This document shows positions 1-64,000 of a DNA stretch of 64,000 nucleotides, one piece after another. The notes beneath the pieces are model-generated. The model made no database searches. It was not told the DNA's origin and worked only from the letters and a program-made list of their open reading frames with translations. How positions within the stretch are numbered: position 1 is the stretch's first letter; the number at the start of each line of letters is the position of its first letter. The position numbers and the translations under genes are program-made. The stretch comes from Candidatus Gottesmanbacteria bacterium (lineage in GTDB: Bacteria; Patescibacteriota; Microgenomatia; UBA10105; UBA927): assembly GCA_963701185.1 (NCBI GenBank), contig OY969569.1, forward strand, positions 383,054 to 447,053, in the 5' to 3' direction.

Positions 1-81
1 TCTCAAAGTCATCTTCGAAGTGGCGGAGGAATGGATCCGCTTCATCCGCACGAAAAAGGAAGAAATTGTATAGTCAGCTTT

Positions 82-111
82 GAAGACTGTCTTTGTACAA
101 AGACAGTCTTC
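82..111. repeat. REP-like hairpin copy 1 (gaagactgtctttgtacaaagacagtcttc)
   Basis: 30-nt palindrome read directly: 13-bp arms around a 4-nt centre. It overlaps the stop codon of the RAYT gene (110..754). Confidence 0.85.
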
Positions 112-754
112 ATTCGTCAAAACGTAACTCTGCGGGTATATTACGTATAGAGTCAGTTGCTTCAACGAAATCCTTATACCGAACAAACGGCAGTTCTTTC
201 TGATGATTGGTAAAGTGGCTTAAAATAATTGCTGTGTTGAGCCAAATCGCATGTTTTTTTCCAAGATAATAACTGTAACTTGAATACGGATACAAAACTG
301 GGTCTGTGCATATTTCAGGAATGGGATTCCTATGAATATACCGAGAAAGATACAAAAAATACGATTCATTATCGATATGTATCGCCTTATATCGTCCCTG
401 AAACAAATGTCCTTGGCGGGTATATTTTTTATTAAAAAATTTCACATATCTTGTGATCACGCTTCGCATGAATGTTTCTATTCCGTTAAAGTCTTTCTGA
501 TGTACAAACAGATGAAAGTGGTTAGGCATCATAACAAAACAAAGCAAGTTTACATGGGTATACAAATTTTTCCTTTTTATGAGTATTTTTGTTGGGTCTT
601 CTTCAGGAGGCGGGGACAAACAGTCTTTAATAATTCGTAAGAATACCGAATAATCCATTTCATCTAAAAAGATGGGGCGCTTATCAACTCCTCTATTGTA
701 AATATGATAATACCCATCTGCCACATACTCTTTCAGTTCGTTTTTGGCAGGCAT
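110..754 (-). CDS. IS200/IS605-like Y1 (HuH) transposase, REP-associated tyrosine transposase (RAYT) type
   Basis: HuH motif NHFHLFV and catalytic Tyr motif YIHRNPI. The N-terminal YHIYNRG is typical of TnpA_REP/COG1943. Both ends are flanked by REP-like hairpins. Confidence 0.85.
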   Translation of the reverse strand: MPAKNELKEYVADGYYHIYNRGVDKRPIFLDEMDYSVFLRIIKDCLSPPPEEDPTKILIKRKNLYTHVNLLCFVMMPNHFHLFVHQKDFNGIETFMRSVITRYVKFFNKKYTRQGHLFQGRYKAIHIDNESYFLYLSRYIHRNPIPEICTDPVLYPYSSYSYYLGKKHAIWLNTAIILSHFTNHQKELPFVRYKDFVEATDSIRNIPAELRFDE

Positions 755-770
755 AAATCCTAGTGTAGTT

Positions 771-802
771 CAAAGACTGTCTTTACGTAAAGACAGTCTT
801 TG
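771..802. repeat. REP-like hairpin copy 2 (caaagactgtctttacgtaaagacagtctttg)
   Basis: 32-nt perfect palindrome immediately 5' of the RAYT start. It has the same agactgtcttt / aaagacagtct arms as copy 1. Confidence 0.85.
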
Positions 803-1339
803 TCATTTAGCGGATGTCAGAGGATCGAATTTCAAATTCTCAAAAAACTTCATCTGTGACGCATGCATCTTTTGGGCGCGGGGGCTTTCGTTCATTACCC
901 AAAGTGTAGATCTGAATTCTTCCGGCCTGCTGTCGCGGAGCAAAAGTCTATTCCGTTCCTGAACCTTTTTAAATTCCTCTGTTAATCTCCCCGTGTATCC
1001 CGGAGGCAACATGGATATCGTTAGACTCTCTGAAGACATTTCAGCCAGATGTGAGAACTTATCTTTCTCCCGCAGGTATACATCATATGAGTACCCGCTT
1101 CCGTCCGGTTTTCCGAACTGGCTTCCGATACCCACCTCAATATCAGGTCCGAATCTCTTTTTCAAGTATGCTTCAACGTTTTTCGGTACATAGGATTGTC
1201 TGTCGCGGACATCAGGACGACTAGAAGCGGGCAAGGGGTTTCTCATATTTTCTTCCTGATCCCATTCCAAAATAAGCCTGTTCCACTTCTGAAACTCAAC
1301 TTCCTGTGGTTTATCTTCCGGTACGGTATTTACATTCAT
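803..1339 (-). CDS. hypothetical protein (178 aa)
   Basis: Long ORF abutting REP copy 2. No recognisable motif. Confidence 0.4.
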   Translation of the reverse strand: MNVNTVPEDKPQEVEFQKWNRLILEWDQEENMRNPLPASSRPDVRDRQSYVPKNVEAYLKKRFGPDIEVGIGSQFGKPDGSGYSYDVYLREKDKFSHLAEMSSESLTISMLPPGYTGRLTEEFKKVQERNRLLLRDSRPEEFRSTLWVMNESPRAQKMHASQMKFFENLKFDPLTSAK

Positions 1340-1396
1340 AAGGTCAATATACTGTTCTTTTCAACATAAAGCAAATAACTATTTAACCTTGATTTG

Positions 1397-1469
1397 TGAG
1401 CGCGCAGAGAATCGAACTCTGAACCGACTCCTTAAGAGGGAGTTGCTCTACCAGTTGAGCTACGCGCCC
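1397..1469 (-). tRNA. tRNA-Lys (anticodon CTT)
   Basis: Reverse complement folds as a cloverleaf: acceptor gggcgcg/cgcgctc, anticodon loop ctCTTaa, T-loop ttcgatt. CCA is not encoded. Confidence 0.85.
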
Positions 1470-1473
1470 TGAG

Positions 1474-1545
1474 CGCCCTCGAGAGGAATCGAACCTCTAT
1501 GAGCAGTTCCGAAGACTGCTGCTTTATCCGTTAAGCTACGAGGGC
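1474..1545 (-). tRNA. tRNA-Arg (anticodon TCG)
   Basis: Reverse complement gccctcgtagcttaacggataaagcagcagtcttcggaactgc.... Anticodon stem gcagt/actgc, loop ctTCGga, T-arm agagg-ttcgatt-cctct. Confidence 0.8.
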
Positions 1546-1600
1546 AACCTCATAATTATACCAGCAACACGCTGATAAATCGATTTGCTATACTGTAACG

Positions 1601-2902
1601 GTGGAAAGCAACCGGGAGTCTACAGTAAATTATATTGAAGGCGGATCACCCGAGATAACAGTCGGAGAAAATATCGGATGGGCGCAAAAAATTTTCAAGG
1701 CATTCCCGGCATTTAAAAGTAAAAAATTCCAGCTGTATTTCGGCGGACAGCTCATTTCCGTCATCGGGACATGGCTCCAAATTGTCGCCGAGGGGTGGCT
1801 CGTGTACCAGCTTACCCATTCCGCATTCTACGTCGGACTGGACGCCGCGGCCGCCACCATTCCCTCGCTCTTTTTATCATTACTGGGCGGCGTCATCGTG
1901 GATAGGTATCCCAAAAAACGTATCCTGATATTTACACAGTCCGCCTCAATGGTATTGGCGTTTACCCTCGGAATCCTTACGGTTTTACAGGTGATCACGG
2001 TATGGGAAATTATCACGCTTGCGTTTTTATTGGGCGTCGTCAACGCCATCGACGCGCCGGCAAGGCAAGCGATTATCACGGACCTTATCGACAACAAACA
2101 GTCGCTTGCATCCGCCATTGCACTCAATTCCGGCATCTTTAATGCCGCACGCGTCATCGGCCCGACCATTGCGGGACTCCTGATTGCGGCAGTCGGAGCA
2201 GGCACCGCCTTTATCCTCAATGGAGCAAGCTATATTGCCGTCATCATCGCGCTCTTCTATATCCGTCTGCCGGCAGCCGCACCGAACATTCATCTGGCTC
2301 CGATGAAGGCAATCCGGGAAGGTCTCAGCTATACCTATCACCACGATATCATCAGGACGCTTCTTATTCTTTCCGGCGTCGTCTCCATTTTCGGCTGGTC
2401 ATATTCTACCCTTCTGCCGGTTATGGCCACGGAAACGTTTCACCTGGGAGCCATGGGGTTGGGATACCTGTATGCCGCCGCCGGACTTGGAGCACTTTTG
2501 GGCACCATATGTATCTCCGCATTTTCGCGCAAACTGGGGGCGATATTCTTTATCATCGGGGGAAATATCACATTTTCCGTTTCCCTCATCCTGTTCACGT
2601 TTGTCTCCAATGTGCCCATTGCACTCATTCTTTTATTCCTCATCGGTGCGGGTCTGGTTTCCCAGTTTGCCATGACCACAACGGTCATCCAGCATCAGGT
2701 GACCGACGCTCTCCGGGGGCGAGTGATGAGCGTCTATACGCTCGTATTTTTGGGGTTGAGCCCTCTCGGGAATCTCGAAATCGGATTTGCGGCCGAACAT
2801 CTTGGAACAGAAATGGCAATCCGCGTGAGCGCCCTCATTATGCTTGGCTTTGCCGTTTATCTTTTAACCAATAAAAAAAATGTCGCACGGCTTCGCATAT
2901 GA
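1601..2902 (+). CDS. MFS-family transporter (12-TM, EntS/MFS_3-like)
   Basis: 433-aa polytopic hydrophobic protein. Motif DRYPKKR after TM2 is typical of MFS loop 2-3. Confidence 0.65.
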   Translation: MESNRESTVNYIEGGSPEITVGENIGWAQKIFKAFPAFKSKKFQLYFGGQLISVIGTWLQIVAEGWLVYQLTHSAFYVGLDAAAATIPSLFLSLLGGVIVDRYPKKRILIFTQSASMVLAFTLGILTVLQVITVWEIITLAFLLGVVNAIDAPARQAIITDLIDNKQSLASAIALNSGIFNAARVIGPTIAGLLIAAVGAGTAFILNGASYIAVIIALFYIRLPAAAPNIHLAPMKAIREGLSYTYHHDIIRTLLILSGVVSIFGWSYSTLLPVMATETFHLGAMGLGYLYAAAGLGALLGTICISAFSRKLGAIFFIIGGNITFSVSLILFTFVSNVPIALILLFLIGAGLVSQFAMTTTVIQHQVTDALRGRVMSVYTLVFLGLSPLGNLEIGFAAEHLGTEMAIRVSALIMLGFAVYLLTNKKNVARLRI

Positions 2903-3174
2903 AGAGATGGCATGTCTATATCCTTCGCTGTGCTGATAATACACTCTATACCGGGGTGACGACAGATATTGAGCGCCGGATCCATGAACATAATATAAAA
3001 TCGTCAGGGGCAAAATATACGAAAGCGAAACGCCCGGTGACGCTTGTCTATTCTGAAGCGGTTCCAAACCGAAGTGCGGCGCTCAAACGCGAAGCGGCAA
3101 TAAAAAAACTATCAAAACGGGAGAAAGAAAACTTGACGCGACACCCGGGCTATGTAACTATAGAACCATGCTAA
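2899..3174 (+). CDS. GIY-YIG nuclease-domain protein (UPF0213/YhbQ-like)
   Basis: N-terminal WHVYILRCADNTLYTGVTTDIERRIHEHN matches the GIY-YIG signature. Confidence 0.75.
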   Translation: MKRWHVYILRCADNTLYTGVTTDIERRIHEHNIKSSGAKYTKAKRPVTLVYSEAVPNRSAALKREAAIKKLSKREKENLTRHPGYVTIEPC

Positions 3175-3764
3175 GGAAGACCCTATTGGCTTTATTGTGG
3201 TTTCCGCTCACATTCACTCTGCTTATCATAAACCTGACGATATTGGGAGCAACCTCCAACTGGGACCGTCCGACTCTTCCGCTCTCAAATGCCGCACCGA
3301 ATGAGAATAGCATCACGGCCGCAGGCGGCACATCGGAGGTTCTCTCGGCGACCGTTATCGCCGGCGACGCGCGGACGTTTCTCCTGGAATCATTTCTGAA
3401 AAGAAATAATTCTCCGATGACGCCCTACGCAGGTCTTATTGTGGAACAGGCAGATGCCTATAAGTTTGATTTCCGGCTGGTGCCTGCAATCGCCATGTGC
3501 GAATCGAATCTCGGGAAACGCGTACCGCTCAAATCCGGATTTAATCCCTTTGGTATTGCGGTGTATACGGGGAGCCAATCCGGCAAAAATTTTGACAGCT
3601 GGCAAACTGCTATTGAATGGGTGAGCAAGTATATTCACGACCGATATTACGTCCAGGGGATTACTGCACTTGCGGATATCGGGGCAATTTGGGCACCTCC
3701 GTCGGTTGCCGAGGGCGGTTCGTGGGCCGACTGCGTCGGATTCTTCATGAAAAAGCTCTATTGA
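3168..3764 (+). CDS. secreted protein with glucosaminidase/FlgJ-like domain (paralog 1)
   Basis: N-terminal TM/signal segment. AIAMCESNLGKR resembles the glucosaminidase A-x-ESxxG motif. Paralogous to 3869..4426. Confidence 0.45.
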   Translation: MLRKTLLALLWFPLTFTLLIINLTILGATSNWDRPTLPLSNAAPNENSITAAGGTSEVLSATVIAGDARTFLLESFLKRNNSPMTPYAGLIVEQADAYKFDFRLVPAIAMCESNLGKRVPLKSGFNPFGIAVYTGSQSGKNFDSWQTAIEWVSKYIHDRYYVQGITALADIGAIWAPPSVAEGGSWADCVGFFMKKLY

Positions 3765-3780
3765 CAAATAGCCCATAGAC

Positions 3781-3809
3781 TTGACAACTACCCCTATTTA
3801 GGCTATACT
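3781..3809 (+). promoter_or_regulatory. sigma70-like promoter TTGACA-17-TATACT
   Basis: ttgaca at 3781-3786 and tatact at 3804-3809, with a 17-nt spacer. It lies upstream of CDS 3869. Confidence 0.45.
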
Positions 3810-3868
3810 GCCGCCTTAGATCCTAAAGTAAGCTCGTTAAACAGTTTGCTTTAGGATTTTTTGGTGGT

Positions 3869-4426
3869 ATGAAAAAAATATTAACGATCATCATGCTCCT
3901 TTTAGCCTTATCTGGCCTCTCAACGGCCAAAGTTTTTGCCACATCTGAGGCTGGTTCTACTGCAACGCTTGCCTATCATGTAGCCTCAGATACAACGAAT
4001 GACACGCGGGTTAGGCGCCTCCGAATGTTTTTGGAATCGTATGATTCGCCGCTTGCCGCTGACGCCGCAACATTCGTCGCTGAAGCTGATAAATATAACC
4101 TCGATTGGAAGCTCGTTGCCGCGATCGCAGGCGTGGAATCCACATTCGGCAAACAGATTCCGACCGGCTCATATAACAGCTGGGGCTGGGGTGTATTTAC
4201 CGGAGCGGCGGACGGCGTCCATTTTAAAGACTGGGCGCAGGGTATCGCTGTGGTTTCCGAAGGGCTGCGCAAAAACTACATAGACCGCGGTGCCCGGGAC
4301 ATCTATGACATGGGCTGGATTTATGCCGCCAACGGTGATTCGTGGGCTTCGCATGTCCGCTACTTTATCGATAAACTGGAAACGTTTCAGCCCACCGAGG
4401 TTGCCCAACTACCGGTCTCCATCTAA
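3869..4426 (+). CDS. secreted protein with glucosaminidase/FlgJ-like domain (paralog 2)
   Basis: Signal peptide MKKILTIIMLLLALSGLSTA. AIAGVESTFGKQ motif. Colinear similarity to 3168..3764. Confidence 0.45.
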   Translation: MKKILTIIMLLLALSGLSTAKVFATSEAGSTATLAYHVASDTTNDTRVRRLRMFLESYDSPLAADAATFVAEADKYNLDWKLVAAIAGVESTFGKQIPTGSYNSWGWGVFTGAADGVHFKDWAQGIAVVSEGLRKNYIDRGARDIYDMGWIYAANGDSWASHVRYFIDKLETFQPTEVAQLPVSI

Positions 4427-4432
4427 GCGGGG

Positions 4433-4438
4433 TATAAT
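4433..4438 (+). promoter_or_regulatory. -10 box TATAAT for tRNA-Leu
   Basis: ggtataat, 8 nt upstream of the tRNA 5' end. Confidence 0.4.
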
Positions 4439-4446
4439 ATCACTAT

Positions 4447-4527
4447 GCCGCAGTGGTGGAATGGTATACACGTACGCTTTAGGAGCGTATGCCGAAAGGC
4501 TTAGGGGTTCAACTCCTCTCTGCGGCA
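4447..4527 (+). tRNA. tRNA-Leu (anticodon TAG), long variable arm
   Basis: gccgcag...tacgc-ttTAGga-gcgta, variable arm tgccgaaaggctta, T-arm, acceptor ctgcggc. CCA is not encoded. Confidence 0.8.
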
Positions 4528-4558
4528 CAGTAAAAATTATCTATTGATAAGGAGTATT

Positions 4559-5032
4559 ATGAGATATCTTGAAAGTCAATTACCTAGACGGGGTGAACCT
4601 TATACTAATCGCACAGAACCAAAAGAATATTTTGATTATCAGGATGAAATCAAAAGATTAGCCAATAATATAAGTCGTGAAACGGCTAATCATATTTTTC
4701 ATTTGATCCACAGCGCAGAACAATCTTACCAACCTGCGACGGGAAAAAGAGCTGAACTATTGGAGGATCACCGAGATGATGTGGCGGATATTTTTTTCAG
4801 TTCGACCCAATACGCAGAATATTTTTATCAACACGCGATGGGAAATTGCATCGAACAATTAAATAACCCCCGGTATGTAGAAAGGACCCTGAGAAATTTA
4901 TACCCTGTTTTATTAAGAGAATTTCCGTCGTTACGGTCGATCTTTCGAGAGTCGATTACAAAATTGCCACATGGAGAAGAGGTGATTATGGCGATACAAG
5001 GATTGGATGATTTTAAAGATCTTTTCAAGTAA
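4559..5032 (+). CDS. hypothetical protein (157 aa) in islet
   Basis: ATG at 4559 with an aaggag RBS. AT-rich. No known motif. Confidence 0.45.
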   Translation: MRYLESQLPRRGEPYTNRTEPKEYFDYQDEIKRLANNISRETANHIFHLIHSAEQSYQPATGKRAELLEDHRDDVADIFFSSTQYAEYFYQHAMGNCIEQLNNPRYVERTLRNLYPVLLREFPSLRSIFRESITKLPHGEEVIMAIQGLDDFKDLFK

Positions 5033-5161
5033 ATCCATTTTCAATCCATATTGACAACATATATTCGTGTTAATTATAGTTGTGAGCTAATTGATATTTT
5101 GTGTTGGTAAAACACTTGTTTTCCATTGATTAATCCACATAATCGTGTCGTAATTTAGGAT

Positions 5162-5587
5162 ATGAAGCAAAATATCCCTAAAAAGCGACGTATTTGTGTG
5201 GACTGTAATAGTAAATTAATTAAGTGGGGGGAAACCGGTAAAGGTCGGATTCAATACCGTTGTCCGTTGTGTTTAAAAACAAAATCTTCAACCCCTCGAA
5301 CACATCGGCCACCAACCTATCTCGTCACTCAACCTACTCGGGGAATTATCTCGATTTGTGGTTTCAAGATCAGCTGTTTCAAACTCCACCACACTTTTCA
5401 CTTCCCATTCCTCATCGAGAAGAACAATACGTTTTACTCGACGGTCTTTGGTTTGGGGATAATCTCAATCTTCTTGCTTACAGACTTCATCATTGGCCAT
5501 TTATCATTCATCACTCTTTTGGGAAAAGAAAGACGACCGCTCGTAGAGGTTCAACTCCTCTCTGCGGCACAACATAACACCTTTTGA
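5162..5587 (+). pseudogene. IS1595-family transposase remnant (N-terminal zinc ribbon only, probably frameshifted or truncated)
   Basis: CVDCNSKLIKWGETGKGRIQYRCPLC matches the Zn_Tnp_IS1595 ribbon. The overlapping frame 5260..5577 carries the continuation (QYVLLDGLWFGDN). Total length is far short of a DDE transposase. Confidence 0.45.
5548..5571. repeat. direct repeat of tRNA-Leu 3' end (putative attR)
   Basis: Identical 24 nt to 4506-4529. Extended similarity of 28 nt with 1 mismatch. Confidence 0.8.
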
Positions 5588-5626
5588 TCTCTTGAATCTT
5601 CATCAAAATCCGCATATTCTTATACT

Positions 5627-5881
5627 ATGTTAACCACCCGTGATCTTTCGCAAATACAAAAAATTGTCCAGCTTGAATCAAAAAAATCGATCCAATCTGA
5701 AACGCCGGGTATCGTCAAAAAAATTGTACAGGAGGAACTGAAACCAATTAAAAAGGATATCCTGGCAATAAAGAAAGATATAAATCTCATTGTCAAAACA
5801 TTCGATCGTGATTATGTCGCGCTTCGCAAAAAAGTCGAACGCCTAGAAACTCAGCCCTTTCCGTTATTTACGCACGCCTGA
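5627..5881 (+). CDS. hypothetical small coiled-coil protein (84 aa)
   Basis: Lys/Ile-rich heptad-like sequence. C-terminus is loosely similar to 17783..18115. Confidence 0.35.
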   Translation: MLTTRDLSQIQKIVQLESKKSIQSETPGIVKKIVQEELKPIKKDILAIKKDINLIVKTFDRDYVALRKKVERLETQPFPLFTHA

Positions 5882-5902
5882 TTTCATGATACAATTCTTC
5901 CC

Positions 5903-6724
5903 ATGACTTCAACAATAAATCGGGAAACGGACGGGTCTATAGCGATTACCATTACCATCCCCTGGGCGGATGTGGCCAAAACATACGAGAAGGTCGTTGC
6001 CGATATGGTCAATCATGCGGAGCTTCCGGGCTTCCGCATCGGCAAAGCCCCCCGCGAACTGGTCGAAAAAAATATCGACAAAACAAAAGTCTATGAAGAG
6101 GCATTAAAAACTTTAATCCCGGATTCCTACAATGCCGCAGTAACGGAACAAAAAGTCAAACCGATCGTCAGCCCAAAAATTGAACTCAAGGATGCCACCG
6201 AAAACAAAGACTGGGTATTTATTGCCCACACCTGCGAAAAACCGAATATCGCGATAGGGGAGTATAAAACGGCCATCCAGGGCACCAAAACAAAAATATT
6301 AAAACCCGGCGAAGAACCAAAAAAACCCACACTCGATGAACTTCTTGCCGCTTTATATCATAATGTAACTGTCACACTCCCGTCACTTCTTATCGAACAC
6401 GAAGTAAACCGTCTGCTATCGGAACTTATCGACCAGACCAAAAAACTCGGGCTGACCGTCGAGCAATATCTGGCGTCGACTGCACGCACCAGCGAAACAA
6501 TCAAGAAAGAATATGAAGAGCAGGCAAAACGGACGCTCACATTGGAATTTGCACTTGAGGAAATCGCCGATGCCGAGGGCATTCTTGTATCTGACGATGA
6601 TATCGATGCCGTCATTAAAACCGGCAAAACCGATGAAGAAAAGAAGACACTGGAAAATCAACGCTACTATTTGGCATCGGTCCTGCGCCGCCAGAAAACC
6701 CTTGACTTTCTCGCTTCAATATAA
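5903..6724 (+). CDS. tig: trigger factor, short form lacking the PPIase domain
   Basis: ELPGFRIGKAPRELVEK is the TF ribosome-binding signature (GFRxGKxP). The C-terminal arm domain is present. Only 273 aa. Confidence 0.7.
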   Translation: MTSTINRETDGSIAITITIPWADVAKTYEKVVADMVNHAELPGFRIGKAPRELVEKNIDKTKVYEEALKTLIPDSYNAAVTEQKVKPIVSPKIELKDATENKDWVFIAHTCEKPNIAIGEYKTAIQGTKTKILKPGEEPKKPTLDELLAALYHNVTVTLPSLLIEHEVNRLLSELIDQTKKLGLTVEQYLASTARTSETIKKEYEEQAKRTLTLEFALEEIADAEGILVSDDDIDAVIKTGKTDEEKKTLENQRYYLASVLRRQKTLDFLASI

Positions 6725-6772
6725 TATTACGGGAGTGTTGTACTTCTGCTTGTCCTGTAGTATAATTTCGTC

Positions 6773-7381
6773 ATGAACAATACGGCGTTCCAACAGATCA
6801 AACAGCCAAAACGGCCAGCATCCTACACGAATGACAGCATTCTTGAGGCCCTCCGCGATCTTAGCGGCGGCGTGGGAAAAACCGTCACACGGGATGTTGC
6901 CGGCAAAGTTGCCACCGATGCACTTGCGTCGCTTTTCGGGTCACCCATCAAACAGGGAGAAATGCATCAAAATGAAAGCATCGATTTTCCGGTTGAACGC
7001 CAACCACGTCCCCAGATGCGCCGTCCGGAAGTCCGGCCGACGGAAAAAGTACTCTTTCATGAAGATCCGCAGGTGAAACAACAGATCGAAGCGGTCCGCG
7101 CGGAACTGGCAGCACTGTCCAAATCCATCAAAATGCTCACGTCCGATATCCAAAAAGCTGTCGCGGAAGTACCGGTTGCGCCGGGAGTGTATCACGTGAC
7201 GTTTTACGAAAAACTGCGCGTGGTACTGCAATTGCTTCGCGAACAAATTGACGACAGCAGAAGCTGGCTTACCATGCACACCTCACGTAAAAAGAAAATG
7301 GGGTATTGGGGTATGTTCAAAAAGCACGGAACAACCTTTGGCCTCTCCAACGAACGCTCGATTGCCACCAGCGCCGGATAA
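6773..7381 (+). CDS. hypothetical protein (202 aa)
   Basis: Long ORF with no recognisable motif. Confidence 0.4.
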   Translation: MNNTAFQQIKQPKRPASYTNDSILEALRDLSGGVGKTVTRDVAGKVATDALASLFGSPIKQGEMHQNESIDFPVERQPRPQMRRPEVRPTEKVLFHEDPQVKQQIEAVRAELAALSKSIKMLTSDIQKAVAEVPVAPGVYHVTFYEKLRVVLQLLREQIDDSRSWLTMHTSRKKKMGYWGMFKKHGTTFGLSNERSIATSAG

Positions 7382-7389
7382 ATTTCTTG

Positions 7390-7463
7390 TGGACCTGAGA
7401 GGATTCGAACCTCTGACCTTTGCAATGTGAATGCAACGCTCTAACCAACTGAGCTACAAGTCC
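7390..7463 (-). tRNA. tRNA-Val (anticodon CAC)
   Basis: Reverse complement ggacttgtagctcagttggttagagcg-ttgca-ttCACat-tgcaa... with T-loop ttcgaat. CCA is not encoded. Confidence 0.8.
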
Positions 7464-7486
7464 ATCCTCATTATTATACAATAGCA

Positions 7487-7516
7487 TTGACGGGGCTTGC
7501 TATAGGGTGTTATAAT
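7487..7516 (+). promoter_or_regulatory. promoter TTGACG-18-TATAAT; near-leaderless start of the giant gene
   Basis: ttgacg at 7487-7492 and tataat at 7511-7516. The ATG at 7527 is only about 4 nt after the predicted TSS, with no SD. Confidence 0.4.
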
Positions 7517-7526
7517 CTGGCAAATC

Positions 7527-10500
7527 ATGAAATTATTGGGCCGACGGCTCTATAAACTTTTCTCCGTTATCAGCGGCCTCTCACTCGTTTTTAATTCACT
7601 GCTTCCCGCATCACTTTTATCCGTAATTATTGCGCCTCCGGCGTATGCACTGGAAGCACCAACCGGCGCGACGGGGGCAATAGACGCAACCGGAGCGACC
7701 GGCATAACTGCAGATACCGGTGTTTCCGGACCCAGCGGCGCAACCGGAGATGTTGGCCCGACCGGCGCGTCAGCGGAAATCGGCCCCAGCGCTACGACCG
7801 GAACATCCGGATCGACGGGAGCCACCGGATCAACCGGAGAAATTTTAGACGGTATTTCCACCGAGTCAGCGCAAATGACGCCCCCGACAGAAACCATAAC
7901 TGCAACGGTTACTACCCCTGAAAACACGCCTGCCTCTGAAGTTTCCCCGACCGTCAATGAAACCGGTCCACCGGAACAAACAGCAACGCCCACACCGACG
8001 TCCACTCCGACACCCGCTCCTGAACAACCAGAAACCGGAACTGTAAGCGTCATCACGAACCCATCCAGCCAACAGCAACTTGATTTATCAACGTATGACC
8101 CGACAAGCGGGACCCTCAAAAATGATTTTGCTCCCACCGATACGGTTCTTATTATCGGAACCGGATTTAAAGCAAATCATACGTATACTGTAACAATCAG
8201 TTCGAGCGACCCGCCTGCAATTACCAACCAAACAGAGTTTACCGTTACCACCGATAACGACGGCGTCTTTAAACAAGACTATACGCTCGACGGGAACTAC
8301 CGGCCGAATTATACAGTCGTTGTCACCAACCAAGGCGGCCACCTTATCGCAACCACAACGTTTACAGATACACAACCAGCATCGGGAGATTTACAACAAT
8401 GTCGCAATGGTTCTGCAACCTCTCCAAACAATTGTCTTGATTTGGGTAGCGGGCAAGGATGGGTTAGCGGTAATGCAGGAGGATCAAACTCTCATTACGT
8501 TGAGGGATTTTCAATACCATATCGAGAAATTTTGACAAATCTTCCGACTGGAACTTCTATTACTCTCACGCTTGGGTATGACATCACACACAGTAGCAAA
8601 CACGCAATTGACTTCCTTACCCATTACAATAGGTTACAACCACACTCTCCTTTTGGTCACGCAGCAGAGACCATTACTCCTACCGATGGTGTAAGCGGCC
8701 TTTCCGCTACAGTTTCAACATACCCGATTCCGGCACCAAGTTCCATCGGTTCGCCTTCCACCGACCAACCCACTAGTAGTTTTAATTCTTTACCGAGCGG
8801 CGAACGAGTAATGACTCTTTTTGGAGGAACCATCAACAATGTTGTCTATGTTTCTCAAGGGAATTTAACTGATGCGCAAGCTGAAACGCAAATTGCTATT
8901 ACCTTCACAGCAGATAACTCAACTGCTGTGCTTGCTTGGGGTGGTCACATAGCACGCGAAATTGACTGGGGCTTAAATAATTCTGCCGGTGGCATCTCAG
9001 GATCCCCGTATCACATGCGTCAAATAGGTTGGACATTAAATAATTTAGGAAACACCGATAGATCTCTCTCTGCTGATGCTGTTGAACCTCCGAGCTCTAT
9101 AACAATTATTAAGGACGCACAACCAGATAGCGCTCAGGATTTTAGTTTCACAACTGTAGGAAACGGTCTTTCCAACTTTACACTGGATGATGATGGGGGA
9201 TCAGATAGTACGTATTCGAATACAACAACATTTAATAGTCTTCTTGCTGGAACATATACAGTAACGGAAACAACCGTTTCAGGGTGGTCATTAGCTTCAA
9301 AAACGTGTATTTCAGACGGAACGGGAAGTACCAGTTCACAAATTACGAACGGTGTTTCTGTTGTTCTTGTTGCAGGAGAAAATGTTACCTGTACATTCAC
9401 AAATTCCTTACAGTCAGCACACCTGACTCTGGTAAAAACAATTACCAACGACAACGGCGGAACGGCTGCTGCCACTGACTGGACGCTTTCTGCAAGCGGC
9501 TCGACACCAATTTCAGGCACTACAGGAAGTGGCGCCGTTACTAACGCGGAAGTTAATGGTGGAACATATACGCTTTCTGAATCTGGCCCAACAGGTTACA
9601 CAGCCGGTAGTTGGAGTTGTACAGGCGGAAGTCAAAATGGAAACCAAATTACGCTCGCAGCAGGAGAATCAGCAACTTGTACAATTAATAATAATGACAA
9701 CGCTCCTCAATTACATCTTCGTAAAACCATAACAACAGATAACGGAGGAACCGATCTTGCAACCGACTGGACACTTTCCGCAACCGGGGCACTTGGAAGT
9801 CCAACGAATTTGTCTGGATCGACGCCCGTAGATAGCACAACAGGTTTCAAAGCCGACACGTATTCGTTAGCGGAAACAGGAGGTCCAACAGGATATAATG
9901 CCGGCGCTTGGGATTGTGGTGCCGCCACCATGCCGGATGCGACTCATGTTACCGTTCCTCTTGGCGGAAACGTTACCTGTACCATTAACAATAACGACAA
10001 CGCGCCCGCATTACATCTGCGAAAAGTTGTCGTGAACAACAACGGGGGAACAGCTGTTGCAGCCAACTGGACATTGTCATCCTTCGGTCTGACTCCGCTT
10101 TCCGGAACAACTCCTGTCGACAGCGATGCTACATTTAAACAGGGTACCTACACATTGTCTGAAACCGGCCCATCAGGTTATACAGCATCGGCATGGGATT
10201 GTGTCGGCGGAACACAAAGCGGAAGCAATATCACGGTTGGGTTAGGGCAATCCGCAACCTGTACGATTACTAACACTGACATCGCCCCCACTTTAAAACT
10301 CGTTAAGGTGGTAACGAATGATAACGGCGGGAATAAAACACCGGCCAATTGGACATTGACCGCAACGGGAACGGGCGGATTTAGCGATACCGGCGATTCA
10401 ACGACATTCCATACGGTAAAAGCCAACGTAGCATATGCACTATCTGAATCCACGGTTATCGGATATGACGCAGGGACTTTTTCCTGTGACGGCGGAACGC

Positions 10501-13500
10501 TCGTTGGCCAAAACCTGACACTCGGACTCGACTCTGATGTCACCTGTACAATCACCAACAATGACCAGGCTGCACATCTTATCGTTATTAAACATGTTGA
10601 TAACGGCACGACCGGGGCCACATACACCGCAGCTGATTTCACAATGACAATTAACGACGTGACTGCATCAGGCGGAAATTCATTTGCCGGAAGTGAAAGT
10701 CCGGGTACGAATAAAACGTTAACGACTGTCGGATCATATACCGTAACAGAAAGCGGACCTCCAGGGTATACGAAAACGGCGTCAACCGATTGTTCAGGCA
10801 CAATTGCACTTGGTGAAACAAAAACCTGTACCATTACCAATACGGCAATTGCCCCGCAGCTTAAGCTTGTAAAGACTGTTACCAACGATAACGGCGGAAC
10901 GAAACAGGTATCGGATTTCCCATTGTTCATAGACGGAAATGGGGTAACTAGCGGGGTATTTAATTCTGTAACGGTTGGTTCGCATACTGCAACAGAAACT
11001 TCGGATTCCGGTTATTCCGCATCAGTTTGGGGAACGGATTGTGCATCAAACGGATCTATTACATTAGCTCTCGGAGATTCTAAAACCTGTACGATAACCA
11101 ACAATGACAAGGCCGCCCATTTAATAGTCATCAAACACGTTATTAATGATAACGGCGGGACAAAATCCGCAGCAAATTTTTCAACAACTATTTCCGGTGT
11201 AACAACTGTAACCCCGACTGCGCCAGGTGCAGAATCACCTGGAGTTGATAACATTCTGACAACAGTGGGTTCTTATAGTGTCGATGAAGGCACGCATACC
11301 GGATATGCAAAATCTCTTTCAACTGATTGTACCGGTTCAATTGCTTTGGGCGAGACCAAAACATGTACAATTACCAATGATGATATCCAACCGAAACTTA
11401 CGCTGACGAAAATCGTTAAAAACGACAATGGAGGGAATGCTGTTATTAGTGATTTCCCTCTTTTTGTAAACACCACTCCGGTGACAAGCGGAGTGCAAAA
11501 TGGATTCGATGCGGGAACGTATACTGCCTCTGAAACAAATCTAGGCGGATATACCGCAAGCGCGTGGAGCCCCGATTGTGCACCCAACGGATCAATTACG
11601 CTCGCAGTGGGAGACGTAAAGTCCTGCAGCATCGTGAATGATGATCAACCAGCGCATATCGTGCTGAATAAAGTCGTTAATAAAAATCACGGCGGCACGG
11701 CAGATGTGAATGATTTCGGTATTTCCATTGATGACGGTTCCGTTCTATCCGGATCAACTCATGACGTTACTTCAAATACCTCGCACACACTAAATGAAAC
11801 GGGGTTGACGGGTTACGAATTTGTATCACTGACAGGAGATTCAAAATGTCCAAGCGTATTAGGCGGGGGAGTAACACTCAATGAGGGTGAAACTGTCAAC
11901 TGCACGATAACGAACGAAGATATAGCCCCGACGTTACATCTTCGAAAGACTGTCACAAAGGACAACGGCGGAACTGCTCTTGATACAGCATGGACGCTGA
12001 CTGCAACTGGTACGCTCGGAAGTCCGACGAATTTGTCCGGGTCAACACCTGTGAATAGCGGAGCAGACTTTAAAGCCGATACGTATACTCTGGGTGAAAC
12101 AGGACCTTCAGGATACTCTGCGAGCGGATGGACATGTACCGGTGACGTCAAAAATTCGGGCAATTCAATTACGTTAGGACTCAGTCAATCCGCTACCTGC
12201 ACCATAAACAATGATGACAATGCGCCTTCTCTGACCCTTATCAAACACGTAACGAATGATAACGGGGGAAATGCAGCGACTACCGACTGGACATTAAGTG
12301 CTGATGGGCCCACGTCAATTTCAGGCGCTGGCGGCGTGGTAAGTGGCGCAAGTTTTGAAAAAGGTACATACGCGCTTTCAGAAAGCACCGGACCATCCGG
12401 ATATACGGCGGGAACATGGAGCTGTACAGGCGGAACTTTTGTAAATAATCAAATCACGCTCGGACTTGGCGACCAAGCCACTTGTGAAATAACCAACGAT
12501 GACCAGCCGGCAACTCTTATTGTCATTAAACACGTTGAAAACAATAACATTGGTACTGCTGTTGCAGATGATTTTACTATGAACGTGACAGGAACAAATG
12601 TTTCCGATTCGTCCTTTGCAGGTGCAGAAGATCCCGGCACATCAGTAACGCTCGATGCGGGATCGTATTCGGTGAGTGAAACGGGTATAACAGGCTACTC
12701 TGGCTCTTATTCCAATGACTGCAGCGGGGCGATAGCAAACGGGCAAACGAAGACGTGTACTGTAACCAACACGCGGGATATCGGAACAATTACTGTAAAC
12801 AAGGTACTCGTCCCAGCCAATGATCCGGGCCTTTTCACCCTTAAAATTGATGGCAGTGCTGCCGGAACCGGCACCGATGTCGGGAATGGCGGAACAACTG
12901 GCGCAATTACAGTTGGAAGCGATCTCCATTCCGTAAATGAGGTTGGCGGCACAAACGGAACAGACCTAAGCAATTATTTAACAACTTATTACTGTACCGG
13001 TGGAGAGGGATCTTTGCGCGGTACAGGAACAAATATCTCCGACATTGATGTCGGATCCGGTGATGACATTGTCTGTACGTTCACCAACACCCGAAAAACA
13101 GGAACACTTCTCGTTCATAAAGTCGCCGACACGAATGGCGATGGGCAATACGACAGCACAGATCCGACAAACTTCAAATGGGGAACGGAAAGCGCCGTAC
13201 TGGCAACCACCGATATGGGAACGCCACAGACGCTAATCACCGGAAATTATAACGTGTATGAAAATATTGTCCCGGGCTACCAATTCACTGGCTGGTTCCC
13301 GAATGGATTTATCGATGACAACGAAATCCGGTATAGCTGTGAGCGTTTACCGCAAGGGCCCCAATATACCCAGTTACCGACGGATATCGCGGTAACCACG
13401 GATCAAACGGAACTCACCCTGTGTAATAAATTTATCAATCCGATCCTGACGATTACGAAGGAGAACAACACCGGCGGGGCGGATATATCACCGGGCAGTG

Positions 13501-14078
13501 GCGTTCTGTATACCCTGACGGTCACGGCAACGCAGAGCGCTGCGTTTAACGTAACGGTGACCGACCTTCTGCCGGCAGGATTTACCTACCGGGCCGGAAG
13601 CTGGACGGCAAATTCCAACAAGCGCGGGGATATTAAATCCCCACTCGGTCCCACGACAGAACCCACCTATGCTTCACCGGGAGTCTGGAAGCTCGGCAAT
13701 ATGATTAAAGACGAAAGCGTCACCCTTACCTATATCGCGGATGTCAGCAGTGCTCAACAGGCCGGACTGTATCACGATCTTGCCTGGGCGGCAGGGTGTA
13801 AAACAGATACTAATTGTAGCGATGTCTTATCCAATGCAACCGATCCGGGATTTGTCGCCGACCATTATGTCGGAACGCAGGTAAGCATCGTTACCAACAC
13901 ACAAAACGGCGTCTCGCATAACGTCATCAATACCGTTGAAAGTCAGGTCTTGGGCGCCAGCACCGAACTGCCGGCCACAGGCGCAAACACATTCTGGCTG
14001 TATGTCGCATTCGCTCTTATCACCGGAGGAATAAGCATTGGTGCGCTGGGATGGTTTTTACGGAGGAAATATGCGTAA
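7527..14078 (+). CDS. giant LPXTG-anchored surface protein (2183 aa) with N-terminal collagen-like GXT triplets and about 13 tandem Cna-B/prealbumin-like beta-sandwich repeats
   Basis: Signal peptide. The block [13 protein letters not shown]...[11 protein letters not shown] is followed by a Thr/Pro-rich linker. Repeats of about 93 aa each contain L-x-L-x-K-x-V-x-NDNGGTA...DWTLSA...GTY-x-LSE-x-GP-x-GY...W-x-C-x-GG...ATCTI-x-N-x-D. C-terminal sorting signal LPATG plus TM plus RRKYA. Confidence 0.85.
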
Positions 14079-15021
14079 TACATTCAAAACAATCGTTCTA
14101 ACCATTGCATCGCTATGTATTGCCGGTCAGGTGTTTGCCGGATCGATGTCCATAAAAATTGAGCAACCAAAGAGCCCGACAAATTTAACAAGTTTGAACG
14201 TGAATTTTGTCGTGCTGGATTATGCTTCCAATGGCAACATCACGGCAAAATGCTACAAACAGGGTCCGTCTGACGGTGGATTTAGCCAGTTTGGCAGCGA
14301 CATAGCAATCACGCCAGGAGGAAACACCTCCAATTGTACCGCTGACAGCTCGGTTCTCACGAGTGACGGAACGTACCAGTTTTACGTCACTGCTGCAAAT
14401 TCAGGGGAAACGGTAACCAGTAATACGGTGAGCGTTATCAGAAACACCAGCGGACCGGATACGCCGACAAGCTACAGCAAAGAGGATTTCGAATCATGCA
14501 AGTACAAGATTAAATTTCATACTGCCGATGACGGCAAGACGGCAAAAGTTGAGCTATACCGCTCGCCCAACACGACATTTGATGTGAATGCGGGAAGCCT
14601 CGTGGAGACGAAAACCATCGGACCCAACGCCGACGGTGAATTTGTCAATGAGAAACCCGATTGCAGCAAAACATATTTCTACGCAATCCGTGCCTTTGAT
14701 TCAACAGGGAACGGCTCGGGGATACGGGGGGACAGCGAAACGCATACTATAACGACGACAATCCTTCCCACGACGACCACCGGTACCGCGGGTGCCATTC
14801 CAGCAGGCACCGGAGGCAATATATTGGGTGCAGAGACACTAAAGGGCGCTACAGGACCTTCCGGAGCCATTCTGGGAGAGCAAGCTTCCCCCAGCCCGAC
14901 CCAGCAACCGTATACTCCTCCGAAGCCAAACTTGTTTCGCCGCAGTACTATGCTGACGGTGGGAGCCATAGCTGTTATACTTCTTGGTATATGGCTCGCA
15001 AAAAGAAAAAAGTCCGAATAA
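14071..15021 (+). CDS. secreted/anchored surface protein with FN3-like segment and C-terminal TM anchor
   Basis: ATG at 14071 with a ggagga RBS. Signal peptide. [16 protein letters not shown] is an FN3-like strand motif. C-terminal hydrophobic stretch plus KRKKSE, with no LPXTG. Confidence 0.5.
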
Positions 15022-15593
15022 TCGGGCGAATCTCCCGCATATTATTTTGGGTTGCCGGCCTTACGTGCCTTGCCGGTATTACCATCTTGCTTCTGACATT
15101 TGGTCCGCTTGCTACACAGGAACTCCGGTATACAGCCCATGCAGTTCCGAAAGAGATTGTCCCGATTGATAAAAATTTCGGCATCGTGATCCCACGCTTA
15201 GGCGCCAATGCACGGATTATTGCCAACGTCGATCCGTATGACAGTAAGGCCTACCAGTACGCCCTCACCAAAGGAGTCGCCCATGCCCGCGGCACCAGCG
15301 TACCGGGCGCGATGGGGAACATATTTTTATTCGCCCATTCATCGGAAAATTTTTACGATGCGTTGCGATATAATTCCGTTTTTTATCTTCTCCCGAAACT
15401 CACCGCCGGAGACAAAATTCTTTTGTATTATCACGGCGTGAAGTTTACCTACACGGTAACCGGTAAAAAATTCGTAAGTTCCAAAGATGTTTCTTACCTA
15501 CAAGGAGAGTCCTTGAAGTCGACGCTTACCCTCATGACTTGCTGGCCGCCGGGCACAACCAATCAGCGACTTCTCGTATTTGCATCCCTATGA
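14991..15593 (+). CDS. sortase (transpeptidase) family protein
   Basis: N-terminal TM anchor. Conserved His in FLFAHSS. Catalytic TLMTCWP (TLxTC) and downstream Arg (QRLLV). Sits next to the LPXTG substrate gene. Confidence 0.75.
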   Translation: MARKKKKVRIIGRISRILFWVAGLTCLAGITILLLTFGPLATQELRYTAHAVPKEIVPIDKNFGIVIPRLGANARIIANVDPYDSKAYQYALTKGVAHARGTSVPGAMGNIFLFAHSSENFYDALRYNSVFYLLPKLTAGDKILLYYHGVKFTYTVTGKKFVSSKDVSYLQGESLKSTLTLMTCWPPGTTNQRLLVFASL

Positions 15594-16084
15594 TCGCACT
15601 TTCATTTGTATTCCTCATTCTTCAAATCGGATTTGTCATTTTCTTTTTTTACATGTGCATCGCGTCGTTTACCGGCGCGCCGTTTGTGCCGACGAAAAAT
15701 ACAGTTGCCGACGCAATGATCCGGCTCGCCGGTATCAAGAAAGGATCGGTCGTCTATGATTTGGGCAGCGGAGACGGCAAACTCCTCCGGCTGGCAACGC
15801 AAAAGGGGGCCCGCACAATCGGATATGAAATAAATCCGCTTTTGGTTCTTTGGGCCAACCTGCGGGGCGCGCCCACGCTTTGGAAAAATTTCTGGGGCGC
15901 GGATATTCATGATGCGGACATCGTTTTTATCTATCTCCTGCCGTGGAAAATGGAACGGCTTGCCAAAAAACTAAAAACCGAATGTAAAAAGGGAACGGTG
16001 ATCGTCTCCAACAGCTTCATATTCCCGGGGTGGAACATTGTCCGACAGGACGCGGCCCATCATGTTTACGTTTTTCGGATTTAG
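15590..16084 (+). CDS. class I SAM-dependent methyltransferase (small, N-terminal TM)
   Basis: Motif I VVYDLGSGDGKLL. Its ATG overlaps the sortase stop (ATGA). Confidence 0.6.
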   Translation: MIALSFVFLILQIGFVIFFFYMCIASFTGAPFVPTKNTVADAMIRLAGIKKGSVVYDLGSGDGKLLRLATQKGARTIGYEINPLLVLWANLRGAPTLWKNFWGADIHDADIVFIYLLPWKMERLAKKLKTECKKGTVIVSNSFIFPGWNIVRQDAAHHVYVFRI

Positions 16085-16099
16085 TACTACAATCGGAAT

Positions 16100-16669
16100 A
16101 TGACAGCATTTGACGGACAGCAGGAAGGGGAACGGATTCTCTACACGGTAACACCGCATGCAATCCATAAATATCTGGCGATTGCCCGTCTCCTATTTTT
16201 AGCACTCTTTTTCTTCATTGTCCTCTGGGTCATCGGAGAAATCGTCCCGGTCATGATGACGGCACTCCGGATCGCGGGATTTGTACTGGCCGGTATCCTT
16301 TTGGGAGTCGGGTATTGGTGGAACCTCGTGGTTTTCAAAAAATCGAGAACATATATTACCGACCGCAGGATCATACGGTTTGACGTCGTATCGCCTTTTT
16401 TTGTTACCAAACGGGCGCTCTTCTGGAACGAGGCACTCAAAACAAAAGCATATACATCCAATATTTTATTCCGGTCACTCAAAATCGGCACCATTGACGT
16501 TGAGCCGCAGCTTGCCGAGCATGAGGACGTGCGCGTCACCGATGTCTACTATTTTGAAGACCTCGCCAACTATATCGATAAAATATTGTTTACGTTCAAA
16601 AATACGCCCGGCGATATTGCCTCCATCAAGCCCTTTGTCCCCAAAGCCAAAGGCCAGCGGGATTTGTAA
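16100..16669 (+). CDS. membrane protein with bacterial PH (bPH_2/DUF304-like) domain
   Basis: Two TM helices followed by YITDRRIIRF-type bPH topology. Confidence 0.45.
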   Translation: MTAFDGQQEGERILYTVTPHAIHKYLAIARLLFLALFFFIVLWVIGEIVPVMMTALRIAGFVLAGILLGVGYWWNLVVFKKSRTYITDRRIIRFDVVSPFFVTKRALFWNEALKTKAYTSNILFRSLKIGTIDVEPQLAEHEDVRVTDVYYFEDLANYIDKILFTFKNTPGDIASIKPFVPKAKGQRDL

Positions 16670-16730
16670 TCTATCGTACATATTTCCCCAACGATATCTG
16701 CAATACTTCGCGATAGGAGGTATTTCACCC

Positions 16731-17741
16731 ATGAAACGAGTACTTGTCCTTTTGATAACGTATTTATTTTTAGCACCATCTATTTCCTCTGTATATGCCG
16801 CTGATTCCCTCACACTCTGTGTCAAAGAAAGCGGCGTGGTGTTTGCTATCGGCATCGGATTTCATACGACGGAGTGTAAAAAGAATGACAAATTGGTCAC
16901 TCTTACGTATGGCGGTTCCGGTGGAGCAGGGGCAACGGGCGCAACCGGGAATATAGGTTCTACCGGTGCGACCGGCATGCAAGGTATTGAAGGCTCCGTT
17001 GGCGCTACAGGTTTGCCAGGATCCCCGGGGGAACAGGGTTCAACAGGGGCAAGCGGACTTCCCGGTTCAATCGGTGTCACCGGACAGCAAGGAATTCAGG
17101 GGCTATCGGGAGAATTGGGCCCGACGGGCGCAACCGGTCAAGCCGGAGACATTGGTCCTGTCGGTGCTACCGGTTTATCGGGTATACCGGGGGACAAGGG
17201 TGAAACGGGAGCAAGCGGATTACCCGGTTTGGTCGGAGCAACTGGCGCAAAGGGGGATACAGGGTCAATCGGTCCAACCGGTAATGCCGGAAATATCGGT
17301 CCGCATGGCGCAACGGGCGCAACCGGCGTGGCCGGAGAAATTGGGCCTGTTGGTGCTACAGGATTAAAAGGAGAAGTCGGCTCAACCGGCAGTCAGGGGC
17401 CAGCCGGGGACGCAGGTTCGGTCGGGGCAACCGGTAATCAGGGACCGACGGGAGAAATAGGTCCGGTTGGCGCAACAGGAGCACAGGGCGTCATCGGATT
17501 TGAACTGATTACAAACATAACGGACGTTACCGATACGACATCCAAAACAGTTCCGGCTACGTGTCCCACCGGCAAAAAAGTTATCGGCGGAGGATATGCG
17601 ATCACGAGCGATGGCGCAACATTCCGGACCATCTCTGATCAACCAACATCTGACGATACATGGACAGTTGCGATCACAAGAACGTCGGGGAGCTATCTCT
17701 GGTCACTGAAAGTCATCGCAATCTGTGTAAACGCACTGTAA
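16731..17741 (+). CDS. bacterial collagen-like protein (signal peptide, about 60 GXY triplets, C-terminal globular domain)
   Basis: ATG at 16731 with an aggagg RBS. The GXY run spans GGAGATGATGNIG...GAQGVIG. The upstream in-frame part of ORF 16281..17741 overlaps the previous gene and was discarded. Confidence 0.75.
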   Translation: MKRVLVLLITYLFLAPSISSVYAADSLTLCVKESGVVFAIGIGFHTTECKKNDKLVTLTYGGSGGAGATGATGNIGSTGATGMQGIEGSVGATGLPGSPGEQGSTGASGLPGSIGVTGQQGIQGLSGELGPTGATGQAGDIGPVGATGLSGIPGDKGETGASGLPGLVGATGAKGDTGSIGPTGNAGNIGPHGATGATGVAGEIGPVGATGLKGEVGSTGSQGPAGDAGSVGATGNQGPTGEIGPVGATGAQGVIGFELITNITDVTDTTSKTVPATCPTGKKVIGGGYAITSDGATFRTISDQPTSDDTWTVAITRTSGSYLWSLKVIAICVNAL

Positions 17742-17782
17742 CGCTTATTGACTGCCCGGTGAGTTCGCAGTAAAGTAATTTT

Positions 17783-18115
17783 ATGATTACTGATGCAGAT
17801 GTCAAGAAATTAAAGGCTGTTTTTGCCACTAAAGACGACCTCGTGGCCATGGAAAAACGCTTTGACCGAAAATTTGCCACCAAAGACGATTTGAAACGCT
17901 TTGCCACCAAAGACGATTTGAAACGCTTTGCCACCAAAGACGATCTCATGTCCATAAAAAGCGATATGGTTTCCATGGAAATACGGCTCAAAAAAGAAAT
18001 TGTCGGAGCTGTCGTCGATTATCTTCAACATAATATCATTCCGATACTTAACGAGCACGACAAACGACTGGACCGGTTGGAAAAACACGTCGGAGGATTT
18101 CCGGCAATCGCTTGA
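17783..18115 (+). CDS. small coiled-coil protein with tandem KRFATKDDL repeats
   Basis: Three 9-aa (27-nt) tandem repeats. No known domain. Confidence 0.45.
   Translation: MITDADVKKLKAVFATKDDLVAMEKRFDRKFATKDDLKRFATKDDLKRFATKDDLMSIKSDMVSMEIRLKKEIVGAVVDYLQHNIIPILNEHDKRLDRLEKHVGGFPAIA
17873..17947 (+). repeat. 27-nt tandem repeat (tttgccaccaaagacgatttgaaacgc) x2.8
   Basis: Read directly. A degenerate fourth copy sits at 17821-17845. Confidence 0.8.
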
Positions 18116-18139
18116 CAGGGGTTTCTTATACTGTAGAAT
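18112..18139 (+). promoter_or_regulatory. sigma70-like promoter TTGACA-16-TAGAAT upstream of thrS, with structured 5' UTR of about 120 nt
   Basis: ttgaca at 18112-18117, tg-n-tagaat at 18132-18139. The UTR has a nested stem (gtgcgct...tccgcc-aacc-ggcgga...agcgcac) covering GGAG just before the ATG at 18268. Confidence 0.45.
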
Positions 18140-18267
18140 ATAGATACTTCTCACTTGCATGAGACGTAACTAACCTCAAAGAGAAGCGCGATCTTCGGCG
18201 AAATGAAGAAAAATTAAGTACCGTTTATTGTGCGCTGGAAACTTCCGCCAACCGGCGGAGCGCACGA

Positions 18268-20028
18268 ATGAACGGTTTTTTGTTGGAAAATATGGACCAA
18301 GAACACCTTAATCATCTTCGACACTCATGCGCACATTTGCTTGCGGCGGCGGTCATGGAGCTGTGGCCCAACACCAAACGCACGATCGGACCGGCAATCG
18401 AAAATGGATTCTATTATGATTTTGATTTCGGTGATGTGAAAATATCCGAAGAAGATTTCCCCAAAATAGAGGCAAAAATGCTGGAACTGGTCAAAACCTG
18501 GAAAGGGTTTGAACGAAGAGAAGTAAGCCGCGCGGAGGCAGTCAAAATATTTCAGGATAACGAATACAAAAAAGAATTGATCGAAGAGTTTAGCAAAGAA
18601 GGCCAAAAGCTCACAGTCTTTACATCGGGCACCTATACGGATCTTTGCCGCGGCGGCCATTGCCCGCACCCAAGCCATGATCTGAAATATTTTGATCTGC
18701 TTTCCGTCGCCGGCGCGTATTGGCGCGGGTCCGAAAAAAATAAGATGCTCACGCGCATTTACGGCACCTGTTTTCCGACACGCACGGGATTGGATGATTA
18801 TCTGAAAGGTATAGAAGAAGCCAAAAAACGCGACCACCGGAAAATCGGCAGAGAATTAGGATTATTCACGATGAATAGCGAAGTCGGACAGGGGATAACC
18901 ATCTGGCTTCCCAACGGCTCAATTATCCGCCGCGAGATAGAAGAGTATATGGTACGTGAGCAAACTAAAATTGGATTCAAACACGTGTATAGCCCGCATA
19001 TCGGTCGCAAGTCCTTGTGGGAAAAAAGCGGGCATTGGGATTTATACCGAGACAAAATGTATTCCCCGATGGATGTAGACGGCGTCGAGTATTTGGTAAA
19101 ACCCATGACCTGTCCCATGCACATTCAGTCATTTGAATTTACACCGAAATCCTACCGCGATCTCCCGTACAGAATTGCAGAAATCGGTTCCGTATACCGG
19201 TATGAACAATCCGGTGAACTCGCCGGGTTACTACGGGTCCGTGCATTCACACAGGACGATGCCCATATTTTTTGTACACCCGAACAGACAGTAGATGAAT
19301 TTCTGTCGGTTTTTTCATTTATCCAAAAACTCTACAAAGTGTTTGGGTTTAACGAATACCGCGTCAGGTTGGGTATTCGGTCTGCAAAGGGAAAATACTT
19401 AGGAAATGATAGTCTGTGGGAAAAAGCGCAGGAAAAAATTATTGAAGCTCTCGATAAATCCGGGGTCGCGTACACAATATCTGAGGGCGATGCGGCATTT
19501 TACGGACCAAAAGCCGATTTTATGATCAAGGATGCACTCGGCCGGGAGTGGCAATGTGGAACGGTGCAGGTTGATTTCATGTTACCGGAACGCTTTGGAT
19601 TAAAATATATCGACAAAAACGGTACAGAGCAGAGGCCGGTTATGATACACCGCGCACCGCTCGGGTCACTGGAGCGGTTTTTAGCAATACTGATCGAACA
19701 GTATGCCGGGGCATTTCCGGCGTGGCTGGCACCCGTGCAGGTCGTCCTTATTCCGATTGCCGAGCGGCATGTTGAAGCGGCCAAAATGATGGCCGGTGAG
19801 CTCCAAGGCCGCGGTATCCGGGTGGAGATAGACGGGAAAAGTGAGCCTATGGGCGCCAAAATCCGAAACGCAACGTTGCAAAAAGTGCCGTTCATGGGTA
19901 TAATAGGGGATAAAGAAGTGACGGAGAAGCGTATTTCCGTCCGGACACGCAAGGGTGAAGATCTCAAAGCGATGAGCCTTGAGAATTTTTTGTCCCTGCT
20001 ACAAGAAGCGATTGAGCATACTGTATAA
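18268..20028 (+). CDS. thrS: threonyl-tRNA synthetase (lacks N-terminal TGS domain)
   Basis: Class II core with RDHRKIGRELGLF, the HxxxH/C editing-domain remnant, and a C-terminal anticodon-binding domain. 586 aa. Confidence 0.9.
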   Translation: MNGFLLENMDQEHLNHLRHSCAHLLAAAVMELWPNTKRTIGPAIENGFYYDFDFGDVKISEEDFPKIEAKMLELVKTWKGFERREVSRAEAVKIFQDNEYKKELIEEFSKEGQKLTVFTSGTYTDLCRGGHCPHPSHDLKYFDLLSVAGAYWRGSEKNKMLTRIYGTCFPTRTGLDDYLKGIEEAKKRDHRKIGRELGLFTMNSEVGQGITIWLPNGSIIRREIEEYMVREQTKIGFKHVYSPHIGRKSLWEKSGHWDLYRDKMYSPMDVDGVEYLVKPMTCPMHIQSFEFTPKSYRDLPYRIAEIGSVYRYEQSGELAGLLRVRAFTQDDAHIFCTPEQTVDEFLSVFSFIQKLYKVFGFNEYRVRLGIRSAKGKYLGNDSLWEKAQEKIIEALDKSGVAYTISEGDAAFYGPKADFMIKDALGREWQCGTVQVDFMLPERFGLKYIDKNGTEQRPVMIHRAPLGSLERFLAILIEQYAGAFPAWLAPVQVVLIPIAERHVEAAKMMAGELQGRGIRVEIDGKSEPMGAKIRNATLQKVPFMGIIGDKEVTEKRISVRTRKGEDLKAMSLENFLSLLQEAIEHTV

Positions 20029-20053
20029 ACACTACCGGCTGAATTACCAAATC

Positions 20054-20539
20054 ATGAGTCCGACAGTTCGCCTGTTGGATGAAGAGGGGAAGCAAATCGG
20101 TATTGTCACCAAGCTGGAAGCACTCCAGAAGGCAAAAGAGCTTGATCTCGACGTTGTAGAAATTGCTCCGGCGGCGAAGCCTCCGGTCGCCAAGCTCATT
20201 GATTTTAAAAAGTTTAAGTACCAGGAAGCCAAAAAAGAGCAGGAAAACCGGAAAAGCCAGAAAAACGTCGGGGTGAAAGAAATCCGCCTCCGGCCCTTTA
20301 TCGGCCAACATGATTTTGATACGCGCCTGAACCGCGCAAAAGAGTTTCTGGAAGACGGGAATCAGGTCAAATTATCGCTGTTTTTCCGGGGACGGGAGAT
20401 TACGCGGAAAGAATTCGGGTTTGACGTCATGAAGCGGTTTATTGCAGGATTGGAAGCTGTACGGGTCGTCCGTGAGCCGCATCTGGAAGGAAAAGTATTG
20501 GGCGCAATGGTCGTACCGGATAAGAAGAAAGAGAGCTGA
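20054..20539 (+). CDS. infC: translation initiation factor IF-3
   Basis: IF3 N- and C-domains (VRLLDEEGKQIG...LDLVEI...). The conserved IF3 N-terminus continues upstream of the ATG in frame (LNYQI). The real start may be a non-AUG codon (CTG 20039 or ATC 20051). Confidence 0.8.
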   Translation: MSPTVRLLDEEGKQIGIVTKLEALQKAKELDLDVVEIAPAAKPPVAKLIDFKKFKYQEAKKEQENRKSQKNVGVKEIRLRPFIGQHDFDTRLNRAKEFLEDGNQVKLSLFFRGREITRKEFGFDVMKRFIAGLEAVRVVREPHLEGKVLGAMVVPDKKKES

Positions 20540-20540
20540 T

Positions 20541-20738
20541 ATGCCGAAAATGAAGACGAAAAAAATAGTACGGAAACGGTTTAAAATTACCGCAAACGGT
20601 AAGGTTATGCACCGTATGCAGGGCGCACGGCATTTACGCAGCAATAAAACCAAATCTCACCAAAGGCGCCAGGACGCACCGCAGGAGATCACGACAATCC
20701 GGTATTCACGGATGGTCAAACGGTTTTTAAATACATAA
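20541..20738 (+). CDS. rpmI: ribosomal protein L35
   Basis: MPKMKTKKIVRKRFKITANGKV... Its ATG overlaps the infC stop. Confidence 0.9.
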   Translation: MPKMKTKKIVRKRFKITANGKVMHRMQGARHLRSNKTKSHQRRQDAPQEITTIRYSRMVKRFLNT

Positions 20739-20739
20739 T

Positions 20740-21090
20740 ATGAGAGTAAAACGAGGTGTTCACGCAGGAGCAAAACATCATAAAATTCTGACAGCCAACA
20801 AAGGCTACAGGATGACCAGACGCCGCCTTATCCGTGTGGCAACGCAGGCGTACCTGCATGCGGGAGAATATGCCCATTCCGGACGAAAAAACCGCAAGCG
20901 CGATTTCCGGCAGCTCTGGATCACGAGAATCTCCGAAGCAACCAAGCAAAACGGCCTGTCCTACAGCGTATTCATGAGTAAACTGAAGGCCGCCAACATC
21001 GACATGGACCGGAAAATATTGGCAAATCTGGTCACCAATGATCCCGAAATATTCGAAGAAATCGTTGACAAAGTCAAAACGGTAAATTAA
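20740..21090 (+). CDS. rplT: ribosomal protein L20
   Basis: MRVKRGVHAGAKHHKILT... is the canonical L20 N-terminus. Confidence 0.9.
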   Translation: MRVKRGVHAGAKHHKILTANKGYRMTRRRLIRVATQAYLHAGEYAHSGRKNRKRDFRQLWITRISEATKQNGLSYSVFMSKLKAANIDMDRKILANLVTNDPEIFEEIVDKVKTVN

Positions 21091-21101
21091 AATATAAATC
21101 T

Positions 21102-21173
21102 ATGACAGCCCAAAGAATGTCAGTGAGTATGTTTTTTTGCCCCAAGCCGAACGGGGTATCTTTGGGTGCATAA
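21102..21173 (+). CDS. putative 23-codon leader peptide (MTAQRMSVSMFFCPKPNGVSLGA) upstream of pheST
   Basis: Small ORF ending inside a conserved element shared with the aro-operon leader. Contains an FF pair. Paralogous in length and ends to 26912..26983. Confidence 0.4.
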   Translation: MTAQRMSVSMFFCPKPNGVSLGA

Positions 21174-21222
21174 ATAACTAAAAATTTAACCCACGATCCC
21201 CCGCAAGGGGGATTTTTTGTGG
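21166..21222 (+). promoter_or_regulatory. conserved leader element plus intrinsic terminator (candidate Phe attenuator) upstream of pheS
   Basis: gcataaataacTaaaaatttaAcccacg..., then hairpin atccccc-gcaa-gggggat (21196-21212), then a T6 run. About 80% identical to 26975-27037. Confidence 0.5.
21196..21218 (+). terminator. rho-independent terminator (7-bp GC stem, GCAA loop, U6)
   Basis: atccccc gcaa gggggat tttttt, read directly. Confidence 0.7.
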
Positions 21223-21270
21223 AAGTATCTTGCGTGAATACAAGCTAAACCGTACAATGAAAGTGAGTCT

Positions 21271-22314
21271 ATGAGTGATCTTATACCGACACCGAATTTC
21301 ATTGGTATGCTTTTGGAGTGCCAGCAGGATGCGCTTGACGCGATTGCCGACGGTGAAAAATCCGCGGAACGGCTGCGCATAGAGCTCCTTGGCAATAAAA
21401 GTGATCTGTCAAAGTTAACCAAAAACATACGGCTTGTCCCTGCCGCAGACCGGGCCCAGGCCGGAACGGTCGTCAACCAGGTAAAACAGACCATTCTGCA
21501 GGCTCTCGCCGCACGCGGCACGACACAAACCCCCAAAACCACCCTGCCATTTGACCCGACCATGCCGGGGATTGAGCCGCCGGAGGGCCATTTGCACATC
21601 GTAACGCAGGCTATTGAAGAAATTACGCGCATATTTGAACGTATCAGTTTCATCCGCGTCCGGCACCCCGAAGTTGACTGGGACTGGTATCCGTTTGAAT
21701 CATTAAACATGCCCCACTCTCACCCGGCAAGCGACGAATGGGAAACATTTTATATTGAAGGGCACGGAATAGGACCAAAAAAACAGAAAATAGTCCTCAC
21801 GCCGCATACCAGCAACGGCCAGGTACGGGAAATGGAAAAGGGGAAACTTCCGATCCGCATGATCAATATCGCCAAGTGCTACCGCCGGCAGATTGACGTG
21901 TCCCATACGCCGATGTTCCACCAATTTGAGGGATTGTATATCGACCGCAACGTGTCCATTTCACATCTCAAAGGGGTACTGGATTATTTTGCAAAACAAT
22001 TTTTCGGCCCTGAAAGAAAAACGCGCATCCGGCCGTTTCATTTTCAGTTTACAGAACCTTCATTTGAAGTGGATGTTTCCTGCGGTGTGTGTCTCGGAAA
22101 AGGATGCAAACTGTGCAAGGAAGGCTGGCTTGAACTCGGCGGCGCGGGCATGGTGCATCCGAATGTCCTGAAAAACGGGAATGTTCCGGCCGGGTACAAC
22201 GGCTTTGCGTTCGGTTGGGGAGTCGAGCGCTGTTTTATGATGAAATCGGGAACGCAATTGGACGACATTCGACTTTTATATAGCAACGATGTGCGCTTTT
22301 TGGAACAGTTTTAA
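21271..22314 (+). CDS. pheS: phenylalanyl-tRNA synthetase alpha subunit
   Basis: Class II motifs FHQFEGLYID and GWGVERCFMM. N-terminal helical arm. Confidence 0.9.
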   Translation: MSDLIPTPNFIGMLLECQQDALDAIADGEKSAERLRIELLGNKSDLSKLTKNIRLVPAADRAQAGTVVNQVKQTILQALAARGTTQTPKTTLPFDPTMPGIEPPEGHLHIVTQAIEEITRIFERISFIRVRHPEVDWDWYPFESLNMPHSHPASDEWETFYIEGHGIGPKKQKIVLTPHTSNGQVREMEKGKLPIRMINIAKCYRRQIDVSHTPMFHQFEGLYIDRNVSISHLKGVLDYFAKQFFGPERKTRIRPFHFQFTEPSFEVDVSCGVCLGKGCKLCKEGWLELGGAGMVHPNVLKNGNVPAGYNGFAFGWGVERCFMMKSGTQLDDIRLLYSNDVRFLEQF

Positions 22315-22316
22315 AT

Positions 22317-24284
22317 ATGAACATACTCATACCTGATTCATGGCTCAGAGAATTTCTTAAAACAAAGGCAACTTCTCAACAGATAAAGGAGTATTTGTCC
22401 CTGTGTGGCCCGTCGGTCGAACGGCTTAGAAGACTGTCTTTGAACAAAGACAGTCTTCAAGGCGAAACAGTTTACGACATCGAAATCACAACCAACCGGC
22501 CCGACGCGATGTCTGTTTTTGGTGTCGCGCGCGAGGCGGCGGCGATTTTACCCCGGTTCGGGATTCCGGCAAAATTCGTCAATGACCCCTATGCCCTACA
22601 AGGACTCTCCTTGAAGGACGAGGAGAGTCCTTCTCGGAGCCTTAAACTTTTTATCAAAACCGACCCGAAGCTTAATCCCCGCTGGACATCTATTATTCTT
22701 TCGGATGTCCGCGTCGCGCCTTCGCCCCTCTGGCTCAAACAAAAACTGGAAGCAACCGGCATCCGCAGCATCAACAACGTGATTGACATCACGAATTATC
22801 TGATGCGCGCCTACGGCCAGCCGGCGCACGCGTTTGATTATGACGAAATTAAGGACTCAACAATGATCCTTCGTGAAAGTAAGAAGGGTGAAAAAATCGT
22901 CACCCTGGACGGAAAGACACACACCCTCGCAGGCGGCGACATCGTGATCGAAGACGGCGCCGGCAGACTCATTGACTTGTGCGGCATCATGGGCGCGCAA
23001 AACTCCAGCATTAAACCCGGAACGTCATCTGTTGTTCTTTTTACCCAAACGTACAATCCCGTCAATATCCGCAAAACCTCCATGGCACTGGCGGCGCGAA
23101 GCGAAGCGTCATCGCTTTTTGAAAAAGGACTCGATAGTGAACTGACACTACCTGCTTTAATCCGCGGAATAGAACTGATGGAAAAACTTACCGGCGCACA
23201 CGCTGCCAGTAAAATGTATGACATCTATCCCAAACCGTACAAACCATATTCAGTTACTGTCTCAAAAGAAAAAACGGCGGGCTATATGGGGACAGAACTC
23301 ACTGATACTGAAATAAAAAAAATACTGGTTCCGCTCGGATTCACGCCGTCTCTCACTAAAAAAGAGATTACCGTCACGGTCCCGAGCTACCGCACGGATG
23401 TGACACTGGACGTGGATGTGATTGAAGAAATCGCCCGGATATACGGATATCACAACATACAGACCACATTGCCGGAAGGCGAGCCGCCGATCGTCATACC
23501 TGATCCGCTCCTTGGATGGGAACACGAAATAAAAATACACCTGCGCGATTGGGGATTTACCGAACTCACTACCTACTCCATGATTTCCGAAAAACTCATG
23601 GGGATATTCGGCCTTGATACCAATAAAGCATATAAAATCACCAATCCGCTTTCGGAGGAATGGCTCTACATGCGGCCAACACTCCTCCCAAGCGCGCTTC
23701 TTGCCGTTGAACAGAACCTGCATTTCAGAAAGGATCTGCAATTATTTGAATTAAGTATGACGTATCAATGGCGTGAGCACGATTTGCCCAAAGAAAAACC
23801 GACACTGGTCGTTGCGTGGACCGGAAACAAACATCGCGAGGCCAAAGGAGTAGGAGAAGCTATCTGTTCGATCCTGGGTGAACGCAATTCGGGCTTCGTT
23901 GAAGAAGTTAAACCTGATCTTCTGTCAAAAATGAATATCCATACGCCGGTGACGACATTGACTCTCGATATTGCCGATCTTGTTACCCACGCAACACGGA
24001 ATAAAAAATATGTTCCGATTTCTAAATATCCTCCGATCGTCGAAGATTTATCGTTCATCGTTCCGCAGGGATTCCAGGTCGGTCCGCTTATTGACGTTCT
24101 GTCGCGGGTTCACAAACTTATCGAGTCCATCGTTTTCTTAGACGCCTATGAAAACAAACGGACGTTCCGTGTCACGTACAATGACCCGACAAAAAACCTG
24201 ACCGGCATGGATATCGCACCCATCCGTCAAAAACTCATCGAATACGCCGGAGAAAAATTCGGGGCCTCCGTGGTCACCGCTTAA
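22317..24284 (+). CDS. pheT: phenylalanyl-tRNA synthetase beta subunit (short form lacking N-terminal tRNA-binding domain)
   Basis: B3/4 and B5 domains, then an FDYDEI-containing core. 655 aa. Carries an in-frame REP hairpin at 22429-22458. Confidence 0.85.
   Translation: MNILIPDSWLREFLKTKATSQQIKEYLSLCGPSVERLRRLSLNKDSLQGETVYDIEITTNRPDAMSVFGVAREAAAILPRFGIPAKFVNDPYALQGLSLKDEESPSRSLKLFIKTDPKLNPRWTSIILSDVRVAPSPLWLKQKLEATGIRSINNVIDITNYLMRAYGQPAHAFDYDEIKDSTMILRESKKGEKIVTLDGKTHTLAGGDIVIEDGAGRLIDLCGIMGAQNSSIKPGTSSVVLFTQTYNPVNIRKTSMALAARSEASSLFEKGLDSELTLPALIRGIELMEKLTGAHAASKMYDIYPKPYKPYSVTVSKEKTAGYMGTELTDTEIKKILVPLGFTPSLTKKEITVTVPSYRTDVTLDVDVIEEIARIYGYHNIQTTLPEGEPPIVIPDPLLGWEHEIKIHLRDWGFTELTTYSMISEKLMGIFGLDTNKAYKITNPLSEEWLYMRPTLLPSALLAVEQNLHFRKDLQLFELSMTYQWREHDLPKEKPTLVVAWTGNKHREAKGVGEAICSILGERNSGFVEEVKPDLLSKMNIHTPVTTLTLDIADLVTHATRNKKYVPISKYPPIVEDLSFIVPQGFQVGPLIDVLSRVHKLIESIVFLDAYENKRTFRVTYNDPTKNLTGMDIAPIRQKLIEYAGEKFGASVVTA
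22429..22458. repeat. REP-like hairpin copy 3 (gaagactgtctttgaacaaagacagtcttc), in frame inside pheT
   Basis: 26/30 nt identical to copy 1. It encodes RLSLNKDSLQ in pheT without breaking the frame. Confidence 0.85.
22600..22632. repeat. 12-bp perfect inverted repeat (aaggactctcct ... aggagagtcctt) with 9-nt loop inside pheT
   Basis: Read directly. Shares the caagga/gagagtcct motif seen at 15498 and 55818. Confidence 0.6.
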
Positions 24285-26851
24285 GGGGTCGGCGTAGGAG
24301 CTACGTAATCCGCATTAATCCCTACATGTACATCGTTACTCGCGTGGTTTCCTTTGTTATCGACCACTTCCAGATGGATAATATGAGAGCCATTAGTCGG
24401 AATCGTAATTGTTTCATTGATATTTTTATCGTGCACGGTTTTGATAATGGATCCGTCAAGGCCAATTTCCACGCGGTCCAGATCATTGAGCGTTGATACC
24501 GTAACCTCGAGAGTAACGGAATTACTGTCCACCCGCGTCATGTCTTTGGGATTTTTGACATTCATACCGATGGAATCCGTTCCCTGATAAGTTTCCGTCG
24601 GCGGATGAAACTTCGAATCTCCCTGGCCGGCGACCCAGGCGTTAATGGCATCCTGCCAGCGGTTTTTGCCGTCTGTTGAAACCGGATCCTGTTCGGCAAA
24701 AACGACATACTGTTTCAGGTCATATTGGCCGTTGCCCACCTCAACCACATTTGCCAGTTTATTGTTATCATGCCGCGACACTTTGATATTTGCATAAATA
24801 TATGCCGGCCCGGTCGGTTCGGTGCCTTTAATAAATTTTTCGCGGCGGGTCGAATTCCCTGATACCGGCGTGCCGCCGCCATAGCTATCAATATCCATGT
24901 CGATAATCGTGGAAGGCCGGGTAAATGGTTCGTCCTTTTTGCCGGTGAGCGCCGCCTTTATAATTCTGTTCCAGATGGGAGCGGCACCGGTGACACCGGA
25001 GGCCAGCGCCTGATTCATCGGGGAATTGTCGTTATTGCCGACCCATGCTCCCACCACCATCGACGGCGTATAGCCGACCGTCCAATTATCCCGTTTATCA
25101 TCCGTCGTGCCGGTTTTTACTGCCACACTAAATCCGGGAATCGTCAGGTATGAACTGGGGCCGAACGTATCTTTGCGCGCACCGTTATCGGACAATATAT
25201 CGGAAATCAAATAGGAAACGTCTGCCGCAAGCACCCGCTGCGGAGCCGGCGGATTGTATTGGTAAATCACTTTGCCGTTCCTATCTTCAACCTTCAGAAT
25301 GGAAACGGGTGCGGCCTTCATACCTGACGTCGCAAACACGCCGTAGGCGCTGGTGAGATCCAAAAGCGTCACCTCGCCGCCCCCCAGGGTCATGGATAAC
25401 CCTAACCGCTTGAGATTGTCATTGGTCGGGGCCAACGACGAGATGCCCATATCATTGGCAGTGGCCAGCACGTCTTTGACCCCTGTCAGCGCGCTCACTT
25501 TGACGGCGATCGTGTTTATGGAATTGCCCAGGGCAAACCGGAGCTGCATGGGGCCGCGGAATTTGCCGTCATAATTTTTGGGGTTATACTCGGGTTTGGC
25601 AGGGTCACCGGAGGGGTATTTGGTATCCACATCCATAAGGAGAGTTGCCGCCGTATATCCTTTTTTAAACGCCGTTGCGTACGTAAAGGGCTTGATGGAC
25701 GAGCCCGGTTGACGCAAGCCCTGGGTGACGACGTTGAATTTATAGCCGCTGGAGTCCGTCGCCGAGTAGTCTTTGCTCCCGACCATTGATAAAACTTCCC
25801 CGGTCTTCGGGTCAATGACGACCGCCGCACCGTTTGAGACTTTCAAATATTTTGCTTTATCCACTTCCTCTTTGACAATCGCTTGTGCTTTTTGCTGAAG
25901 GCGCCAGTCCAGGGTTGTTGTCACTTTCAGTCCGCCCCCGTCAACGGTTCCCGCCCCGAATTTTGCGACCAACTGTTCTTTAACGTACGCGACGAAATGA
26001 GGCGCACGCAGCCCCTCGGTATCCGTGGCAAAATGAATACTATCCAAAAGCTTTCGTGCATCCGCTTCCTGCGTTGGGGTAATATATCCGTCCTCCCGCA
26101 TGCGCGTGAGGACGTGCTGAGTCCGGGCTACGTAGGCTTTCGGCGCCCCAAAAAAGGGCGAGTAATCATTAGGGTCCTGCGGGAGTCCTGCCAAAACGGC
26201 GCATTGAACTAAATTCAAATCTTTCACCGACGTTCCGAAATACAATTGCGAAGCGGATTCCATGCCGGCAGTCGTACCGCCGTAGGGTGCTTCATTAAGA
26301 TACATCTGGAGAATCTGTTCTTTGGAATATTTCTGTTCTATCTGGATGGCAAGAATTGCCTCTTTGATTTTGCGCGGCACGGTCCGTTCATTCGTCAAAA
26401 GCACGGTTTTCACCAGCTGCTGGGTTAGCGTGGATCCCCCCTGCAGACTCCGGGAAAAAAGGTTGGACAGAAGCGCACGGATAATACCCGACGTGGAGAG
26501 TCCCGGGTGCTTGTAAAACTCCTTATCTTCGATCGCGATTGTAGCCTCCCGGCAGTATTTGGGAATATCGTCAAAGGAAACCGGAATACGGTTGGCGTCC
26601 TGATAAATGTCATACAGGCTTTCGCCGCTGCGGTCCAGAATCACCGTGGATAAGCCGGTCGTCCGCTGCACCTTATCCGGACGGGGCAAATCCTTGGCAT
26701 ACCAGGCAAATAATACGACGGTAAACAGCACCGCGGCAACAACAACGAAAAATCCGACGACCGCCAGGGTCGTGGTGAACTGGAGATTATTTCGGGTCAT
26801 TCCGAAGCGGCGTCTAAATTGCCTTCGTTGAAAAAGGTCATACATGGACAT
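24281..26851 (-). CDS. class A penicillin-binding protein (PBP1A-type transglycosylase/transpeptidase)
   Basis: GT51 motif IAIEDKEFYKHPG. Transpeptidase motifs SSIK, SGN-like and KTGTT. N-terminal TM. Start set at Met 26851; the ORF extension to 27067 would overlap the aro leader region. Confidence 0.85.
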   Translation of the reverse strand: MSMYDLFQRRQFRRRFGMTRNNLQFTTTLAVVGFFVVVAAVLFTVVLFAWYAKDLPRPDKVQRTTGLSTVILDRSGESLYDIYQDANRIPVSFDDIPKYCREATIAIEDKEFYKHPGLSTSGIIRALLSNLFSRSLQGGSTLTQQLVKTVLLTNERTVPRKIKEAILAIQIEQKYSKEQILQMYLNEAPYGGTTAGMESASQLYFGTSVKDLNLVQCAVLAGLPQDPNDYSPFFGAPKAYVARTQHVLTRMREDGYITPTQEADARKLLDSIHFATDTEGLRAPHFVAYVKEQLVAKFGAGTVDGGGLKVTTTLDWRLQQKAQAIVKEEVDKAKYLKVSNGAAVVIDPKTGEVLSMVGSKDYSATDSSGYKFNVVTQGLRQPGSSIKPFTYATAFKKGYTAATLLMDVDTKYPSGDPAKPEYNPKNYDGKFRGPMQLRFALGNSINTIAVKVSALTGVKDVLATANDMGISSLAPTNDNLKRLGLSMTLGGGEVTLLDLTSAYGVFATSGMKAAPVSILKVEDRNGKVIYQYNPPAPQRVLAADVSYLISDILSDNGARKDTFGPSSYLTIPGFSVAVKTGTTDDKRDNWTVGYTPSMVVGAWVGNNDNSPMNQALASGVTGAAPIWNRIIKAALTGKKDEPFTRPSTIIDMDIDSYGGGTPVSGNSTRREKFIKGTEPTGPAYIYANIKVSRHDNNKLANVVEVGNGQYDLKQYVVFAEQDPVSTDGKNRWQDAINAWVAGQGDSKFHPPTETYQGTDSIGMNVKNPKDMTRVDSNSVTLEVTVSTLNDLDRVEIGLDGSIIKTVHDKNINETITIPTNGSHIIHLEVVDNKGNHASNDVHVGINADYVAPTPTP

Positions 26852-26871
26852 ATTGCTATTGTAGCGGATTT

Positions 26872-26900
26872 TTGCAAAAATTGACAACACGTGATATACT
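26872..26900 (+). promoter_or_regulatory. candidate promoter TTGCAA-17-TATACT upstream of aro leader ORF
   Basis: ttgcaa at 26872-26877, tatact at 26895-26900. An alternative pairing is TTGACA at 26881 with CATACT at 26902. Confidence 0.35.
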
Positions 26901-26911
26901 CCATACTGTTT

Positions 26912-26983
26912 ATGAATAGCCAACGCAACCAAAATTTCTTTTATTATTTTACTCCAGTCCTTGGAGGGGATTGCGTGGCATAA
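26912..26983 (+). CDS. putative 23-codon aromatic-rich leader peptide (MNSQRNQNFFYYFTPVLGGDCVA) upstream of the aro operon
   Basis: FFYYF codon cluster. The ORF stops inside the conserved element. Same length (23 codons) and similar ends to the pheST leader. Confidence 0.5.
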   Translation: MNSQRNQNFFYYFTPVLGGDCVA

Positions 26984-27037
26984 ATAACAAAAATTTATAA
27001 CACCACGGAACCCCGCCAAGGCGGGGTTTTTTTGTGG
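26975..27037 (+). promoter_or_regulatory. conserved leader element plus intrinsic terminator (candidate Phe/Tyr attenuator) upstream of DAHP synthase
   Basis: gcataaataacAaaaatttaTaacaccacgg..., then hairpin ccccgcc-aa-ggcgggg, then a T7 run. The upstream segment ggggattgcgtgg (inside the leader codons) can pair with ccacggaacccc to give an anti-terminator. Confidence 0.5.
27011..27033 (+). terminator. rho-independent terminator (ccccgcc aa ggcgggg + U7)
   Basis: Read directly. Located 20 nt before the ATG of 27053. Confidence 0.7.
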
Positions 27038-27052
27038 TGAAAAAACGTACCT

Positions 27053-28006
27053 ATGACTATTGAACAACGAAATTTCGATCTTGAAATATTTGCCGGACCA
27101 TGTTCTATCAACCGTGAGAATATCCGTGATATTTACGCTATCGCGGACATCCAGGTGAAGTCTCAGCGTGGGGAGCTCCAGCGCGCCATAGCCGGTACGC
27201 GGATCGTGGGCCTTAAATCCCGAACTGCGCTTTCACCGAATCCGGAAGATATGGGCATCGATTACCCGACCATTGAGGAACAGGTTCTCATCGTGGGGCG
27301 GGCAGTATTGGAACAAACACCTCCGAGCATCACCATATCGGCGCAGGTTGTGGCGGATACTGATCTGGCGGTTGCAACAGAAGTGATGATGCCGGAAATA
27401 CAAATACCGCATTATGTCGGAAAAATTCCACCGGGGAAGCTGCTTTTATGGAATCCATCGGTGGATCAATTAGGGTGGCACATCCTCCAGACATCGAGTC
27501 TGGCTGCCAAAAACGGGTGGAGGGTGGGAATCAAAAACGGCAAAACGCTGGGGAGTACACTTACCGATGCGAAAGATGAGACGCGGCAGACGCCGGTAGA
27601 ACTGGAACGTACATGGGCGGGACTTGCGGCATTCGCCAAAGGCATGGACGGAAGACTCGTTTTCATCCACCGCGGGGTAGAAGACCCGCAAAAAGGTGAA
27701 TGGCGAAGCGCTCTGGTTCACGAAGTTGCACGGCGCGTAAAACGCAGTGTTCCTTCCGCGAAGCTCTTTTTTGACCCAAGCCACAGTTGCGGACCGAAGC
27801 TTCGTGATCAAATCGTGCCGGTAACAATTGATGCGATGCGGATGCGGGACGGAAGCGGCTTTCTCTATGACGGAATTTTAATCGAAACCGGTCATTCAAC
27901 GACGGATACAAAACAACATATTACTATTGATGAGTTGCGATGTCTGGTTGAGGAGCTGTCGCGATTTCGGGTGTTGAAAATTCCAACGAAAGGCGGACGG
28001 ATATGA
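27053..28006 (+). CDS. 3-deoxy-7-phosphoheptulonate (DAHP) synthase, type I-beta (KDO8PS-like fold)
   Basis: FAGPCSIN (xAGPCSxE motif) and KLFFDPSHSCG (DPSHxxG motif). First gene of an aromatic biosynthesis operon. Confidence 0.7.
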   Translation: MTIEQRNFDLEIFAGPCSINRENIRDIYAIADIQVKSQRGELQRAIAGTRIVGLKSRTALSPNPEDMGIDYPTIEEQVLIVGRAVLEQTPPSITISAQVVADTDLAVATEVMMPEIQIPHYVGKIPPGKLLLWNPSVDQLGWHILQTSSLAAKNGWRVGIKNGKTLGSTLTDAKDETRQTPVELERTWAGLAAFAKGMDGRLVFIHRGVEDPQKGEWRSALVHEVARRVKRSVPSAKLFFDPSHSCGPKLRDQIVPVTIDAMRMRDGSGFLYDGILIETGHSTTDTKQHITIDELRCLVEELSRFRVLKIPTKGGRI

Positions 28007-28863
28007 ACCCTCCGATAGCCACTCCTGAGTCTATCGCTTCCATCGGGCATATCGGCTCGTACAGTTTTGCCGCCGCCCAATGGGCCGCGCCAAAAGCCGT
28101 GGTGAAATTCTTCCCTGCTTTTGCGGATGTGTGCGCTGCCGTTACACGCGGCGATTGCACGCTGGGAGTGCTTCCGATAGAAAATTCACTTACCGGCAGC
28201 ATCCATGAAAACTATGATCTGTTAAAACAACAGAAACTCCATATTGTAGGAGAAGTATGTTTAAACATAACACATGCATTGCTGGTTACACCTGGTGGTT
28301 GCGCCAACGACGACGAGAGGTTGAGGGGTGTCCGAACGATTTTTTCGCACCCGCAAGCGTTATTACAATGCGGCGTGTTTTTAAAAAAACACCCGCACCT
28401 CCAGACTATCGCCTTAGCCGATACTGCAACTGCGGCGGCACGAATCGCACGTTTGAGAAAATCCTCCGAAGCGGCCATTGCCGGTAAATCGACAGGGGAA
28501 CTCCTCGGACTTCGGGCACTGAAAATGAATGTTGCAGATCACCCATGCAATATAACGCGTTTTGTCGTCATTGCCAAACAGAAAAGAATAGATAAAGAAG
28601 CTGATAAAGCCTCTGTCATTCTGCAGCTTCCGCACGTACCCGGAAGTTTATCGCGGGTACTCCGGTGTTTTGCCGAACGAAAGTTAAACCTAACCAAAAT
28701 AGAATCCCGCCCGATCATCGGTACTCCCTGGGAGTATACATTCTACGTGGATGTCGAAATTGGGCGGAACATCAGAAATTTTATGCAGTCACTAGAGGAC
28801 ATACGCCTGGTAGCGCACAAAATACTCATATTAGGCCTGTATAAGAAAGGAGAAACGATATGA
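28003..28863 (+). CDS. pheA: prephenate dehydratase with C-terminal ACT domain
   Basis: LPIENSLTGSI, the TKIESRP (ESRP) motif, and an ACT regulatory domain. Confidence 0.85.
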   Translation: MNPPIATPESIASIGHIGSYSFAAAQWAAPKAVVKFFPAFADVCAAVTRGDCTLGVLPIENSLTGSIHENYDLLKQQKLHIVGEVCLNITHALLVTPGGCANDDERLRGVRTIFSHPQALLQCGVFLKKHPHLQTIALADTATAAARIARLRKSSEAAIAGKSTGELLGLRALKMNVADHPCNITRFVVIAKQKRIDKEADKASVILQLPHVPGSLSRVLRCFAERKLNLTKIESRPIIGTPWEYTFYVDVEIGRNIRNFMQSLEDIRLVAHKILILGLYKKGETI

Positions 28864-29141
28864 ACAGTATACCAAGTAAGTTATTACGTTTACGCCGGCA
28901 AATAGACGATGCGGATCACCATATATTGCATCTGTTGGCGAAACGCCAAAACCTATCCCGTGCAGTCGTACGGCAAAAAAAACTTCACGGGCTGGCTATT
29001 ACGCACAGAGTCCGTGAACGGCAAATCATGGAAAACAGACAAACAGTCGGCCGATCTTTGGGGCTTGATTCAATGCTGGTCCGGCGATTATTCGCCCTGA
29101 TTATACAAGAGTCAAAACGAATACAAAAAGAACATATATGA
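28860..29141 (+). CDS. chorismate mutase (AroQ class, monofunctional)
   Basis: 93-aa helical protein. LRRQIDDADHHILHLLAKR is typical of CM_2. Confidence 0.7.
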   Translation: MNSIPSKLLRLRRQIDDADHHILHLLAKRQNLSRAVVRQKKLHGLAITHRVRERQIMENRQTVGRSLGLDSMLVRRLFALIIQESKRIQKEHI

Positions 29142-30004
29142 ACATGCGTATACGCACCATAGGAATTATCGGATTGGGTCTTATCGGGACCTCTCTCGGC
29201 ATGGCTCTCAAAAGAACTGACAGGACGATGAAAATCATCGGTTTGACCAAATCGGAAAAAAGCGGAAGAACGGCAATACAAATGGGCGCGATTGACCGTT
29301 TGGCTCACACTGTTACGGAACTACTCAACGGCACAGATATGCTCATCCTGGCAACGCCTATACGCGTCACGATGACGCTTTTGCCGCATATCGGAAGGCT
29401 CGCCCAAAAACCTATTCTTATAACGGATACCGGCAGTACAAAAGTTGAAATTTGCGCAATCGCAAAAAAACTTCCCGCACACGTGACATTTATCGGTGGA
29501 CATCCGATGGCAGGGAAAGAAACAAGCGGTCCGGAACATGCGGATGCCGGCCTATTCGTTGACCGGCCATGGATCCTCACATCCGACAATACAGAAGACA
29601 ATACCCTCACGGGTATTGAATCTATCGTCAGCGCGGCGGGTGCCGTACCCATCCGGATGACGGCGGCTGATCACGACCGGCTGATTGCGTCGATATCACA
29701 TCTTCCGCTGGTTATTTCTTCCCTTCTTATGGAAACGGCGGCGGGGCACCCATCCTGGCCCGCCCTACGACGTTTAGCGGGAAACGGTTTTCGCGATACG
29801 ACCCGGCTTGCCGCAGGAAACCCGGCTATGCATACGGATATCCTCCGAACAAATAAGAAAAATATTTTATCTGCCATACTGCAGTTTGAACATGCACTGG
29901 AAACGCTCAAAACCGATATCGCTTCAGACCGCTGGCTGGCAATAAATGAAAGACTTCAGGCGGTGCAACAGGCGCGTGTTTCATGGGGAAGGAGTCAGCT
30001 ATGA
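29138..30004 (+). CDS. tyrA: prephenate/arogenate dehydrogenase
   Basis: Rossmann motif IGIIGLGLIGTSLG. PDH C-terminal domain. Confidence 0.8.
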   Translation: MNMRIRTIGIIGLGLIGTSLGMALKRTDRTMKIIGLTKSEKSGRTAIQMGAIDRLAHTVTELLNGTDMLILATPIRVTMTLLPHIGRLAQKPILITDTGSTKVEICAIAKKLPAHVTFIGGHPMAGKETSGPEHADAGLFVDRPWILTSDNTEDNTLTGIESIVSAAGAVPIRMTAADHDRLIASISHLPLVISSLLMETAAGHPSWPALRRLAGNGFRDTTRLAAGNPAMHTDILRTNKKNILSAILQFEHALETLKTDIASDRWLAINERLQAVQQARVSWGRSQL

Positions 30005-31113
30005 AGATGAATTCATTTTGGCATCATGCGGCAGCTCACCCGCCCGCTACATACATTCCAAATCAAGGCGTCATTGTCCGTCATAATTTTGCTGCCCTGG
30101 AAAACGATTTTGGTAGCAGTCCGGTCATCGACAAAGCGATTCGGACATTACGGAATGCGCAACTGAATCACTACCCGGATCGCAATGCCGTCACTCTGAA
30201 AACAAAAATTGCGTCATGGCTGGATCTCACGCCCGACATGGTGGAGCTGGGCAACGGCAGCGATGAACTCATCTCGCTTATTGCTCAGATTGCCGTTGAA
30301 CCCGGAAAATCCGTCATTGTTCAGACGCCGACATTCTTTCGGATCATTGAGGCAGTGAACAAAATGAAGGGGGCCGTCGTCCCGGTGGCCGCTCAAAAAG
30401 ATAGCGGCTTTGCTCTTGACGAACAATTTGTCGACGGTCTTATGACGGCCGCCAAAAAAAACCGCGCCGCCCTTATATGGCTGTGTACGCCCAATAACCC
30501 GACCGGAGCAGTTATGAATTCGGCCTCTATCGACCGGATAGCTGGCAGTACAAAGGCGTTTGTTGTTGTCGATGAGGCATACCAGGAACTTTGGGATCCG
30601 GAAAATAAAAAATCGGCGGTGAGGCTCATACCAAAACATGACAACCTTATCGTCACGAAAACGTTCTCCAAGGCGTTCGGTTTGGCAGCAATCCGCGTCG
30701 GCGTGATGCTGGGAAATCCGAAGCTTATATCAGCGGTGGACGCTTGGAGGCTGAATTTTCCTTTATCGTCCATATCACTGCGGATTGCAGAGGCGGCGCT
30801 GTCAGATACTGATCATCTGATCCGAATACGCAATAAGGTTTCGCGTGAACGGAATATGCTTTTTCGCCATATAGCAAAGCTGCCGATGCTGGAACTGGGA
30901 GCCGAATCAAAAACAAACGTATTTCTTTTGCGTCACAAAACAGACGACCTGCATGCATTGCTTTTAAAACAAGGCATGATGACCGCCGATTTTAACCGAA
31001 TGAACGGCCTGGAACATATGCGTTTTGTACGCATTACGGTGAAACGCCGGAAAGAAAATCTTATGTTAATGAAAGCGCTTACGGCATCGTGCGGAAAGGA
31101 AACATCTTTATGA
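30001..31113 (+). CDS. hisC: histidinol-phosphate/aromatic aminotransferase (HisC family, class II)
   Basis: PLP lysine motif KTFSKAFGLAAIRVG. Its ATGA overlaps tyrA. Context suggests an aromatic aminotransferase role. Confidence 0.75.
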   Translation: MKMNSFWHHAAAHPPATYIPNQGVIVRHNFAALENDFGSSPVIDKAIRTLRNAQLNHYPDRNAVTLKTKIASWLDLTPDMVELGNGSDELISLIAQIAVEPGKSVIVQTPTFFRIIEAVNKMKGAVVPVAAQKDSGFALDEQFVDGLMTAAKKNRAALIWLCTPNNPTGAVMNSASIDRIAGSTKAFVVVDEAYQELWDPENKKSAVRLIPKHDNLIVTKTFSKAFGLAAIRVGVMLGNPKLISAVDAWRLNFPLSSISLRIAEAALSDTDHLIRIRNKVSRERNMLFRHIAKLPMLELGAESKTNVFLLRHKTDDLHALLLKQGMMTADFNRMNGLEHMRFVRITVKRRKENLMLMKALTASCGKETSL

Positions 31114-31733
31114 AAGCTGAATTCATTATTTTCCGACATGGCGAAACCGACTGGAATCGGCAACACCGGTCTATGGGAACAACAGACATTCCTTTAAATG
31201 CGACAGGGAAACAACAGGCAGAGAGACTGGCAGTGCGGCTGGCGCAAGAACACATTAGCGCATGTTACACGTCACCGCTTGCCCGCGCGAAAGAAACCAT
31301 GTGTTTAGTAGCGAGGTACCATCATCTCCCCGTTTGGATACTTGAGGATCTCAGGGAAATGGACCTTGGCCAGTTTGAGGGGAAATTGAAAGCAGAGCGA
31401 ACACTATTATTCCCCGGGTTTGACCCCGGCAACGATGAACATAGGGAGCTCTTACACATGGACACATTTTCCCTTTGGATACCGAGGTTAAAAAATGAAA
31501 TCGTAGCCGGATTATTACAAAGACATGATGGGCAGACAATCGCCATTTCGACGCATGATCAAAAAATGCGTGCACTGCTCATCGCTCTCGGTATGCCGGA
31601 GGAAACCAAGCGGACAGTTTTAAAAAACAGTGCGGTGACGAAAGTTTCTCTGGAAAACGACGCGATGACGGTTATGTATCACAATGATACTTCTCACTTG
31701 GAGAATATAAACATTGAGAAACAAACACTATGA
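31110..31733 (+). CDS. histidine phosphatase (phosphoglycerate mutase family) protein
   Basis: FIIFRHGETDWN is the RHG catalytic motif. Its ATGA overlaps hisC. Confidence 0.7.
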   Translation: MKAEFIIFRHGETDWNRQHRSMGTTDIPLNATGKQQAERLAVRLAQEHISACYTSPLARAKETMCLVARYHHLPVWILEDLREMDLGQFEGKLKAERTLLFPGFDPGNDEHRELLHMDTFSLWIPRLKNEIVAGLLQRHDGQTIAISTHDQKMRALLIALGMPEETKRTVLKNSAVTKVSLENDAMTVMYHNDTSHLENINIEKQTL

Positions 31734-33520
31734 ACATTATTACCTTACAACCATTACCCAAGCCTGTCCGGACTACCGTCTCCGTGCCGGGTTCCAAAAG
31801 CATGACGAACCGTGCACTTGTGATCGCGGCTCTTACGCACGGCACCGTGGTTATTCACCATCCGCTCGTTTCCGATGACACACATGCCATGACATCATGT
31901 TTGTCTGCACTTGGAATTCCAGTCGAAAAAAAGAAAGACAAATGGATTGTGAGCGGAGGGTTGAATCAAGTTACATCGCTAACAAGGACTCTGCCTGCGC
32001 GGCTTTCGGGAACAACCATTCGTTTTTTGACAGCACTCGCCTGTATCGTACCAGGGGTTACCACCCTTTCGGGTGAACCGGGTCTCAACGCGCGGCCAAT
32101 TAGGGAACTGGTTTCGGCATTGCAAAAACGTGGTGCCGGCATCGAGTATCTGCGAAAAACCGGGTTTCCGCCGATTCGCGTCCGGCAGTCACAAATAAAA
32201 TCCGGGGTTATTACTATTTCAGGAACGACAAGCAGTCAGTTTATTTCAGCACTCCTGATGATACTTCCGATGCTTGAGCGATCAACGGTTTCCGTGAGGG
32301 GAAAAACGGTTTCCCGTTCATACATAGATATGACGATTGCACTCATGGCTGCGTGCGGCGTAGCTGTTTGCGAAACCAAACCCAATCATTTTGAAATATT
32401 GCACGGATGCTATACATGCAGGGATATAGAAATAGAAAGCGATGTTTCCAGCGCGTGTTATGTTGCGGCAATCGCAGCACTCACGCAGTCGACGATAACC
32501 ATACGGGGGATGCGTGCCGGCTCAGTCCAGCCGGATATGCAGTTTCTTTCAATTCTTTCTAAAATGGGAAGCCGTGTGTTATGGAAAAGCGATGCGATGA
32601 CCATTCAGGGTAAGGGTGTACGTCCGTTGTCCGTCGACATGAGCGCCTGCCCGGACCAGATACAAACACTTGCGGTGCTGGCGGCTTTTGCCCAGGGGAA
32701 CACCATCATCGAAGGCATTGGAACTTTGCGTGTCAAAGAAACAAACCGCGTTCGTGCATTGCAGACGGAATTAGCGCGGATGGGGATACGAACATCGGCC
32801 ACGAAAAACGTGCTAACGATTTTTGGCGGCCGGCCGCAGCCGGCACGTATACGTACGCACGGCGACCATCGGATGGCCATGGCCTTCGCGGTTGCCGGTG
32901 CAAAAATATCGGGAATGCAGATAGAAAATCCGGACGTCGTCAATAAAACATTTCCGGAGTTCTGGATGTGTATGCGCGATATCGGCATAACGATGGAAAA
33001 ACCGTCAAACATCGTCCTTATCGGATTTATGGGTTCCGGCAAAAGCAGTGTCGCTCCACGTCTTTCTCGGGCGCTCGGTTGGAAAGTCGTTGATATGGAT
33101 GCGCTCGTGCTGTTACGATCAAAACGGGCTTCAATTCAGGAAATTTTTGCTAAAGACGGGGAAAAAGCCTTCCGCCGTCTTGAAGAAACCGTTGCACAAT
33201 CACTGGTGTTAAAAAGTCATCAGGTTATTGCCGCGGGAGGCGGAGTTGTTATGAACGAAAAAACTTTGATGCATTTACAAAATAATGCGACTATCATTTT
33301 TCTAAAAACGTCATTGCCGGTGATAAAAGCACGCTTACGTATTGCAATGGATCGCCCGCTGTGGAACGATAAGCGGAAAGCACGCGACTTATTTATCACT
33401 CGCGCTCCGCTCTATCGTAAAAGCGCAGATATAACAATCACTACCGACAACAAATCCCTATCGGCCATAACGGCAGAAATTATTTTAGAAACAATTTTTC
33501 GTACGATAGAAAGGAAATAA
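31730..33520 (+). CDS. aroA: bifunctional EPSP synthase / shikimate kinase fusion
   Basis: N-terminal [17 protein letters not shown] (EPSPS) through about aa 425. C-terminal P-loop [11 protein letters not shown]...VVDMD (AroK). Confidence 0.85.
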
Positions 33521-33522
33521 CT

Positions 33523-34608
33523 ATGGCAGGAAATACATTTGGGCAACTATTTCGCATTACAACCTTCGGGGAATCCCATGGAGGCGCTGTCGGCGTGGTT
33601 ATCGACGGGTGCCCGCCCGGTCTTGCCATATCCGAAGCTGACATTCAAAAAGAACTGGACCGCCGCAAGCCCGGGCAAAGCCACATTACGTCGCCGCGCA
33701 AAGAAGCGGATATCATCCATATACTTTCGGGTATGTTCGGCGGGAAAACTACCGGAATGCCGATTCTTATGCTGGCATACAACAAGGATGCCAAACCAGA
33801 AGATTATGAATGTATCAAAGACGTGTACCGGCCGGGGCATGCGGACTTCACATTCCATAAAAAGTACGGTATTCGGGACTGGCGGGGATCAGGACGGGCT
33901 TCCGCGCGGGAAACGCTCGGGCGGGTCGCTGCGGGCGCTCTTGCAAAGAAGTTCCTTAAGGAAAAACTCTGTATAGAAATACTAAGCTTCGTGGAACAGA
34001 TTGCTGATATAAAAACAGCGATTGATTTCAACACGGTGACACCTGCGGCAATCGAATCCAACGTCGTCCGCTGTCCCGATCCGTTTGTCGCGGAAAAAAT
34101 GATTGCGCATATTGAATCCGTCCGTAAGGCAGGAGATTCTGTCGGAGGAATCATCCGCGGCGTGATCAAAAATGTGCCCGAGGGTCTCGGAGAACCGGTG
34201 TTTGACAAATTGCCGGCCGATTTGGGAAAAGCCATGTTAAGTATCAATGCGGTCAAAGGATTCGAAATAGGATCCGGCTTTGCGGGAGCCGCACGTTCCG
34301 GCAGCAAGCATAACGATGAGTTTTTCAAGGACACAAACGGAGATATCAGAACCAAAACAAATAATGCAGGAGGAACGCTGGGCGGCATATCCAACGGTGA
34401 AACGATCTATTTCCGTGTGGCTTTTAAACCGGTTTCAACGATCCGTAAAAAACAGCATACGGTCAATACACATGGGGAAACGGTCGAACTGGAGGCTGCC
34501 GGCAGACATGATCCGTGCGTCCTGCCGCGGGCGGTTCCCATCGTGGATGCTATGGCTGCATTAGTTCTGATGGATCATTATCTGCGGGATAAAGCTCAGT
34601 ATGCCTGA
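33523..34608 (+). CDS. aroC: chorismate synthase
   Basis: [25 protein letters not shown] is the AroC N-terminus. Confidence 0.9.
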
Positions 34609-34639
34609 TGGAATAAAAATATGCTATAGTGGAGGAAAT

Positions 34640-35827
34640 ATGGATCCCATTGATGAATTATTAACCAGGGGTGTCGAAAATATCATCCCGAACAAGGAAA
34701 AGCTGCGGGCGCGGTTGGCGAGCGGCAAAAAGCTCAATATATATCTCGGGATTGATCCGACGGCCACCAATATCCACATCGGGCACGCGGTGCCGCTTCG
34801 GAAACTCAACGCGTTTGCGAGCTTGGGCCACAACGTGACATTTCTCATCGGCGATTTTACCGCACTCATCGGGGATACCTCGGATAAAGACGCCGAACGC
34901 CCTGTCCTCACGGATGATCAAATCAGAGCAAACTTTGAAACATACAAGGCCCAAGCGGCAAAAGTACTGGATTTTTCTAAAATCAACGTTCGGTTTAATA
35001 GCGAGTGGCTCAAGGATTTACAATTTGCCGATATCGTAAAACTGTGCCAGCATTTTTCCGCCGGAGATTTCGTCGGGCGGGAACTTATTAAAAAACGTCT
35101 CGCTGAAGGCAAAAAGGTGGGACTGCACGAACTTCTCTACCCGGTGATGCAGGGCTATGACAGCTGGTTTATGAATACGGATATCCAACTCGGCGGCACG
35201 GATCAGACGTTTAATATGCAGGCGGGCAGGACGCTCCAAAAAGACTTGCGCAAAAAAGAATCGTTTATCATCGCCAACGGGTTCCTGGAGGGAACCGACG
35301 GACGTAAAATGAGTAAAACCTGGAACAACGCGATATGGCTGACGGACAACCCAAATGAAATGTTTGCGAAAGTCATGTCCCTGCGGGATGAACTCATCGT
35401 GCAGTATTTTACGCTCGCGACCAACGCGACTATGGAAGAAATCGGGTCGGTTGAAAAACGCCTGACGGCAAAAGAAAACCCGATGACCATCAAAATCGAG
35501 CTGGCGCACCGGATGGTGACGGAACTTCACATGAAAGCCGCCGCCGACGCCGCGCAAAAAGACTTCGGCAGTAGATTCCAAAAAGGAGAACTCACCCAGG
35601 CAAAACTCCCGACAATCGCATTAACACCAACATTAGCTTCTGGGGCGACAATTATCGAGGCAATGATAGCAGGAAGTATTATCTCCAGTAAATCTGAGGG
35701 GAGACGATTAGTCGAACAAAAAGCCGTAAAACGCAACAATATACTTGTCACAATACCATCAGAGTTACTCAAGTTTAAGACAGGTGATATAATAAAAGCT
35801 GGAAGGAAAGCAATAAAAATTAAATAA
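34640..35827 (+). CDS. tyrS: tyrosyl-tRNA synthetase
   Basis: GIDPTATNIHIGHAVP (HIGH), KMSKT, and a C-terminal S4 domain. ATG at 34640 with a ggagga RBS. Confidence 0.85.
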   Translation: MDPIDELLTRGVENIIPNKEKLRARLASGKKLNIYLGIDPTATNIHIGHAVPLRKLNAFASLGHNVTFLIGDFTALIGDTSDKDAERPVLTDDQIRANFETYKAQAAKVLDFSKINVRFNSEWLKDLQFADIVKLCQHFSAGDFVGRELIKKRLAEGKKVGLHELLYPVMQGYDSWFMNTDIQLGGTDQTFNMQAGRTLQKDLRKKESFIIANGFLEGTDGRKMSKTWNNAIWLTDNPNEMFAKVMSLRDELIVQYFTLATNATMEEIGSVEKRLTAKENPMTIKIELAHRMVTELHMKAAADAAQKDFGSRFQKGELTQAKLPTIALTPTLASGATIIEAMIAGSIISSKSEGRRLVEQKAVKRNNILVTIPSELLKFKTGDIIKAGRKAIKIK

Positions 35828-35892
35828 AGGCAGATCCCCGCCTTCGCGGGGATGACAACTGGAAAAATATGAACTTTTTTAGGAAACACGAA

Positions 35893-35973
35893 ATGCTTTG
35901 GAAAATCATTATTGTCGTGGCATCGCTGGCGCTTGTTGCCAGCTCCTTTCTTCCGCTTCTTTCACTCCGATAA
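35893..35973 (+). CDS. possible 26-aa hydrophobic micro-peptide (MLWKIIIVVASLALVASSFLPLLSLR)
   Basis: Short ORF directly 5' of palindrome copy A. Weak support. Confidence 0.2.
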   Translation: MLWKIIIVVASLALVASSFLPLLSLR

Positions 35974-35984
35974 AATGATAAACG

Positions 35985-36012
35985 TGTTTTAATGTTTTAA
36001 AACATTAAAACA
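35985..36012. repeat. 28-bp perfect palindrome copy A (tgttttaatgttttaaaacattaaaaca)
   Basis: Read directly. Intergenic between tyrS and recG. Confidence 0.9.
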
Positions 36013-36053
36013 GAGAAATTAAACCTTGCAGACATTACTGATATAATCACCGT

Positions 36054-37991
36054 ATGGAACTTACGCTTGAAAGCCCGGTCCGGTACGTGCCGCACATCGG
36101 GCCGGTGATGGCAACCAGACTTATTAATCTCGATATTTTTACCGTTCGGGATCTTCTGTACCACGTGCCTTTCCGCTACGACGATTTTTCCGTTGTTCTG
36201 CCGATTTCAGCCGTCCGGCCGGGGGAAACAGTCACCGTCAACGGGACGATCCAAACGATCAAAAATTTCTTTACCAAAACCGGCAAAAAAATACAGGAAG
36301 CAAAAGTGACGGACGCCTCCGGGACGCTGACCGTCATCTGGTTTAACCAGATGTATTTATTGAAAATTCTTCATCCCGGCGACGAACTTCACCTGTCCGG
36401 AAAAATCGACTGGTTCGGAAGTAGAATCGTCATGAGCAATCCTTCGTATGAGCAGGGGACGTCGCTCCATACTGGGCGGCTGGTTCCGGTCTATCCAGAA
36501 ACGGCAGGGGTGTCTTCCAAATGGCTCCGAAGCCGGATCGCTTTCCTTCTGGAAACTATTACTGTTGTCGATTTTCTTCCCGACGCCATCCTGAATGAAT
36601 ATCATTTGATGCCGCTTCCGGATGCTGTTTCCGCGGTCCATTTTCCCGACAATAAAGAGGATATCGAGCGCGGCCGGCACCGGATCGCATTTGATGAAGT
36701 CTTTCTATTACAACTTCGAGCGTATGAACAGAAACGCGTATGGAAGGAAACACAAAAAGCAAAAATCATTACTCCTGTCAACATTCCCACCATTCCTTTT
36801 ATGTTAACCCGTGATCAGAATCGCGCGATCGCGGAAATTCTTGGTGACCTCAAACAACCCATCCCGATGAACCGCATACTCGTCGGCGACGTGGGAAGCG
36901 GGAAAACCGTTGTCGCGGCAACTGCCATGTATGCCGCGTATAAAAGCAAACTGATGTCGCTTCTTATGGCCCCGACACAAATTTTGGCCGAGCAGCACTT
37001 TCAAACCATTTCGCAGCTGCTTTCGCCGTACGGTATTCGGGTTGGACTTGTGACCGGAAACACAAAAACCGAGGGCGATATTCTCGTGGGCACGCATGCG
37101 CTCCTCACACACCCATACAAAAATGTCGGCCTTGTTGTCATCGACGAACAGCACAGATTTGGGGTTGAACAAAGAGCTCAACTCGTAGGCAGCAAAAAAA
37201 TCACGCCGCATTTTCTTACGATGACGGCAACACCTATACCAAGAACAATCGCAAAGACTTTATTGGGAAATATGGACGTATCCGTTCTGAATGAAATGCC
37301 CAAAGGCCGCCGCACCGTTAAAACCTGGATTGTGCCGCCAACCAAACGGACAGCGGCGTACGATTGGATCAGGAAGCAGCCGGGCCAGGTTTTTATCATC
37401 TGTCCTCTGATTGAAGCATCCGATACACTCACGGAGGTGAAGGCCGTCAAAGAAGAATACGAAAAAATAAAAAAGATTTTTTCGGCTGTTGGCCTCCTGC
37501 ACGGAAGAATGGCCGCCGCGGAAAAAACACGGGTATTGGATAACTTCCGTAAGAAAAAAATCATGGTTCTTGTGGCAACTCCCGTCGTTGAAGTCGGCAT
37601 TGATATTCCCAATGCAACCATCATGGTTATCGAAGGAGCTGACCGGTTCGGGCTGGGACAGCTGCATCAACTCCGCGGCCGCGTGGGGCGGGGGGACCAG
37701 CAATCCTATTGTTTACTCTTTACCCAAACAGATGACGAAAAAACGCTTATCCGCCTCAAATCCCTCGAAACGATTCACAACGGACCGGATCTGGCCGACG
37801 TGGATTTGAAGCTACGGGGCCCGGGTGAAGTCTTCGGTACCCGGCAACACGGCATGCCGCACTTTAAGATTGCCTCCTTCACCGATATGGCGACCATGAA
37901 TGAAGCGCAGGAGGTACTTCATCATCTGCCACCTGCCCTCTTGAGGACGCTCGCCAAAACAGCTATAATAGACAATGTCAGTAAAGACTAA
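36054..37991 (+). CDS. recG: ATP-dependent DNA helicase RecG
   Basis: Wedge domain, Walker A GDVGSGKT, DEQHRFGV box, and the C-terminal TRG motif region. Confidence 0.9.
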   Translation: MELTLESPVRYVPHIGPVMATRLINLDIFTVRDLLYHVPFRYDDFSVVLPISAVRPGETVTVNGTIQTIKNFFTKTGKKIQEAKVTDASGTLTVIWFNQMYLLKILHPGDELHLSGKIDWFGSRIVMSNPSYEQGTSLHTGRLVPVYPETAGVSSKWLRSRIAFLLETITVVDFLPDAILNEYHLMPLPDAVSAVHFPDNKEDIERGRHRIAFDEVFLLQLRAYEQKRVWKETQKAKIITPVNIPTIPFMLTRDQNRAIAEILGDLKQPIPMNRILVGDVGSGKTVVAATAMYAAYKSKLMSLLMAPTQILAEQHFQTISQLLSPYGIRVGLVTGNTKTEGDILVGTHALLTHPYKNVGLVVIDEQHRFGVEQRAQLVGSKKITPHFLTMTATPIPRTIAKTLLGNMDVSVLNEMPKGRRTVKTWIVPPTKRTAAYDWIRKQPGQVFIICPLIEASDTLTEVKAVKEEYEKIKKIFSAVGLLHGRMAAAEKTRVLDNFRKKKIMVLVATPVVEVGIDIPNATIMVIEGADRFGLGQLHQLRGRVGRGDQQSYCLLFTQTDDEKTLIRLKSLETIHNGPDLADVDLKLRGPGEVFGTRQHGMPHFKIASFTDMATMNEAQEVLHHLPPALLRTLAKTAIIDNVSKD

Positions 37992-37994
37992 TAT

Positions 37995-38195
37995 ATGGCT
38001 CCATTACCCAAAAGACGGCATAGTACACGCCGCGGCGGCAAACGACAGGCCGCGATTAAACTCGGATTACCGAAAATTATGGTGTGTCCCAATTGCGGAA
38101 AACCCAGGCTCCCGCACCGGGCCTGCGGCACCTGCGGGTATTACGGCGGGAAAGAAGTGGTGAAACAAAGGATAGTAAAAGCAAAAAAAGCGTGA
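37995..38195 (+). CDS. rpmF: ribosomal protein L32
   Basis: CPNCG...CGTCGYY zinc ribbon. 66 aa. Confidence 0.8.
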   Translation: MAPLPKRRHSTRRGGKRQAAIKLGLPKIMVCPNCGKPRLPHRACGTCGYYGGKEVVKQRIVKAKKA

Positions 38196-38545
38196 AGACT
38201 TCCAACGACCCCAGACACCAACATAGGCGGCAGATGATGGACAGCCTGTTTGCGTTTAGCTTTGACAATAAGCAGGTCGCACCGGATATACAGCACATCC
38301 TGCCGGCATTGCCTGCTATTGATGAACGGATCGCGAGTGCGGCTCCGGAATGGCCTGTTGATAAAATCGCAAAAATAGATTTGGCGGTGTTGCGGCTTGC
38401 CGTATATGAGCTCACTGTTGAAAAAAAGGAACCTCCGAAAGTCATCATCGATGAGGCGATTGAACTTGCCAAAGAATACGGCAATGAAAATAGCTCAAAA
38501 TTCGTCAACGGCGTTTTAGGAAATATTTTAAAATCACTTTCATGA
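38192..38545 (+). CDS. nusB: transcription antitermination factor NusB
   Basis: DLAVLRLAVYEL and EAIELAKEYG helices. The GTG start at 38192 (overlapping the rpmF stop) is inferred and uncertain. Confidence 0.65.
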   Translation: MKTSNDPRHQHRRQMMDSLFAFSFDNKQVAPDIQHILPALPAIDERIASAAPEWPVDKIAKIDLAVLRLAVYELTVEKKEPPKVIIDEAIELAKEYGNENSSKFVNGVLGNILKSLS

Positions 38546-39228
38546 CATTTGAAGATTTACAAAAAAATATTCATGTTACGTTTAAAAATCCGGAGCTTTT
38601 GAAGCTCGCATTCATCCACCGCTCGTCCCTCAACGAGGCAAAGCATCTCCATACATCCAATGAACGTCTGGAATTTTTGGGTGACGCGGTCCTGTCGCTT
38701 TTAACGTCGCATTTTCTCTACAGCGCATATCCGGAATATCCGGAAGGAACACTCACCAATATCCGCTCCAGCCTGGTCAAAACCACGAGTTTGAGTGATA
38801 TTTCAAAATCGTTGGGACTGGGAGAACTCCTTTTCTTAAGCCACGGCGAAGAATCCTCAGGGGGACGAACCAACCAGTCGCTCCTTGCGGACGTATTTGA
38901 AGCGCTTTTGGGCGCGATCTATCTGGATCAGGGGATAGAAACTGCCGGAAAATTTTTGGAGAAATTCCTCTTTCCCACGGCTGAAGGCATTATCGCCACG
39001 AAATCGTATATCGATTATAAGAGTTTACTTCAGGAGCTTATCCAGGAGAACTCGCGGATCGCGCCGTCGTACCACGTCGTCAGAAGCGAAGGCCCTGACC
39101 ACGCACGGATGTTTTGGGTAGAGGCGAGAGCGGCTGAGCGAGTACTGGGAGCCGGATCCGGTAAATCAAAACAGGAAGCGGAGCAGAGGGCCGCCCTTGT
39201 CGCTCTTGAGAAGATGGGTAAAATCTGA
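38542..39228 (+). CDS. rnc: ribonuclease III
   Basis: Signature ERLEFLGDAVL plus a C-terminal dsRBD. Confidence 0.9.
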   Translation: MTFEDLQKNIHVTFKNPELLKLAFIHRSSLNEAKHLHTSNERLEFLGDAVLSLLTSHFLYSAYPEYPEGTLTNIRSSLVKTTSLSDISKSLGLGELLFLSHGEESSGGRTNQSLLADVFEALLGAIYLDQGIETAGKFLEKFLFPTAEGIIATKSYIDYKSLLQELIQENSRIAPSYHVVRSEGPDHARMFWVEARAAERVLGAGSGKSKQEAEQRAALVALEKMGKI

Positions 39229-39240
39229 TATCATGAGAGC

Positions 39241-39471
39241 ATGTTAAAAATCCGACTGACGCAAACAGGCACAACCAACCGCAAAAGCTACCGGGTGATT
39301 GCCATTGAGGAAGGCAAGCGCCGCGACGGGAAAGCAATCGAAAATCTGGGATATTTCAACCCGCTGGTGAAGCCGCCTCAGATTGTCATCGACCGGGAGC
39401 GTGTCGCGTATTGGGTATCCCACGGCGCCCAGGTAACGCCCGCAGTCGAAAAACTCCTCAAAGGGTCCTAA
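39241..39471 (+). CDS. rpsP: ribosomal protein S16
   Basis: MLKIRLTQTGTTNRKSYRVIA... Confidence 0.9.
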   Translation: MLKIRLTQTGTTNRKSYRVIAIEEGKRRDGKAIENLGYFNPLVKPPQIVIDRERVAYWVSHGAQVTPAVEKLLKGS

Positions 39472-39472
39472 C

Positions 39473-39703
39473 ATGAAAGATACGCTCTCATTCATCCTCA
39501 CCCGCATTGTTGACCACCCCGATGACATTGTTATCGATGAAGACGCGACAGAGGACAAAACAACACTGACAATTCACGCACATCAGGAAGATTACGGGAA
39601 AATTATCGGCAAAAGCGGCCGTATTATCCGATCTCTCCGGGATCTTATGAAGCTCATGGCGGCCAAACAGGGAATGTACGTCGACGTTGTACTGGCAGAA
39701 TGA
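39473..39703 (+). CDS. KH-domain RNA-binding protein (YlqC/UPF0109)
   Basis: IIGKSGRIIRSLRDL is a GxxG KH motif. Conserved position between rpsP and trmD. Confidence 0.75.
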   Translation: MKDTLSFILTRIVDHPDDIVIDEDATEDKTTLTIHAHQEDYGKIIGKSGRIIRSLRDLMKLMAAKQGMYVDVVLAE

Positions 39704-40359
39704 AACTATCTATTCTCACCCTCTTCCCCGATATGTTTTCCGGCCCGTTTAATCATTCTATCATCAAGCGGGCAATAGAGAATAAACTCTTGAATATTGA
39801 TTATATTAATATCCGCGACTTTGCTACGGATACATATAAATCCGTGGACGGGCACCCCTACGGCGGGGGAGTAGGGATGATTTTGCGGGTCGACATCGTT
39901 GACCGCGCCCTACGGAGTCTGCCGGAAGGCCGTAAAATTTTGCTTGACGCGGGCGGAACCCCATATACACAGTCAAAAGCGAAAGAATTATCAACAGTCG
40001 ATCATGTTATTCTTATCTGCGGGCACTACGAAGGGGTCGACGAACGCGTCCGAAGTCTTGTTGATGAAGAAATCACGATCGGCGATTATGTGTTAACCGG
40101 CGGGGAAATACCCGCCATGGTGCTGGCAGACAGTATTGTACGATTGATTCCCGGAGTACTGGCAAAGCCGGAAGCGACCGTCCACGAATCGTTTTCCGAA
40201 CCTCTCCTGGAATATCCCCAATATACGGAACCGCAGACATATAACGGATTATCCGTCCCGCAGGTTCTTACGAGCGGCAACCACCAAAAAATCGCCGACT
40301 GGCGCAAGACCGAAGCAGTAAAGCGTACAAAAACCCGCCGCCCGGATCTTATAGGCTAA
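39700..40359 (+). CDS. trmD: tRNA (guanine37-N1)-methyltransferase
   Basis: SPOUT fold motifs ICGHYEGVDERV and GDYVLTGGE. Confidence 0.9.
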   Translation: MKLSILTLFPDMFSGPFNHSIIKRAIENKLLNIDYINIRDFATDTYKSVDGHPYGGGVGMILRVDIVDRALRSLPEGRKILLDAGGTPYTQSKAKELSTVDHVILICGHYEGVDERVRSLVDEEITIGDYVLTGGEIPAMVLADSIVRLIPGVLAKPEATVHESFSEPLLEYPQYTEPQTYNGLSVPQVLTSGNHQKIADWRKTEAVKRTKTRRPDLIG

Positions 40360-41095
40360 ACGGGTCGGATTTGACAGCTCCGCCGGTCGGAGGCAATGTG
40401 AGCGACGGCGACTCCATAAGCTGCATCCGCGCCACCTTTGCGATGAGCTCGTCATCCGCACTTGTGAGCGCCGTCAGCGGCTGACTGACGGATCCAATCA
40501 TTGAGGGGAGCGGGGCATAGAATGTATCCATCCCCAGAGCCGCCGTTACCATGGTCGCCGACCCGCTACCGGTTTTCTGAAACGAAACATCCAGGGTCCG
40601 GATTCGAACGAGGCGCCGCACCGATATACTGGCAGCCAGAAACCCGCGTAGTTGGTCCAGCGTTCCGGAAATATTTATCGTAAACGGTACGATATTACCT
40701 CCCACCGCTTGTTCATCCGCAGTGACGCGTTTTGCCGACTCGGTCGCAAGCGACCCCAACTTGGCAATTGAAAAATTTCCTGCAGCAACTCCGGTTTTTG
40801 CACTTAATCCATCCAGAGTCCACAACAGTGTCGCAAGTGATTTATCGGAAGGGACGGCGGATAACAAGGTTTGCGCGCTGTTTCGTATCGAACCTTCATC
40901 AATGGACTCCAAAATCGACACTTTATTTTTCAATACATCAACCTCCCGGGATAAATTATTGAATTGCGTATTCATCGCAATTGTTTTCTGTAGAATCGGG
41001 ACGACGCCCAACACAATCCCCAATCCCGAGACAAGAAGGATTCCGATTGAAACAATCAGTTTCTGATACTCACGAAAAAGTTTCGATAGCTGCAT
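40349..41095 (-). CDS. pilO: type IV pilus assembly protein PilO-like
   Basis: Single N-terminal TM, coiled-coil, periplasmic domain. Operon position after pilN. Confidence 0.5.
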   Translation of the reverse strand: MQLSKLFREYQKLIVSIGILLVSGLGIVLGVVPILQKTIAMNTQFNNLSREVDVLKNKVSILESIDEGSIRNSAQTLLSAVPSDKSLATLLWTLDGLSAKTGVAAGNFSIAKLGSLATESAKRVTADEQAVGGNIVPFTINISGTLDQLRGFLAASISVRRLVRIRTLDVSFQKTGSGSATMVTAALGMDTFYAPLPSMIGSVSQPLTALTSADDELIAKVARMQLMESPSLTLPPTGGAVKSDPFSL

Positions 41096-41102
41096 ACATC
41101 AG

Positions 41103-41648
41103 TTAAAATACGGCAATAAAAGATAATCCGACATCAATGTCTCCGGTCGTTCCGAACTTTAAGGAAATAAGCTGAGGCGCGCGGATTTGTTTTGCTGTTG
41201 CCTGTTTAATCAGAACATCGGTGATGGAAATAACCTCATCGATGGACGCCGCGCGAATCGACAAAGTTACGTTATTCTTATCATCAACGGATACGTCGGA
41301 CATTTGACCGGGAGGAATAAATGACGTGAGCATGTCAAACACGCGGCCGACCGGCTGCTGGATACCCATAATTTTCGTTATCAGTGCAGTGCGCTGTTTA
41401 ATGGAAAACAGCAATCCCTCCTTCAACGCATTTTGCGTAATGATTTGCGAGAGCTCCTGACGTGCCGTTGCCAACCGGTCATACTGAATCTTCAGGTAAG
41501 AATACACCCCGCCGGCAAGGATACCGCTCACGATAAAAATCGCAAGAACCCATAGGCTGAGACGCCAAAAGAACACGGTCACGACTCCCGTTTGCGCAGA
41601 TGTTTCCGGTTTCGTTTGGATAAGATTAATTTTTCTGACGGCGTCCAT
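41103..41648 (-). CDS. pilN: type IV pilus assembly protein PilN
   Basis: INLIQTKPETS... TM then periplasmic domain. 181 aa. Confidence 0.6.
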   Translation of the reverse strand: MDAVRKINLIQTKPETSAQTGVVTVFFWRLSLWVLAIFIVSGILAGGVYSYLKIQYDRLATARQELSQIITQNALKEGLLFSIKQRTALITKIMGIQQPVGRVFDMLTSFIPPGQMSDVSVDDKNNVTLSIRAASIDEVISITDVLIKQATAKQIRAPQLISLKFGTTGDIDVGLSFIAVF

Positions 41649-41657
41649 ACTGTTTCC

Positions 41658-42680
41658 TTACGTGCGCAGCGCGAGTCCTACGGCAACACAAAAATTCGGC
41701 CCTTCCGCAGTCAGCACAGAAAATCGGGAGGGCCTACTAATCCCGACCCATGGATTTGCCAGTTGCACTTCGACACCCAGTGATTGGGCCAGATACACCA
41801 CCATGCCCGGCAGCCGTGCCGTTCCGCCGGACAATAACACCAGTTGCACACGGTCATCTTTATATTTCTCCTGATAAAATACCAGTGCCCGTTTCAATTC
41901 ATTTATGATCGTATCGGTAATCGGTTTGGCGGCGGCGGCTATTTTCCCTTCAAGTTTATCCTGCTGGACACCGTATGCCCGCTTATATTCTTCCGCTTGC
42001 GTTACATTAAAGTCCAGGCTCTGGGCGATGGAGCGGGTGATTGCATCTCCCCCCGAGGAAATTGAACGGGTGAACGTCAAAATTCCGTTTCTGACAATAG
42101 CAACATCTGTCGTTTGTGCTCCCAACGACACGATCATAACGCTGCGAATATTGGGTACCGATCGGGTAAGGACGCGTGTCGTGGCAATAACTTCAGTTTC
42201 TGCCGCAACCGGCGTTAATTCCGCAAGCTCCAAAATACTCAAATAATAGCCTACCAGCGCTTTCGGAGCCGCAACCAACAATGCTTCCATTTTATTTGTT
42301 CCTGTCTCTTTCGCATCGCGAAGAACGGTAAAATCCAAGTTTACCTGATCCAGAGGGAGGGGGATGTATTGTTCCGCTTCCCAACGGATTGCGGATGCGA
42401 GCTCCCTCTGAGAGAGCGCCGGCACTTCAATAACACGCGTAAAAACTTTCGACTCCGGAAGTGCAATACGCACGTCTTTTGATTTAACGCCCGTCTCTTT
42501 TACGAGGCGCTTAATAGCCTGGGCGACTGCCTCAGTATCAGCCTGGACGGAAGAGGCGAGCGCTTTGGGCGGGGTAGGAATACTGCCCGCGGCCATAAGT
42601 CCCGCGGAAGCTCCCTCAATCCCCAGCTCAATGAGCTTTATGGTGCGCGATCCAATATCAAGTCCGAGCGATACATTCAT
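41658..42680 (-). CDS. pilM: type IV pilus assembly ATPase-like protein PilM (actin fold)
   Basis: LGLDIGSRTIKLIEL phosphate-1 motif. ASKHA fold. Confidence 0.8.
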   Translation of the reverse strand: MNVSLGLDIGSRTIKLIELGIEGASAGLMAAGSIPTPPKALASSVQADTEAVAQAIKRLVKETGVKSKDVRIALPESKVFTRVIEVPALSQRELASAIRWEAEQYIPLPLDQVNLDFTVLRDAKETGTNKMEALLVAAPKALVGYYLSILELAELTPVAAETEVIATTRVLTRSVPNIRSVMIVSLGAQTTDVAIVRNGILTFTRSISSGGDAITRSIAQSLDFNVTQAEEYKRAYGVQQDKLEGKIAAAAKPITDTIINELKRALVFYQEKYKDDRVQLVLLSGGTARLPGMVVYLAQSLGVEVQLANPWVGISRPSRFSVLTAEGPNFCVAVGLALRT

Positions 42681-42694
42681 ATGGGCAGAACGTG

Positions 42695-43513
42695 TTATTG
42701 GGAAAACGATCCCTCACTATATACTGCATAATCAAAAAGAGATGCCGGGGCGCGATATTGCTTATAGGCAACTATTTTTCTGTTTACATCGCTTCCGGAC
42801 GTACCGGTAGATTCGATTCTGCTTCCCTGCTCCGGAAGAACCTGCGCGGGGGCGACAGCGATACGTGCTCCGCTATACACCGGCCGGATGCGAAGTGCGA
42901 TGAGCGTATCAGACGCAGGAGTGATTCCCAAATCAGAAAATGTCATCGTGGCGGAATATGCGGTATTTGTGGTGCAGCCGCCGGCCGCCGCCGCGGAAAA
43001 ATTATTTGACCGGGAATCCGGATCATATGCTGCTTTGGCTACCTGGTATGATCCGCCGAATTTACGGTAAAGAATGGAAACAGCGACAGCAGGATTCGGC
43101 GATTCGCTGCTCCAACATACGCCTATCGTATTTACCGTATATGTAGGCGTCTCTACGATGAGACCGGTCGATGGATCATGATTCACCAACCATACGGTTT
43201 CGGTGTCCTGTTTTAATGTTTTTTGAGGAAACTCGAACGGACTGGCGCTCCCGCCCACGGGGGTAACCGCCACGTTATATTTCACCCCTAACGCCGAATC
43301 GAGCGTATCTGCACTCGCAATACCTGATTTAAGACCTTCTTCGATTCCTGCTTCCGCCGCGGAAAATGCTCGGCTTGACTCTTCTACATTCCGGGTCACG
43401 GAAACATCGGTCGTTGACCTGGCAATAAGTGACAATCCCACGGTCGTTGCCACCATCAACACCAAAAGGGAAATAAGTGCTATTTGACCTGATTGTTTGT
43501 TCTTTCGAACCAT
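42695..43513 (-). CDS. PilX-like minor pilin / pilus assembly protein (PilX_N-type N-terminus)
   Basis: KQSGQIALISLLVLMVATTVGL hydrophobic N-terminus. 272 aa. Confidence 0.45.
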   Translation of the reverse strand: MVRKNKQSGQIALISLLVLMVATTVGLSLIARSTTDVSVTRNVEESSRAFSAAEAGIEEGLKSGIASADTLDSALGVKYNVAVTPVGGSASPFEFPQKTLKQDTETVWLVNHDPSTGLIVETPTYTVNTIGVCWSSESPNPAVAVSILYRKFGGSYQVAKAAYDPDSRSNNFSAAAAGGCTTNTAYSATMTFSDLGITPASDTLIALRIRPVYSGARIAVAPAQVLPEQGSRIESTGTSGSDVNRKIVAYKQYRAPASLFDYAVYSEGSFSQ

Positions 43514-43563
43514 GATATGTCTTTATTGTAATAACCGTCTATCCATTTAGCAAGCCTATTGCA

Positions 43564-44118
43564 TCAATTCCTCATGCGTACGGTGCTGTTAAATGCCGAT
43601 CTTCCGCTTTCATACGGGCTTGCCGACACTCCGATCTGTCCCAGGGTGAACGTCACGGCAACTTGGTTCTGAGTAGCGCCGGAAGCCGGCGGGCAGGAAA
43701 ACGAAAGCGAGCTGTCGGCACAGCTACTCCCCCCGGATGTGCTTAAGGTTATTGCTGCGCCGGTCAAATACACCACGGCACCCGCGGCGCTTTTCGATGC
43801 AATACGTGCCGCATTCCCGTCGGAAAAACACGTAAAAACCGTCACGTTATTATCCGGATTTCTAATTTTAGCTGACGGCGTGGATGTGGCACCGACGGTA
43901 CATGGTGTTTCGATGACGGAGGCGGCACGCACCATGCGGTCGATAATGTCCAATGCAAAATTGCCGTCCCGTTTAATATCCGTCAGGATTTCCGTTTTTT
44001 TGTTTACGTGGGTGGTCGTAAACAGCACCTGCGCCAGCAGTGTTGAGACAATCGCAAGAATCCCAACCGATATTAAAATTTCCATCAGTGTGAACCCTTT
44101 ATTTTTAGCAATCTTCAT
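43564..44118 (-). CDS. prepilin-type N-terminal cleavage/methylation domain protein (minor pilin)
   Basis: Start at Met 44118. KGFTLMEILISVGILAIV matches the G-F-T-L-x-E class III signal. Confidence 0.75.
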   Translation of the reverse strand: MKIAKNKGFTLMEILISVGILAIVSTLLAQVLFTTTHVNKKTEILTDIKRDGNFALDIIDRMVRAASVIETPCTVGATSTPSAKIRNPDNNVTVFTCFSDGNAARIASKSAAGAVVYLTGAAITLSTSGGSSCADSSLSFSCPPASGATQNQVAVTFTLGQIGVSASPYESGRSAFNSTVRMRN

Positions 44119-44123
44119 ACATC

Positions 44124-44561
44124 TCATTTCCATTGAGTCAAATATGTTATCAATTGGACTGCATTTAAGGGATTGGTTGTATCGCCCCACTTCACATCTG
44201 ATGTTACTTTCATCGTTGGAACGCCGGGGACCATGGTGGTTTGAAGTGTGACGGTTCGGGTAAATTTGTTGTCGATATTGGGCGCACAGGTTGCCTGTAC
44301 AAAAGCTCCGCCGGATCCGACACAATAGAGTGTGCCTCCCGAGCTTCCCATCGCCTCAAATGCACTCCACCCCGCATCCCGCAGCCCGCGTGCGAGTTCA
44401 ACACCGACTTGAGCATGAGAAAGGGCTTCGCTTCGAACCCGCAGCACCTCTGAACGGCTCAGCGACGCAGTCGTTCCGGCAACAATACCGGTGGCCAAAA
44501 GTACGATCACGCCGACGATGACGATCATTTCTACAAGTGTTTGACCTTGTTGTTTTACCAT
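44124..44561 (-). CDS. prepilin-type minor pilin
   Basis: QGQTLVEMIVIVGVIVLL. Confidence 0.7.
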   Translation of the reverse strand: MVKQQGQTLVEMIVIVGVIVLLATGIVAGTTASLSRSEVLRVRSEALSHAQVGVELARGLRDAGWSAFEAMGSSGGTLYCVGSGGAFVQATCAPNIDNKFTRTVTLQTTMVPGVPTMKVTSDVKWGDTTNPLNAVQLITYLTQWK

Positions 44562-44589
44562 AATGTACTCTATGGGGGGGCGTCAGTAC

Positions 44590-45045
44590 TTAATCCGATA
44601 CAATACCGGATGTAAATACGGACACCACCGATGTCGTTCCGAATCCCGTGAGCGTGATTGTCCGATCCGCCGATGCTCCGCGATTAAGCGCATAAAACGT
44701 AACAGATCCGGGGGTGGGGGAAAATAACACACCCGCCGGAAGCAAGTAAGATTCTGTATCTCCTACTTCGCCGGACTGGCAAAGCGCCCGTGCTGTATAA
44801 GATCCGGAATCCGGAAATTTCACAATATATCCGATGAGAGTATCACACCCGGCAGACTTATTACCGGACGCTGCCTTGGTCCTCACGGCCTGGAGATTGC
44901 GGACGAGCGTCGAAGCCGCCTGTTTGACAGTTTGGGAGCTATTAAATCCGTTATACCCAGCCATGAACAAACCGCTCAGAACAAGAAGGAGGGTAATACT
45001 TACGATGATCTCTATGAGGGTAAATCCGTGGGCTCGAAACTCCAT
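44590..45045 (-). CDS. prepilin-type minor pilin
   Basis: Start at Met 45045. AHGFTLIEIIVSITLLLVL. Confidence 0.7.
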   Translation of the reverse strand: MEFRAHGFTLIEIIVSITLLLVLSGLFMAGYNGFNSSQTVKQAASTLVRNLQAVRTKAASGNKSAGCDTLIGYIVKFPDSGSYTARALCQSGEVGDTESYLLPAGVLFSPTPGSVTFYALNRGASADRTITLTGFGTTSVVSVFTSGIVSD

Positions 45046-45047
45046 AG

Positions 45048-45479
45048 TTAGGGATTTTTTAAGCCGTAGTTGCATCCTGCGGGAAGCGTCACTCCTGTAC
45101 ACGTACCGCTTCCTGAAAGGTTCTCCAGACTGGCACAAATGCAATAATTATAATACGGAGCAGTCCCCAGCGGGGAATAATAATACGCACTGGTGCTTTT
45201 AGGATCCGCGGGAACTGACGGCATATATGTTGAAACAAGAGCGGACTCCAAATCCGTCAGCAATCTGAATCCGGTGGTTGATCCGGCGGGATAAAATCCA
45301 TTATCCGTACGGAACATTTCAAGCGCGCTTCGCACCTGCTCCAGATCACTTCTGCGTTTAGCGTCCCTGGAGCGTTTGTTAATGGACGCATAGGATGCAG
45401 CACCGACCACGGATAATACGGCAATGATCGTTGCCGCCACCAGTATTTCTATTAACGTAAACCCATTGTTTTTTTTCAT
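45048..45479 (-). CDS. type IV pilin (PilA-like major pilin candidate)
   Basis: Start at Met 45479. NGFTLIEILVAATIIAVL. C-terminal Cys pair. Confidence 0.75.
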   Translation of the reverse strand: MKKNNGFTLIEILVAATIIAVLSVVGAASYASINKRSRDAKRRSDLEQVRSALEMFRTDNGFYPAGSTTGFRLLTDLESALVSTYMPSVPADPKSTSAYYYSPLGTAPYYNYCICASLENLSGSGTCTGVTLPAGCNYGLKNP

Positions 45480-45481
45480 AG

Positions 45482-45892
45482 TTATTGCAGATTCCGCACG
45501 CAATCTATTCCAAGATATGGGCTTGCCGCTACAGCGCCATTACAATCAGTTTTACTGTTGGTTTCTCCTTCGAGATTCGCACAAAAACAGTACGTCGTGG
45601 CGGTACAGCTGGATTGGTACGGAATCGTCGTTGAGCCGCTTTTCGGATCTACAGGAATACCGCTTGGCAAGTACGTTGCCGATATCGTACACGTCCCCGG
45701 GTAACTCGCGCTATTATCCGCATAATATTGTTCCCACGCATTCTGCACGGCTTTCAAATCCCCATGCCTTCTGGCATCCCGGCTCTTTTTTTGTGCAGAT
45801 GAATAGGAAGCAATGCTTATTGATATGAGAATACCGATAATGGCAATCACGATGAGAAGTTCCATGAGGGTAAAACCCCGTTTATTTTTCAT
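45482..45892 (-). CDS. type IV pilin (PilA-like paralog)
   Basis: Start at Met 45892. RGFTLMELLIVIAIIGIL. C-terminal Cys pair (CTATTYCFC). Confidence 0.75.
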   Translation of the reverse strand: MKNKRGFTLMELLIVIAIIGILISISIASYSSAQKKSRDARRHGDLKAVQNAWEQYYADNSASYPGTCTISATYLPSGIPVDPKSGSTTIPYQSSCTATTYCFCANLEGETNSKTDCNGAVAASPYLGIDCVRNLQ

Positions 45893-46590
45893 AAAAATAA
45901 CCTCCATAGAGCGGTAAGTTGCGGCTGCCAGATCCAAGCCGCCACCGTTCCTATTACAAGAAACGGCCCGAAAGCAATTTTGCTTTTCCAGGTTTTTTTC
46001 CGGCTCATCATCAGTATGACACCCGCAAAAGACCCCGTCAAGAAGGCTATATAAAATGCAATCACGACCCCGGGAAATCCTAATACTAACCCCATAAGAA
46101 ATGCAAACTTGACATCTCCGAATCCCATTCCTTTGCCGCGGGTGATAGCCCATACAAGATATAAGAACGCGAAGCTTCCGACTGCGGAAACCACATGCAT
46201 GCCGTTCCACAGGGTGCCGATGATACCCAAGACAATCATGCTATCCGGTATGATCTGATATTTAAGGTCAGCGACAAAAATAACAAGCAAAGACATAAAA
46301 AGAATATAGAAAGCAATCCCATGTGGATACAACAGCACAAATCCGAGTGCGGTAACAAATTCAATCAACGGATATTGGACCGATAATTTTTTTCCGCATC
46401 GTCGGCACCGGCCCTTTTGAATAAGAAAAGAAACAATAGGAATAAGCTCATACCAACGCAGTGTCTTCTTGCAGAAATCGCACCGGGAACGCCCCCACAA
46501 TATGCTTTCTCCCTGCGGCAGTCGGTCAATTAATACATTGGCAAACGACCCGACCGCCAACCCCAGAATAAAAAGAAAAAGCGTCGTCAT
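45889..46590 (-). CDS. pilD: prepilin peptidase (A24 family)
   Basis: Start at Met 46590. N-terminal Cys-x-x-Cys pairs (CDFC...CRRC) and 8-TM A24 peptidase architecture. Confidence 0.8.
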   Translation of the reverse strand: MTTLFLFILGLAVGSFANVLIDRLPQGESILWGRSRCDFCKKTLRWYELIPIVSFLIQKGRCRRCGKKLSVQYPLIEFVTALGFVLLYPHGIAFYILFMSLLVIFVADLKYQIIPDSMIVLGIIGTLWNGMHVVSAVGSFAFLYLVWAITRGKGMGFGDVKFAFLMGLVLGFPGVVIAFYIAFLTGSFAGVILMMSRKKTWKSKIAFGPFLVIGTVAAWIWQPQLTALWRLFL

Positions 46591-46643
46591 ACTCCCAGTG
46601 TCTGATCTTACGCACCGCGTGTCAAGTATGGTACACTCGCTCC

Positions 46644-48782
46644 ATGAAATGGACGTGGCGGGATACCTACGCAATCGGCCTTATCACCCTCGTTGTCGGT
46701 GCATTTTTCTTCCGGTTATTCTGGCCTACCCCTCAGCTTATCGTCACTCCCGATTTCGGACAAAGCGACGCCGTGGCCTCCATTGCAACGAAATTTTTTT
46801 ACAGCAGAGAACTTGCCGACCATCGCATACCGCTGTGGACGTCTGCAATCGGCGGGGGATATCCGATATTTGCCCTGGGCACGATGGCGGCGTTTTTTTT
46901 ACCGAATCTTATTTTTTTCAGCATCTTTCGTACAGTCACGGCATACAATCTCACGCTCGTCTTTTCTGTGTGTTTGATGGGATGGGGCATGTACGTGTGG
47001 CTTCGTCTTATGAACTGCCGGCCGCTTGCATGCCTGTTCGGATCACTAACCACTGTTCTTTCCGGTTACACGATCGCCCAGCTTCCCCATATCACCATCG
47101 TGCAAAGTTATAGTCTTTTTCCCTGGCTTGCCGCCCTCACCCTGAAGGCGGCCACCAAGAAATCGTGGTATACCGTGGGGTGGTTTATCATTTTTCTGTC
47201 GCAACAAATTTTCATCGGGTTTCCGCAATCCGTATTTATTACGCTCCTATTCCTGGCCGCATACTGGATCTGGCTCAAACCGAAAAATATTTCATTTATT
47301 ATTGCCGTAGGCGGCGGATGTATCGCGGGGGCCGCTCAACTTCTTCCGTCGCTGGAATACTTAAAAACGCTTGCAACGGCGAATGGTTTTTCCCCGGATC
47401 AGGCAATGAAATTCTCCTACCCATTCAAACACCTTCTCACGCTCATTCATCCGTTCGCTTTGGGTAATCCTGCAACAGGCACCTACCCCAATTTTTCACG
47501 GTTTGGAGGAAGTATTTTTTGGGAAAATACCGCATATATCGGTATTATTCCTTTGATACTCCTTACCCTGTATAGTATTTTGGCCCTGCGGAAAAAACTG
47601 CGGCCAGGCTCCATGTTCTTTTTTATCCTTGTTCTTGCCGTATCCCTGCTTCTTATGACCGGTCGGAATTCACCGCTGTATTTAATTTATTCATTTTGGC
47701 CCTTTAATATCTTCCGCGTCCCTTCGCGGTTCGTTTGGCTTTTTGAAATCGCACTGATTATCATGAGTGTTCATGCCTTCAATCGACTGATCGGGTATGT
47801 TCGAAAAACGGCACCATTGATCATTTTCATCCATACCTCATCGTTGTTTGTCGTGTGGTTTTCCTATCATCTGCTTGTTCCGGCCTCACAATGGCTGCAA
47901 AATCCGCCGCTTGCCCAATACATCGATCGTTCATTTTATACGATAAGTATCGGAGCAGAAAGTTTATACAATGCTCTCAATGCCCGGGAAAACGGCCCCT
48001 CGTATTTTCTCCGCAACACCCTGACACCTGATAAAAGCATATTGTGGAATGTGCCTCACATCGGGGACTATACAGGACGAACAATACGCAGATCCGGGGT
48101 ACTTACTGATATAGTAAATCAGTCCATTACGACGGATGCATCGGGCGCCACAATAAGCGCCTCCGGCCGCAAGCTCCTTACTCTGTTGTCCATTAAAAAC
48201 GTTATCAGTGCCCTTCCTCTTACCCAGGAAGGACTCTTGCGTAAGACATCCGTCTCTTATGCGAACCGTACCATTGACCTCTTTGAAAATTCTGAGGCGT
48301 TGCCGGCCGTATATGTTGCAAAAAAAGCGATTCCCGTGCATACCGTCGAGGATGCGATAGCGGCATTTGCCTCTGATGCGTTTATTCCCGGCGATACCGT
48401 GCTTGTGGAGTCGGATGCTACCCCCGCAGCAACCCTCATTCAGGCAGATGTAGAAATCAAATCATCCGGGCAGGGAGTGTACGCCGTCAATGTGACGAAC
48501 CCGAACGAACATGCAATTCTTGTCCTCACCCAATCGTATTATCCCGGATGGCACGCAACAATTGATACAAAAGAGGTGCCCATATTTCCGGTCAATATCA
48601 AACATATCGGCATACAGGTGCCCGCCGGAAATCACTCCGTCGAATTCCGCTACCGGCCGGACAGTTTTATGTACGGGGCGTTGGTGAGCGGCGTATCTCT
48701 GGGTGTTACAATTTTTCTAATGGTGTTTGGGTTTTTCCGCTCGCAGCATCATACGCATCAAAAAGCTCTTGGGCGCGGATAG
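46644..48782 (+). CDS. YfhO-family polytopic membrane protein (GT-C-like glycosyltransferase)
   Basis: N-terminal DFGQSDAV...HRIPLWTSAIGGGYPIFA matches the YfhO D-x-x-Q...PLW...GG-P pattern. Many TM segments and a large C-terminal periplasmic domain. Confidence 0.55.
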   Translation: MKWTWRDTYAIGLITLVVGAFFFRLFWPTPQLIVTPDFGQSDAVASIATKFFYSRELADHRIPLWTSAIGGGYPIFALGTMAAFFLPNLIFFSIFRTVTAYNLTLVFSVCLMGWGMYVWLRLMNCRPLACLFGSLTTVLSGYTIAQLPHITIVQSYSLFPWLAALTLKAATKKSWYTVGWFIIFLSQQIFIGFPQSVFITLLFLAAYWIWLKPKNISFIIAVGGGCIAGAAQLLPSLEYLKTLATANGFSPDQAMKFSYPFKHLLTLIHPFALGNPATGTYPNFSRFGGSIFWENTAYIGIIPLILLTLYSILALRKKLRPGSMFFFILVLAVSLLLMTGRNSPLYLIYSFWPFNIFRVPSRFVWLFEIALIIMSVHAFNRLIGYVRKTAPLIIFIHTSSLFVVWFSYHLLVPASQWLQNPPLAQYIDRSFYTISIGAESLYNALNARENGPSYFLRNTLTPDKSILWNVPHIGDYTGRTIRRSGVLTDIVNQSITTDASGATISASGRKLLTLLSIKNVISALPLTQEGLLRKTSVSYANRTIDLFENSEALPAVYVAKKAIPVHTVEDAIAAFASDAFIPGDTVLVESDATPAATLIQADVEIKSSGQGVYAVNVTNPNEHAILVLTQSYYPGWHATIDTKEVPIFPVNIKHIGIQVPAGNHSVEFRYRPDSFMYGALVSGVSLGVTIFLMVFGFFRSQHHTHQKALGRG

Positions 48783-50637
48783 TGTCGCCGATACAATCGC
48801 GATAGGTACGTGCCTCATAATAGGTAATGGTACTGTCCGGTACGAGGCTTACTTTTTTTGCCGATTCAAATGCAGCGAGCGCCTCTGTGCATTTTTTTTG
48901 GAAAAGCCGCGTCACGCCTTCATACGTATAGGCATTTGCAAGCTCTCCGTCTCCGGCAACCGATACTGCGGCGCTAAACTGATCATACGCTTCATCCAAC
49001 ATGCCCGCGCGCATGAGTGCCGTCCCCAATGCAATCCGCGATCCGGCATACACATCACGCACATCCGAGAGCATGAGGTGATTATACCGCGATAATATAC
49101 CCGATGTCGGATCGTGCATTGTTTTCCACATCGCAAGATTCTCTTCATACATAGCGGAGGGCGACGGCTGCTCTTTTTCATCCACCAATTCATAGGTTAA
49201 CCCGTACGGCACCCAATACCATCCCGAACCGACAGAGAGCGGCGTGTTTGAAAATATCCGTCTCTTTGATCGTTGGGTCGTCACGAGATTCATCGTTGCG
49301 TCGCCGGTTCCCTGAAACGTAAGATCGGGAAATATCCCCTTCAGTGTCATCTGATAATCAGGTGACTGTAACCGGTTTACGTGAAGTGCAACAATGTCCG
49401 GACGAAAAGACAGGGCATAGCGCATATACTGCGTACTAAAGAGCGTCGAATCACGGCTTAAAAAAAGAATGCTTCCGGCGGGCAGCGGCGAGAGAATGTC
49501 GAGCCCGAGATTATCTGCCGTCCTGTCGGCCGGCAATCCATAAAACCGCCAGAATGTCACACCGAGCTGACTGACGGGGTAGAGGAATATGATCACAGAT
49601 GCAACAATAAGAACAACCGGCCTTGCGCGGAAATATTTCCCTGATGCAATCTCTCCCAGTCCGATACCGGCCACGACAACAAAGAGGACATACGACGGCA
49701 GTAAAAACCGCTCATATGTGCCGAGCGTAAACCGGCTGACCAACGGAAAGCTCGCATAAAAGAAAAAGAGGGGACCCAAAAAAAGGAGGGCAAGAACAAA
49801 AAAGCTGCAAAGCCTGCGGTCGCGCTTCCATAATGAAAAACATCCAAGCGACATAAGGAGGATTCCGACCCAGGTAAAATCCAATACTATTAACTGTGCA
49901 TATGCCTGAATCTGAAGTAAACGTTGACTGAGCTGGAGTCCGGCGCCGGCGCCGGACATAAAGGTGCCGTAGTCAGCCCGTGTCACCAGACGGATAAATC
50001 CACTCATGTCTACAGGACGGTCCCAATTAATAATCGAGTGTCCGCGGGCGGCGACAAATACGTATGCGTACGGCACCAAACCCGCCAAAAACCACCATAC
50101 CGTTGATAGCCGCACTCTGTTACCCCACAGCCGGTAGATCGCAGCCGGAACCAAAAATAGTATCATGTGATGATGCGTAAGGGCCAATCCGAAGACGAAT
50201 GCGATAAGGGAAAGAGAACTCCTGCGGATCAAAAGATATACCAAGATAATAACAAAAAGATCAAAAAGTCCAAATACTTCCGGCGTGACGCTGTAGAGGA
50301 AAAACAGGTAATTACCCAAGAGCAAAACCGCGCTGAATAATCCGATGAATTTCCGCTTCGTCAGTGAAGAAACAAGCAGATACACACATCCGACCGCGAT
50401 CGCGTGCGGCAGGCTCGACAATAATCCTACCCTCCAGGCAGGAGTAAATAAAGACAATTGAGAGGCAATCCAGCCGAAAAACGTATACAGCGGATATCCG
50501 GGAGGGTGGGCAACGCCGAACGTGGCCGCCGCCGTCACGAGATCCCCTGAATCGCCGCCGACAATACCTTGTGCCTGAAACAAGAGGAATGTAATGAATG
50601 AGAATAAACCGACAAGTGCCGCCAAAACGCTCTCCAT
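48706..50637 (-). CDS. DUF2723/PMT-like membrane glycosyltransferase with C-terminal TPR repeats
   Basis: N-terminal GGDSGDLV (the GDSGE-like motif of the DUF2723/TMTC family). About 11 TMs. C-terminal TPR-like helices. Confidence 0.55.
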   Translation of the reverse strand: MESVLAALVGLFSFITFLLFQAQGIVGGDSGDLVTAAATFGVAHPPGYPLYTFFGWIASQLSLFTPAWRVGLLSSLPHAIAVGCVYLLVSSLTKRKFIGLFSAVLLLGNYLFFLYSVTPEVFGLFDLFVIILVYLLIRRSSLSLIAFVFGLALTHHHMILFLVPAAIYRLWGNRVRLSTVWWFLAGLVPYAYVFVAARGHSIINWDRPVDMSGFIRLVTRADYGTFMSGAGAGLQLSQRLLQIQAYAQLIVLDFTWVGILLMSLGCFSLWKRDRRLCSFFVLALLFLGPLFFFYASFPLVSRFTLGTYERFLLPSYVLFVVVAGIGLGEIASGKYFRARPVVLIVASVIIFLYPVSQLGVTFWRFYGLPADRTADNLGLDILSPLPAGSILFLSRDSTLFSTQYMRYALSFRPDIVALHVNRLQSPDYQMTLKGIFPDLTFQGTGDATMNLVTTQRSKRRIFSNTPLSVGSGWYWVPYGLTYELVDEKEQPSPSAMYEENLAMWKTMHDPTSGILSRYNHLMLSDVRDVYAGSRIALGTALMRAGMLDEAYDQFSAAVSVAGDGELANAYTYEGVTRLFQKKCTEALAAFESAKKVSLVPDSTITYYEARTYRDCIGDTIRAQELFDAYDAASGKTQTPLEKL

Positions 50638-51149
50638 TACTGGATGCAGTAGAAGCAGTCGGACGTCGCACCTGCGCCGGTGCCGGATTTACAGGTCGTA
50701 ATCGATGTCCCGCCGCTTATATCATAGACCGTATTGGGATCAATCTGAAACCCTTTGGATTGCGGCTTGAAACAGGTGTGGAGAGATTCTCCGCCGGTGC
50801 TATACACATAGATGCCGTTCGGTCCGCCTGTGGCAGCCTGTGCAAGCGTCAAAAAGCCGGTCTTTAGTTCTCCCGCTTGTTCCAGTGCGTTGACGTATCC
50901 CGTCACAGACGCATCGCCGATTGACGTTGGTCCCACCATGCTGGTATTCCACGGAAACTGCCCTTTGGTAGAATAATACCGCAGGTTGGCATTATAAAAT
51001 TCCGAGAGTGTATTTCGTGTCGATGTGTCCCGGCCTTTTTTGAGCTGTTCAAACGGATCAATAGCGGCAAGCAATCCAACTGCAAGAGCGCCGAGAAGTG
51101 CGATGACAATAAGAAGTTCAATAAGCGTGAATCCTCGTGTTGATTTCAT
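50637..51149 (-). CDS. type IV pilin (third PilA-like gene)
   Basis: RGFTLIELLIVIALLGALAV. C-terminal disulfide-loop Cys residues. Confidence 0.75.
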   Translation of the reverse strand: MKSTRGFTLIELLIVIALLGALAVGLLAAIDPFEQLKKGRDTSTRNTLSEFYNANLRYYSTKGQFPWNTSMVGPTSIGDASVTGYVNALEQAGELKTGFLTLAQAATGGPNGIYVYSTGGESLHTCFKPQSKGFQIDPNTVYDISGGTSITTCKSGTGAGATSDCFYCIQ

Positions 51150-51211
51150 AATAAATAATCTCCTTTATTTACTTGTATCATTGTATTTATCCCCATGTCA
51201 ATAGGGGTAAA

Positions 51212-52423
51212 TTATTTAAATGAACTGGTTAAATTGTAAATCGGCGTAATCACGGAAATGACGATAAATCCCACGCCCACACCCATAATGACCATGATAA
51301 TCGGCTCAATCGCCGTCGTGAGACCTTTGACTAATATTTCCGTCTCCGACTGGAAATATTTTGAAAGCTTTATCAGGGTCTCATCAAGTTTCCCGGTTTC
51401 TTCGCCGACCTTCATCATTTGGGAAACGATCGGCGGAAATACCGCATACCGGGCAAACGAATCTCCGAGCGGATATCCTTTCTCCACTTTTTTGGAAATT
51501 TCATCGATTGCATTCCGAAACACGACGTTCCCGAGAGAATTTTTCAGTATGTGCAGCCCCTCAAGAATATGGATGCCGGATGCCACAAGCATTCCGAGCG
51601 TCCGCGTAAAATCGACAAGTATGATTTTTTTCTGGAGTTCCCCAAACAAGGGAATTTTAAAGACAAGCTGGTCAACGACGAGTTCCCCGAAAGGAGTTTT
51701 TCGCCACCGCTGAAAGAGTACTGCTGCCGCTCCTATAACAAGAATCATGAACCACCAAAAACGGACAAAAAAATCCGACAGAGACATAAGGAATCGGGTA
51801 GTCAACGGAAGCTGGATATTAAAATCTTTATATAACCCCGTGAGTTTCGGCATCACGACGGTCATCATCACGAATATAACGCCGATCATACCAATGAGAA
51901 TGATCACCGGATAGATCATGGCGCCGGACACTTTTCCCCGGAAATCCCGTTGGGCTTCGAGTGTTTCGGACAGTCTGGTGAGAATCTCATCCAACGTCCC
52001 GGAGGATTCTCCTGCCCGTACCAGGGCAATATAGGTTGTTGAAAAGTACCGGGGATACTTGGCAAGTGCGTCACCGAGGTTGCCTCCCGATACAATCTGA
52101 TGTTCCATATCCAGCAATATGTCAGAAAAAACTTCGTTCGTCGTCTGGGTGCGCAGTATTGTCAGTGATTCAGGAAGCGACAATCCCGCGACAACCATCG
52201 TCGCAAGCTGCCTTGTGAAGTTAACAATATCGTTGAAGGTAACCCGCTTAAAGTGTTCCTGAATTTTGGCAAGCGAAATTCCCTCTTTCGATACGTGGAT
52301 CCCGACGACAAATAACTGTTTCTCATGAAGAAGACGAATAGCAACTTCCTGCGACGGGGCTTCTACCAGCCCTGTCACTGTTTTTCCGTCTCCTCCCCGT
52401 GCTTTGTACTGAAAAAATGGCAT
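51212..52423 (-). CDS. pilC: type IV pilus platform protein PilC (GspF family)
   Basis: Two GspF repeats, three TM. 403 aa. Confidence 0.85.
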   Translation of the reverse strand: MPFFQYKARGGDGKTVTGLVEAPSQEVAIRLLHEKQLFVVGIHVSKEGISLAKIQEHFKRVTFNDIVNFTRQLATMVVAGLSLPESLTILRTQTTNEVFSDILLDMEHQIVSGGNLGDALAKYPRYFSTTYIALVRAGESSGTLDEILTRLSETLEAQRDFRGKVSGAMIYPVIILIGMIGVIFVMMTVVMPKLTGLYKDFNIQLPLTTRFLMSLSDFFVRFWWFMILVIGAAAVLFQRWRKTPFGELVVDQLVFKIPLFGELQKKIILVDFTRTLGMLVASGIHILEGLHILKNSLGNVVFRNAIDEISKKVEKGYPLGDSFARYAVFPPIVSQMMKVGEETGKLDETLIKLSKYFQSETEILVKGLTTAIEPIIMVIMGVGVGFIVISVITPIYNLTSSFK

Positions 52424-52429
52424 ACCCTT

Positions 52430-53485
52430 TTACCCTTGTTTAAGCAGTCGGTTTAATTCTTCCGGCTGCAGGGCATAACTTTGCGCCACCTCAAGGCTGA
52501 TCTTGCCTTCGCGGATCGCCCGGGCCAGCGCCCCCTCGAGGGTCACCATGCCGAGTTCCGCAGATGTCTGGATAATGTTATCAATAAGATGTGACTTGCC
52601 GTCGCGGATTGTCGTTTTAATGGCAGGCGTTGCGGTCATAATCTCCGCGACCGGCACCCGACCGCCCGAAATGGCGGGGATAAGCCGCTGGGACAATACG
52701 CCTTCAATAACAGCCGACAACTGCAGCCGGATCTGTATCTGCTGATTTTCCGGAAACACATCAACGATGCGGTCGATAGTTTGGCTCGCTGAATTGGTGT
52801 GAAGAGTCGCAAATACCAAATGCCCGGTTTCCGCAATGGTGAGGGCGGCCTGAATAGTCTCCAAATCCCGCATCTCGCCGATCAGGACCACATCGGGGTC
52901 TTCCCGAAGAACACTTCGCAGAGCCACGTTCCAGGAATGGGTATCCTGATGCATTTCCCGCTGGGAAATCACCGATACTCCCGGCGGATACACATATTCG
53001 ATGGGATCTTCGATGGTCACCACATGAACGGACCGCATCTGGTTAATCGTATTGATCATGGACGCAAGCGTTGTCGACTTTCCCTGACCGGTCGGACCGG
53101 TCACCAACACAAACCCCTGCCGGAGCTTCACAAACTCGTGACAGATGGACGGCAATCCCAATTCCTCGATTGACTTAATTTTGTCGGGAATGAGACGGAA
53201 ATCCGCGGCAACAGATTCTTTTTGATAATAGACGTTTGCACGGAACCGGTTTTTGCCGAATGCGACCGAATAATCAATCTCTTTATTCGTGAGAAATATA
53301 TCTTTTTCTCCCTCGGTAAACGTGGGGAAAATAAGCGATTCCGTATCCTGGGGGGTCAAAGGGGGAATATTGGGAATCGACACCAATTTTCCGGACACCC
53401 GCAGGACCGGCGGATACCCCACGACCAGATGGAGATCAGAGGCAGAAACCCGTAATGCTTCAGAAAATAATGCTTTAATATCCAT
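52430..53485 (-). CDS. pilT: twitching motility ATPase PilT
   Basis: Walker A GPTGQGKSTT, Asp box and His box. 351 aa. Confidence 0.85.
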   Translation of the reverse strand: MDIKALFSEALRVSASDLHLVVGYPPVLRVSGKLVSIPNIPPLTPQDTESLIFPTFTEGEKDIFLTNKEIDYSVAFGKNRFRANVYYQKESVAADFRLIPDKIKSIEELGLPSICHEFVKLRQGFVLVTGPTGQGKSTTLASMINTINQMRSVHVVTIEDPIEYVYPPGVSVISQREMHQDTHSWNVALRSVLREDPDVVLIGEMRDLETIQAALTIAETGHLVFATLHTNSASQTIDRIVDVFPENQQIQIRLQLSAVIEGVLSQRLIPAISGGRVPVAEIMTATPAIKTTIRDGKSHLIDNIIQTSAELGMVTLEGALARAIREGKISLEVAQSYALQPEELNRLLKQG

Positions 53486-53487
53486 AG

Positions 53488-55209
53488 TTAATCCTCCGCG
53501 ACCCGAAGCACTTCTTCTATCGTTGTTATCCCCTCAATCACTTTCATATAGCCATCCTGTTTTATCGTCATCATACCCTCCTTTACCGCTGCCTGCTGAA
53601 TGGCGTCCATTGATGCCCGTGTGGCGATCAATCGGGAAACTTCCATAGATATCGGCAATACTTCAAATATACCGATCCGGCCCAAATATCCGGTACCAAC
53701 ACAGGCACTACACGGTGCGCCATTGACCGTTCCTTTTCCCCGGTATAATTTCAGGGAGGCCCCTTTTGATAATAGCACACCCAAAACTTCGGTCATATCT
53801 TTTTTCACTGCTTCCTCCGGATCATATTCTTCTTTACAGGTCGGGCAAATTTTGCGGGCGATCCGCTGACCCACAACGCAATTGAGGCTGGAAACGATAA
53901 GGAACGGTTCGGCTCCCAGGTCGAGAAGTCGCGGAATGGCACCCGCCGCATTGTTCGTATGGAGTGTCGAAAATACGATATGCCCGGTAAGCGCCGCCTG
54001 AATGGCAAGCTCTGTGGTTTCCCGGTCGCGGATTTCTCCCACAAGAATAACATTGGGATCCTGACGCAAAAACGCCCTCAGGCCAGTGGCGAATGTGAGT
54101 CCGGCCGTAGGATTAATCTGTACTTGATTGACACCGGGAATTTCGTACTCAACCGGATCCTCAAGCGTCATAATGTTCACCCGCGTGTTATTTAACTTCG
54201 ACAACACAGCATAGAGTGTTGTTGTTTTTCCACTCCCGGTCGGGCCGGTAACGAGGATAATGCCGTGCGGGCGGGTGATCTGCGCTTCCAGATTTTTGAG
54301 CGCAAGGCCGCGCAGTCCCAACTCCGGGAGTGTCGGAATCCCGCCGGATTTTTTAAGGAGGCGCATAACGATTTTCTCCCCGTGTACGGTCGGCAGCGTG
54401 GATACACGAAGATCCACTTCTTCCTCACCCATTTTAAAGTTAAAGCGGCCGTCCTGGGGAATACGTTTTTCATCAATTTTCATGTCTGCAAGAATTTTGA
54501 TACGCGAGACCACGGCATCCTGCAGGCGCTTGGGCAGAACCAATCGCTCCTGCAATATACCGTCCACCCGATAGCGGACGCGGGTTTCGCCGACCTGCGG
54601 CTCAATATGGACATCCGATGCGCGAAGGTGGATGGCCTGCTCAAGGGTCGCCGAAACAATTTGGGCAATGGGTGCCTCACGGATCACTTCACCCAACCGA
54701 CCCGCCTCGTATGTTTTGACTTCGGGTTCGATTGATTCCTTCAGGGCCGCCGTAACATCCTCACCGAGATTCTGTGAGTACGTTTCTTCTATAGCACTCA
54801 AGATATCGTCTTTGAGTGCCATAAAGGGGTGAATCCGTTTCCCTGATTTCTTTTCGATAAATTCGATCACCTGAAAATCCAACGGATCGACCATGGCGAC
54901 GGACAGCTCGCTGGCTTCGGCGTCAAATTCAAACGGGATGAGAACGTATCGCCGGGCCACGGGTTCCGAAATGAAATTACCGATCGCCGGAGCAATCGCC
55001 CGTCCCGCAAGCGTGACAAACGGGACATTTAATGCTTTCGCCTTTGCTTTGGCAAGATCCCCCTCGGTGACCAACCGTTTTTTGACAAGAATATCTTCAG
55101 CAGGAGCCCCGGTAGACAGGGATTCCGTCATCACCGCATCTGCCTGCGCCTGAGCGATACGGCCGTCGGCGACGAGTGCGGTGAGAATTGATTGGGCAGT
55201 TGCGGGCAT
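53488..55209 (-). CDS. pilB: type IV pilus assembly ATPase PilB (GspE family)
   Basis: N1/N2 domains. Walker A GPTGSGKTTT. Tetracysteine CPTC...CSACVGTG. Confidence 0.9.
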   Translation of the reverse strand: MPATAQSILTALVADGRIAQAQADAVMTESLSTGAPAEDILVKKRLVTEGDLAKAKAKALNVPFVTLAGRAIAPAIGNFISEPVARRYVLIPFEFDAEASELSVAMVDPLDFQVIEFIEKKSGKRIHPFMALKDDILSAIEETYSQNLGEDVTAALKESIEPEVKTYEAGRLGEVIREAPIAQIVSATLEQAIHLRASDVHIEPQVGETRVRYRVDGILQERLVLPKRLQDAVVSRIKILADMKIDEKRIPQDGRFNFKMGEEEVDLRVSTLPTVHGEKIVMRLLKKSGGIPTLPELGLRGLALKNLEAQITRPHGIILVTGPTGSGKTTTLYAVLSKLNNTRVNIMTLEDPVEYEIPGVNQVQINPTAGLTFATGLRAFLRQDPNVILVGEIRDRETTELAIQAALTGHIVFSTLHTNNAAGAIPRLLDLGAEPFLIVSSLNCVVGQRIARKICPTCKEEYDPEEAVKKDMTEVLGVLLSKGASLKLYRGKGTVNGAPCSACVGTGYLGRIGIFEVLPISMEVSRLIATRASMDAIQQAAVKEGMMTIKQDGYMKVIEGITTIEEVLRVAED

Positions 55210-55223
55210 AGTACAATACCATT

Positions 55224-55838
55224 ATGCATGCTTTCCTTCTTGTTGGCAATAATCCTCAAGAAGAACTGGAATCCCGTGTTGCCGCATGGAAAATTTCTCC
55301 ATGGGACATACACCGGCCAGGAGGCGCAGGCATTGCGGATATCCGCGCGTTGTGCCGCGACCTGTCTCTCGCCCCGCGCGGCTACGAGCACGTAGGCATT
55401 ATCGAACACATGGAGCTTCTGACTCCTGAAGCGCAAAATGCGCTTTTAAAAACACTCGAAGAGCCCCCGCCGCATACATATATTATAGGGACCACTCACA
55501 TGCCAGAGGCGCTCTTGCCCACCGTCCGGTCACGGATGACTATTATTACAGTAAAAAATACTATCAAAAAGTCAGATGCAACAAGTCTATTAAAATTATT
55601 ACAGGAGTCTGCAGGGCAACGCCTCTCAACGCTTGAACCGTTTGTTGCCACGCGCGACGATGCGAAAATTTTTGTCACCGCGCTTCTTGATGCAACCCAT
55701 GAAGAACTTCTCACACATCCATCACCGCGCCTTACCAAACTCATCCGAAATCTCCTCGCCGCCCAGTCCCAACTCGCGGTCAACGTCAATCCGCGGCTGG
55801 TTGTCGACAACGCAGTACTACAAGGAGAGTCCTCGTAG
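55224..55838 (+). CDS. holB: DNA polymerase III delta-prime subunit-like (short AAA+ lid-only form)
   Basis: LLKTLEEPP and RSR sensor motif. 204 aa. Its stop overlaps a short hairpin and is 4 nt from palindrome copy B. Confidence 0.6.
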   Translation: MHAFLLVGNNPQEELESRVAAWKISPWDIHRPGGAGIADIRALCRDLSLAPRGYEHVGIIEHMELLTPEAQNALLKTLEEPPPHTYIIGTTHMPEALLPTVRSRMTIITVKNTIKKSDATSLLKLLQESAGQRLSTLEPFVATRDDAKIFVTALLDATHEELLTHPSPRLTKLIRNLLAAQSQLAVNVNPRLVVDNAVLQGESS

Positions 55839-55841
55839 TCC

Positions 55842-55869
55842 TGTTTTAATGTTTTAAAACATTAAAACA
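55842..55869. repeat. 28-bp perfect palindrome copy B
   Basis: tgttttaatgttttaaaacattaaaaca read directly. Preceded by tcctcgtagtcc. Confidence 0.9.
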
Positions 55870-55941
55870 AAGTTCACCAATCCACCCGGAGGGTGTATTG
55901 TCTAATTGTGTTACACTAAAGTATAGGAGGTACGTAGTACT

Positions 55942-56463
55942 ATGGCAGAATTTCCAATCAAAGATTTACCAATCGGTCCGAACCCCGGTCAACAAAACAT
56001 GGATAAAGTTGTTGCTAGTATAAATGATATGGTAAGAACAAAAATGGGAGCCTTGCCGGACACAGGACCAGCAGGTAGACATTTTCTTGATGGCGAGCAC
56101 AGTTTCTTTGGCTATAACGGCGTTGTTGTCCGTGAAGGGAAAATTGTATCATTGGTAAATCTCAATGGGGATGAGGATATTCCGCCTATCAATTTGGATA
56201 CGGAAATCACGATAGAAGGAGATTCGCGAGGGTATGTCAGTTCCGGGCATAAGCCTGGGGATAGAGTAAAAGTTATAGGATTTATTGAGCCCAATTTTAA
56301 AGCGGCAGAAGGCATACGGTCTTCCGACAAAATAATACAAGTGGAGGGGGCTGGAACAGTCGGATGGATAAAACCATCAGAATTTGACAAACAACTTCTC
56401 AAAAAACAACAGGAAGAAGAGATTGGGAAATTGTTTAATCCACCTAAACAGGAAGAGGGTTAG
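55942..56463 (+). CDS. hypothetical protein (173 aa), AT-rich cassette ORF between palindrome copies B and C
   Basis: Intact ORF with no TM and no recognised motif. Compositionally AT-rich versus its flanks. Confidence 0.5.
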   Translation: MAEFPIKDLPIGPNPGQQNMDKVVASINDMVRTKMGALPDTGPAGRHFLDGEHSFFGYNGVVVREGKIVSLVNLNGDEDIPPINLDTEITIEGDSRGYVSSGHKPGDRVKVIGFIEPNFKAAEGIRSSDKIIQVEGAGTVGWIKPSEFDKQLLKKQQEEEIGKLFNPPKQEEG

Positions 56464-56549
56464 GTTCCTTTATTTTCTAGCACCAGCACCGCCAGGAGCT
56501 AAAACCCCGGAAAAAACTTTTGATTTTTGTTCATTAAATATTTTCATAA

Positions 56550-56572
56550 CCTACGAGGATACTCCTCGTAGG
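56550..56572. repeat. hairpin cctacgagga-tac-tcctcgtagg (10-bp stem) abutting palindrome copy C
   Basis: Read directly. An imperfect homolog (ctacaagga-gag-tcctcgtag) sits at 55818-55838 before copy B. Confidence 0.7.
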
Positions 56573-56574
56573 CC

Positions 56575-56602
56575 TGTTTTAATGTTTTAAAACATTAAAA
56601 CA
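56575..56602. repeat. 28-bp perfect palindrome copy C
   Basis: Identical to copies A, B and D. Confidence 0.9.
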
Positions 56603-56624
56603 AACGTTATGATATATTTAGCGC

Positions 56625-56897
56625 ATGACAGAGCGAAAAGACATATATTTAGATAATTTTGAACAGCTTTGTCCATTAGTGAAAATAGGATGGATGCCGC
56701 TCTATCCTACGGGAAGTAATCCGCAAAATATAAATATCTTACTGACAAAGGAATTTCCTGAATTTCAGGATAAAGAAACTGAGGGCGCTGCTGCGGATGC
56801 CGTAGCTATGACGTGCTCCGATTGTGAGTATGCACATTCAAACCCCCTAACAAACACAGTATGTTTTTCTAATCAAGGAGTTCCGGAAATAGTGTAA
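56625..56897 (+). CDS. hypothetical small Cys-containing protein (90 aa)
   Basis: AT-rich ORF. Four Cys (C16, C64, C67, C80) could form a Zn site. Confidence 0.4.
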   Translation: MTERKDIYLDNFEQLCPLVKIGWMPLYPTGSNPQNINILLTKEFPEFQDKETEGAAADAVAMTCSDCEYAHSNPLTNTVCFSNQGVPEIV

Positions 56898-56993
56898 CAG
56901 CAGTTATATATGTATCTGTTAAAGGAATTGAAGTGTAAGAAATTTGATTCGTTTGCCTAGACAACCATCCTCAAGTATTGTACAATGATTTAG

Positions 56994-58946
<1,953 letters not shown>

Positions 58947-59032
58947 TATGAGCTAGCTGACACGTCCGTGGCATCGGGGCAAAAAATGCAACATTGGATA
59001 TATAATGGTTGAAATTATTTGAAAGGAGTTCT

Positions 59033-61045
59033 ATGAATCTTATAACACTATCACTTATTGCCGGCGCTGCATCTGTCCTGTACGGTTTATTTTTGGCGGC
59101 GAAAATTATTAAACTTCCGACGGGCACACCCGACATGAATGCCATCGCCGATGCCATAGCAGAAGGCGCGCAGGCATTCCTCAGGCGGCAATATACAACG
59201 ATCGGACTTCTTTCGGTTGCCATTATTATCCTTTTATACGTTGCCCTTGGCATGTATTCCGCCGTCGCGTTCGCAATTGGTGCGCTGTTGAGCGCCACTG
59301 CGGGATTTATCGGCATGAATATCTCCGTCCGGGCAAATATCCGTACGGCAGAAGCCGCTAAAACCGGACTGGCCGAGGCTCTCGGCGTGGCATTTTCCGG
59401 CGGATCCGTCACCGGACTCATGGTCGCGGGTCTCGCGCTTCTTTCCGTTGCCATAACCTATCTTGTGATCGGCCGCGGCGCTGCGTCCGGCTTTGACCTT
59501 AAACCGCTCGTGGCTCTCGGGTTCGGCGGATCGCTCATTTCAGTATTTGCACGTCTCGGGGGCGGCATTTACACCAAAGGCGCGGATGTCGGTACGGATA
59601 TGGTCGGAAAAATCGAAAAAGGCATTCCTGAGGATGATCCGAGAAACCCCGGCGTAATTGCGGATCTGGTCGGCGATAATGTCGGCGATGATGCCGGCAT
59701 GGCCGCGGATTTATTTGAAACGTACGTTGTCACGGCTGTCGCTGCGATCCTGTTGGGGCATCTCTTATTACCCGGATTTACAAACGCGCTTTTCTTCCCC
59801 ATGGCGGTCGGAGCGGCGGGCATTGTCGCTTCCATTGTAGGAACCTGGTTCGTGACGCTCGGGAAAAATAAAAAAATAATGCCTGCGCTCTATAAAGGGC
59901 TTCTCACTGCGGCATTAGTATCTGCCGTTCTTTTTTATATGATCACGAATGTGCTCATGACCGGCAACGGCCTTTATTCAAACATGAATTTGTTTCTTGC
60001 GAGCCTTATCGGCATCATGGTTACGATCGGGATGGTCGCCATAACCGAGTTTTATACGTCGAAAGCCTATGGCTCCGTCAAACATCTGGCCGAAGCCAGC
60101 ACGACGGGACACGGAACCAATATCATCGCAGGACTCGCGCTTTCCATGAAATCAACCCTGCCGGCGGTACTTCTTATCGCGGCGGCAATGCTTGGCGCAT
60201 ATGCCCTTGCCGATCTCTACGGCATTGCCGTGGCAGCTATGGCCATGATATCGCTCACAGGCATTGTGGTTGCGATTGACGCATTCGGTCCGATTACGGA
60301 TAACGCAGGCGGCATTGCGGAAATGACCAACCAGCCTGAAAAAGTGCGTGCCATCACGGATGCACTGGACGCCGTGGGCAATACGACCAAAGCAGTGACA
60401 AAATCCTACGCCATCGCATCGGCAGGACTAGCTGCACTCGTCCTGTTTGCCTCCTACACGCAGGAACTCACAGGGGCAAATGCAGGACTGACGTTCAGCC
60501 TGTCTGATCCCAATGTCGTCGTAGGACTTCTCATCGGTGCCTCCCTGCCGTATGTCTTCGGTGCGCTTGCCATGGAAGCCGTCGGAAAGGCAGCCGGAGC
60601 CATTGTCGTTGAAGTACGCAGACAATTTAAAACATTGAAAGGGATTATGACGGGAAAACAAAAACCAGAATACGGACGTGCGGTTGATATTGTTACGACT
60701 GCCGCCCTTCATGAAATGATTGTGCCTGCACTTCTTCCTGTTGCGGCACCAATTGCGGTCGGATTTTTGTTGGGACCGTCCGCGCTCGGAGGGCTGCTCA
60801 TGGGAACCATTGTCACGGGCTTGTTTGTCGCCCTCTCGATGACAACCGGCGGAGCGGCCTGGGATAACGCGAAAAAGTATATTGAGGAAGGGCATCTGGG
60901 CGGCAAAGGTTCACCGGCTCATCAGGCAGCAGTCACCGGAGATACGGTCGGAGATCCGTACAAAGATACAGCGGGGCCTGCCATTAATCCCATGATTAAG
61001 GTCGCCAATATCGTTGCATTGCTCATTGCCGGGTTTTTACGATAA
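59033..61045 (+). CDS. hppA: membrane-bound proton-translocating pyrophosphatase (likely K+-independent, GNTTK)
   Basis: [19 protein letters not shown] and [15 protein letters not shown] motifs. 16 TM. ATG at 59033 with a gaaaggag RBS. Confidence 0.85.
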
Positions 61046-61049
61046 AGAT

Positions 61050-63566
61050 ATGAACATCGGGAAAGTTAACCAATCGGAAATTACGCATGAAATGCAGAAG
61101 TCGTATCTGGACTATGCAATGAGCGTCATCGTGGCGCGTGCCCTTCCGGACGTGCGTGACGGCATGAAACCCGTCCATCGGCGCATTCTTTTCGCCATGC
61201 ACCAGACGGGGCTTCACCACACGAGCAAATACAAAAAAAGCGCGTCGGTCGTGGGAGAAGTACTCGGAAAATATCATCCGCACGGAGACGCACCCGTCTA
61301 TGAAGCAATGGTACGCCTCGCACAGGAATTTTCCATGCGGTACCGGCTCATCGACGGTCAGGGTAATTACGGCTCCATTGACGGCGACCCTCCTGCCGCC
61401 ATGCGGTACACCGAGTGTCGGCTGGCTGCAATTTCCGATGAAATGCTTCTGGATATTGAAAAGGAAACGGTGGAGTTTACCCCGAATTTTGACGGATCGA
61501 TCAATGAACCCGTGTATCTCCCTGCAAAACTGCCGAACCTGCTCCTGATGGGCAGCGAGGGCATTGCCGTGGGCATGGCGACCAAAATCCCGCCGCACAA
61601 TCTCACGGAGGTAGCTTCAGCCATCGCGGCGCTCATCGACACGGTCAAGCTGACGAAGAAAAAGGCAACCGAGGGAGTAAGCGAGATAAAAACAGATACG
61701 CAGTTTTCATTCGATATCACGACTGACCAGCTCATGGAACACATCCAGGGGCCGGATTTCCCGACTGCGGGCGCCATTTATGACATTAATGAGATTAAGC
61801 TGGCCTACACGACAGGCCGCGGCAAAATCGTCATGCGGGGCAAGGCTGAAATAGAGGATATCGGTCAGGGAAAAAGCGCCATCGCCATTACGGAACTTCC
61901 GTACCAGGTGAATAAAGCAGTGCTGGTCGCCAGAATCGCCGAGCTTGTGCGGGAGAAAAAACTTGACGGCATTTCGGACCTCCGCGATGAGTCCGACCGC
62001 CGCGGCATCCGCGTGTACGTCGAACTCAAGCGCGATGCCCGGCCCAAACAGGTCCTCAACAATCTCTATAAATACACGGCGCTTCAGACCACATTTCCGG
62101 TTAATATGGTCGCACTCGTTGATAATACACCGCAGACCTGCTCCCTTAAGCTTATTTTGGAAGAATACGTCAAACACCGCCATGACATCGTGCGCCGCCG
62201 CAGTGTTTTTGAACTGAAGGAAGCCCGCGCCCGCGAACACATTCTGGAGGGCCTCAAAATTGCCGTCGACCACATCGACGAGGTCATCTCCATTATTAAA
62301 AAAAGCAAAGACGCCGATGAAGCAAAGGTCAAATTGATGAGCAAATTCAAGCTCTCCGATATCCAGACCACTGCAATTTTGGATATGCAGCTGCGGCGCC
62401 TCGCGGCCCTCGAACGGCAAAAAATCGAAGACGAACTGGCGATGATCCGGGAAACCATCAGCTACCTCGAGGACCTTTTGGCCCACCCGCAAAAAATATT
62501 AAAAGTCGTCAAGGACGAGCTTAATAAATTAAAAGAAAAATACGGTGATCAGCGAAAAACCCGCGTATTTAAGAGTAAAGTCGGCGAGTTTTCCGAAGAA
62601 CAGCTGATTGCCAATGAGGATGTCATTATCACGATGAGCGAGTCCGGGTATATCAAGAGACTCCCGCGCGGCACGTTTAAAATGCAGGAGCGAGGCGGCA
62701 AAGGCGTCATCGGCATGACGACCAAAGAAGAAGATACGATTGATAAAATCCTCACCGCACAAACCCACGACAACATGCTCTTTTTTACCGACCGCGGACG
62801 GGTATACCAGGTGCGTGTGTGGGATATCCCTGAGACCAGCCGGCAAGCCAAAGGCCAGGCGGTCGTCAACCTCATCAATATCGAATCGGGAGAAAAAGTG
62901 ACATCCGTACTTACCTACAGTTTGAAGCGCGATGAGCAGAAAGAATCCGGCGTCAAATTTATTCTCATGGCGACCAAACACGGCACCATCAAAAAATCAA
63001 AGTTGACGGAATACGAAAATATCCGCCGCAGCGGCCTGGTAGCAATTAAATTAGAAAAGGATGATGAACTGACCTGGGCCCGCGTAACCGGCGGGGCAGA
63101 CGATATTCTTCTCGTGTCTCACGAGGGTAAATCCATCAGGTTTGTTGAAACAGAAGTCCGGCCGACGGCCCGCGATACCATGGGGGTACGCGGAATACTT
63201 TTGAAAGGCTCCGACTTCGTCGTGAGCGTGGACGTCATCAATGACGAAACGAAGAAAGCGGATTTTCTCACGATTATGGAAAAGGGAATCGGTAAAAAAA
63301 CAGCGATCAAGGATTTTCCCCGCCAGAGGCGGGGCGGGCAGGGCGTGAAAGTCGCCGAGGTCAAAGACCGGACCGGCAAGGTCGTCGTCTCTCAAATTGT
63401 TCCCGCCGACACCGACAGCGTGATTTTGACATCCATGAAAGGCCAGGTCGTCAAGCTTCCGATTAACTCCGTGCCCCGCCTCGGCCGCGCAACGTCGGGA
63501 GTGATCTTAATGCGCTTCGCCGACAAAAGTGATACGATAGCCGCCGCCACGTGTTTGACGAAATAA
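61050..63566 (+). CDS. gyrA: DNA gyrase subunit A
   Basis: Catalytic-Tyr region AAMRYTE and C-terminal beta-pinwheel repeats. Start at ATG 61050, just after the hppA stop. Confidence 0.9.
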
Positions 63567-63569
63567 ACT

Positions 63570-63839
63570 ATGGAAATAAAAGAACTTGGTACACCTCCAT
63601 ACAAAGTAAGCAATGGGTACATACCGGATCTTCATGCCGGCAACGAACAATTTTCAACAGCGCCAGATTTCTTACACGCTTTAGATATTCTTAGGGATAT
63701 TAGTGAAAATGGAGAAGATAAAAAACCGTATGTCATTGATGCAAAAAACCAAAAAGTAGTTGATTTAACTAGTGACAATGGCGTGCAATTACTCAATAAT
63801 TTCATTACTGAATTGCAAAAAGGAAATATTCATATTTAA
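63570..63839 (+). CDS. hypothetical protein (89 aa), AT-rich, followed by palindrome copy D
   Basis: ORF with no known motif. 12 nt upstream of copy D. Confidence 0.4.
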   Translation: MEIKELGTPPYKVSNGYIPDLHAGNEQFSTAPDFLHALDILRDISENGEDKKPYVIDAKNQKVVDLTSDNGVQLLNNFITELQKGNIHI

Positions 63840-63851
63840 TCTCTTAAACGT

Positions 63852-63879
63852 TGTTTTAATGTTTTAAAACATTAAAACA
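63852..63879. repeat. 28-bp perfect palindrome copy D
   Basis: Identical 28-mer. Confidence 0.9.
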
Positions 63880-64000
63880 TGGAGCCATGGATTGTTTTTG
63901 ACCATTCTTTTTCCGACAATAGACCGCGCAATAATCCTTCCAAATTATCAAAAAACTTCACCCACTTTTCTTCCTTTCCTATGTACTTCAGAGCACGTCT

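Follow-up and report, generated by a model that had tools for sequence, protein, structure and literature searches.

The closest described systems pair a dedicated nuclease with short dispersed palindromes. A REPtron consists of a TnpA-REP (RAYT) protein and its REP or BIME sequences, as exemplified by YafM of E. coli (Nunvar 2010, PMC2817692; Ton-Hoang 2012, PMC3333891; Corneloup 2021, PMC8266576). The E. coli TnpA-REP requires a GT[AG]G head for both binding and cutting (PMC3333891). The REPs flanking RAYT genes have been described as 'always' inverted, and RAYTs are further recognized by the specific motif NP(L/V)(R/K)xG after the tyrosine and by a conserved N-terminal Thr (Nunvar 2010, PMC2817692).

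The locus studied here lies in a 64-kb window, by which we mean the whole stretch of 64,000 nucleotides analysed, from a Candidatus Gottesmanbacteria bacterium (GenBank assembly GCA_963701185.1, contig OY969569.1, positions 383,054 to 447,053). Candidate-phyla-radiation genomes, at about 1 Mb, are generally portrayed as having few repeats and little mobile DNA, and when we searched the literature on Patescibacteria/CPR for RAYT or REP we found only noise or a passing KEGG label. Our main conclusion, to which we assign a probability of about 0.72, is that the window carries a domesticated, single-copy gene for a class-2 Y1 HUH nuclease of the TnpA-REP/RAYT kind, together with a cognate palindromic repeat. 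The REPtron-like reading of the original prediction is supported, as a variant of the known REP/RAYT system specific to this lineage: conserved framing, co-variation of hairpin and protein, and a TnpA-REP-like predicted fold agree with it, whereas the low NCBIfam score, the missing GT[AG]G head and a flank orientation that varies over the family set it apart from a strict RAYT. The Y1 gene and its hairpins are not a canonical RAYT in the strict sense.

The Y1 (single-tyrosine HUH) nuclease/transposase gene occupies positions 110..754 of the minus strand and encodes a class-2, RAYT-like TnpA-Y1 of 214 aa, so that the predicted ORF and both of its motifs, HuH and YIHRNP, were borne out. The segment NHFHLFV spans residues 78-84; the HuH codons themselves, for H79-F80-H81 within NHFHLFVHQ, lie at 512..520 (minus strand). 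The catalytic motif Y139-I-H-R-N-P (residues 139-144; 323..340, minus strand) bears the class-2 'Y---NP' signature (PMC6006769), not the 'Y---Q' of IS200. An alignment of 36 homologues shows H79, H81, Y139, H141 and N143 to be invariant and P144 to be kept in at least 90%, and its inspection against the published classification (PMC6006769) recovered the class-2 motifs Y---NP, NHFH, FQ and SS. The Pfam profile Y1_Tnp (PF01797; cut-off 23 bits) matched residues 58-143 with 34.6 bits, and the Pfam search found no additional domain; the NCBIfam equivalog NF047646 (REP_Tyr_transpos), whose cut-off is 80, gave only 40.9 bits. The expected match to Y1_Tnp and TnpA_REP profiles was thus obtained for the former and not for the RAYT model. 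The RAYT-specific NP(L/V)(R/K)xG and N-terminal Thr are likewise absent, the protein having NPIPEI and an N-terminal YHIYNRG, and the family consensus after the tyrosine reads NPxxxxGxDP. More than 7,900 homologues were found, and the Y1 clade comprises 2,887 clusters (50% identity, E<=1e-30), its best matches, where named, being Microgenomates. In profile, conserved catalytic residues and predicted fold alike, the protein matches the Y1 transposase superfamily.

At the sequence level the protein is only marginally similar to RAYT and IS200 proteins of solved structure: a single-sequence search of the PDB gave no match at E<=1, and a profile search with the Y1 family gave marginal matches only. 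The profile-to-PDB alignment of the family with 4er8 spans the HuH, the tyrosine and the C-terminal YPYSSY, which aligns with WPFSTF. An AF2 model of the protein (pLDDT 87.4) was compared with the PDB by Foldseek, and the top 30 matches were all Y1 transposases. The best of these was 4er8_A (E 8e-8, rmsd 3.2 over 171 columns, TM 0.70), which is E. coli TnpA-REP (YafM) with a bound REP hairpin (PDB 4ER8); IS200/IS605 TnpAs matched at E 5e-5 to 1e-3 with rmsd 7-11. The fold, as modelled, is nearer to that of TnpA-REP than to those of the IS200, IS608 and ISDra2 TnpAs.

Two hairpins frame the gene. Hairpin 1 (TGAAGACTGTCTTTGTACAAAGACAGTCTTCA, 81..112), a perfect 32-nt palindrome with arms TGAAGACTGTCTTTGT and ACAAAGACAGTCTTCA, is found at the gene's 3' end; hairpin 2 (CAAAGACTGTCTTTACGTAAAGACAGTCTTTG, 771..802), another perfect 32-nt palindrome with arms CAAAGACTGTCTTTAC and GTAAAGACAGTCTTTG, precedes the Y1 ATG by 16 nt. 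Hairpins had been predicted on both sides and were found there, the first being slightly longer than the proposed 82-111. Both are wholly symmetric, loops (GTAC and ACGT) included, and because they are perfect palindromes their orientation is undefinable. Each palindrome is made of two near-palindromic 13-mers, and since the 16-nt arms meet without a spacer, each hairpin effectively forms a 14-bp stem with a 4-nt loop. Hairpin 3, a solo copy at 22424..22463 (plus strand) with a perfect core at 22429-22458 and the loop GAAC, lies in frame inside pheT. Folded as single-stranded DNA, hairpins 1 and 2 reach -13.6 kcal/mol (z -7.1) and -13.8 kcal/mol (z -8.1) and hairpin 3 reaches -18 kcal/mol; z-scores across the window hairpins range from -6.5 to -8.5. 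The pattern AGACTGTCTTT-N2-8-AAAGACAGTCT occurs three times in the window, the third time at 22431-22456, against 0.00 in 100 shuffles; the pheT copy is the only solo hairpin in these 64 kb, and single arms occur almost never.

Both flanking hairpins touch gene ends. Hairpin 1 includes the TGA stop of the Y1 gene (complement of 110-112), as had been foreseen for the 3' hairpin, and starts 8 nt past the TAG (71-73) that ends the convergent gene to its left, while hairpin 2 adjoins ORF 803..1339, which lies upstream, at its stop codon (803-805). Hairpin 2 is separated from the Y1 ATG by a 16-nt spacer (755..770, minus strand) that reads AACTACACTAGGATTT in gene orientation, and its CTACACTA is kept in L087, a locus whose Y1 protein is 80% identical. 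On the plus strand this spacer places a GTAG 2 nt before hairpin 2, a feature of that hairpin alone and not of the hairpin family in general: 160 half-site flanks of the family showed no enrichment of GTAG, GTGG or CGTC that would amount to a GT[AG]G or CGTC head, and yielded the consensus foot T-(A/G)-A. A terminator scan (hairpin plus T-run) of positions 1-1700 found 0 sites, the stems being A+T-rich and ending in TTT only, and Rfam searches over the window hairpins gave only tRNAs and sub-threshold noise. By these results the hairpins belong to no known RNA family and are not classical terminators. Another hairpin family, CTACGAGGA...TCCTCGTAG, is present in the window at 55818 and 56551.

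The same hairpin was found to frame homologues at L087, at L082 and L083 (65% identity) and at L058 (42%). Among more distant homologue loci from metagenomes, 58 of 74 share a sequence of at least 10 nt between their upstream and downstream flanks, whereas shuffled pairings gave 3.5 on average and 9 at most, and the sequences common to both flanks differ from locus to locus. Hairpin sequence thus co-varies with the Y1 protein across the family. The flanking hairpins of the 58 paired loci are direct in 29, inverted in 18 and symmetric in 11, and at L087 a direct repeat of about 26 nt lies outside both hairpins. Many homologues, L103, L096, L131 and L106 for example, additionally hold their own hairpin in frame inside the Y1 gene, before the HuH (about aa 50) and after the tyrosine (about aa 150). 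The window gene has a candidate decayed arm, AAGACTGTTTGT, at 616..627 (minus strand; KDCL, aa 43-46), which with its two mismatches is weak evidence; it lies near the first site at which many homologues hold an intact in-frame hairpin of their own.

The gene itself appears to stay in place. One copy was found in the window, its locus is collinear with L087 over about 6 kb, and three clusters of identical proteins each sit at one fixed locus, in 23-24 contigs per cluster from many samples. Compared with L087, pS is 0.65 for the Y1 gene and 0.64 and 0.71 for two neighbouring genes, while its pairwise pN/pS of 0.18 (JC-corrected dN/dS 0.087) is lower than the neighbours' 0.27. The Y1 gene, single-copy in the window, occupies a fixed syntenic locus, is vertically inherited and evolves under purifying selection. 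A search of 2.9 million viral contigs gave no match to the hairpin and two Y1 relatives, both distant; a phage origin was rejected on these grounds.

The hairpins, by comparison, recur elsewhere, and the original prediction of a family extending beyond the flanking pair held, with one further copy in the window and dozens in related Patescibacteria genomes. Hairpin 3 is translated in pheT as RRLSLNKDSLQ, within a loop 7 aa longer than that of 14 aligned homologues. Related Patescibacteria yielded 71 copies in 62 Patescibacteria-type loci, about half of them in frame within housekeeping genes; the 32 deep-internal copies lie in TrxB, Fmt, Def, GluRS, PBP, a P-type ATPase, a sortase and others, and 23 of the 30 intergenic copies adjoin the 3' end of a gene. 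The label 'extragenic' therefore does not hold, as many copies are intragenic. Hairpin loci number 17 in one MAG and 3-8 in several others. The 8-kb pieces examined of the most hairpin-rich MAG showed no Y1 gene. Arms are exact across many different Patescibacteria genomes while loops vary and are genome-specific (ATT/AAT, for instance, in 14 of 17 copies of one MAG). Arm identity between the window and L087 is 53/54, and one compensatory stem change was seen in the family. Between the same two loci, synonymous sites are near saturation and neighbouring intergenic DNA is unalignable. No strain-level presence/absence polymorphism of hairpins was found at 20 loci of two homologues. Singleton matches in Bacteroidota and Clostridia genomes are followed by a T-run and were set aside as chance terminators.

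It is tempting to picture how such a system might work. If it works as E. coli TnpA-REP and IS608 TnpA do, the enzyme would bind the hairpin folded in single-stranded DNA, such as the lagging-strand template, and would cut beside the hairpin foot through a 5'-phosphotyrosine link at Y139, with H79 and H81 holding a metal ion. The hairpin might then be joined into new single-stranded sites, and we propose that, as a result of this joining, the 30-nt hairpin spreads and the gene does not. Copies would persist where they are harmless, at gene ends and in protein surface loops. Gene ends may be tolerated in that the TAA/TGA...TTA/TCA feet can supply stop codons, and surface-loop copies, we further propose, because the core can be read through in any of the six frames.

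Could the whole 722-bp unit (81-802) instead move as an autonomous IS200-like insertion sequence, with the solo hairpins as its remnants? Size and layout are similar, with a hairpin at each end, the direct orientation in 29 of 58 paired loci is that of IS200/IS605, and the roughly 26-nt direct repeat outside the L087 hairpins also speaks for it. We nevertheless regard this as improbable, because the tyrosine motif is Y---NP instead of Y---Q, the protein has 214 aa with a conserved C-terminal tail compared with about 150 aa for IS200 TnpA, and its predicted fold is nearer to TnpA-REP. Nor does the gene behave as a mobile unit would: the window holds one copy, identical proteins are always at one locus (all three clusters, 23-24 contigs each), the locus is syntenic with pS about equal to that of its neighbours and a lower pN/pS, and the 2.9 million viral contigs lack the hairpin and nearly lack Y1 relatives.

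The placement of the hairpins raises a different alternative, namely that they serve the host as structural or regulatory elements (stabilising transcript 3' ends, terminating transcription or binding a protein) and have nothing to do with Y1, their framing of the gene being a by-product of placement at gene ends. Secondary roles of this kind are known for REPs elsewhere (PMC3733652). Hairpins 1 and 2 do both touch stop codons of flanking genes, 23 of 30 intergenic copies adjoin a 3' end, and the arms are conserved far above neutral expectation; against these points stand the lack of terminator-like sites in 1-1700 and of any Rfam match, the locus-specific paired hairpins around Y1 in 58 of 74 loci versus 3.5 by chance, the cognate hairpins within Y1 genes, and the location of about half of the copies in coding regions, a harmful place for a terminator. 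We consider it unlikely that signals of this sort account for the locus. Even harder to credit is the notion that the 12-13-mer AAAGAC(T/A)GTCTTT is a lineage-wide recognition sequence, of the DNA-uptake type or an operator for a dimeric protein, which tends to form inverted pairs and has Y1 merely between two of them. Exact arms with variable loops in many Patescibacteria genomes are consistent with such a sequence, and each arm is near-palindromic, as a dimer-binding site would be. However, density is low (3 hairpins per 64 kb), single arms are almost never found, and other Y1 clades have quite different hairpins at the same positions, which one signal leaves unexplained.

A point against the preferred reading of a domesticated nuclease with its cognate repeat is the exact conservation of arms over many genomes, which is unusual for REPs and could mean a host function unrelated to transposition. 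One may go further and speculate, tentatively and with more doubt than confidence, that Y1 is a host-retained 'palindrome writer' throughout the Microgenomates/Patescibacteria, which inserts and re-homogenises its cognate 30-nt hairpin at gene ends, in loops of essential proteins and in its own gene, the hairpins having acquired a host function. Such an acquired function would explain why arms stay exact despite saturated synonymous sites. Were this true, it would be the first link between an identifiable enzyme and in-frame palindromic peptides of the RPE type in a reduced genome.

The loci sampled suggest that a very large Y1 clade is built on one plan, that of a fixed, selected nuclease gene framed and often interrupted by its own hairpin. 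Since the hairpins add to essential proteins (PheT, TrxB, Fmt, Def, GluRS), the system shapes the proteome of these organisms as well as their genome. It also offers a tractable candidate enzyme-substrate pair for the old question of how REP and RPE-type palindromes spread and persist. In addition, it extends the published TnpA-Y1 classifications, in which these phyla were left out, by a clade with subclass-2.1-like motifs that nonetheless has REP-like partners.

The system resembles a REPtron in that a single-copy Y1 HUH gene at a fixed locus lies between two copies of a hairpin that recurs as a solo copy in the window and in larger numbers in related genomes, the hairpin sequence varies together with the protein, the protein carries Y---NP, its C-terminus is aromatic-P-aromatic-S-S/T-aromatic (YPYSSY here, WPFSTF in the E. 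coli protein), and the best structural match is 4er8_A. Unlike REPtrons, the window system falls below the NCBIfam RAYT cut-off, lacks the GT[AG]G head and has no fixed flank orientation; its hairpins are perfect palindromes of low copy number with many copies intragenic, its arms are kept across many genomes instead of being species-specific, and its Y1 gene evolves slower than its neighbours, not faster. With IS200/IS605 elements (IS200, IS608, ISDra2) it shares the Y1 HUH fold, subterminal hairpins on both sides of tnpA and a length of about 0.7 kb, but those elements have Y---Q, a protein of about 150 aa made up of the core alone, and numerous near-identical copies that transfer horizontally; none of these traits was seen here.

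Inspection against Table 1 of the TnpA-Y1 classification shows that subclass 2.1/TIRYT shares NH[YF]H, FQ, Y[IV]HLNP, the SS tail and a length of about 214-240 aa with the window family; that subclass, however, is described without REP-like flanks and with a C-terminal DnaA_C/HTH-like domain (Quentin 2018, PMC6006769; Di Nocera 2013, PMC3733652), whereas here hairpin flanks are the rule and Y1_Tnp is the only Pfam domain. Subclass 2.4 of Cyanobacteria and Bacteroidetes (PMC6006769) likewise has in-frame REP copies within tnpA-REP in addition to those on its flanks, but differs in its WQ and YIxNNP motifs, its GT[AG]G-tagged or 'double foot' REPs and its inserts between HuH and Y. Finally, the Rickettsia palindromic elements (RPE) and intragenic REPs (Di Nocera 2013, PMC3733652) resemble the window hairpins as short palindromes inserted in frame into permissive loops of housekeeping genes, tRNA synthetases included, in a reduced genome. 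The window element, in contrast, is only about 30 nt long and has no CGTC/GTAG tag, and, unlike the RPE, it comes with an obvious candidate enzyme encoded between two of its copies.

The minus-strand ORF at 110..754 encodes a predicted HuH/single-tyrosine (Y1) nuclease of 214 aa, and both motifs named in the original prediction were read in its sequence, the HuH motif NHFHLFV (H79/H81) at 512-520 and the tyrosine motif YIHRNP (Y139) at 323-340, each on the minus strand. The roughly 30-nt hairpins proposed on both sides of the gene are two perfect 32-nt palindromes, hairpin 1 at 81-112 (arms TGAAGACTGTCTTTGT/ACAAAGACAGTCTTCA) and hairpin 2 at 771-802 (arms CAAAGACTGTCTTTAC/GTAAAGACAGTCTTTG), and the predicted overlap with the stop codon holds as well, the TGA (complement of 110-112) being contained in hairpin 1. 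The Y1 ATG lies 16 nt beyond one end of hairpin 2, while the other end adjoins the stop codon of an upstream minus-strand ORF of 178 aa (803-1339) without a Pfam or NCBIfam match; expression of the Y1 gene would require either a transcript shared with this ORF and running through hairpin 2 or a promoter that overlaps hairpin 2. The pattern AGACTGTCTTT-N2-8-AAAGACAGTCT has three matches in the window, against 0.00 in shuffled sequence, with predicted single-stranded DNA folding energies of -13.6, -13.8 and -18.0 kcal/mol (z-scores -7 to -8.5). The two flanking hairpins are symmetric, loops included, and thus no orientation can be assigned to them.

The profile searches divided the proposed assignment: the Y1 protein exceeds the Pfam Y1_Tnp cut-off (34.6 bits against 23), but its match to the NCBIfam RAYT equivalog model is sub-threshold (40.9 bits against 80). 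A plain sequence search of solved structures found none similar, and a profile of 36 homologues gave marginal PDB matches to ISDra2 TnpA (E 0.013) and E. coli TnpA-REP (4er8, E 0.086), the latter alignment taking in the HuH motif, the tyrosine motif and YPYSSY~WPFSTF. The AlphaFold2 model (mean pLDDT 87.4) has as its top PDB match 4er8_A, the E. coli REP-associated tyrosine transposase in complex with a REP hairpin (E 8e-8, TM 0.70, rmsd 3.2 A over 171 columns), followed by IS200/IS608/ISDra2 transposases (E 5e-5 to 1e-3, rmsd 7-11 A). H79, H81, Q86, Y139, H141, N143, S158, S159 and W171 are invariant across the family alignment. In the scheme of Quentin et al., which makes no mention of CPR taxa, a Y---NP motif places a protein in class 2, with TnpA-REP, and Y---Q is the signature of IS200 (PMC6006769); the family's motif set NHFH / FQ / YIH(L/R)NP / SS resembles their subclass 2.1 (PMC6006769).

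Homologues number more than 7,900 at E<=1e-5 among the matches listed, a lower bound, and the named best matches belong to Gottesman-, Levy-, Beckwith- and other Patescibacteria. Among 1.84 billion representatives, a profile matched 2,887 clusters at E<=1e-30, a number that rose to 20,767 at E<=1e-10. The AAAGAC(T/A)GTCTTT hairpin also frames the closest homologues, L087 (80% identity), L082/L083 (65%) and L058, a Roizmanbacteria MAG (42%). At L087 and L082/L083 the distance from the start of the upstream arm to the ATG is 45 nt, and the downstream hairpin overlaps or directly follows the stop. Most of 80 more distant metagenome loci (35-50% identity) likewise carry hairpins on both sides, alike within a locus and unlike between loci, for example CCTGCAGGGCCAGGCCCTGCAGG (L103), TAGCTTCGCAAGGCGTGGCCYTGCGAAGCTA (L107) and TGCTACCGGGTACGACCCGGTAGCA (L145). 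Among the 74 loci with enough flank, comparison of 120 nt upstream with 100 nt downstream found a common 10-mer or longer in 58, whereas shuffled pairings gave 3.5 on average and never more than 9; of these hairpin pairs, 29 were in direct and 18 in inverted orientation, the other 11 being symmetric. Within many distant Y1 genes the locus's own hairpin recurs once or twice in frame, near aa 50 and aa 150 (L103, L096, L131, L106, L088, L180 and others), and is translated at both positions into peptides such as LQGQALQ, GSDP and TGSRPV; the window Y1 gene has at most one decayed arm (616-627). In-frame REPs within tnpA-REP are reported by Quentin et al. for subclass 2.4 only (PMC6006769). The hairpins flanking and inside the gene could reflect ancestral IS200-like ends, a preference for nearby insertion, or self-regulation.

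Further copies of the hairpin family, on which the original prediction hinged, occur both in the window and in Patescibacteria-type MAGs. Hairpin 3 (22424-22463, perfect core 22429-22458) is a solo, in-frame copy in pheT (ORF 22317-24284, plus strand), the phenylalanyl-tRNA synthetase beta subunit gene; it encodes RRLSLNKDSLQ in a loop 7 aa longer than in 14 of 14 aligned Microgenomates homologues. Scanning one genome per species gave 81 stretches with the exact pattern, multiple copies being confined to Patescibacteria-type MAGs, one of which has 17 loci, two others 6-8 and several 3; singletons in other phyla, each followed by a T-run, look like chance terminators and were rejected as family members. 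By crude ORF calling, the 71 copies at 62 Patescibacteria-type loci comprise 32 deep in long ORFs, 5 within 20 aa of a stop, 4 uncertain and 30 intergenic, 23 of these last adjoining a gene 3' end. The host genes are genuine and include TrxB (two copies in one gene), Fmt, Def, GluRS, P-type ATPase, PBP2, sortase and peptidase U32, with encoded peptides KTVFxKDSL, RLSLxKDSL and KTVFxQRQSL. Read directly, the core has zero stop codons in all six frames; the flank consensus T-(A/G)-A gives TAA/TGA on both strands, and no GTAG or CGTC head was found in the flanks.

Loops are genome-specific (ATT/AAT in 14 of 17 in one MAG), which points to amplification or homogenisation inside individual genomes. 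The arms of the window and L087 hairpins match at 53 of 54 positions even though the adjoining intergenic DNA is no longer alignable. In one orthologous copy, stem pairing is preserved by a compensatory T>C/A>G change. Hairpins with exact arms, variable loops and diverged neighbouring residues sit at one codon position in orthologous TrxB (L051 5118-6122, L055 4162-4869, L067 1914-2921), sortase (L057/L017/L030/L050/L021), Fmt (L011/L032/L078) and Def (L033/L066/L048). The same proteins hold additional short coding inserts of repetitive or palindromic sequence, at a second TrxB site (L067, ~2250-2300) and in Fmt (L032 and L078), with peptides such as IRNSKFEIRN, LEIRNF and LEFGISNL...NLEF, one at the exact site of an AAGAC hairpin in a relative; they suggest that there are more element families or preferred insertion sites. 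Several A+T-rich, hairpin-rich MAGs are labelled 'uncultured Gammaproteobacteria' (L001, L033, L039, L042, L046, L055 and L057 of CAYIVY01; loci of CAYYYW01, CAYQTP01 and CAZIYS01), and the near-identical TrxB DNA of L055 and the Patescibacteria MAG L051 suggests that these labels are wrong.

Two other palindrome families were observed in the window. One, CCTACGAGGA-nnn-TCCTCGTAGG, is bounded by CTAC...GTAG. It occurs at 55818-55838 and 56550-56572, is matched less well at 15498-15518 and 22596-22616 (the latter also in pheT), and is of the type framing the Y1 homologue of metagenome locus L104; the window contains no Y1 gene cognate to it. The other is a 28-nt A+T-rich perfect palindrome, TGTTTTAATGTTTTAAAACATTAAAACA, in four identical copies (35985-36012, 55842-55869, 56575-56602, 63852-63879), two directly adjoining hairpins of the former family and three lying 23-73 nt 5' of a plus-strand ORF; an ORF past the fourth would exceed the window end. 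These palindromes may be an operator/promoter element or a third repeat family.

That the Y1 gene is an autonomous IS200-like element is improbable. The window holds one copy, and L087 has the same gene order as window 1-6200 (left-hand gene, Y1, tRNA-Lys/Arg, GIY-YIG gene, two more genes, trigger factor), the sole exceptions in the first 6 kb being the 178-aa ORF and a 433-aa membrane-transporter-like ORF (1601-2902, plus strand). Three clusters of identical homologue proteins (23-24 contigs per cluster, many samples) each have constant neighbours, such as dnaE and gatB for P0052 and an upstream dCTP deaminase for P0055. Between the window and L087, Y1 pS (0.648) is close to that of two neighbouring genes (0.643, 0.708) and pN/pS is lower (0.18 against 0.27), with a JC-corrected dN/dS of 0.087. 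In 2.9 million viral contigs the hairpin was not found and Y1 relatives were almost absent. These findings argue against an active IS200-like element. At the locus itself, tRNA-Lys(CTT) and tRNA-Arg(TCG) (1396-1545, minus strand) lie ~600 nt from the Y1 gene, and in L082, a Gottesmanbacteria homologue, a tRNA-like 3' end adjoins the upstream hairpin (~2880-2920). Just beyond both L087 hairpins (~2925-2955, ~3690-3715) is a ~26-nt direct repeat, ACTATTTCTTCTTTTT(T)CGCGCGGAT, duplicating a neighbouring gene's 3' end; it could be a footprint of the unit's or the hairpin's arrival, and none like it was seen in the window.

It is unlikely that the repeats serve the host as terminators or regulatory signals with no link to the Y1 gene, as this would leave both the co-variation of hairpin with Y1 and the in-frame copies unexplained; no terminator-like site was found in 1-1700, and no Rfam family matched the hairpins. 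We give very little credence to a lineage-wide recognition sequence, which leaves unexplained the different hairpins at the same places in other Y1 clades.

The finding is real, and its interpretation as REPtron-like, a RAYT-like gene with REP-like hairpins, is supported by the catalytic residues, fold, paired-hairpin architecture, co-variation, fixed locus and dispersed copies in the window and in related genomes, in-frame ones included, alongside selection on the gene. By analogy with E. coli TnpA-REP and IS608, the enzyme would recognise the hairpin folded in single-stranded DNA, cut its foot via a phosphotyrosine intermediate and move it into new single-stranded targets (PMC3333891, PMC8266576, PMC3479197). 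The system is a large Patescibacteria clade of predicted class-2 Y1 nucleases whose partner repeats are untagged, perfectly palindromic and also in-frame in essential genes; our search of the literature on RAYT/REP in CPR bacteria found no description of such a system.

The REPtron has been described as single copy, at one locus and immobile as a unit (PMC3333891), and the Y1 gene, with its single window copy at a fixed locus, is alike in this. Unlike canonical RAYTs, the Y1 protein falls below the NCBIfam cut-off and lacks both motifs that Nunvar et al. describe as specific to RAYTs, NP(L/V)(R/K)xG and the N-terminal Thr (PMC2817692). The hairpins lack the GT[AG]G head of canonical REPs, occur in low copy number and are often intragenic, although intragenic REPs and RPE-4/6 have been reported previously (PMC3733652). 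Flank orientation, given as always inverted for RAYTs by Nunvar et al. (PMC2817692), is mixed across the Y1 family and undefinable for the two flanking hairpins of the window. Finally, whereas RAYTs were found by Nunvar et al. to evolve faster (PMC2817692), the trend here is the opposite, with the window Y1 gene evolving more slowly than its neighbours.

Follow-up and report, generated by a model that had tools for sequence, protein, structure and literature searches.

RESULTS

An insertion at the 3′ end of tRNA-Leu(TAG) that is absent from the closest relatives

An islet of about 1 kb lies immediately downstream of the tRNA-Leu(TAG) gene in the 64,000-nucleotide stretch of DNA analysed here (hereafter the window), whose source, judged by the relatives of its downstream trigger-factor gene, is Candidatus Gottesmanbacteria (Patescibacteria/CPR). 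Positions 4530–5543, together with one copy of a direct repeat, are an insertion, because in the closest relatives, L024 and L025, the tRNA is directly joined to the flank that follows the right repeat copy in the window. The best reading of this islet is that of an immobile, decayed scar of past mobile-element traffic, a well-known kind of feature. An MFS transporter, a GIY-YIG protein and a pair of glucosaminidase-like paralogs precede tRNA-Leu(TAG), in this order; after it come the islet, orf84, a short trigger factor and DUF5660. The features of the islet and its borders are as follows.

4447–4528, + strand: tRNA-Leu(TAG), intact, the probable integration target (ARAGORN; Rfam RF00005 at 4447–4527, 53.8 bits)
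4502–4529, + strand: left repeat copy (attL), the 3′ part of the intact tRNA-Leu (repeat finder)
4559–5032, + strand: ORF157, orphan 157-aa protein, possible cargo (ORF list)
5051–5080, + strand: strong sigma-70-like promoter match (TTGACA-18-TATAGT, 11/12), between ORF157 and the insertion-sequence remnant
5081–5541, + strand: putative left portion of an IS256/IS1249-like insertion sequence, dead, ~460 bp of ~1.1–1.25 kb (HMMER, family HMM, alignments)
5544–5571, + strand: right repeat copy (attR), tRNA-Leu 3′ fragment in displaced position, adjoining the native downstream flank
5627–5881, + strand: orf84, native conserved small Gottesmanbacteria gene of 84 aa that flanks the islet (17 homologs)

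The tRNA gene is 100% identical to that of the empty-site relative L024. Its 3′ part belongs to a direct repeat of 28 nt, whose two copies differ by a single mismatch (G4505 vs A5547) and are spaced by 1042 bp, and within which an exact 24-mer, GGTTCAACTCCTCTCTGCGGCACA, occupies positions 4506–4529 and 5548–5571. This confirmed the recurrence of the tRNA-Leu end some 1.04 kb downstream that a first-pass annotation of this DNA had described; its positions were about 1 nt off, because the repeat extends 1–2 nt beyond the tRNA end. The repeat starts 3 nt ahead of the T stem, takes in the T arm and the 3′ acceptor strand, and runs through the discriminator to end 2 nt past it. The 24-mer has only these two matches in the 64-kb window with up to 3 mismatches allowed, so that within the window it is not the common tRNA-derived repeat that would have undermined the first-pass reading. 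No repeat match to the 24-mer occurred in any of 100 dinucleotide-preserving shuffles (0/100), and the direct repeat is far beyond chance. The mismatched base A5547 belongs to the arm of attR that faces the element, and both the tRNA and L024 have G there. This fits a crossover to its right, and could equally reflect drift in a functionless fragment.

In L024 and L025, whose trigger factor (tig) is 91% identical at the amino acid level to that of the window, the order is glucosaminidase-like gene, tRNA-Leu(TAG), orf81 and trigger factor, and the islet is absent. BLASTN aligned window positions 4301–4528 with 1899–2127 of L024, and window positions 5544–5999 with 2101–2510, and both flanks overlapped by 27 nt on the single repeat copy of L024. 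The window flank after attR, AACATAACACCTTTTGATCTCTTGAAT, was collinear with CATTACACCTTTTGACCTCTTGAAT, which is found directly 3′ of the L024 tRNA. As aligned, L024 and L025 thus carry a clean empty site, of the kind that the first-pass annotation had proposed to look for in related genomes. L008 is also without the islet, and L003, whose contig starts within the tRNA 3′ end, is consistent with an empty site. In the window, the left repeat copy is part of a working tRNA and has foreign DNA after it, and the right copy has foreign DNA before it and the native flank after it. The insertion at the tRNA 3′ end with attL/attR-like repeats was therefore borne out, both the regenerated tRNA and the displaced 3′ fragment being found.

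An independent Logan assembly, L001, was 100% identical to the window over 5,998 bp including the islet. Exact-protein look-ups for the flanking genes returned the same strain only, and the islet unit with ORF157 was found in one genome lineage only, no other copy being seen. The bracketed segment has a GC content of 37.6%, compared with 48.9% for the window, which places it in the lowest 0.2% of same-size windows. It is AT-rich, as had been noted earlier, but low GC does not set the insert apart, because the native orf84 region just outside the islet is equally AT-rich (37.4% GC). Taken with the orphan gene and the insertion-sequence fragment, this base composition makes the segment look foreign.

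The right part of the islet appears to be a pseudogenised IS256/IS1249-like insertion sequence

The 141-aa ORF at 5162–5587 does exist, with only about its first 48 codons in the frame of the family to which it is related. Exhaustive HMMER searching with a query composed from two frames retrieved the family P0002–P0010, among which P0006, of 337 aa, is full-length and P0007 and P0008 span both the zinc ribbon and the part read in the −1 frame. When the three frames of the window were compared with the family profile, the frame of position 5162 matched profile positions 3–44, the zinc ribbon, over nt 5180–5305. The match then resumed in the −1 frame, where nt 5311–5541 correspond to profile positions 65–141 and include the first catalytic-Asp motif, LLDGLWFG. 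About 20 family positions (codons) are missing between 5305 and 5311, in addition to the change of frame, and the protein alignment agrees. Beyond 5541, the family profile detected no transposase-family homology. The transposase is hence cut off at about residue 130 of about 337, 2 nt before the right repeat copy. On these alignments, we take 5081–5541 for the left 40%, now pseudogenised, of an IS256/IS1249-like element.

Two statements of the first-pass annotation did not survive this comparison. The 141-aa ORF does not represent the true reading of the gene, given that the homology moves to the −1 frame at 5311–5541, and the fragment is not devoid of a DDE domain, since the first catalytic-Asp region (DGLWFG), and thus part of that domain, is present. 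Of the DDE triad and the two terminal inverted repeats that an intact element has, the window copy retains only the region of the first Asp and the left-end block. The left-end block, AGCTAATTGATATTTTGTGTTGGTAAAAC, is a conserved non-coding stretch at about 5085–5115, some 50–80 nt upstream of the start codon. It is conserved in L019 and L020, the two other copies with readable DNA, and in L020 it coincides with the left terminal inverted repeat, the terminal inverted repeats of that copy lying at 1057–1071 and 2164–2178.

We considered a programmed −1 frameshift at T_TTA_AAA (5270–5276), as in IS1, and rejected it on the profile pattern. A deletion in a pseudogene is indicated instead, because the HMM keeps the first frame up to 5305, skips about 20 positions and resumes in the −1 frame at 5311. 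As a separate observation, the best-matching relative, L020:1138–2168, is itself split into ORFs of 149 aa and 197 aa, right after a conserved GKR motif, which is the same point as the truncation of the window copy. Many database members of the family are also fragments, of 149–189 aa. This could mark either a hot spot of recurrent frameshifts or a frameshift that is programmed.

The family assignment also departs from the earlier description of a textbook IS1595 zinc ribbon. The N-terminal four cysteines have a spacing similar to that of IS1595, but the window protein gave no match to the Pfam IS1595 (PF12760) and InsA zinc-ribbon models, or to PF12762. Its zinc ribbon scored 26.6 bits, below the cut-off of 28, with the generic IS1/IS1595 Zn domain of NCBIfam, and 23.5 bits, below the cut-off of 27, with IS256_N_4Cys. 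P0006 reached 15.7 bits with the IS1595 model; with the NCBIfam IS1249 model, its E value was 3e-38 over model positions 4–326 of 382 (131.9 bits, for a cut-off of 300), and with the IS256 "variant Zn-binding type" (IS256_Zn_var) it was 1e-26. The second NCBIfam score of the full-length homologs was 93.8–107.9 bits, for a curated cut-off of 150, and P0004 matched Pfam Transposase_mut (Mutator family) with 46 bits, above the cut-off of 21. Membership of IS1 or IS1595 was rejected, there being no Pfam match and the homologs matching IS1249/IS256 and Mutator models instead. The likeness to IS256/IS1249 (NF033544, NF048019) lies, for the window copy, in the N-terminal CxxC-x17-CxxC zinc ribbon and in DGLWFG, and for the full-length homologs in end-to-end alignment with the IS1249 model and in the DGG, QICLAHxHR and TTNxIE motifs. 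The difference is that the window copy is a frame-shifted fragment, which itself scores 21 bits only with IS1249, and that the full-length homologs stay below the curated NCBIfam cut-offs. For the latter reason, the homologs form a distant, apparently uncatalogued IS1249/IS256-like branch with a zinc ribbon, found in metagenome contigs.

ORF157 is an orphan

ORF157 is preceded by a Shine-Dalgarno sequence, AAGGAG, at 4549–4554. A word-indexed search of 5.8 billion proteins returned no homolog other than itself, it was not found in IMG/VR, and it had no significant match in Pfam, PHROG or NCBIfam. The description of a 157-aa orphan was therefore upheld. A single-sequence AlphaFold2 model was all-helical and unusable, with a pLDDT of 44. 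As to the promoter match downstream of ORF157, the number of promoter-type sites in the region was not above the shuffle expectation.

Search for an integrase or a parent element

No integrase was found in the islet, whose ORFs are ORF157, which matches no family, and the DDE transposase fragment only. A six-frame translation of the 64-kb window contained no XerD-like sequence by a search with a XerD query, which is a weak negative. In a Pfam scan of 54 window ORFs, the best 25 of 65 families were mostly housekeeping ones, together with one IS200-like transposase. IMG/VR yielded nothing with ORF157 or the 24-mer, and no related element with the att sequence or ORF157 was found in the protein databases either. 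The first-pass annotation had spoken of a lost integrase: the absence holds for the islet and the window, whereas a former presence is inferential only. Since no recombinase remains, the islet can no longer move on its own. An SSV-type arrangement, with att lying within a recombinase gene that is split by integration, was considered and rejected, because circularisation of the unit adds only 5 codons (VKIIY*).

orf84 is native, and the interval between tRNA-Leu and tig varies among Gottesmanbacteria

The AT-rich stretch continues past attR into orf84, which raised the possibility that orf84 was an islet gene. We rejected it, since relatives without the islet have orf84 conserved and in synteny. 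It has 17 homologs in Gottesmanbacteria, which we used to retrieve further contigs. A homolog lies between tRNA-Leu and tig in L021, L024, L025, L026, L028 and L029; in L022 and L027, whose contigs are cut at the end, it immediately precedes tig. In the more distant relatives L026, L028 and L029, the series is tRNA-Leu, orf85, a 266-aa gene, a 125-aa gene and tig, and L027 has the same series with a contig start inside the tRNA. Homologs of a 283-aa and a 142-aa gene occupy the interval in L002, L010, L011, L013 and L014; they are also found upstream of tig in L004, L009 and L012, where tRNA-Leu was uncalled at an assembly gap or contig end. The tRNA directly adjoins tig in L008, and the L003 contig opens within the 3′ end of the tRNA, immediately ahead of tig. 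Because gene content differs in this way across relatives, comparison of the contigs identifies the interval between tRNA-Leu(TAG) and the trigger-factor gene as a recurrent hot spot of gene gain and loss in Gottesmanbacteria.

We noticed that L008 (2086–2130) and L003 (1–66) keep ATTTACGCAC, which corresponds to the last codons of the window orf84. This suggests that orf84 may have been deleted in the L008 and L003 lineages.

L021 and L023 carry a 25-nt tRNA-Leu-like 3′ fragment, GGGGTTCAAATCCTCTCGGAGGCAC, 50 nt downstream of their own tRNA-Leu(TAG) (L021:730–1278). In L021, this fragment matches the window-type tRNA end at 22/25 positions, better than it matches the tRNA of L021 itself; a GC-rich hairpin-like stretch comes before it and an orphan ORF, ORF156, directly after it. 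In sequence terms, it looks like a second, independent insertion footprint at the same tRNA. A relationship between ORF157 and ORF156, which sit at the same spot, was rejected (BLASTP E = 10).

Incidentally, fairly close relatives do not share one acceptor stem in tRNA-Leu(TAG) (window vs L002, L008, L010, L013, L014, L021 and L026). The variants, GCCGCAG, GCCGGGA, GCTCCCG and GCCAGGG, have compensatory changes on both strands, and such change is unusually fast for a tRNA gene.

DISCUSSION

Site-specific integration followed by decay is the probable origin of the islet

We consider it probable that a foreign element entered the 3′ end of tRNA-Leu(TAG) by site-specific integration, and that 4530–5543 and the 28-nt duplication are what is left of it, now immobile. 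The comparisons above show the insertion relative to the closest relatives, its precise borders, what it contains and its pseudogene; to these we add, by inference, an integrase step, a crossover direction and later deletions. A tyrosine-type integrase would have recombined attP with the tRNA gene, attP carrying a copy of the T arm and 3′ acceptor strand of that tRNA and being expected to contain TAGAGGTTCAACTCCTCTCTGCGGCACA. The copy brought by the element would now complete the tRNA (attL, 4502–4529), and the original tRNA 3′ end would have been displaced 1042 bp downstream (attR, 5544–5571), with the native flank still adjoining it. The element would later have shrunk to ORF157 and the pseudogenised left 40% of an insertion sequence. 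Under this scheme, attB should read as the tRNA directly followed by AACATAACACC, and the junction of the circle should contain CGCTCGTAGAGGTTCAACTCCTCTCTGCGGCACAGTAAAAATT.

Site-specific integration is favoured because the geometry matches the published signature of tyrosine-integrase islands, in which the tDNA is regenerated and its 3′ fragment is displaced in direct orientation (PMC4383910). The different footprint at the same tRNA in L021 and L023, and the variability of the interval up to tig, also speak for it. In the Islander collection, a 3′ fragment is present in 3760 of 3919 islands and attP lies in the T-stem region in 1836, and according to its authors tyrosine recombinases are the only ones known to target tDNAs (PMC4383910). 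Like these islands, the islet has an intact regenerated tRNA, a direct displaced 3′ fragment and a block of identity that runs from the T stem to the 3′ end, and it is AT-rich, foreign and absent from close relatives that have the empty site. It differs in its size of about 1 kb and in its lack of integrase, phage, plasmid or conjugation genes. Having no internal tyrosine integrase, it would fail the integrase filter of Islander and is a scar rather than an active island.

One feature is less comfortably accommodated. The repeat begins only 2 nt beyond the last position with transposase homology, and the integrase model needs either a coincidence or a deletion that stopped at attP/attR, where selection preserving att is perhaps what stopped it. 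Illegitimate (microhomology) recombination, possibly homology-facilitated, explains this end more naturally, and we regard it as a possible, if doubtful, alternative to an integrase. The incoming DNA would then have consisted of tRNA-Leu, ORF157 and the insertion sequence, anchored by homology on the side of pgh185 and the tRNA, and its other end would have joined the T arm of the recipient tRNA by microhomology (TAGAGG vs TAGGGG). A joint of this kind would both duplicate 24–28 nt and truncate the transposase gene, so that a single event would set where the gene is cut and where the repeat begins on its left. The repeat itself has the look of such a joint, with 24 exact nt and a single mismatch in the 4 nt to their left, and its right edge, the tRNA 3′ end, falls at a variable region where homology between strains ends anyway. 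That neither an integrase nor a parent element turned up in the islet, in the 64-kb window (by the XerD query), in IMG/VR or in protein databases points the same way. Homology-facilitated illegitimate recombination, however, usually deletes recipient DNA and does not duplicate it, and the donor arrangement that it calls for, tRNA-Leu followed by ORF157, was not found in the search of 5.8 billion proteins. Moreover, the extent of the repeat, from the T arm to the 3′ end exactly, is that of the canonical attP identity block of tRNA-targeting integrases (PMC4383910).

The islet might instead be a minimal non-autonomous element, a 1,042-bp unit excised and re-integrated by an integrase encoded elsewhere or by a phage, and we hold this to be unlikely. 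CIMEs are att-flanked remnants of integrative elements that lack recombination genes of their own, and the islet resembles them in being flanked by attL-like and attR-like copies and in having no integrase. Both repeat copies are intact over 24 exact nt, and the in-silico circle is a compact arrangement of two genes, in which the transposase-derived frame ends 5 codons past the att core and the ribosome-binding site of ORF157 follows directly after that frame. Against this stand the restriction of ORF157 and the unit to a single lineage, the empty site in the closest relatives and the frameshift and internal deletion in the transposase-derived gene; the trans-acting integrase and the mobility are themselves only hypothetical. 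Very improbable is the elaborated form of this idea, a still-mobilisable Patescibacteria mini-element in which attP would abut the shortened, domesticated derivative of an IS1249-like zinc-ribbon protein, the flush junction would be functional, ORF157 would be a selected cargo and the integrase would act in trans. We give hardly any credence to the proposal that the IS256/IS1249-like DDE transposase inserted the segment next to the tRNA and that the repeat arose as a target duplication of unusual length or as an element end derived from a tRNA. The transposase fragment is indeed the only recombinase-related sequence of the islet and adjoins the repeat, but IS256-family target duplications are 8–9 bp, the junction falls inside the transposase coding region and not at an element end, the other copies, L019 and L020, are devoid of tRNA or T-arm-like sequence, and L020 has ordinary terminal inverted repeats. 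That only tyrosine recombinases are known to target tDNAs also speaks against it (PMC4383910). Least credible of all is an assembly chimera or a chance repeat. The genome is metagenome-derived and repeats can cause misjoins, but two assemblies are 100% identical across the islet, the repeat appeared in no shuffle and relatives are collinear with the window at each of the two junctions.

The islet provides a precisely mapped insertion of foreign DNA at a tRNA gene in a CPR bacterium whose genome measures about 1 Mb. In the Candidate Phyla Radiation, mobile elements are sparsely documented. The wider consequence is small beyond the correction of the annotation, that is, a pseudogene that is not IS1595 and an orf84 that is native.

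Other features of the window

We made several further observations in the window. Upstream of tRNA-Leu, 3168–3764 and 3869–4426 (+ strand) are tandem paralogs, about 35% identical, with weak glucosaminidase/SLT-like matches, and both are conserved at this position across Gottesmanbacteria. At 110–754 (− strand), a 214-aa ORF has an IS200-like Y1 transposase domain (PF01797, E 2.4e-8) and lies in another low-GC stretch, with about 39% GC over 1–1200. A further local GC minimum, also of about 39%, is found at about 55900–57000. Finally, 7527–14078 (+ strand) encodes a repetitive surface protein of 2183 aa with a C-terminal LPATG sortase-like motif followed by a hydrophobic tail, and its orthologs in L024 and L026 have SpaA-type domains.

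Follow-up and report, generated by a model that had tools for sequence, protein, structure and literature searches.

The closest described counterparts of the locus analyzed here are the LPXTG fibrillar adhesins of Gram-positive bacteria (Cna, Sdr and SpaA), in which a signal peptide and an N-terminal head precede a stalk of CnaB-like domains with K-E-N triads, a CLIPPER domain, and a sorting signal composed of an LPXTG motif, a transmembrane (TM) helix and a basic tail, with a dedicated sortase encoded alongside (PMC12617251). The SpaA_2, SpaA_3 and SpaA_4 families and the CLIPPER domain, which is described in the same work, are predicted to form isopeptide bonds through K-E-N triads and frequently contain disulfides (PMC12617251). 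The elements of the Gram-positive layout recur on the plus strand of the 64,000-nucleotide stretch of DNA that was analyzed (the window, L001 among the loci compared below), whose host is a tiny uncultured CPR bacterium of the Gottesmanbacteria type (Microgenomates group). The locus differs from the Gram-positive systems in its CPR host, in a head domain that has no match in Pfam, NCBIfam or PDB, in the presence of a Cys pair in every stalk domain, and in an additional gene, p316, that lies between those for the substrate and the sortase. Based on sequence comparisons, we consider it probable (roughly 0.7) that the giant adhesin, p316 and the sortase form a surface-fibre cassette typical of Microgenomates-group CPR, which makes and wall-anchors a cross-linked fibre.

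The adhesin is encoded by an ORF at positions 7527-14078 that translates, as reported in a preliminary description of this DNA, to 2183 aa with a head-stalk-anchor layout: signal peptide, spacer, Ig-like domain, head, 15 CnaB-like domains, a CLIPPER/DUF11 domain and an LPATG-TM-RRKYA terminus. The Sec signal peptide (aa 1-41, 7527-7649), read from the sequence and with predicted cleavage after AYA, aligns in all 10 giants that were compared, where it ends in A-Y/F-A followed by Q/L-E. It is followed by a low-complexity spacer (7665-8036) of imperfect G-X-T triplets (aa 47-106) and a Thr/Pro-rich linker (aa 107-170). The triplets had been taken as a collagen-like N-terminus, a reading that does not hold, since Gly is first in only 16 of the 20 in-register triplets, the longest clean run is 6 triplets, the Pfam Collagen score of 21.6 is under the cutoff of 27.2, and orthologous giants have only a Thr/Pro linker at this position of the alignment. 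The conserved Ig-like domain that comes next (aa 171-285, 8037-8381), all-beta in an AF2 model, has phmmer matches in eight of the nine other giants; none was found in L007, where the N-terminus is poorly aligned.

At the opposite end of the protein, the CLIPPER/DUF11 domain (aa 1970-2140, 13434-13946) scores 35.5 bits against a cutoff of 24.6 with Pfam DUF11 (PF01345) and 28 against 24 with TIGR01451, and it is the best-conserved part of the cassette giants, with phmmer matches in 9/9 of the others. The cell-wall sorting signal (13947-14075) follows, with LPATG at aa 2148-2152, a 26-residue hydrophobic stretch and RRKYA; its score with the LPXTG anchor model TIGR01167 (16.8, cutoff 15.9) agrees with the canonical C-terminus that had been proposed. 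The consensus VLGAS[TI]xLP[AS]TGA, a TM helix and a basic tail were found in 10/10 giants, and in the window the giant is the sole ORF that carries an LPXTG-type sorting signal. The giants share the signal peptide, the CLIPPER domain, the sorting signal and, in all but L007, the Ig-like domain, and they differ in their passengers, which include VWA domains, SdrD_B domains and varying numbers of SpaA_2. Head and stalk are exchanged even among genomes that are close relatives, a pattern that would suit a protein of the cell surface or of partner recognition.

Pfam searches and segmentation divide the stalk (9090-13433) into 15 CnaB-like domains of the prealbumin fold, comprising one SpaA_4 domain (aa 522-628; 42.1 against a cutoff of 27.3), 12 SpaA_2 domains (aa 629-1750) and a final pair of greater divergence (aa 1751-1969). 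The domain search thus matched SpaA_2 (13 stretches, E 1.5e-189), SpaA_4 and DUF11, in line with the families anticipated beforehand, and no solved homologue of the SpaA_2 repeat was found by sequence. Each of the 15 domains has exactly two Cys and fills the Lys, Glu and Asn columns, with the Lys in the first strand and the Asn in the last. The stalk had been described as about 13 near-identical, Cna-B-like repeats with paired Cys; the Cys pairs and the CnaB type stand (in 15 domains), but near-identity does not, as pairwise identity among the SpaA_2 units is 30-63% and Tandem Repeats Finder reported no DNA array over the repeats. Because of this divergence, and because the longest exact DNA word common to two repeats is 17 nt, collapse during assembly is unlikely. 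In addition, 10,064 bp are identical in a separate Logan assembly of run ERR10755943, which may share its sample with the window and so does not count as independent. An assembly artefact was rejected on these grounds. The head domain (aa 286-521, 236 aa, 8382-9089) is a beta-sandwich that belongs to an unannotated family with invariant His, Glu and Asp residues, present in more than 2000 protein clusters across many bacterial and archaeal phyla. A thioester domain was considered for the head and dropped, since the Cys of its QQCRNG segment is not kept in the family consensus LDQxRNG.

The sortase (200 aa, 14991-15593) most resembles class C enzymes, with which it shares a His-Cys-Arg triad, a TLxTC motif and a membrane anchor, which is N-terminal here; its best sequence matches of solved structure are PDB 8t28 (4.5e-9) and 3rbi. 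Pfam Sortase (PF04203) matches it at 84.8 bits against a cutoff of 26.6 (5.4e-24), and the triad H116 (FAHSS), C184 (TLMTCWP) and R193 (NQRLL) occupies columns kept in 7 CPR sortases, so both the identification from TLMTCWP and the presence of a catalytic triad on alignment are borne out. In this assignment the Cys and Arg were aligned to class C structures and the His was taken from the alignment of CPR sortases, because phmmer shifts that loop. The enzyme falls under every NCBIfam class cutoff (A-F), with class C scoring best (61.5 against 160) and D, E and F also below, and passes only the generic TIGR01076 (46.5 against 39.35). It also differs from class C sortases in the short distance (~25 residues) from its membrane helix to the first strand of the catalytic domain, which leaves no room for the lid of that class, and in a substrate with no recognisable pilin motif of the canonical YPKN type, so the locus does not have the features of a class C pilus system. 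This leaves the acceptor nucleophile uncertain: the sortase is below all class cutoffs, and the structures nearest to it belong to class C enzymes that polymerise pili, not to housekeeping sortases.

The protein encoded between these two genes, p316 (316 aa, 14071-15021), consists, in order, of a signal peptide, an N-terminal strand (IEQPKSPTN), two FN3-like domains with a Cys pair in each, a Thr-rich linker, two G-x-V-L-G motifs, a C-terminal membrane helix and a Lys/Arg tail. Its earlier designation as an FN3-like anchored protein is correct as to the fold, which is a tandem FN3 in the AF2 model, and needs revision as to anchoring, which is by the C-terminal helix and not by an LPXTG motif. 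This lack of an LPXTG also speaks against a canonical sortase substrate, a reading of p316 that was rejected; all that its close relatives retain are degenerate 'VLGA...G[AS]TG' remnants ~40 residues upstream of the helix. Among 44 sequences of the family, which was found in the Microgenomates group only, K137 of the inter-domain linker is invariant and K34 of the IEQPKSPTN strand is at least 90% conserved, in a context (hydrophobic-x-hydrophobic-x-x-P-K) loosely like a pilin motif. In architecture, p316 can be compared with Vibrio cholerae RbmA and with PamR of the CPR Pam pili, an RbmA-like protein in which an extra N-terminal strand accompanies two FnIII domains and a membrane helix at the C-terminus (bioRxiv 10.64898/2026.03.03.709456). 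The Pam pilus differs from the system considered here in that no sortase takes part and assembly proceeds through chaperones and donor-strand exchange (bioRxiv 10.64898/2026.03.03.709456).

Comparison of 10 cassette loci from different Microgenomates genomes, a small and phylogenetically clustered sample that includes the window, revealed the order giant adhesin, p316 and lid-less sortase in 10/10, and only these three genes are common to all ten. The initial proposal of a sortase-dependent surface locus around a giant LPXTG protein with a CnaB-like stalk is retained, but its extension to one dedicated system including the methyltransferase, 'bPH' and collagen-like genes is not. Some of the loci (L082 and L086) contain a second sortase. 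The genes for the giant and p316 overlap by 8 nt in the window, L082, L084, L086 and L092, and those for p316 and the sortase overlap by 31 nt in the window. The cassette occupies a variable island beside tRNA-Val, within a backbone order of tig, DUF5660, tRNA-Val, island, methyltransferase, p189, island and thrS, and tRNA-Val borders the island in 10 genomes. A promoter-like site (7487-7516), composed of TTGACG, an 18-nt spacer and the extended -10 sequence TGTTATAAT, matches 11 of 12 consensus positions and lies ~10 nt 5' of the giant's ATG; such sites are no more frequent in the region than in shuffled controls, so the main support for a promoter is cross-genome conservation, as the same sequence block precedes the genes for the giants of L088 and L092. 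No plus-strand terminator-like site was detected from the giant to thrS, and a search for a T-box 5' of thrS gave no Rfam match at the gathering threshold.

These features are consistent with a mechanism in which the three genes would be co-transcribed from the conserved promoter at 7487, with the 8-nt and 31-nt overlaps as the likely basis of translational coupling. As its canonical sorting signal suggests, the giant would leave the cytoplasm through Sec, with the C-terminal helix and RRKYA tail retaining it in the membrane. Outside the cell, the 15 CnaB-like domains and the CLIPPER domain would fold, and each would probably be locked by a Lys-Asn isopeptide bond and a disulfide, to give a stalk that is resistant to proteases and force; the triads and Cys pairs are present in the sequence, and the bonds are predicted, as is a stalk length of roughly 60 nm. 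The membrane-anchored sortase (H116/C184/R193) would then cut between the Thr and Gly of LPATG and pass the fibre to a peptidoglycan precursor, a step beside which it can be noted that the organism encodes a class A PBP (24281-27067 in the window). The stalk would display the conserved 236-aa head toward some ligand, and p316, as a membrane-tethered tandem-FN3 protein in every cassette, would most likely be an accessory or tether at the fibre base, a role that we propose with low certainty.

Three genes downstream of the sortase had been included in the same system. The methyltransferase (164 aa, 15590-16084) is of the membrane-anchored aKMT/FAM173 lysine type: its whole catalytic domain aligns with archaeal aKMT and mitochondrial FAM173A/B (E ~1e-15), and it matches PDB 5bxy (3.3e-17) and, over residues 30-150, the S. 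islandicus aKMT structures 5fa8 (7.1e-16) and 5jwj (1.2e-14). It has a class I SAM fold with the motif I DLGSGDG at aa 57, the pre-methyltransferase motif (A/V)P(F/Y)VPT, and, like FAM173, one N-terminal membrane helix, followed by positive charges. It differs from aKMT and FAM173 in scoring under the NCBIfam equivalog cutoff (NF041081; 52.2 bits against 200), in its bacterial (CPR) origin, and in its usual pairing with p189 (16100-16669), a two-helix membrane protein, conserved in its C-terminal domain, that is encoded next after the methyltransferase in the window, L003, L004, L006, L007, L009, L088 and L092. The identity of p189 as a bPH membrane protein was not substantiated, as bPH_2 (PF03703) gave no match at E up to 10 to the window protein or 7 orthologues and none was seen in PDB, and p189 has no Pfam, NCBIfam or PDB match of any kind. 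The prediction of a true GXY collagen-like protein was accurate: with its start corrected to 16731 (not the whole ORF from 16281), the secreted 336-aa product of 16731-17741 contains 66 uninterrupted GXY triplets (~60 had been claimed) and an 87-aa C-terminal globular domain, and it matches Pfam Collagen at 2.3e-29 (101.4 against 27.2). Like Scl1/Scl2, Lcl and BclA, the protein combines a signal peptide with a long GXY region free of interruptions and a small globular domain outside the collagen. It differs from them in having no LPXTG or other anchor, in falling below every equivalog cutoff, in its unannotated C-terminal domain and in being encoded by a genome-specific insertion, which neither the closest relative (L088) nor any other of the loci examined contains. 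A phage origin for this gene received from tblastn only generic GXY matches to tail-fibre-like proteins, and a defence role of the small genes was unsupported, with PADLOC giving generic methyltransferase similarity only.

That the sortase, methyltransferase, p189 and collagen-like protein constitute one attachment system, in which a coupled methyltransferase modifies the adhesin or sorting machinery, is very unlikely in our judgement and largely refuted by synteny. The methyltransferase ATG at 15590 does overlap the sortase stop as ATGA (4 nt), as first observed, both in the window and in L088; the two genes also adjoin in L007-L009, no terminator-like site was seen up to thrS, and the Lys-rich cytoplasmic tails (RRKYA, KRKKSE and the sortase N-terminus MARKKKK) are possible targets. 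Against this, in L082, L084, L086 and L090 (4 of the 9 other loci) the 10 kb around the cassette contain none of the methyltransferase, p189 and collagen genes; in L092 three genes intervene, and the same 4-nt overlap is made with a 5'-nucleotidase gene; and L002 and L006 have the methyltransferase without the cassette, in L006 directly after a backbone gene with nothing of the cassette upstream. Adjacency in five related genomes is thus matched by separation or absence in seven loci, and a sortase-like ORF lies within 10 kb at only 6 of 80 methyltransferase-homologue loci, all of Microgenomates-type CPR by synteny; the other 74, which include Acidobacteriota, Myxococcota, Chloroflexota and archaea, have none, and the family is common in phyla without sortases. 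Furthermore, the N-terminal helix, the positive charges after it and the need for SAM predict a cytoplasmic catalytic domain, which should therefore be out of reach of the exported adhesin. By these comparisons the methyltransferase and p189 are conserved chromosomal backbone and the collagen-like gene an insertion, each a neighbour with a separate role outside the module, although the ATGA overlap and the adjacency in L007-L009 could conceivably reflect a lineage-specific link between sortase and methyltransferase.

Two other explanations keep the three-gene cassette and assign p316 a different part. The LPAT of the giant might be joined to a p316 lysine (K137 or K34), so that a covalent two-protein fibre would have a membrane-tethered base instead of, or before, the wall; this is improbable, even though p316 strictly co-occurs and is translationally coupled with its partners, both lysines are conserved, the sortase is closest to the pilin polymerases of class C, and the second sortases and VWA-containing giants are reminiscent of pilus islands and tip pilins. 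The missing YPKN motif and E-box, the short segment that excludes a lid, the lack of an LPXTG in p316 and the organism's peptidoglycan synthesis all count against this arrangement, which, if true, would be a sortase-built, membrane-based, Microgenomates-specific 'mini-pilus' tipped by a head family that is new to Pfam, NCBIfam and PDB. It is equally doubtful that p316 is a non-covalent tether or terminator that docks the CLIPPER module while the sortase only releases or fixes the fibre. The architecture described for PamR is the same as that of the p316 model (bioRxiv 10.64898/2026.03.03.709456), and the C-terminal module is the only part of the giant kept in every cassette locus beside p316; however, tandem FN3 domains with a membrane helix are a common arrangement, the likeness is one of architecture, and the cassette loci showed neither Pam pilins nor chaperones. 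A wall-anchored, cross-linked fibre made by the giant, p316 and sortase is therefore the reading that we favor.

CPR/Patescibacteria account for much of bacterial diversity, and attachment to other cells is their presumed way of life; to our knowledge little is known about how they attach beyond type IV pili and the Pam pili described recently. A sortase family was already known as near-ubiquitous in Microgenomates. This analysis adds the definition of a compact, recurrent module in which a sortase is combined with a giant fibre, which is hypervariable, and with a tandem-FN3 membrane protein that is uncharacterised. The mechanism is ordinary, the lineage is little studied and two components are uncharacterised; there is good reason to abandon coupling of the methyltransferase to the sortase, and clonable targets are provided in the head domain, the ectodomain of p316 and the sortase together with its LPATG peptide. 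For the biology of these organisms, episymbiotic attachment is a reasonable guess at what the locus serves.

The giant LPXTG adhesin ORF (2183 aa; 7527–14078, + strand) is followed on the same strand by the gene for p316, a 316-aa tandem-FN3 membrane protein (14071–15021), with an ATG inside the giant ORF and an 8-nt overlap with its 3' end, and by a sortase gene (14991–15593) that overlaps p316 by 31 nt. Genes for a methyltransferase (15590–16084, joined to the sortase gene by an ATGA overlap), the two-helix membrane protein p189 (16100–16669), a secreted collagen-like protein (16731–17741), a 110-aa repeat protein (17783–18115) and thrS (18268–20028) continue on the + strand. The closest named relatives are Candidatus Gottesmanbacteria (Microgenomates group, CPR). 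Loci were compared, 80 of them fetched around methyltransferase homologues and 12 around p316 homologues, and p316 was present in ten loci, each from a different genome (the window, L007, L008, L009, L082, L084, L086, L088, L090 and L092), that carry Gottesman-, Levy- or Daviesbacteria labels. In each of them, p316 is flanked by the gene for a giant LPXTG protein directly 5' and by a sortase gene directly 3', and five have the 8-nt overlap between giant and p316. It is likely (a probability of roughly 0.7), judging from gene order and sequence, that the giant, p316 and the sortase form the functional unit, a sortase-anchored fibrillar adhesin, with the methyltransferase, p189 and the collagen-like gene as its neighbours. 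The preliminary description of a sortase-dependent surface locus holds for the type of locus, and the unit is reduced to these three genes. What had been observed is for the most part borne out, after four corrections that concern the repeats, the N-terminal collagen-like stretch, the anchoring of p316 and the identity of p189.

The methyltransferase had been described as coupled to the sortase, and a post-translational modification had been suggested from this. It is missing within 10 kb of the three-gene cassette in L082, L084, L086 and L090, while in L092 three genes lie between the two and the same 4-nt overlap is made with a 5'-nucleotidase gene; conversely, L002 and L006 contain the methyltransferase without the cassette. 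A sortase-like ORF was found within 10 kb in only 6 of the 80 methyltransferase-homologue loci, as searched with an HMM of two CPR sortase types that could miss very divergent sortases. These observations argue against a conserved pair. A steadier partner than the cassette is p189, which is encoded 3' of the methyltransferase in eight genomes and has two membrane helices and a highly conserved Lys-rich C-terminal domain; it had been called a bPH membrane protein, a label that gained no support, as searches returned no match to bPH_2, any other Pfam family or the PDB. The methyltransferase aligns over its whole catalytic domain with the Sulfolobus islandicus aKMT structures (E about 1e-15) and with 5bxy (E 3e-17), and scores below threshold on the NCBIfam archaeal lysine-methyltransferase model. 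An N-terminal membrane helix precedes its pre-methyltransferase motif (APFVPT), an arrangement also found in the mitochondrial homologues FAM173A and FAM173B, whose methylation substrates are membrane proteins (PMC9006661). The positive charges after this helix, together with the cytoplasmic location of SAM, predict a cytoplasmic catalytic domain. The methyltransferase may be related to p189 as enzyme to substrate or enzyme to partner, and the pair (15590–16669) may represent a bacterial equivalent of the FAM173 enzymes.

The 336-aa collagen-like protein contains 66 uninterrupted GXY triplets, in agreement with its earlier designation as a true GXY collagen-like protein, and ends in an 87-aa unannotated domain; it has no anchor, and its gene has no counterpart in any other locus examined. 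The matches to phage proteins reflect generic GXY similarity only. Together with the gene for the 110-aa protein, the collagen-like gene makes up a ~1.45-kb insertion relative to L088, in which the thrS leader directly follows p189. Within the 110-aa ORF, FATKDDLKR is encoded by a perfect tandem repeat of 27 nt (2.7 copies, 17873–17944); the ORF matches only BspC, weakly and below threshold.

The cassette sits in a variable setting. Trigger factor (5903–6724), a DUF5660 protein (6773–7381) and tRNA-Val(CAC) (7389–7463, minus strand) are encoded 5' of the giant, and a variable surface-gene island begins directly after the tRNA gene. The variable region adjoins tRNA-Val in ten genomes that have the tig backbone, and the cassette is located there in six of these. 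The tRNA gene is on the minus strand in the window, whereas ten related loci have it in this position on the plus strand, which indicates a local inversion of ~75 nt. A promoter-like block upstream of the giants is conserved in the window, L088 and L092, and the 5' leader of the giant is ~41 nt shorter in the window than in the other two. Another block kept between genomes lies upstream of thrS (18125–18265; ~12580–12680 in L088) and resembles a regulatory leader, with no match to the T-box or any other Rfam family at the gathering threshold. A 141-aa ORF near the island (5162–5587) may be a transposase remnant; its IS1/IS1595-type N-terminal zinc-binding domain scores below threshold (26.7 bits; cutoff 28). 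In one genome (L090/L091, 11612–12307), the cassette is found elsewhere, beside the gene for a Y1 (IS200-like) transposase and a cluster of type IV pilus genes, a placement that is consistent with a mobile cassette.

Giants in all ten cassettes share a signal peptide, a DUF11 (CLIPPER) domain and a sorting signal with the consensus VLGAS[TI]xLP[AS]TGA, followed by a helix and a basic tail, and all except that of L007 have an Ig-like domain. Their middle regions differ at every locus: the passenger is VWA plus SdrD_B in L082 and twelve SpaA_2 domains in L084, and even L088, the closest genome (p316 77% and methyltransferase 81% identical), has a different passenger, of 2420 aa, that lacks the head domain described below. 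In the window, the giant is the sole ORF with a sorting signal, and its LPXTG anchor is recognized by NCBIfam. Pfam assigns it 13 SpaA_2 stretches (E 1.5e-189), SpaA_4 and DUF11, with sub-threshold matches to SpaA_3 and SpaA, and manual segmentation divides aa 522–1969 into 15 consecutive CnaB-like domains. In each of the 15, the first strand (LxLxK) supplies a Lys, the 'TLSE(T/S)G' strand a Glu and the last strand (CTITN) an Asn, and there are exactly two Cys. A 2025 survey describes SpaA_2, SpaA_3 and SpaA_4 as CnaB-like families with predicted Lys-Asn isopeptide bonds, a catalytic Glu and frequent disulfides, and gives the new name 'CLIPPER' to DUF11, a CnaA-like isopeptide domain for which a crystal structure exists (PMC12617251). 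Read against these family descriptions, the domain content of the giant conforms to the standard head-stalk-anchor plan of fibrillar adhesins.

The repeats had been described as near-identical, and an assembly artefact had been named as a concern. The SpaA_2 units are in fact 30–63% identical to one another, the longest exact DNA match between any two is 17 nt, and Tandem Repeats Finder reported no DNA repeat across them. In addition, the ERR10755943 Logan assembly, a separate assembly possibly of the same sample, agrees with the window at every position over 10,064 bp. Collapse of the repeats during assembly is therefore unlikely. In the N-terminal collagen-like stretch the triplet register is kept, but Gly is absent from 4 of the 20 triplets, the Collagen match is below the Pfam threshold, and the corresponding segment of orthologues is a plain Thr/Pro linker; our reading is that this GXT stretch represents a low-complexity spacer and not a triple helix. 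Genes for a YfhO-family protein and for a protein O-mannosyltransferase resembling TMEM260 lie ~30 kb away (46644–50637), and the giant and p316 have Thr/Pro-rich linkers that would be plausible targets of O-glycosylation.

The head domain of the giant (8382–9089; aa 286–521, 236 aa) lies between the conserved Ig-like domain (aa 171–285) and the stalk and has no sequence match in Pfam, NCBIfam or the PDB. It has 732 homologues at E <=1e-3, typically 44–68% identical, and phmmer, run exhaustively against 1.84 billion representatives, returned 2172 clusters, 538 of them at E <=1e-30. Named bacterial sources include Chloroflexi, Actinobacteria, Bacteroidetes, Planctomycetes, Gammaproteobacteria and Zixibacteria, and there is an archaeal one, a Methanomassiliicoccales archaeon. 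Identity within the family is about 45–70% over a wide range of bacterial phyla, with some archaea included. The domain is almost always near the N-terminus, in surface proteins that range from about 200 to 2700 aa and in which stalks and anchors vary (LPXTG, or T9SS sorting domains in Bacteroidetes). The pattern of invariant (Q291, N294, H323, E326, D362, W471 and H474, in giant numbering) and near-invariant residues (H373, H378, E381, H496 and R498) suggests a metal or catalytic site.

Pfam recognizes a Sortase domain in the sortase, which also has an N-terminal membrane helix, and its catalytic triad (H116, C184, R193) is conserved across two CPR sortase types. It falls below all NCBIfam class cutoffs; class C scores best and includes its best solved relatives. 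Only ~25 residues separate the membrane helix from the first catalytic-domain strand, which leaves no room for a lid. The near-ubiquity of a sortase family in Microgenomates has been reported previously (PMC6744442). A class A penicillin-binding protein is encoded in the window, so the usual peptidoglycan acceptor should exist. A second sortase cassette occurs near the same methyltransferase in L005 (4202–7914), L006 (11860–15450) and L011 (5494–8973); its sortase has the motif TLFTCSGF, and the proteins of ~770 and ~205 aa encoded 5' of it have at their C-termini a motif resembling GLAATS, then a helix and a basic tail, which suggests an LAxTS/G-type sorting signal. A motif of the form (Q/E)(I/V)(L/M)-(D)-G recurs as 'GEILDGIST' after the N-terminal spacer of giants (aa ~100–112), as 'QVLGAST' directly before LPATG (aa 2139–2146), in two copies in p316 (aa ~247–275) and as 'VMGLAATS' in the substrates of the second sortase type. 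It may extend the recognition sequence of the sortases or mark a site of processing.

The p316 family has 198 members of about 300–350 aa, none with a Pfam annotation, and those with names all belong to the Microgenomates group. In the alignment, a signal peptide is followed by a conserved N-terminal strand, IEQPKSPTN (K34 at least 90% conserved), and by two domains that each have an invariant Cys pair and are joined by a linker with the invariant K137. Next come a Thr-rich linker and two G-x-(V/I)-L-G motifs, and the protein ends in a membrane helix with a Lys/Arg tail; LPXTG is absent. The same architecture is described for PamR of the CPR Pam pili, an RbmA-like protein in which two FnIII domains are accompanied by an extra strand at the N-terminus and a helix at the C-terminus, and which is proposed to tether the filament to the membrane (2026 preprint, bioRxiv 10.64898/2026.03.03.709456), a likeness that is drawn from the description of PamR and offered as an analogy.

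Sortase anchoring of an isopeptide-stabilized fibrillar adhesin is a well-known mechanism, predicted here for a CPR lineage. The cassette adds two uncharacterized parts to it: the head domain, which is widespread yet unmatched in Pfam, NCBIfam and the PDB, and p316, which is lineage-specific and present in every cassette.

Follow-up and report, generated by a model that had tools for sequence, protein, structure and literature searches.

A candidate leader-peptide attenuator upstream of pheST in a Candidatus Gottesmanbacteria genome and its family in Microgenomates

Introduction

Control of phenylalanyl-tRNA synthetase by a translated leader has its reference case in Escherichia coli, where the pheM-pheST attenuator lies in the gene order thrS-infC-rpmI-rplT-leader-pheS-pheT and the pheM leader peptide has 14 residues. 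In enterobacteria the pheL-pheA attenuator is represented by the Rfam family RF01859 Phe_leader, and in Firmicutes T-box riboswitches are the usual regulators of aminoacyl-tRNA synthetase genes. The pheST genes of γ-proteobacteria are under classical attenuation (cited in PMC1262725), and classical attenuators have equally been described before trpS and leuS of Streptomyces and before actinobacterial amino acid operons (PMC1262725). For mycobacteria, a preprint describes leaderless polycysteine short ORFs as Cys-responsive attenuators (bioRxiv 10.1101/834739).

The module considered here occupies positions 21102-21222 of a stretch of 64,000 nucleotides from a Candidatus Gottesmanbacteria genome (the window, with all features on the + strand), whose PheS shows 86% identity to proteins encoded in MAGs of Candidatus Gottesmanbacteria, a group of the Microgenomates (CPR/Patescibacteria). 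By analogy, the E. coli pheM-pheST attenuator is its closest known system: gene order and the position between rplT and pheS on the coding strand are common to both, and in both a short ORF with Phe codons is followed by alternative hairpins and an intrinsic terminator. The length of pheM is equalled by the 14-residue leader of a relative (L001, MKHSVLFFGFFATS), whereas the leader in the window has 23 codons, two of them for Phe. Unlike pheM, the ORF in the window apparently starts at or near the 5' end of the transcript and has no Shine-Dalgarno sequence, the module carries an extra 5' helix (P0) as well as a promoter-like site between terminator and pheS, and the host belongs to an unrelated phylum (CPR/Patescibacteria). 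At the DNA level, a blastn comparison with 5,426 E. coli genomes returned just chance 26-nt matches to trbC (E = 8).

Other described systems resemble the locus in part. The Streptomyces trpS and leuS attenuators are, as would be the case here, instances of leader-peptide control of aminoacyl-tRNA synthetase genes outside the Proteobacteria, but these and the other actinobacterial attenuators differ from the element in the window in amino acid, phylum and sequence family. With the mycobacterial polycysteine ORFs, the locus would share a short ORF at the 5' end of a leaderless transcript in which a codon run senses amino acid supply; the element in the window would sense Phe and Tyr, and it has an intrinsic terminator and an antiterminator. 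[quoted passage not shown] The T-box covariance model gave no gathering-score match in the window or in 13 related loci and was absent from the E ≤ 10 lists of either copy of the element.

No Rfam 15 family was found at gathering score in the window or in the same 13 related loci; readings as a T-box, a riboswitch or an L20 leader were rejected, as Rfam lends them no support. The best sub-threshold resemblance is to RF01859 Phe_leader, with 19.2 bits for the copy before pheS, 27.9 bits for a second copy before an aromatic biosynthesis (aro) operon and 31.1 bits for the canonical leader of relative L041. As these scores lie below the gathering score of 55, the elements are not members of Phe_leader, to which they align end to end with the terminator and the U-rich and A-rich strands in corresponding places. 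Phe_leader controls pheA alone, while the copies in the window would control an aminoacyl-tRNA synthetase operon and a multi-gene aro operon.

Results

According to Pfam, thrS (18268-20028) is followed in the window by infC, rpmI and rplT (20740-21090) and then by pheS (21271-22314) and pheT (22317-24284), the latter two with the domains tRNA-synt_2d, B3_4, B5 and FDX-ACB; pheS and pheT are most likely the genes regulated by the module. The 180-nt gap between rplT and pheS holds the leader ORF, the hairpin and a U6 tract. A 23-codon ORF in this gap had been pointed out in a sequence-only reading of the window, and it is present at 21102-21173 (MTAQRMSVSMFFCPKPNGVSLGA). Start, frame and the SLGA-stop ending are those of the homologues in L004 (MTIQRMSAYFFFTSPGGVSLGA), L041 (MASRTFFAFFFFNSQQRVSLGA) and others; with L004 it has in common the MTxQR start and the ..G.SLGA-stop end, with two Phe codons as against 3-6 in relatives.

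The regulatory codons UUU UUU (Phe11-Phe12; 21132-21137) stand at the place where homologues carry their Phe run. Directly 3' of the last Phe codon lies region 1 (UGCCCC; 21138-21143), which pairs with GGGGUA (21153-21158) of region 2 (CGGGGUAUCUUUGGGU; 21152-21167), the 5' arm of the predicted antiterminator in the 3' part of the ORF. The last sense codon GCA, the stop codon UAA (21171-21173) and an A-rich spacer form the antiterminator loop (21168-21188), the most conserved stretch between both copies in the window. It is followed by region 3 (ACCCACGAUCCCCCG; 21189-21203), the 3' arm of the antiterminator, which overlaps the left arm of an intrinsic terminator (21195-21222) with an 8-bp stem (21195-21202/21207-21214), a GCAA loop, U6 at 21213-21218 and -14.2 kcal/mol; GUGG (21219-21222) is able to pair with CCAC (21191-21194). 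The pheS ATG at 21271 is 52 nt 3' of the U-run, in agreement with the approximately 50 nt between hairpin plus U6 and pheS claimed earlier. In the family design, two segments each have two possible partners: region 2 can join region 1 or, over 15 positions, region 3, whose alternative partner is region 4, the right arm of the terminator. A further helix, P0, appears in the MFE fold between CCCAAAGA (21109-21116; codons 3-5, which encode 'QR') and UCUUUGGG (21159-21166), and CCCAAAGA is nearly identical to the 5' half of region 3.

The paralogous ORF of the second copy (26912-26983; MNSQRNQNFFYYFTPVLGGDCVA) likewise has 23 codons, with the aromatic codons FFYYF at 26936-26950. Its RNA switch (26952-27039) consists of region 1 (CUCCA; 26952-26956), region 2 (UGGAGGGGAUUGCGUGG; 26962-26978), region 3 (CCACGGAACCCCGCC; 27003-27017) and a 10-bp terminator (27007-27030; -17.0 kcal/mol) followed by U7, and its 'QR' is encoded by GCCAACGCA, able to pair with the distal half of its region 2. 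The copy lies 18 nt upstream of the aro operon (first ATG at 27053), in which Pfam recognizes a weak DAHP-synthase-like gene, prephenate dehydratase, prephenate dehydrogenase, an aminotransferase, a His_Phos_1 protein, an EPSP synthase-shikimate kinase fusion, chorismate synthase and TyrRS. The FFYYF run fits an operon with pheA, tyrA and tyrS and without trp genes.

Positions 21162-21222 and 26971-27037 are 80.6% identical over 67 columns (E 7e-8, blastn within the window), which bears out the roughly 80% identity initially noticed between the conserved elements, and the next best match within the window has E 0.21. What had then been delimited as a conserved element of about 55 nt is the ORF end, the A-rich antiterminator loop, its 3' arm and the terminator, and the likenesses of the two leader peptides, the QR start and the Gly-rich end, are by-products of RNA strands, the Gly-rich end being due to the G-rich region 2. 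A covariance model from homologues of other genomes found two matches in the 64-kb window and no others, at 21140-21223 (53.8 bits, E 2e-16) and 26952-27038 (25 bits, E 2e-5). Over the 3' element the two copies are 86% alike, compared with 61-78% for the corresponding pairs in five other genomes; this greater likeness, a single case, suggests recent gene conversion or duplication.

Comparison with 80 related loci or genomes (1.39 Mb), chosen around pheS, places the copy upstream of pheS within a family which, judged by these homologues, extends through Gottesmanbacteria and other Microgenomates. In many of the 80 loci, pheS is preceded by a short ORF in which several Phe codons follow one another, as in MASRTFFAFFFFNSQQRVSLGA, MTIKKTFVFFFFASQSGEPLGV and MTIQRMSAYFFFTSPGGVSLGA, each with a GC hairpin and a U-run 3' of it, and in some relatives the leader precedes a gene which fuses PheS to an AlaX-like domain. 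The family consensus reads ATG ACA xCC CAA AGA .. (TTY)n ACC TCG C.... GCG GGG TTC TTT GGG TGC ATAA in its 5' part and, after the A-rich spacer, ACCCAAGGATCCCGC GAAA GCGGGATTTTTTGTGG in its 3' part. Here region 1 is CCUCGC directly after the Phe codons, region 2 is GCGGGGUUCUUUGGGU in the 3' part of the ORF, region 3 is ACCCAAGGAUCCCGC, which includes the left arm of the terminator, and region 4 is the right arm. Whether the element also stands before unrelated genes, as a generic terminator repeat might, had been raised as a check; the copies in the 1.39 Mb stand before pheS or its fusion gene, before small genes inserted between the leader and pheS, or before aro/tyrS genes. In relatives, modules are also seen reiterated before small unknown genes; a Pfam search of the small genes 3' of the leader recovered no families, and Shine-Dalgarno cassettes of the kind found there, with small genes after the leader, were absent from the window. 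A metagenome-wide scan for the loop sequence GCATAAMTARCNAAAAATTT returned 81 loci with real elements in one of them, metagenome contig L125, again between rplT and pheS; the rest appear to be chance matches to an AT-rich pattern.

The codon run shifts with the gene that follows. Phe runs precede pheS in related loci, F/W/Y runs in homologues of the aro-copy leader precede DAHP-synthase-like and aro genes (..FFWFYFTP.. in L023, ..YFWFYFTP.. in L068, ..WFYFYFNP.. in L076), Tyr runs (..YVYTYY.., ..LYGYY..) precede tyrS and Thr runs (..STTTTTTQ..) precede thrS. Such a change of the codon run in step with what the downstream gene is specific for is the hallmark of attenuation by a leader peptide.

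Alignment of the elements and a covariance model had been proposed as checks. Such a model, R1, built of regions 1-4 with the antiterminator as structure and searched in the window and the 80 loci, yielded 35 elements at E<1e-4 in window and loci together, and three mutually exclusive helices, 1:2, the 2:3 antiterminator and the 3:4 terminator, are kept with compensatory changes in the alignment. In the 35-sequence alignment the 15 pairs of the antiterminator are 86.2% paired, 13 of them with double changes, a score reached by none of 500 shuffles, and controls slid by 1-3 columns are 34-57% paired; as the alignment was fitted to the antiterminator structure, paired percentages are inflated and the antiterminator is favoured. 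The counts for the two other helices are unfitted: the 1:2 helix is 80.4% paired with compensatory changes in 4 pairs, the terminator helix is 90.5% paired, and jointly they reach 85.8% with double changes in 7 pairs, compared with 40-55% for slid controls. Independent of the alignment are the z-scores of individual sequences, folded over the segment that begins 10 nt 3' of the last aromatic codon and closes with the left arm of the terminator. A hairpin which sequesters the left arm was found in 23 of 23 leaders (mean z -3.5 vs dinucleotide shuffles), and the antiterminators in the window have predicted energies of -16.0 kcal/mol (z -2.6) for the pheS copy and -17.3 kcal/mol (z -3.3) for the aro copy. 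When the antiterminator segments were aligned with MAFFT, RNAalifold gave a consensus of 4 bp and no more, since indels in internal loops misalign the arms. In the pheS copy of the window, regions 1 and 2 have changed together (UGCCCC/GGGGUA vs the consensus CCUCGC/GCGGGG). Some members of the family have helix P0 and others lack it, for which reason it is not treated as defining; a compensatory change was seen once (L008, CUCAAA/UUUGAG), and the role of P0 is putative.

The Rfam Phe_leader consensus invited the idea that the A-rich spacer is kept because it pairs with the Phe/Tyr codons, which are U-rich. The A fraction of the spacer (Phe leaders 0.51, Aro 0.59, Tyr 0.35, Thr 0.31) fits this idea, but duplex energies are weak and barely better with own than with foreign spacers (+0.4 and -2.3 kcal/mol in the window), and it is regarded as no more than a possibility.

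As R1 begins 3' of the codon run, the elements were chosen without reference to the ORF. Conservation of the ORF frame in homologous elements had been named as a second check: in 34 of the 35 R1 elements an ATG ORF ends inside the element, and its aromatic run immediately precedes region 1. In 33/33 elements region 1 begins 1-4 nt (median 1) past the last aromatic codon, and, again in 33/33, the beginning of region 2 is 12-17 nt (median 14) 3' of the first nucleotide of this codon; the latter offset in the window is 17 nt for the pheS copy and 16 nt for the aro copy. Twelve to 17 nt are about the 3' reach of a ribosome footprint; stalling on the run would thus place region 1 under the ribosome, with region 2 still accessible. 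With the stop codon located in the 1:2 loop or just beyond region 2, a ribosome finishing the ORF would cover region 2.

Promoter-like sites, the function of which is predicted from their sequence, flank the module. TTGACA (21065-21070) and TAAAAT (21088-21093), separated by a 17-nt spacer, make up a site at 21065-21093 with 11 of 12 consensus matches; the TAAAAT, which overlaps the stop codon of rplT, has its end 8 nt 5' of the leader ATG. The second copy is preceded by TTGCAA, a 17-nt spacer and TATACT with an upstream TG (26872-26900), which ends 11 nt before its leader ATG. Among 44 leader ORFs of the family, 30 have a TAnnnT hexamer ending 5-11 nt before the ATG, compared with 14 in the adjacent 0-4 nt bin and 2-11 in bins farther upstream, and several other, ordinary genes of the window have TACAAT 6-12 nt 5' of their ATG. 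Hexamers so near the leader ATGs, together with TACAAT near ordinary ATGs, suggest that the leader ORFs are probably translated from leaderless or nearly leaderless RNAs. A third site (21230-21258; TTGCGT, 17-nt spacer, TACAAT), which the sequence-only reading had passed over, ends 12 nt before the pheS ATG; TTGnnn-N17-TACAAT or TACAAT alone precedes pheS in most relatives, and in the window the site scores below the threshold of a generic promoter scan. By its position between terminator and gene, pheS need not depend on read-through. Translation of pheS from the read-through transcript would proceed from a start for which no clear Shine-Dalgarno sequence was seen.

Discussion

A cognate codon run, an intrinsic terminator, mutually exclusive helices with covariation and a ribosome-sized spacing come together at 21102-21222, and on this evidence from comparative sequence analysis the module is most likely a functional, classical ribosome-mediated (leader-peptide) transcription attenuator of pheST. 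Transcription would enter from the infC-rpmI-rplT operon and/or from the promoter-like site overlapping the rplT stop codon, in the latter case with the leader ORF beginning almost at the 5' end of the RNA. With ample Phe-tRNA(Phe), a ribosome would reach the UAA (21171-21173) and cover region 2 (21152-21167), upon which the region 3:4 terminator (21195-21214 plus U6) would form and transcription would stop around 21218, 50 nt before pheS. When charged tRNA(Phe) is scarce, the ribosome would stall on UUU UUU (21132-21137) and cover region 1 (21138-21143) and not region 2, which would then be free to pair with region 3 (21189-21203), sequester the left arm of the terminator and permit read-through into pheST. 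In the absence of translation, the 1:2 helix and P0 would form, and the terminator as well. The copy at 26912-27039 would work in the same way with Phe and Tyr codons, to control the common aromatic pathway along with pheA, tyrA and tyrS. Translation of the ORF, stalling, promoter activity and regulatory output are what we infer from this anatomy. The suggestion of the sequence-only reading that two paralogous leader and terminator modules share a Phe-sensing mechanism gains support from frame, codon-run match, covariation and spacing. As pheS very likely has a constitutive proximal promoter of its own, judged by the conserved motif, the attenuator would probably tune read-through transcription alone, that is, add read-through induced by Phe starvation on top of constitutive expression.

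The pheS copy of the window is, within its family, a poor one. Its leader has two Phe codons, besides which no rare-codon feature was recognized; as relatives carry 3-6 Phe codons, it is to be regarded as a weakened version, and the earlier concern that with two Phe codons it may sense differently was to this extent justified. The sequenced relatives closest by PheS (88-90% identity) have no leader, just a terminator and then TACAAT, and Phe runs have decayed to Ser codons in the close relative L011 and in two of the three modules of L125, which together indicate that loss and decay are frequent. The element could thus be a vestige, by now just the terminator of the infC-rpmI-rplT operon, with pheST transcribed from the proximal TTGCGT-N17-TACAAT, a reading for which the reduced codon run, the bare terminator and TACAAT of the nearest relatives, the decayed runs and the promoter-like motif conserved before pheS all speak. 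We nevertheless consider it unlikely. A dead element would be expected to gather indels, as is the case in relatives that lost the leader, whereas the ORF at 21102-21173 has kept the start, frame and stop of the family, regions 1, 2 and 3 are intact with region 1 having co-changed with region 2, and the 17-nt spacing to region 2 is inside the family range. Furthermore, the E. coli trp leader makes do with two regulatory codons in tandem.

The sequence-only reading had also allowed for a conserved cis-RNA in place of a leader-peptide mechanism. This was correct in so far as the antiterminator/terminator part of the attenuator is a cis-acting RNA; an untranslated cis-regulatory RNA, be it a riboswitch, a T-box-like or a protein-binding leader, in which the ORF is incidental, is highly improbable. 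Strong conservation of the RNA structure, and the coincidence of the conserved peptide parts (QR, SLGA) with helix strands, are what such an RNA would produce, but no T-box or riboswitch matches at gathering score in the window and 13 related loci, the module spans just ~120 nt, and neither a frame open in 34 of 35 elements nor a distance between codon run and region 2 fixed at the size of a ribosome footprint would be expected of it. That the identity of the run follows the downstream gene (Phe, F/W/Y, Tyr, Thr) argues decisively against an untranslated RNA as the explanation. A generic repeated terminator, REP-like or part of a mobile element and unrelated to Phe, can practically be dismissed: the two copies in the genome are 80-86% alike, above corresponding pairs elsewhere, and modules are reiterated before small unknown genes in relatives, but the 64 kb contain two copies and no more, nearly all copies in the 1.39 Mb sit in the rplT-pheS interval or before aro/tyrS on the coding strand and with an aromatic-run ORF, and the metagenome-wide loop scan came down to one true locus, between rplT and pheS.

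Attenuation by a leader peptide, the preferred reading of the locus, is a textbook mechanism, and what gives the finding its value is therefore the family and how far it reaches phylogenetically, rather than a new principle. New is a family in a new phylum, without an Rfam model, with several re-codings and with probably leaderless leader ORFs. In the literature searched, which missed most subscription journals, no description of leader peptides or attenuation in Patescibacteria, CPR or Microgenomates was found, and to our knowledge gene regulation in CPR/Patescibacteria, organisms which cannot be grown alone, is almost uncharted. A codon run which predicts the regulated gene would provide a testable read-out of amino acid sensing in such reduced cells, namely of tRNA charging, via the ribosome. 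The covariance model, absent from Rfam, is a practical annotation tool, and the attenuator family provides indirect evidence of transcription-translation coupling and of leaderless initiation even for regulatory ORFs. An aromatic biosynthesis operon under Phe/Tyr control in a CPR genome argues that the pathway is really used.

Beyond the single locus, we lean slightly towards the view that Microgenomates use a diversified, undescribed family of leaderless leader-peptide attenuators as their main sensor of amino acid supply, with a single RNA design, its codon run adapted to Phe, Phe/Tyr/Trp, Tyr or Thr, to serve pheS, the aromatic operon, tyrS and thrS, and deployed also in cassettes before small unknown genes with strong Shine-Dalgarno sequences between rplT and pheS. 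If this holds true, it would imply tight coupling of transcription and translation in minimal, probably symbiotic cells, and a group of small proteins that are made in response to Phe starvation.

Small genes and gene fusions at the pheS locus of relatives

In relatives (L125, L004, L005, L011, L013, L016, L030, L042 and L165), the interval between rplT and pheS holds one to four small genes of 64-200 aa; none of the ten that were tested matched a Pfam family. Most of the small genes possess a strong Shine-Dalgarno sequence (GAAAGGAGGTGAAAA-type) just 5' of the start codon, at a distance of a few bases. Often these genes are preceded by a Phe leader/terminator module of their own. On L125 (small-gene region at 1960-690 on the minus strand of metagenome contig Ga0315268_10001152), three such modules stand in tandem, the Phe runs of two of the three having decayed. 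The arrangement in the relatives looks like proliferating cassettes consisting of an attenuator plus a small gene; no such cassette is present in the window.

In many Microgenomates, an AlaX-like domain (Pfam PF01411, PF07973) is fused to the N-terminus of PheS, giving open reading frames of about 600 aa (L008, L010, L013, L016-L020, L023, L024, L031, L034 and L040; proteins P0060, P0066, P0075 and others). Where PheS carries this domain, the Phe leader is located 5' of the fusion gene.

Leaders of tyrS and thrS

In the relatives L018, L030, L024 and L005 (at about position 15,700), a Tyr-run leader is followed by a small ORF and tyrS, the leader site lying 5.7 kb downstream of pheS, past a divergent PBP1A gene. 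The same place in the window is occupied by a leader with F/Y codons, behind which lies an aromatic operon of eight genes with tyrS as the last (27053-35827). The DAHP-synthase-like gene is present in only two of 80 related loci (L068 and L073). The aro genes appear to have been inserted between leader and tyrS, or else to have been lost elsewhere.

Upstream of thrS, relatives encode Thr-run leader ORFs, unlike the window, where this region (18112-18296) contains only the 4-codon ORFs MKKN and MRRN. A promoter-like TTGACA-16-TAGAAT (18112-18139) and, just 5' of the thrS start, a long hairpin (about 18220-18275; MFE -48.9 kcal/mol, z -4.2) directly followed by U6 are found here, and the region may represent a different or degenerate regulator. 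The Levybacteria locus L074 harbours three consecutive leader/terminator modules (1792-4067) with Ile-rich MRNFYNCIIVIITS, Leu-rich MSLNFIARNLLLTLG and F/W/Y MVLKAFWFYFTSLTGR ORFs, located 5' of genes that sit upstream of thrS.

Other sequence elements of the window

A repeat search recovered the palindromic motif TGTTTTAATGTTTTAAAACATTAAAACA (family D7) four times (35961-36014, 55818-55871, 56551-56604 and 63828-63881), which is without relation to the attenuator. Coding repeats comprise collagen-like GGN-rich stretches (7660-7870 and 16920-17440) and, inside a very large ORF, a long array of roughly 290-nt units (9240-12770).

Several genes of the window display a TACAAT box 6-12 nt 5' of the ATG (5890, 16088, 21253, 26863(-), 43530(-), 55212 and others), in many cases preceded at a distance of 17-18 nt by a TTGnnn hexamer. 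This pattern suggests that leaderless or very short-leader mRNAs are widespread in this genome.
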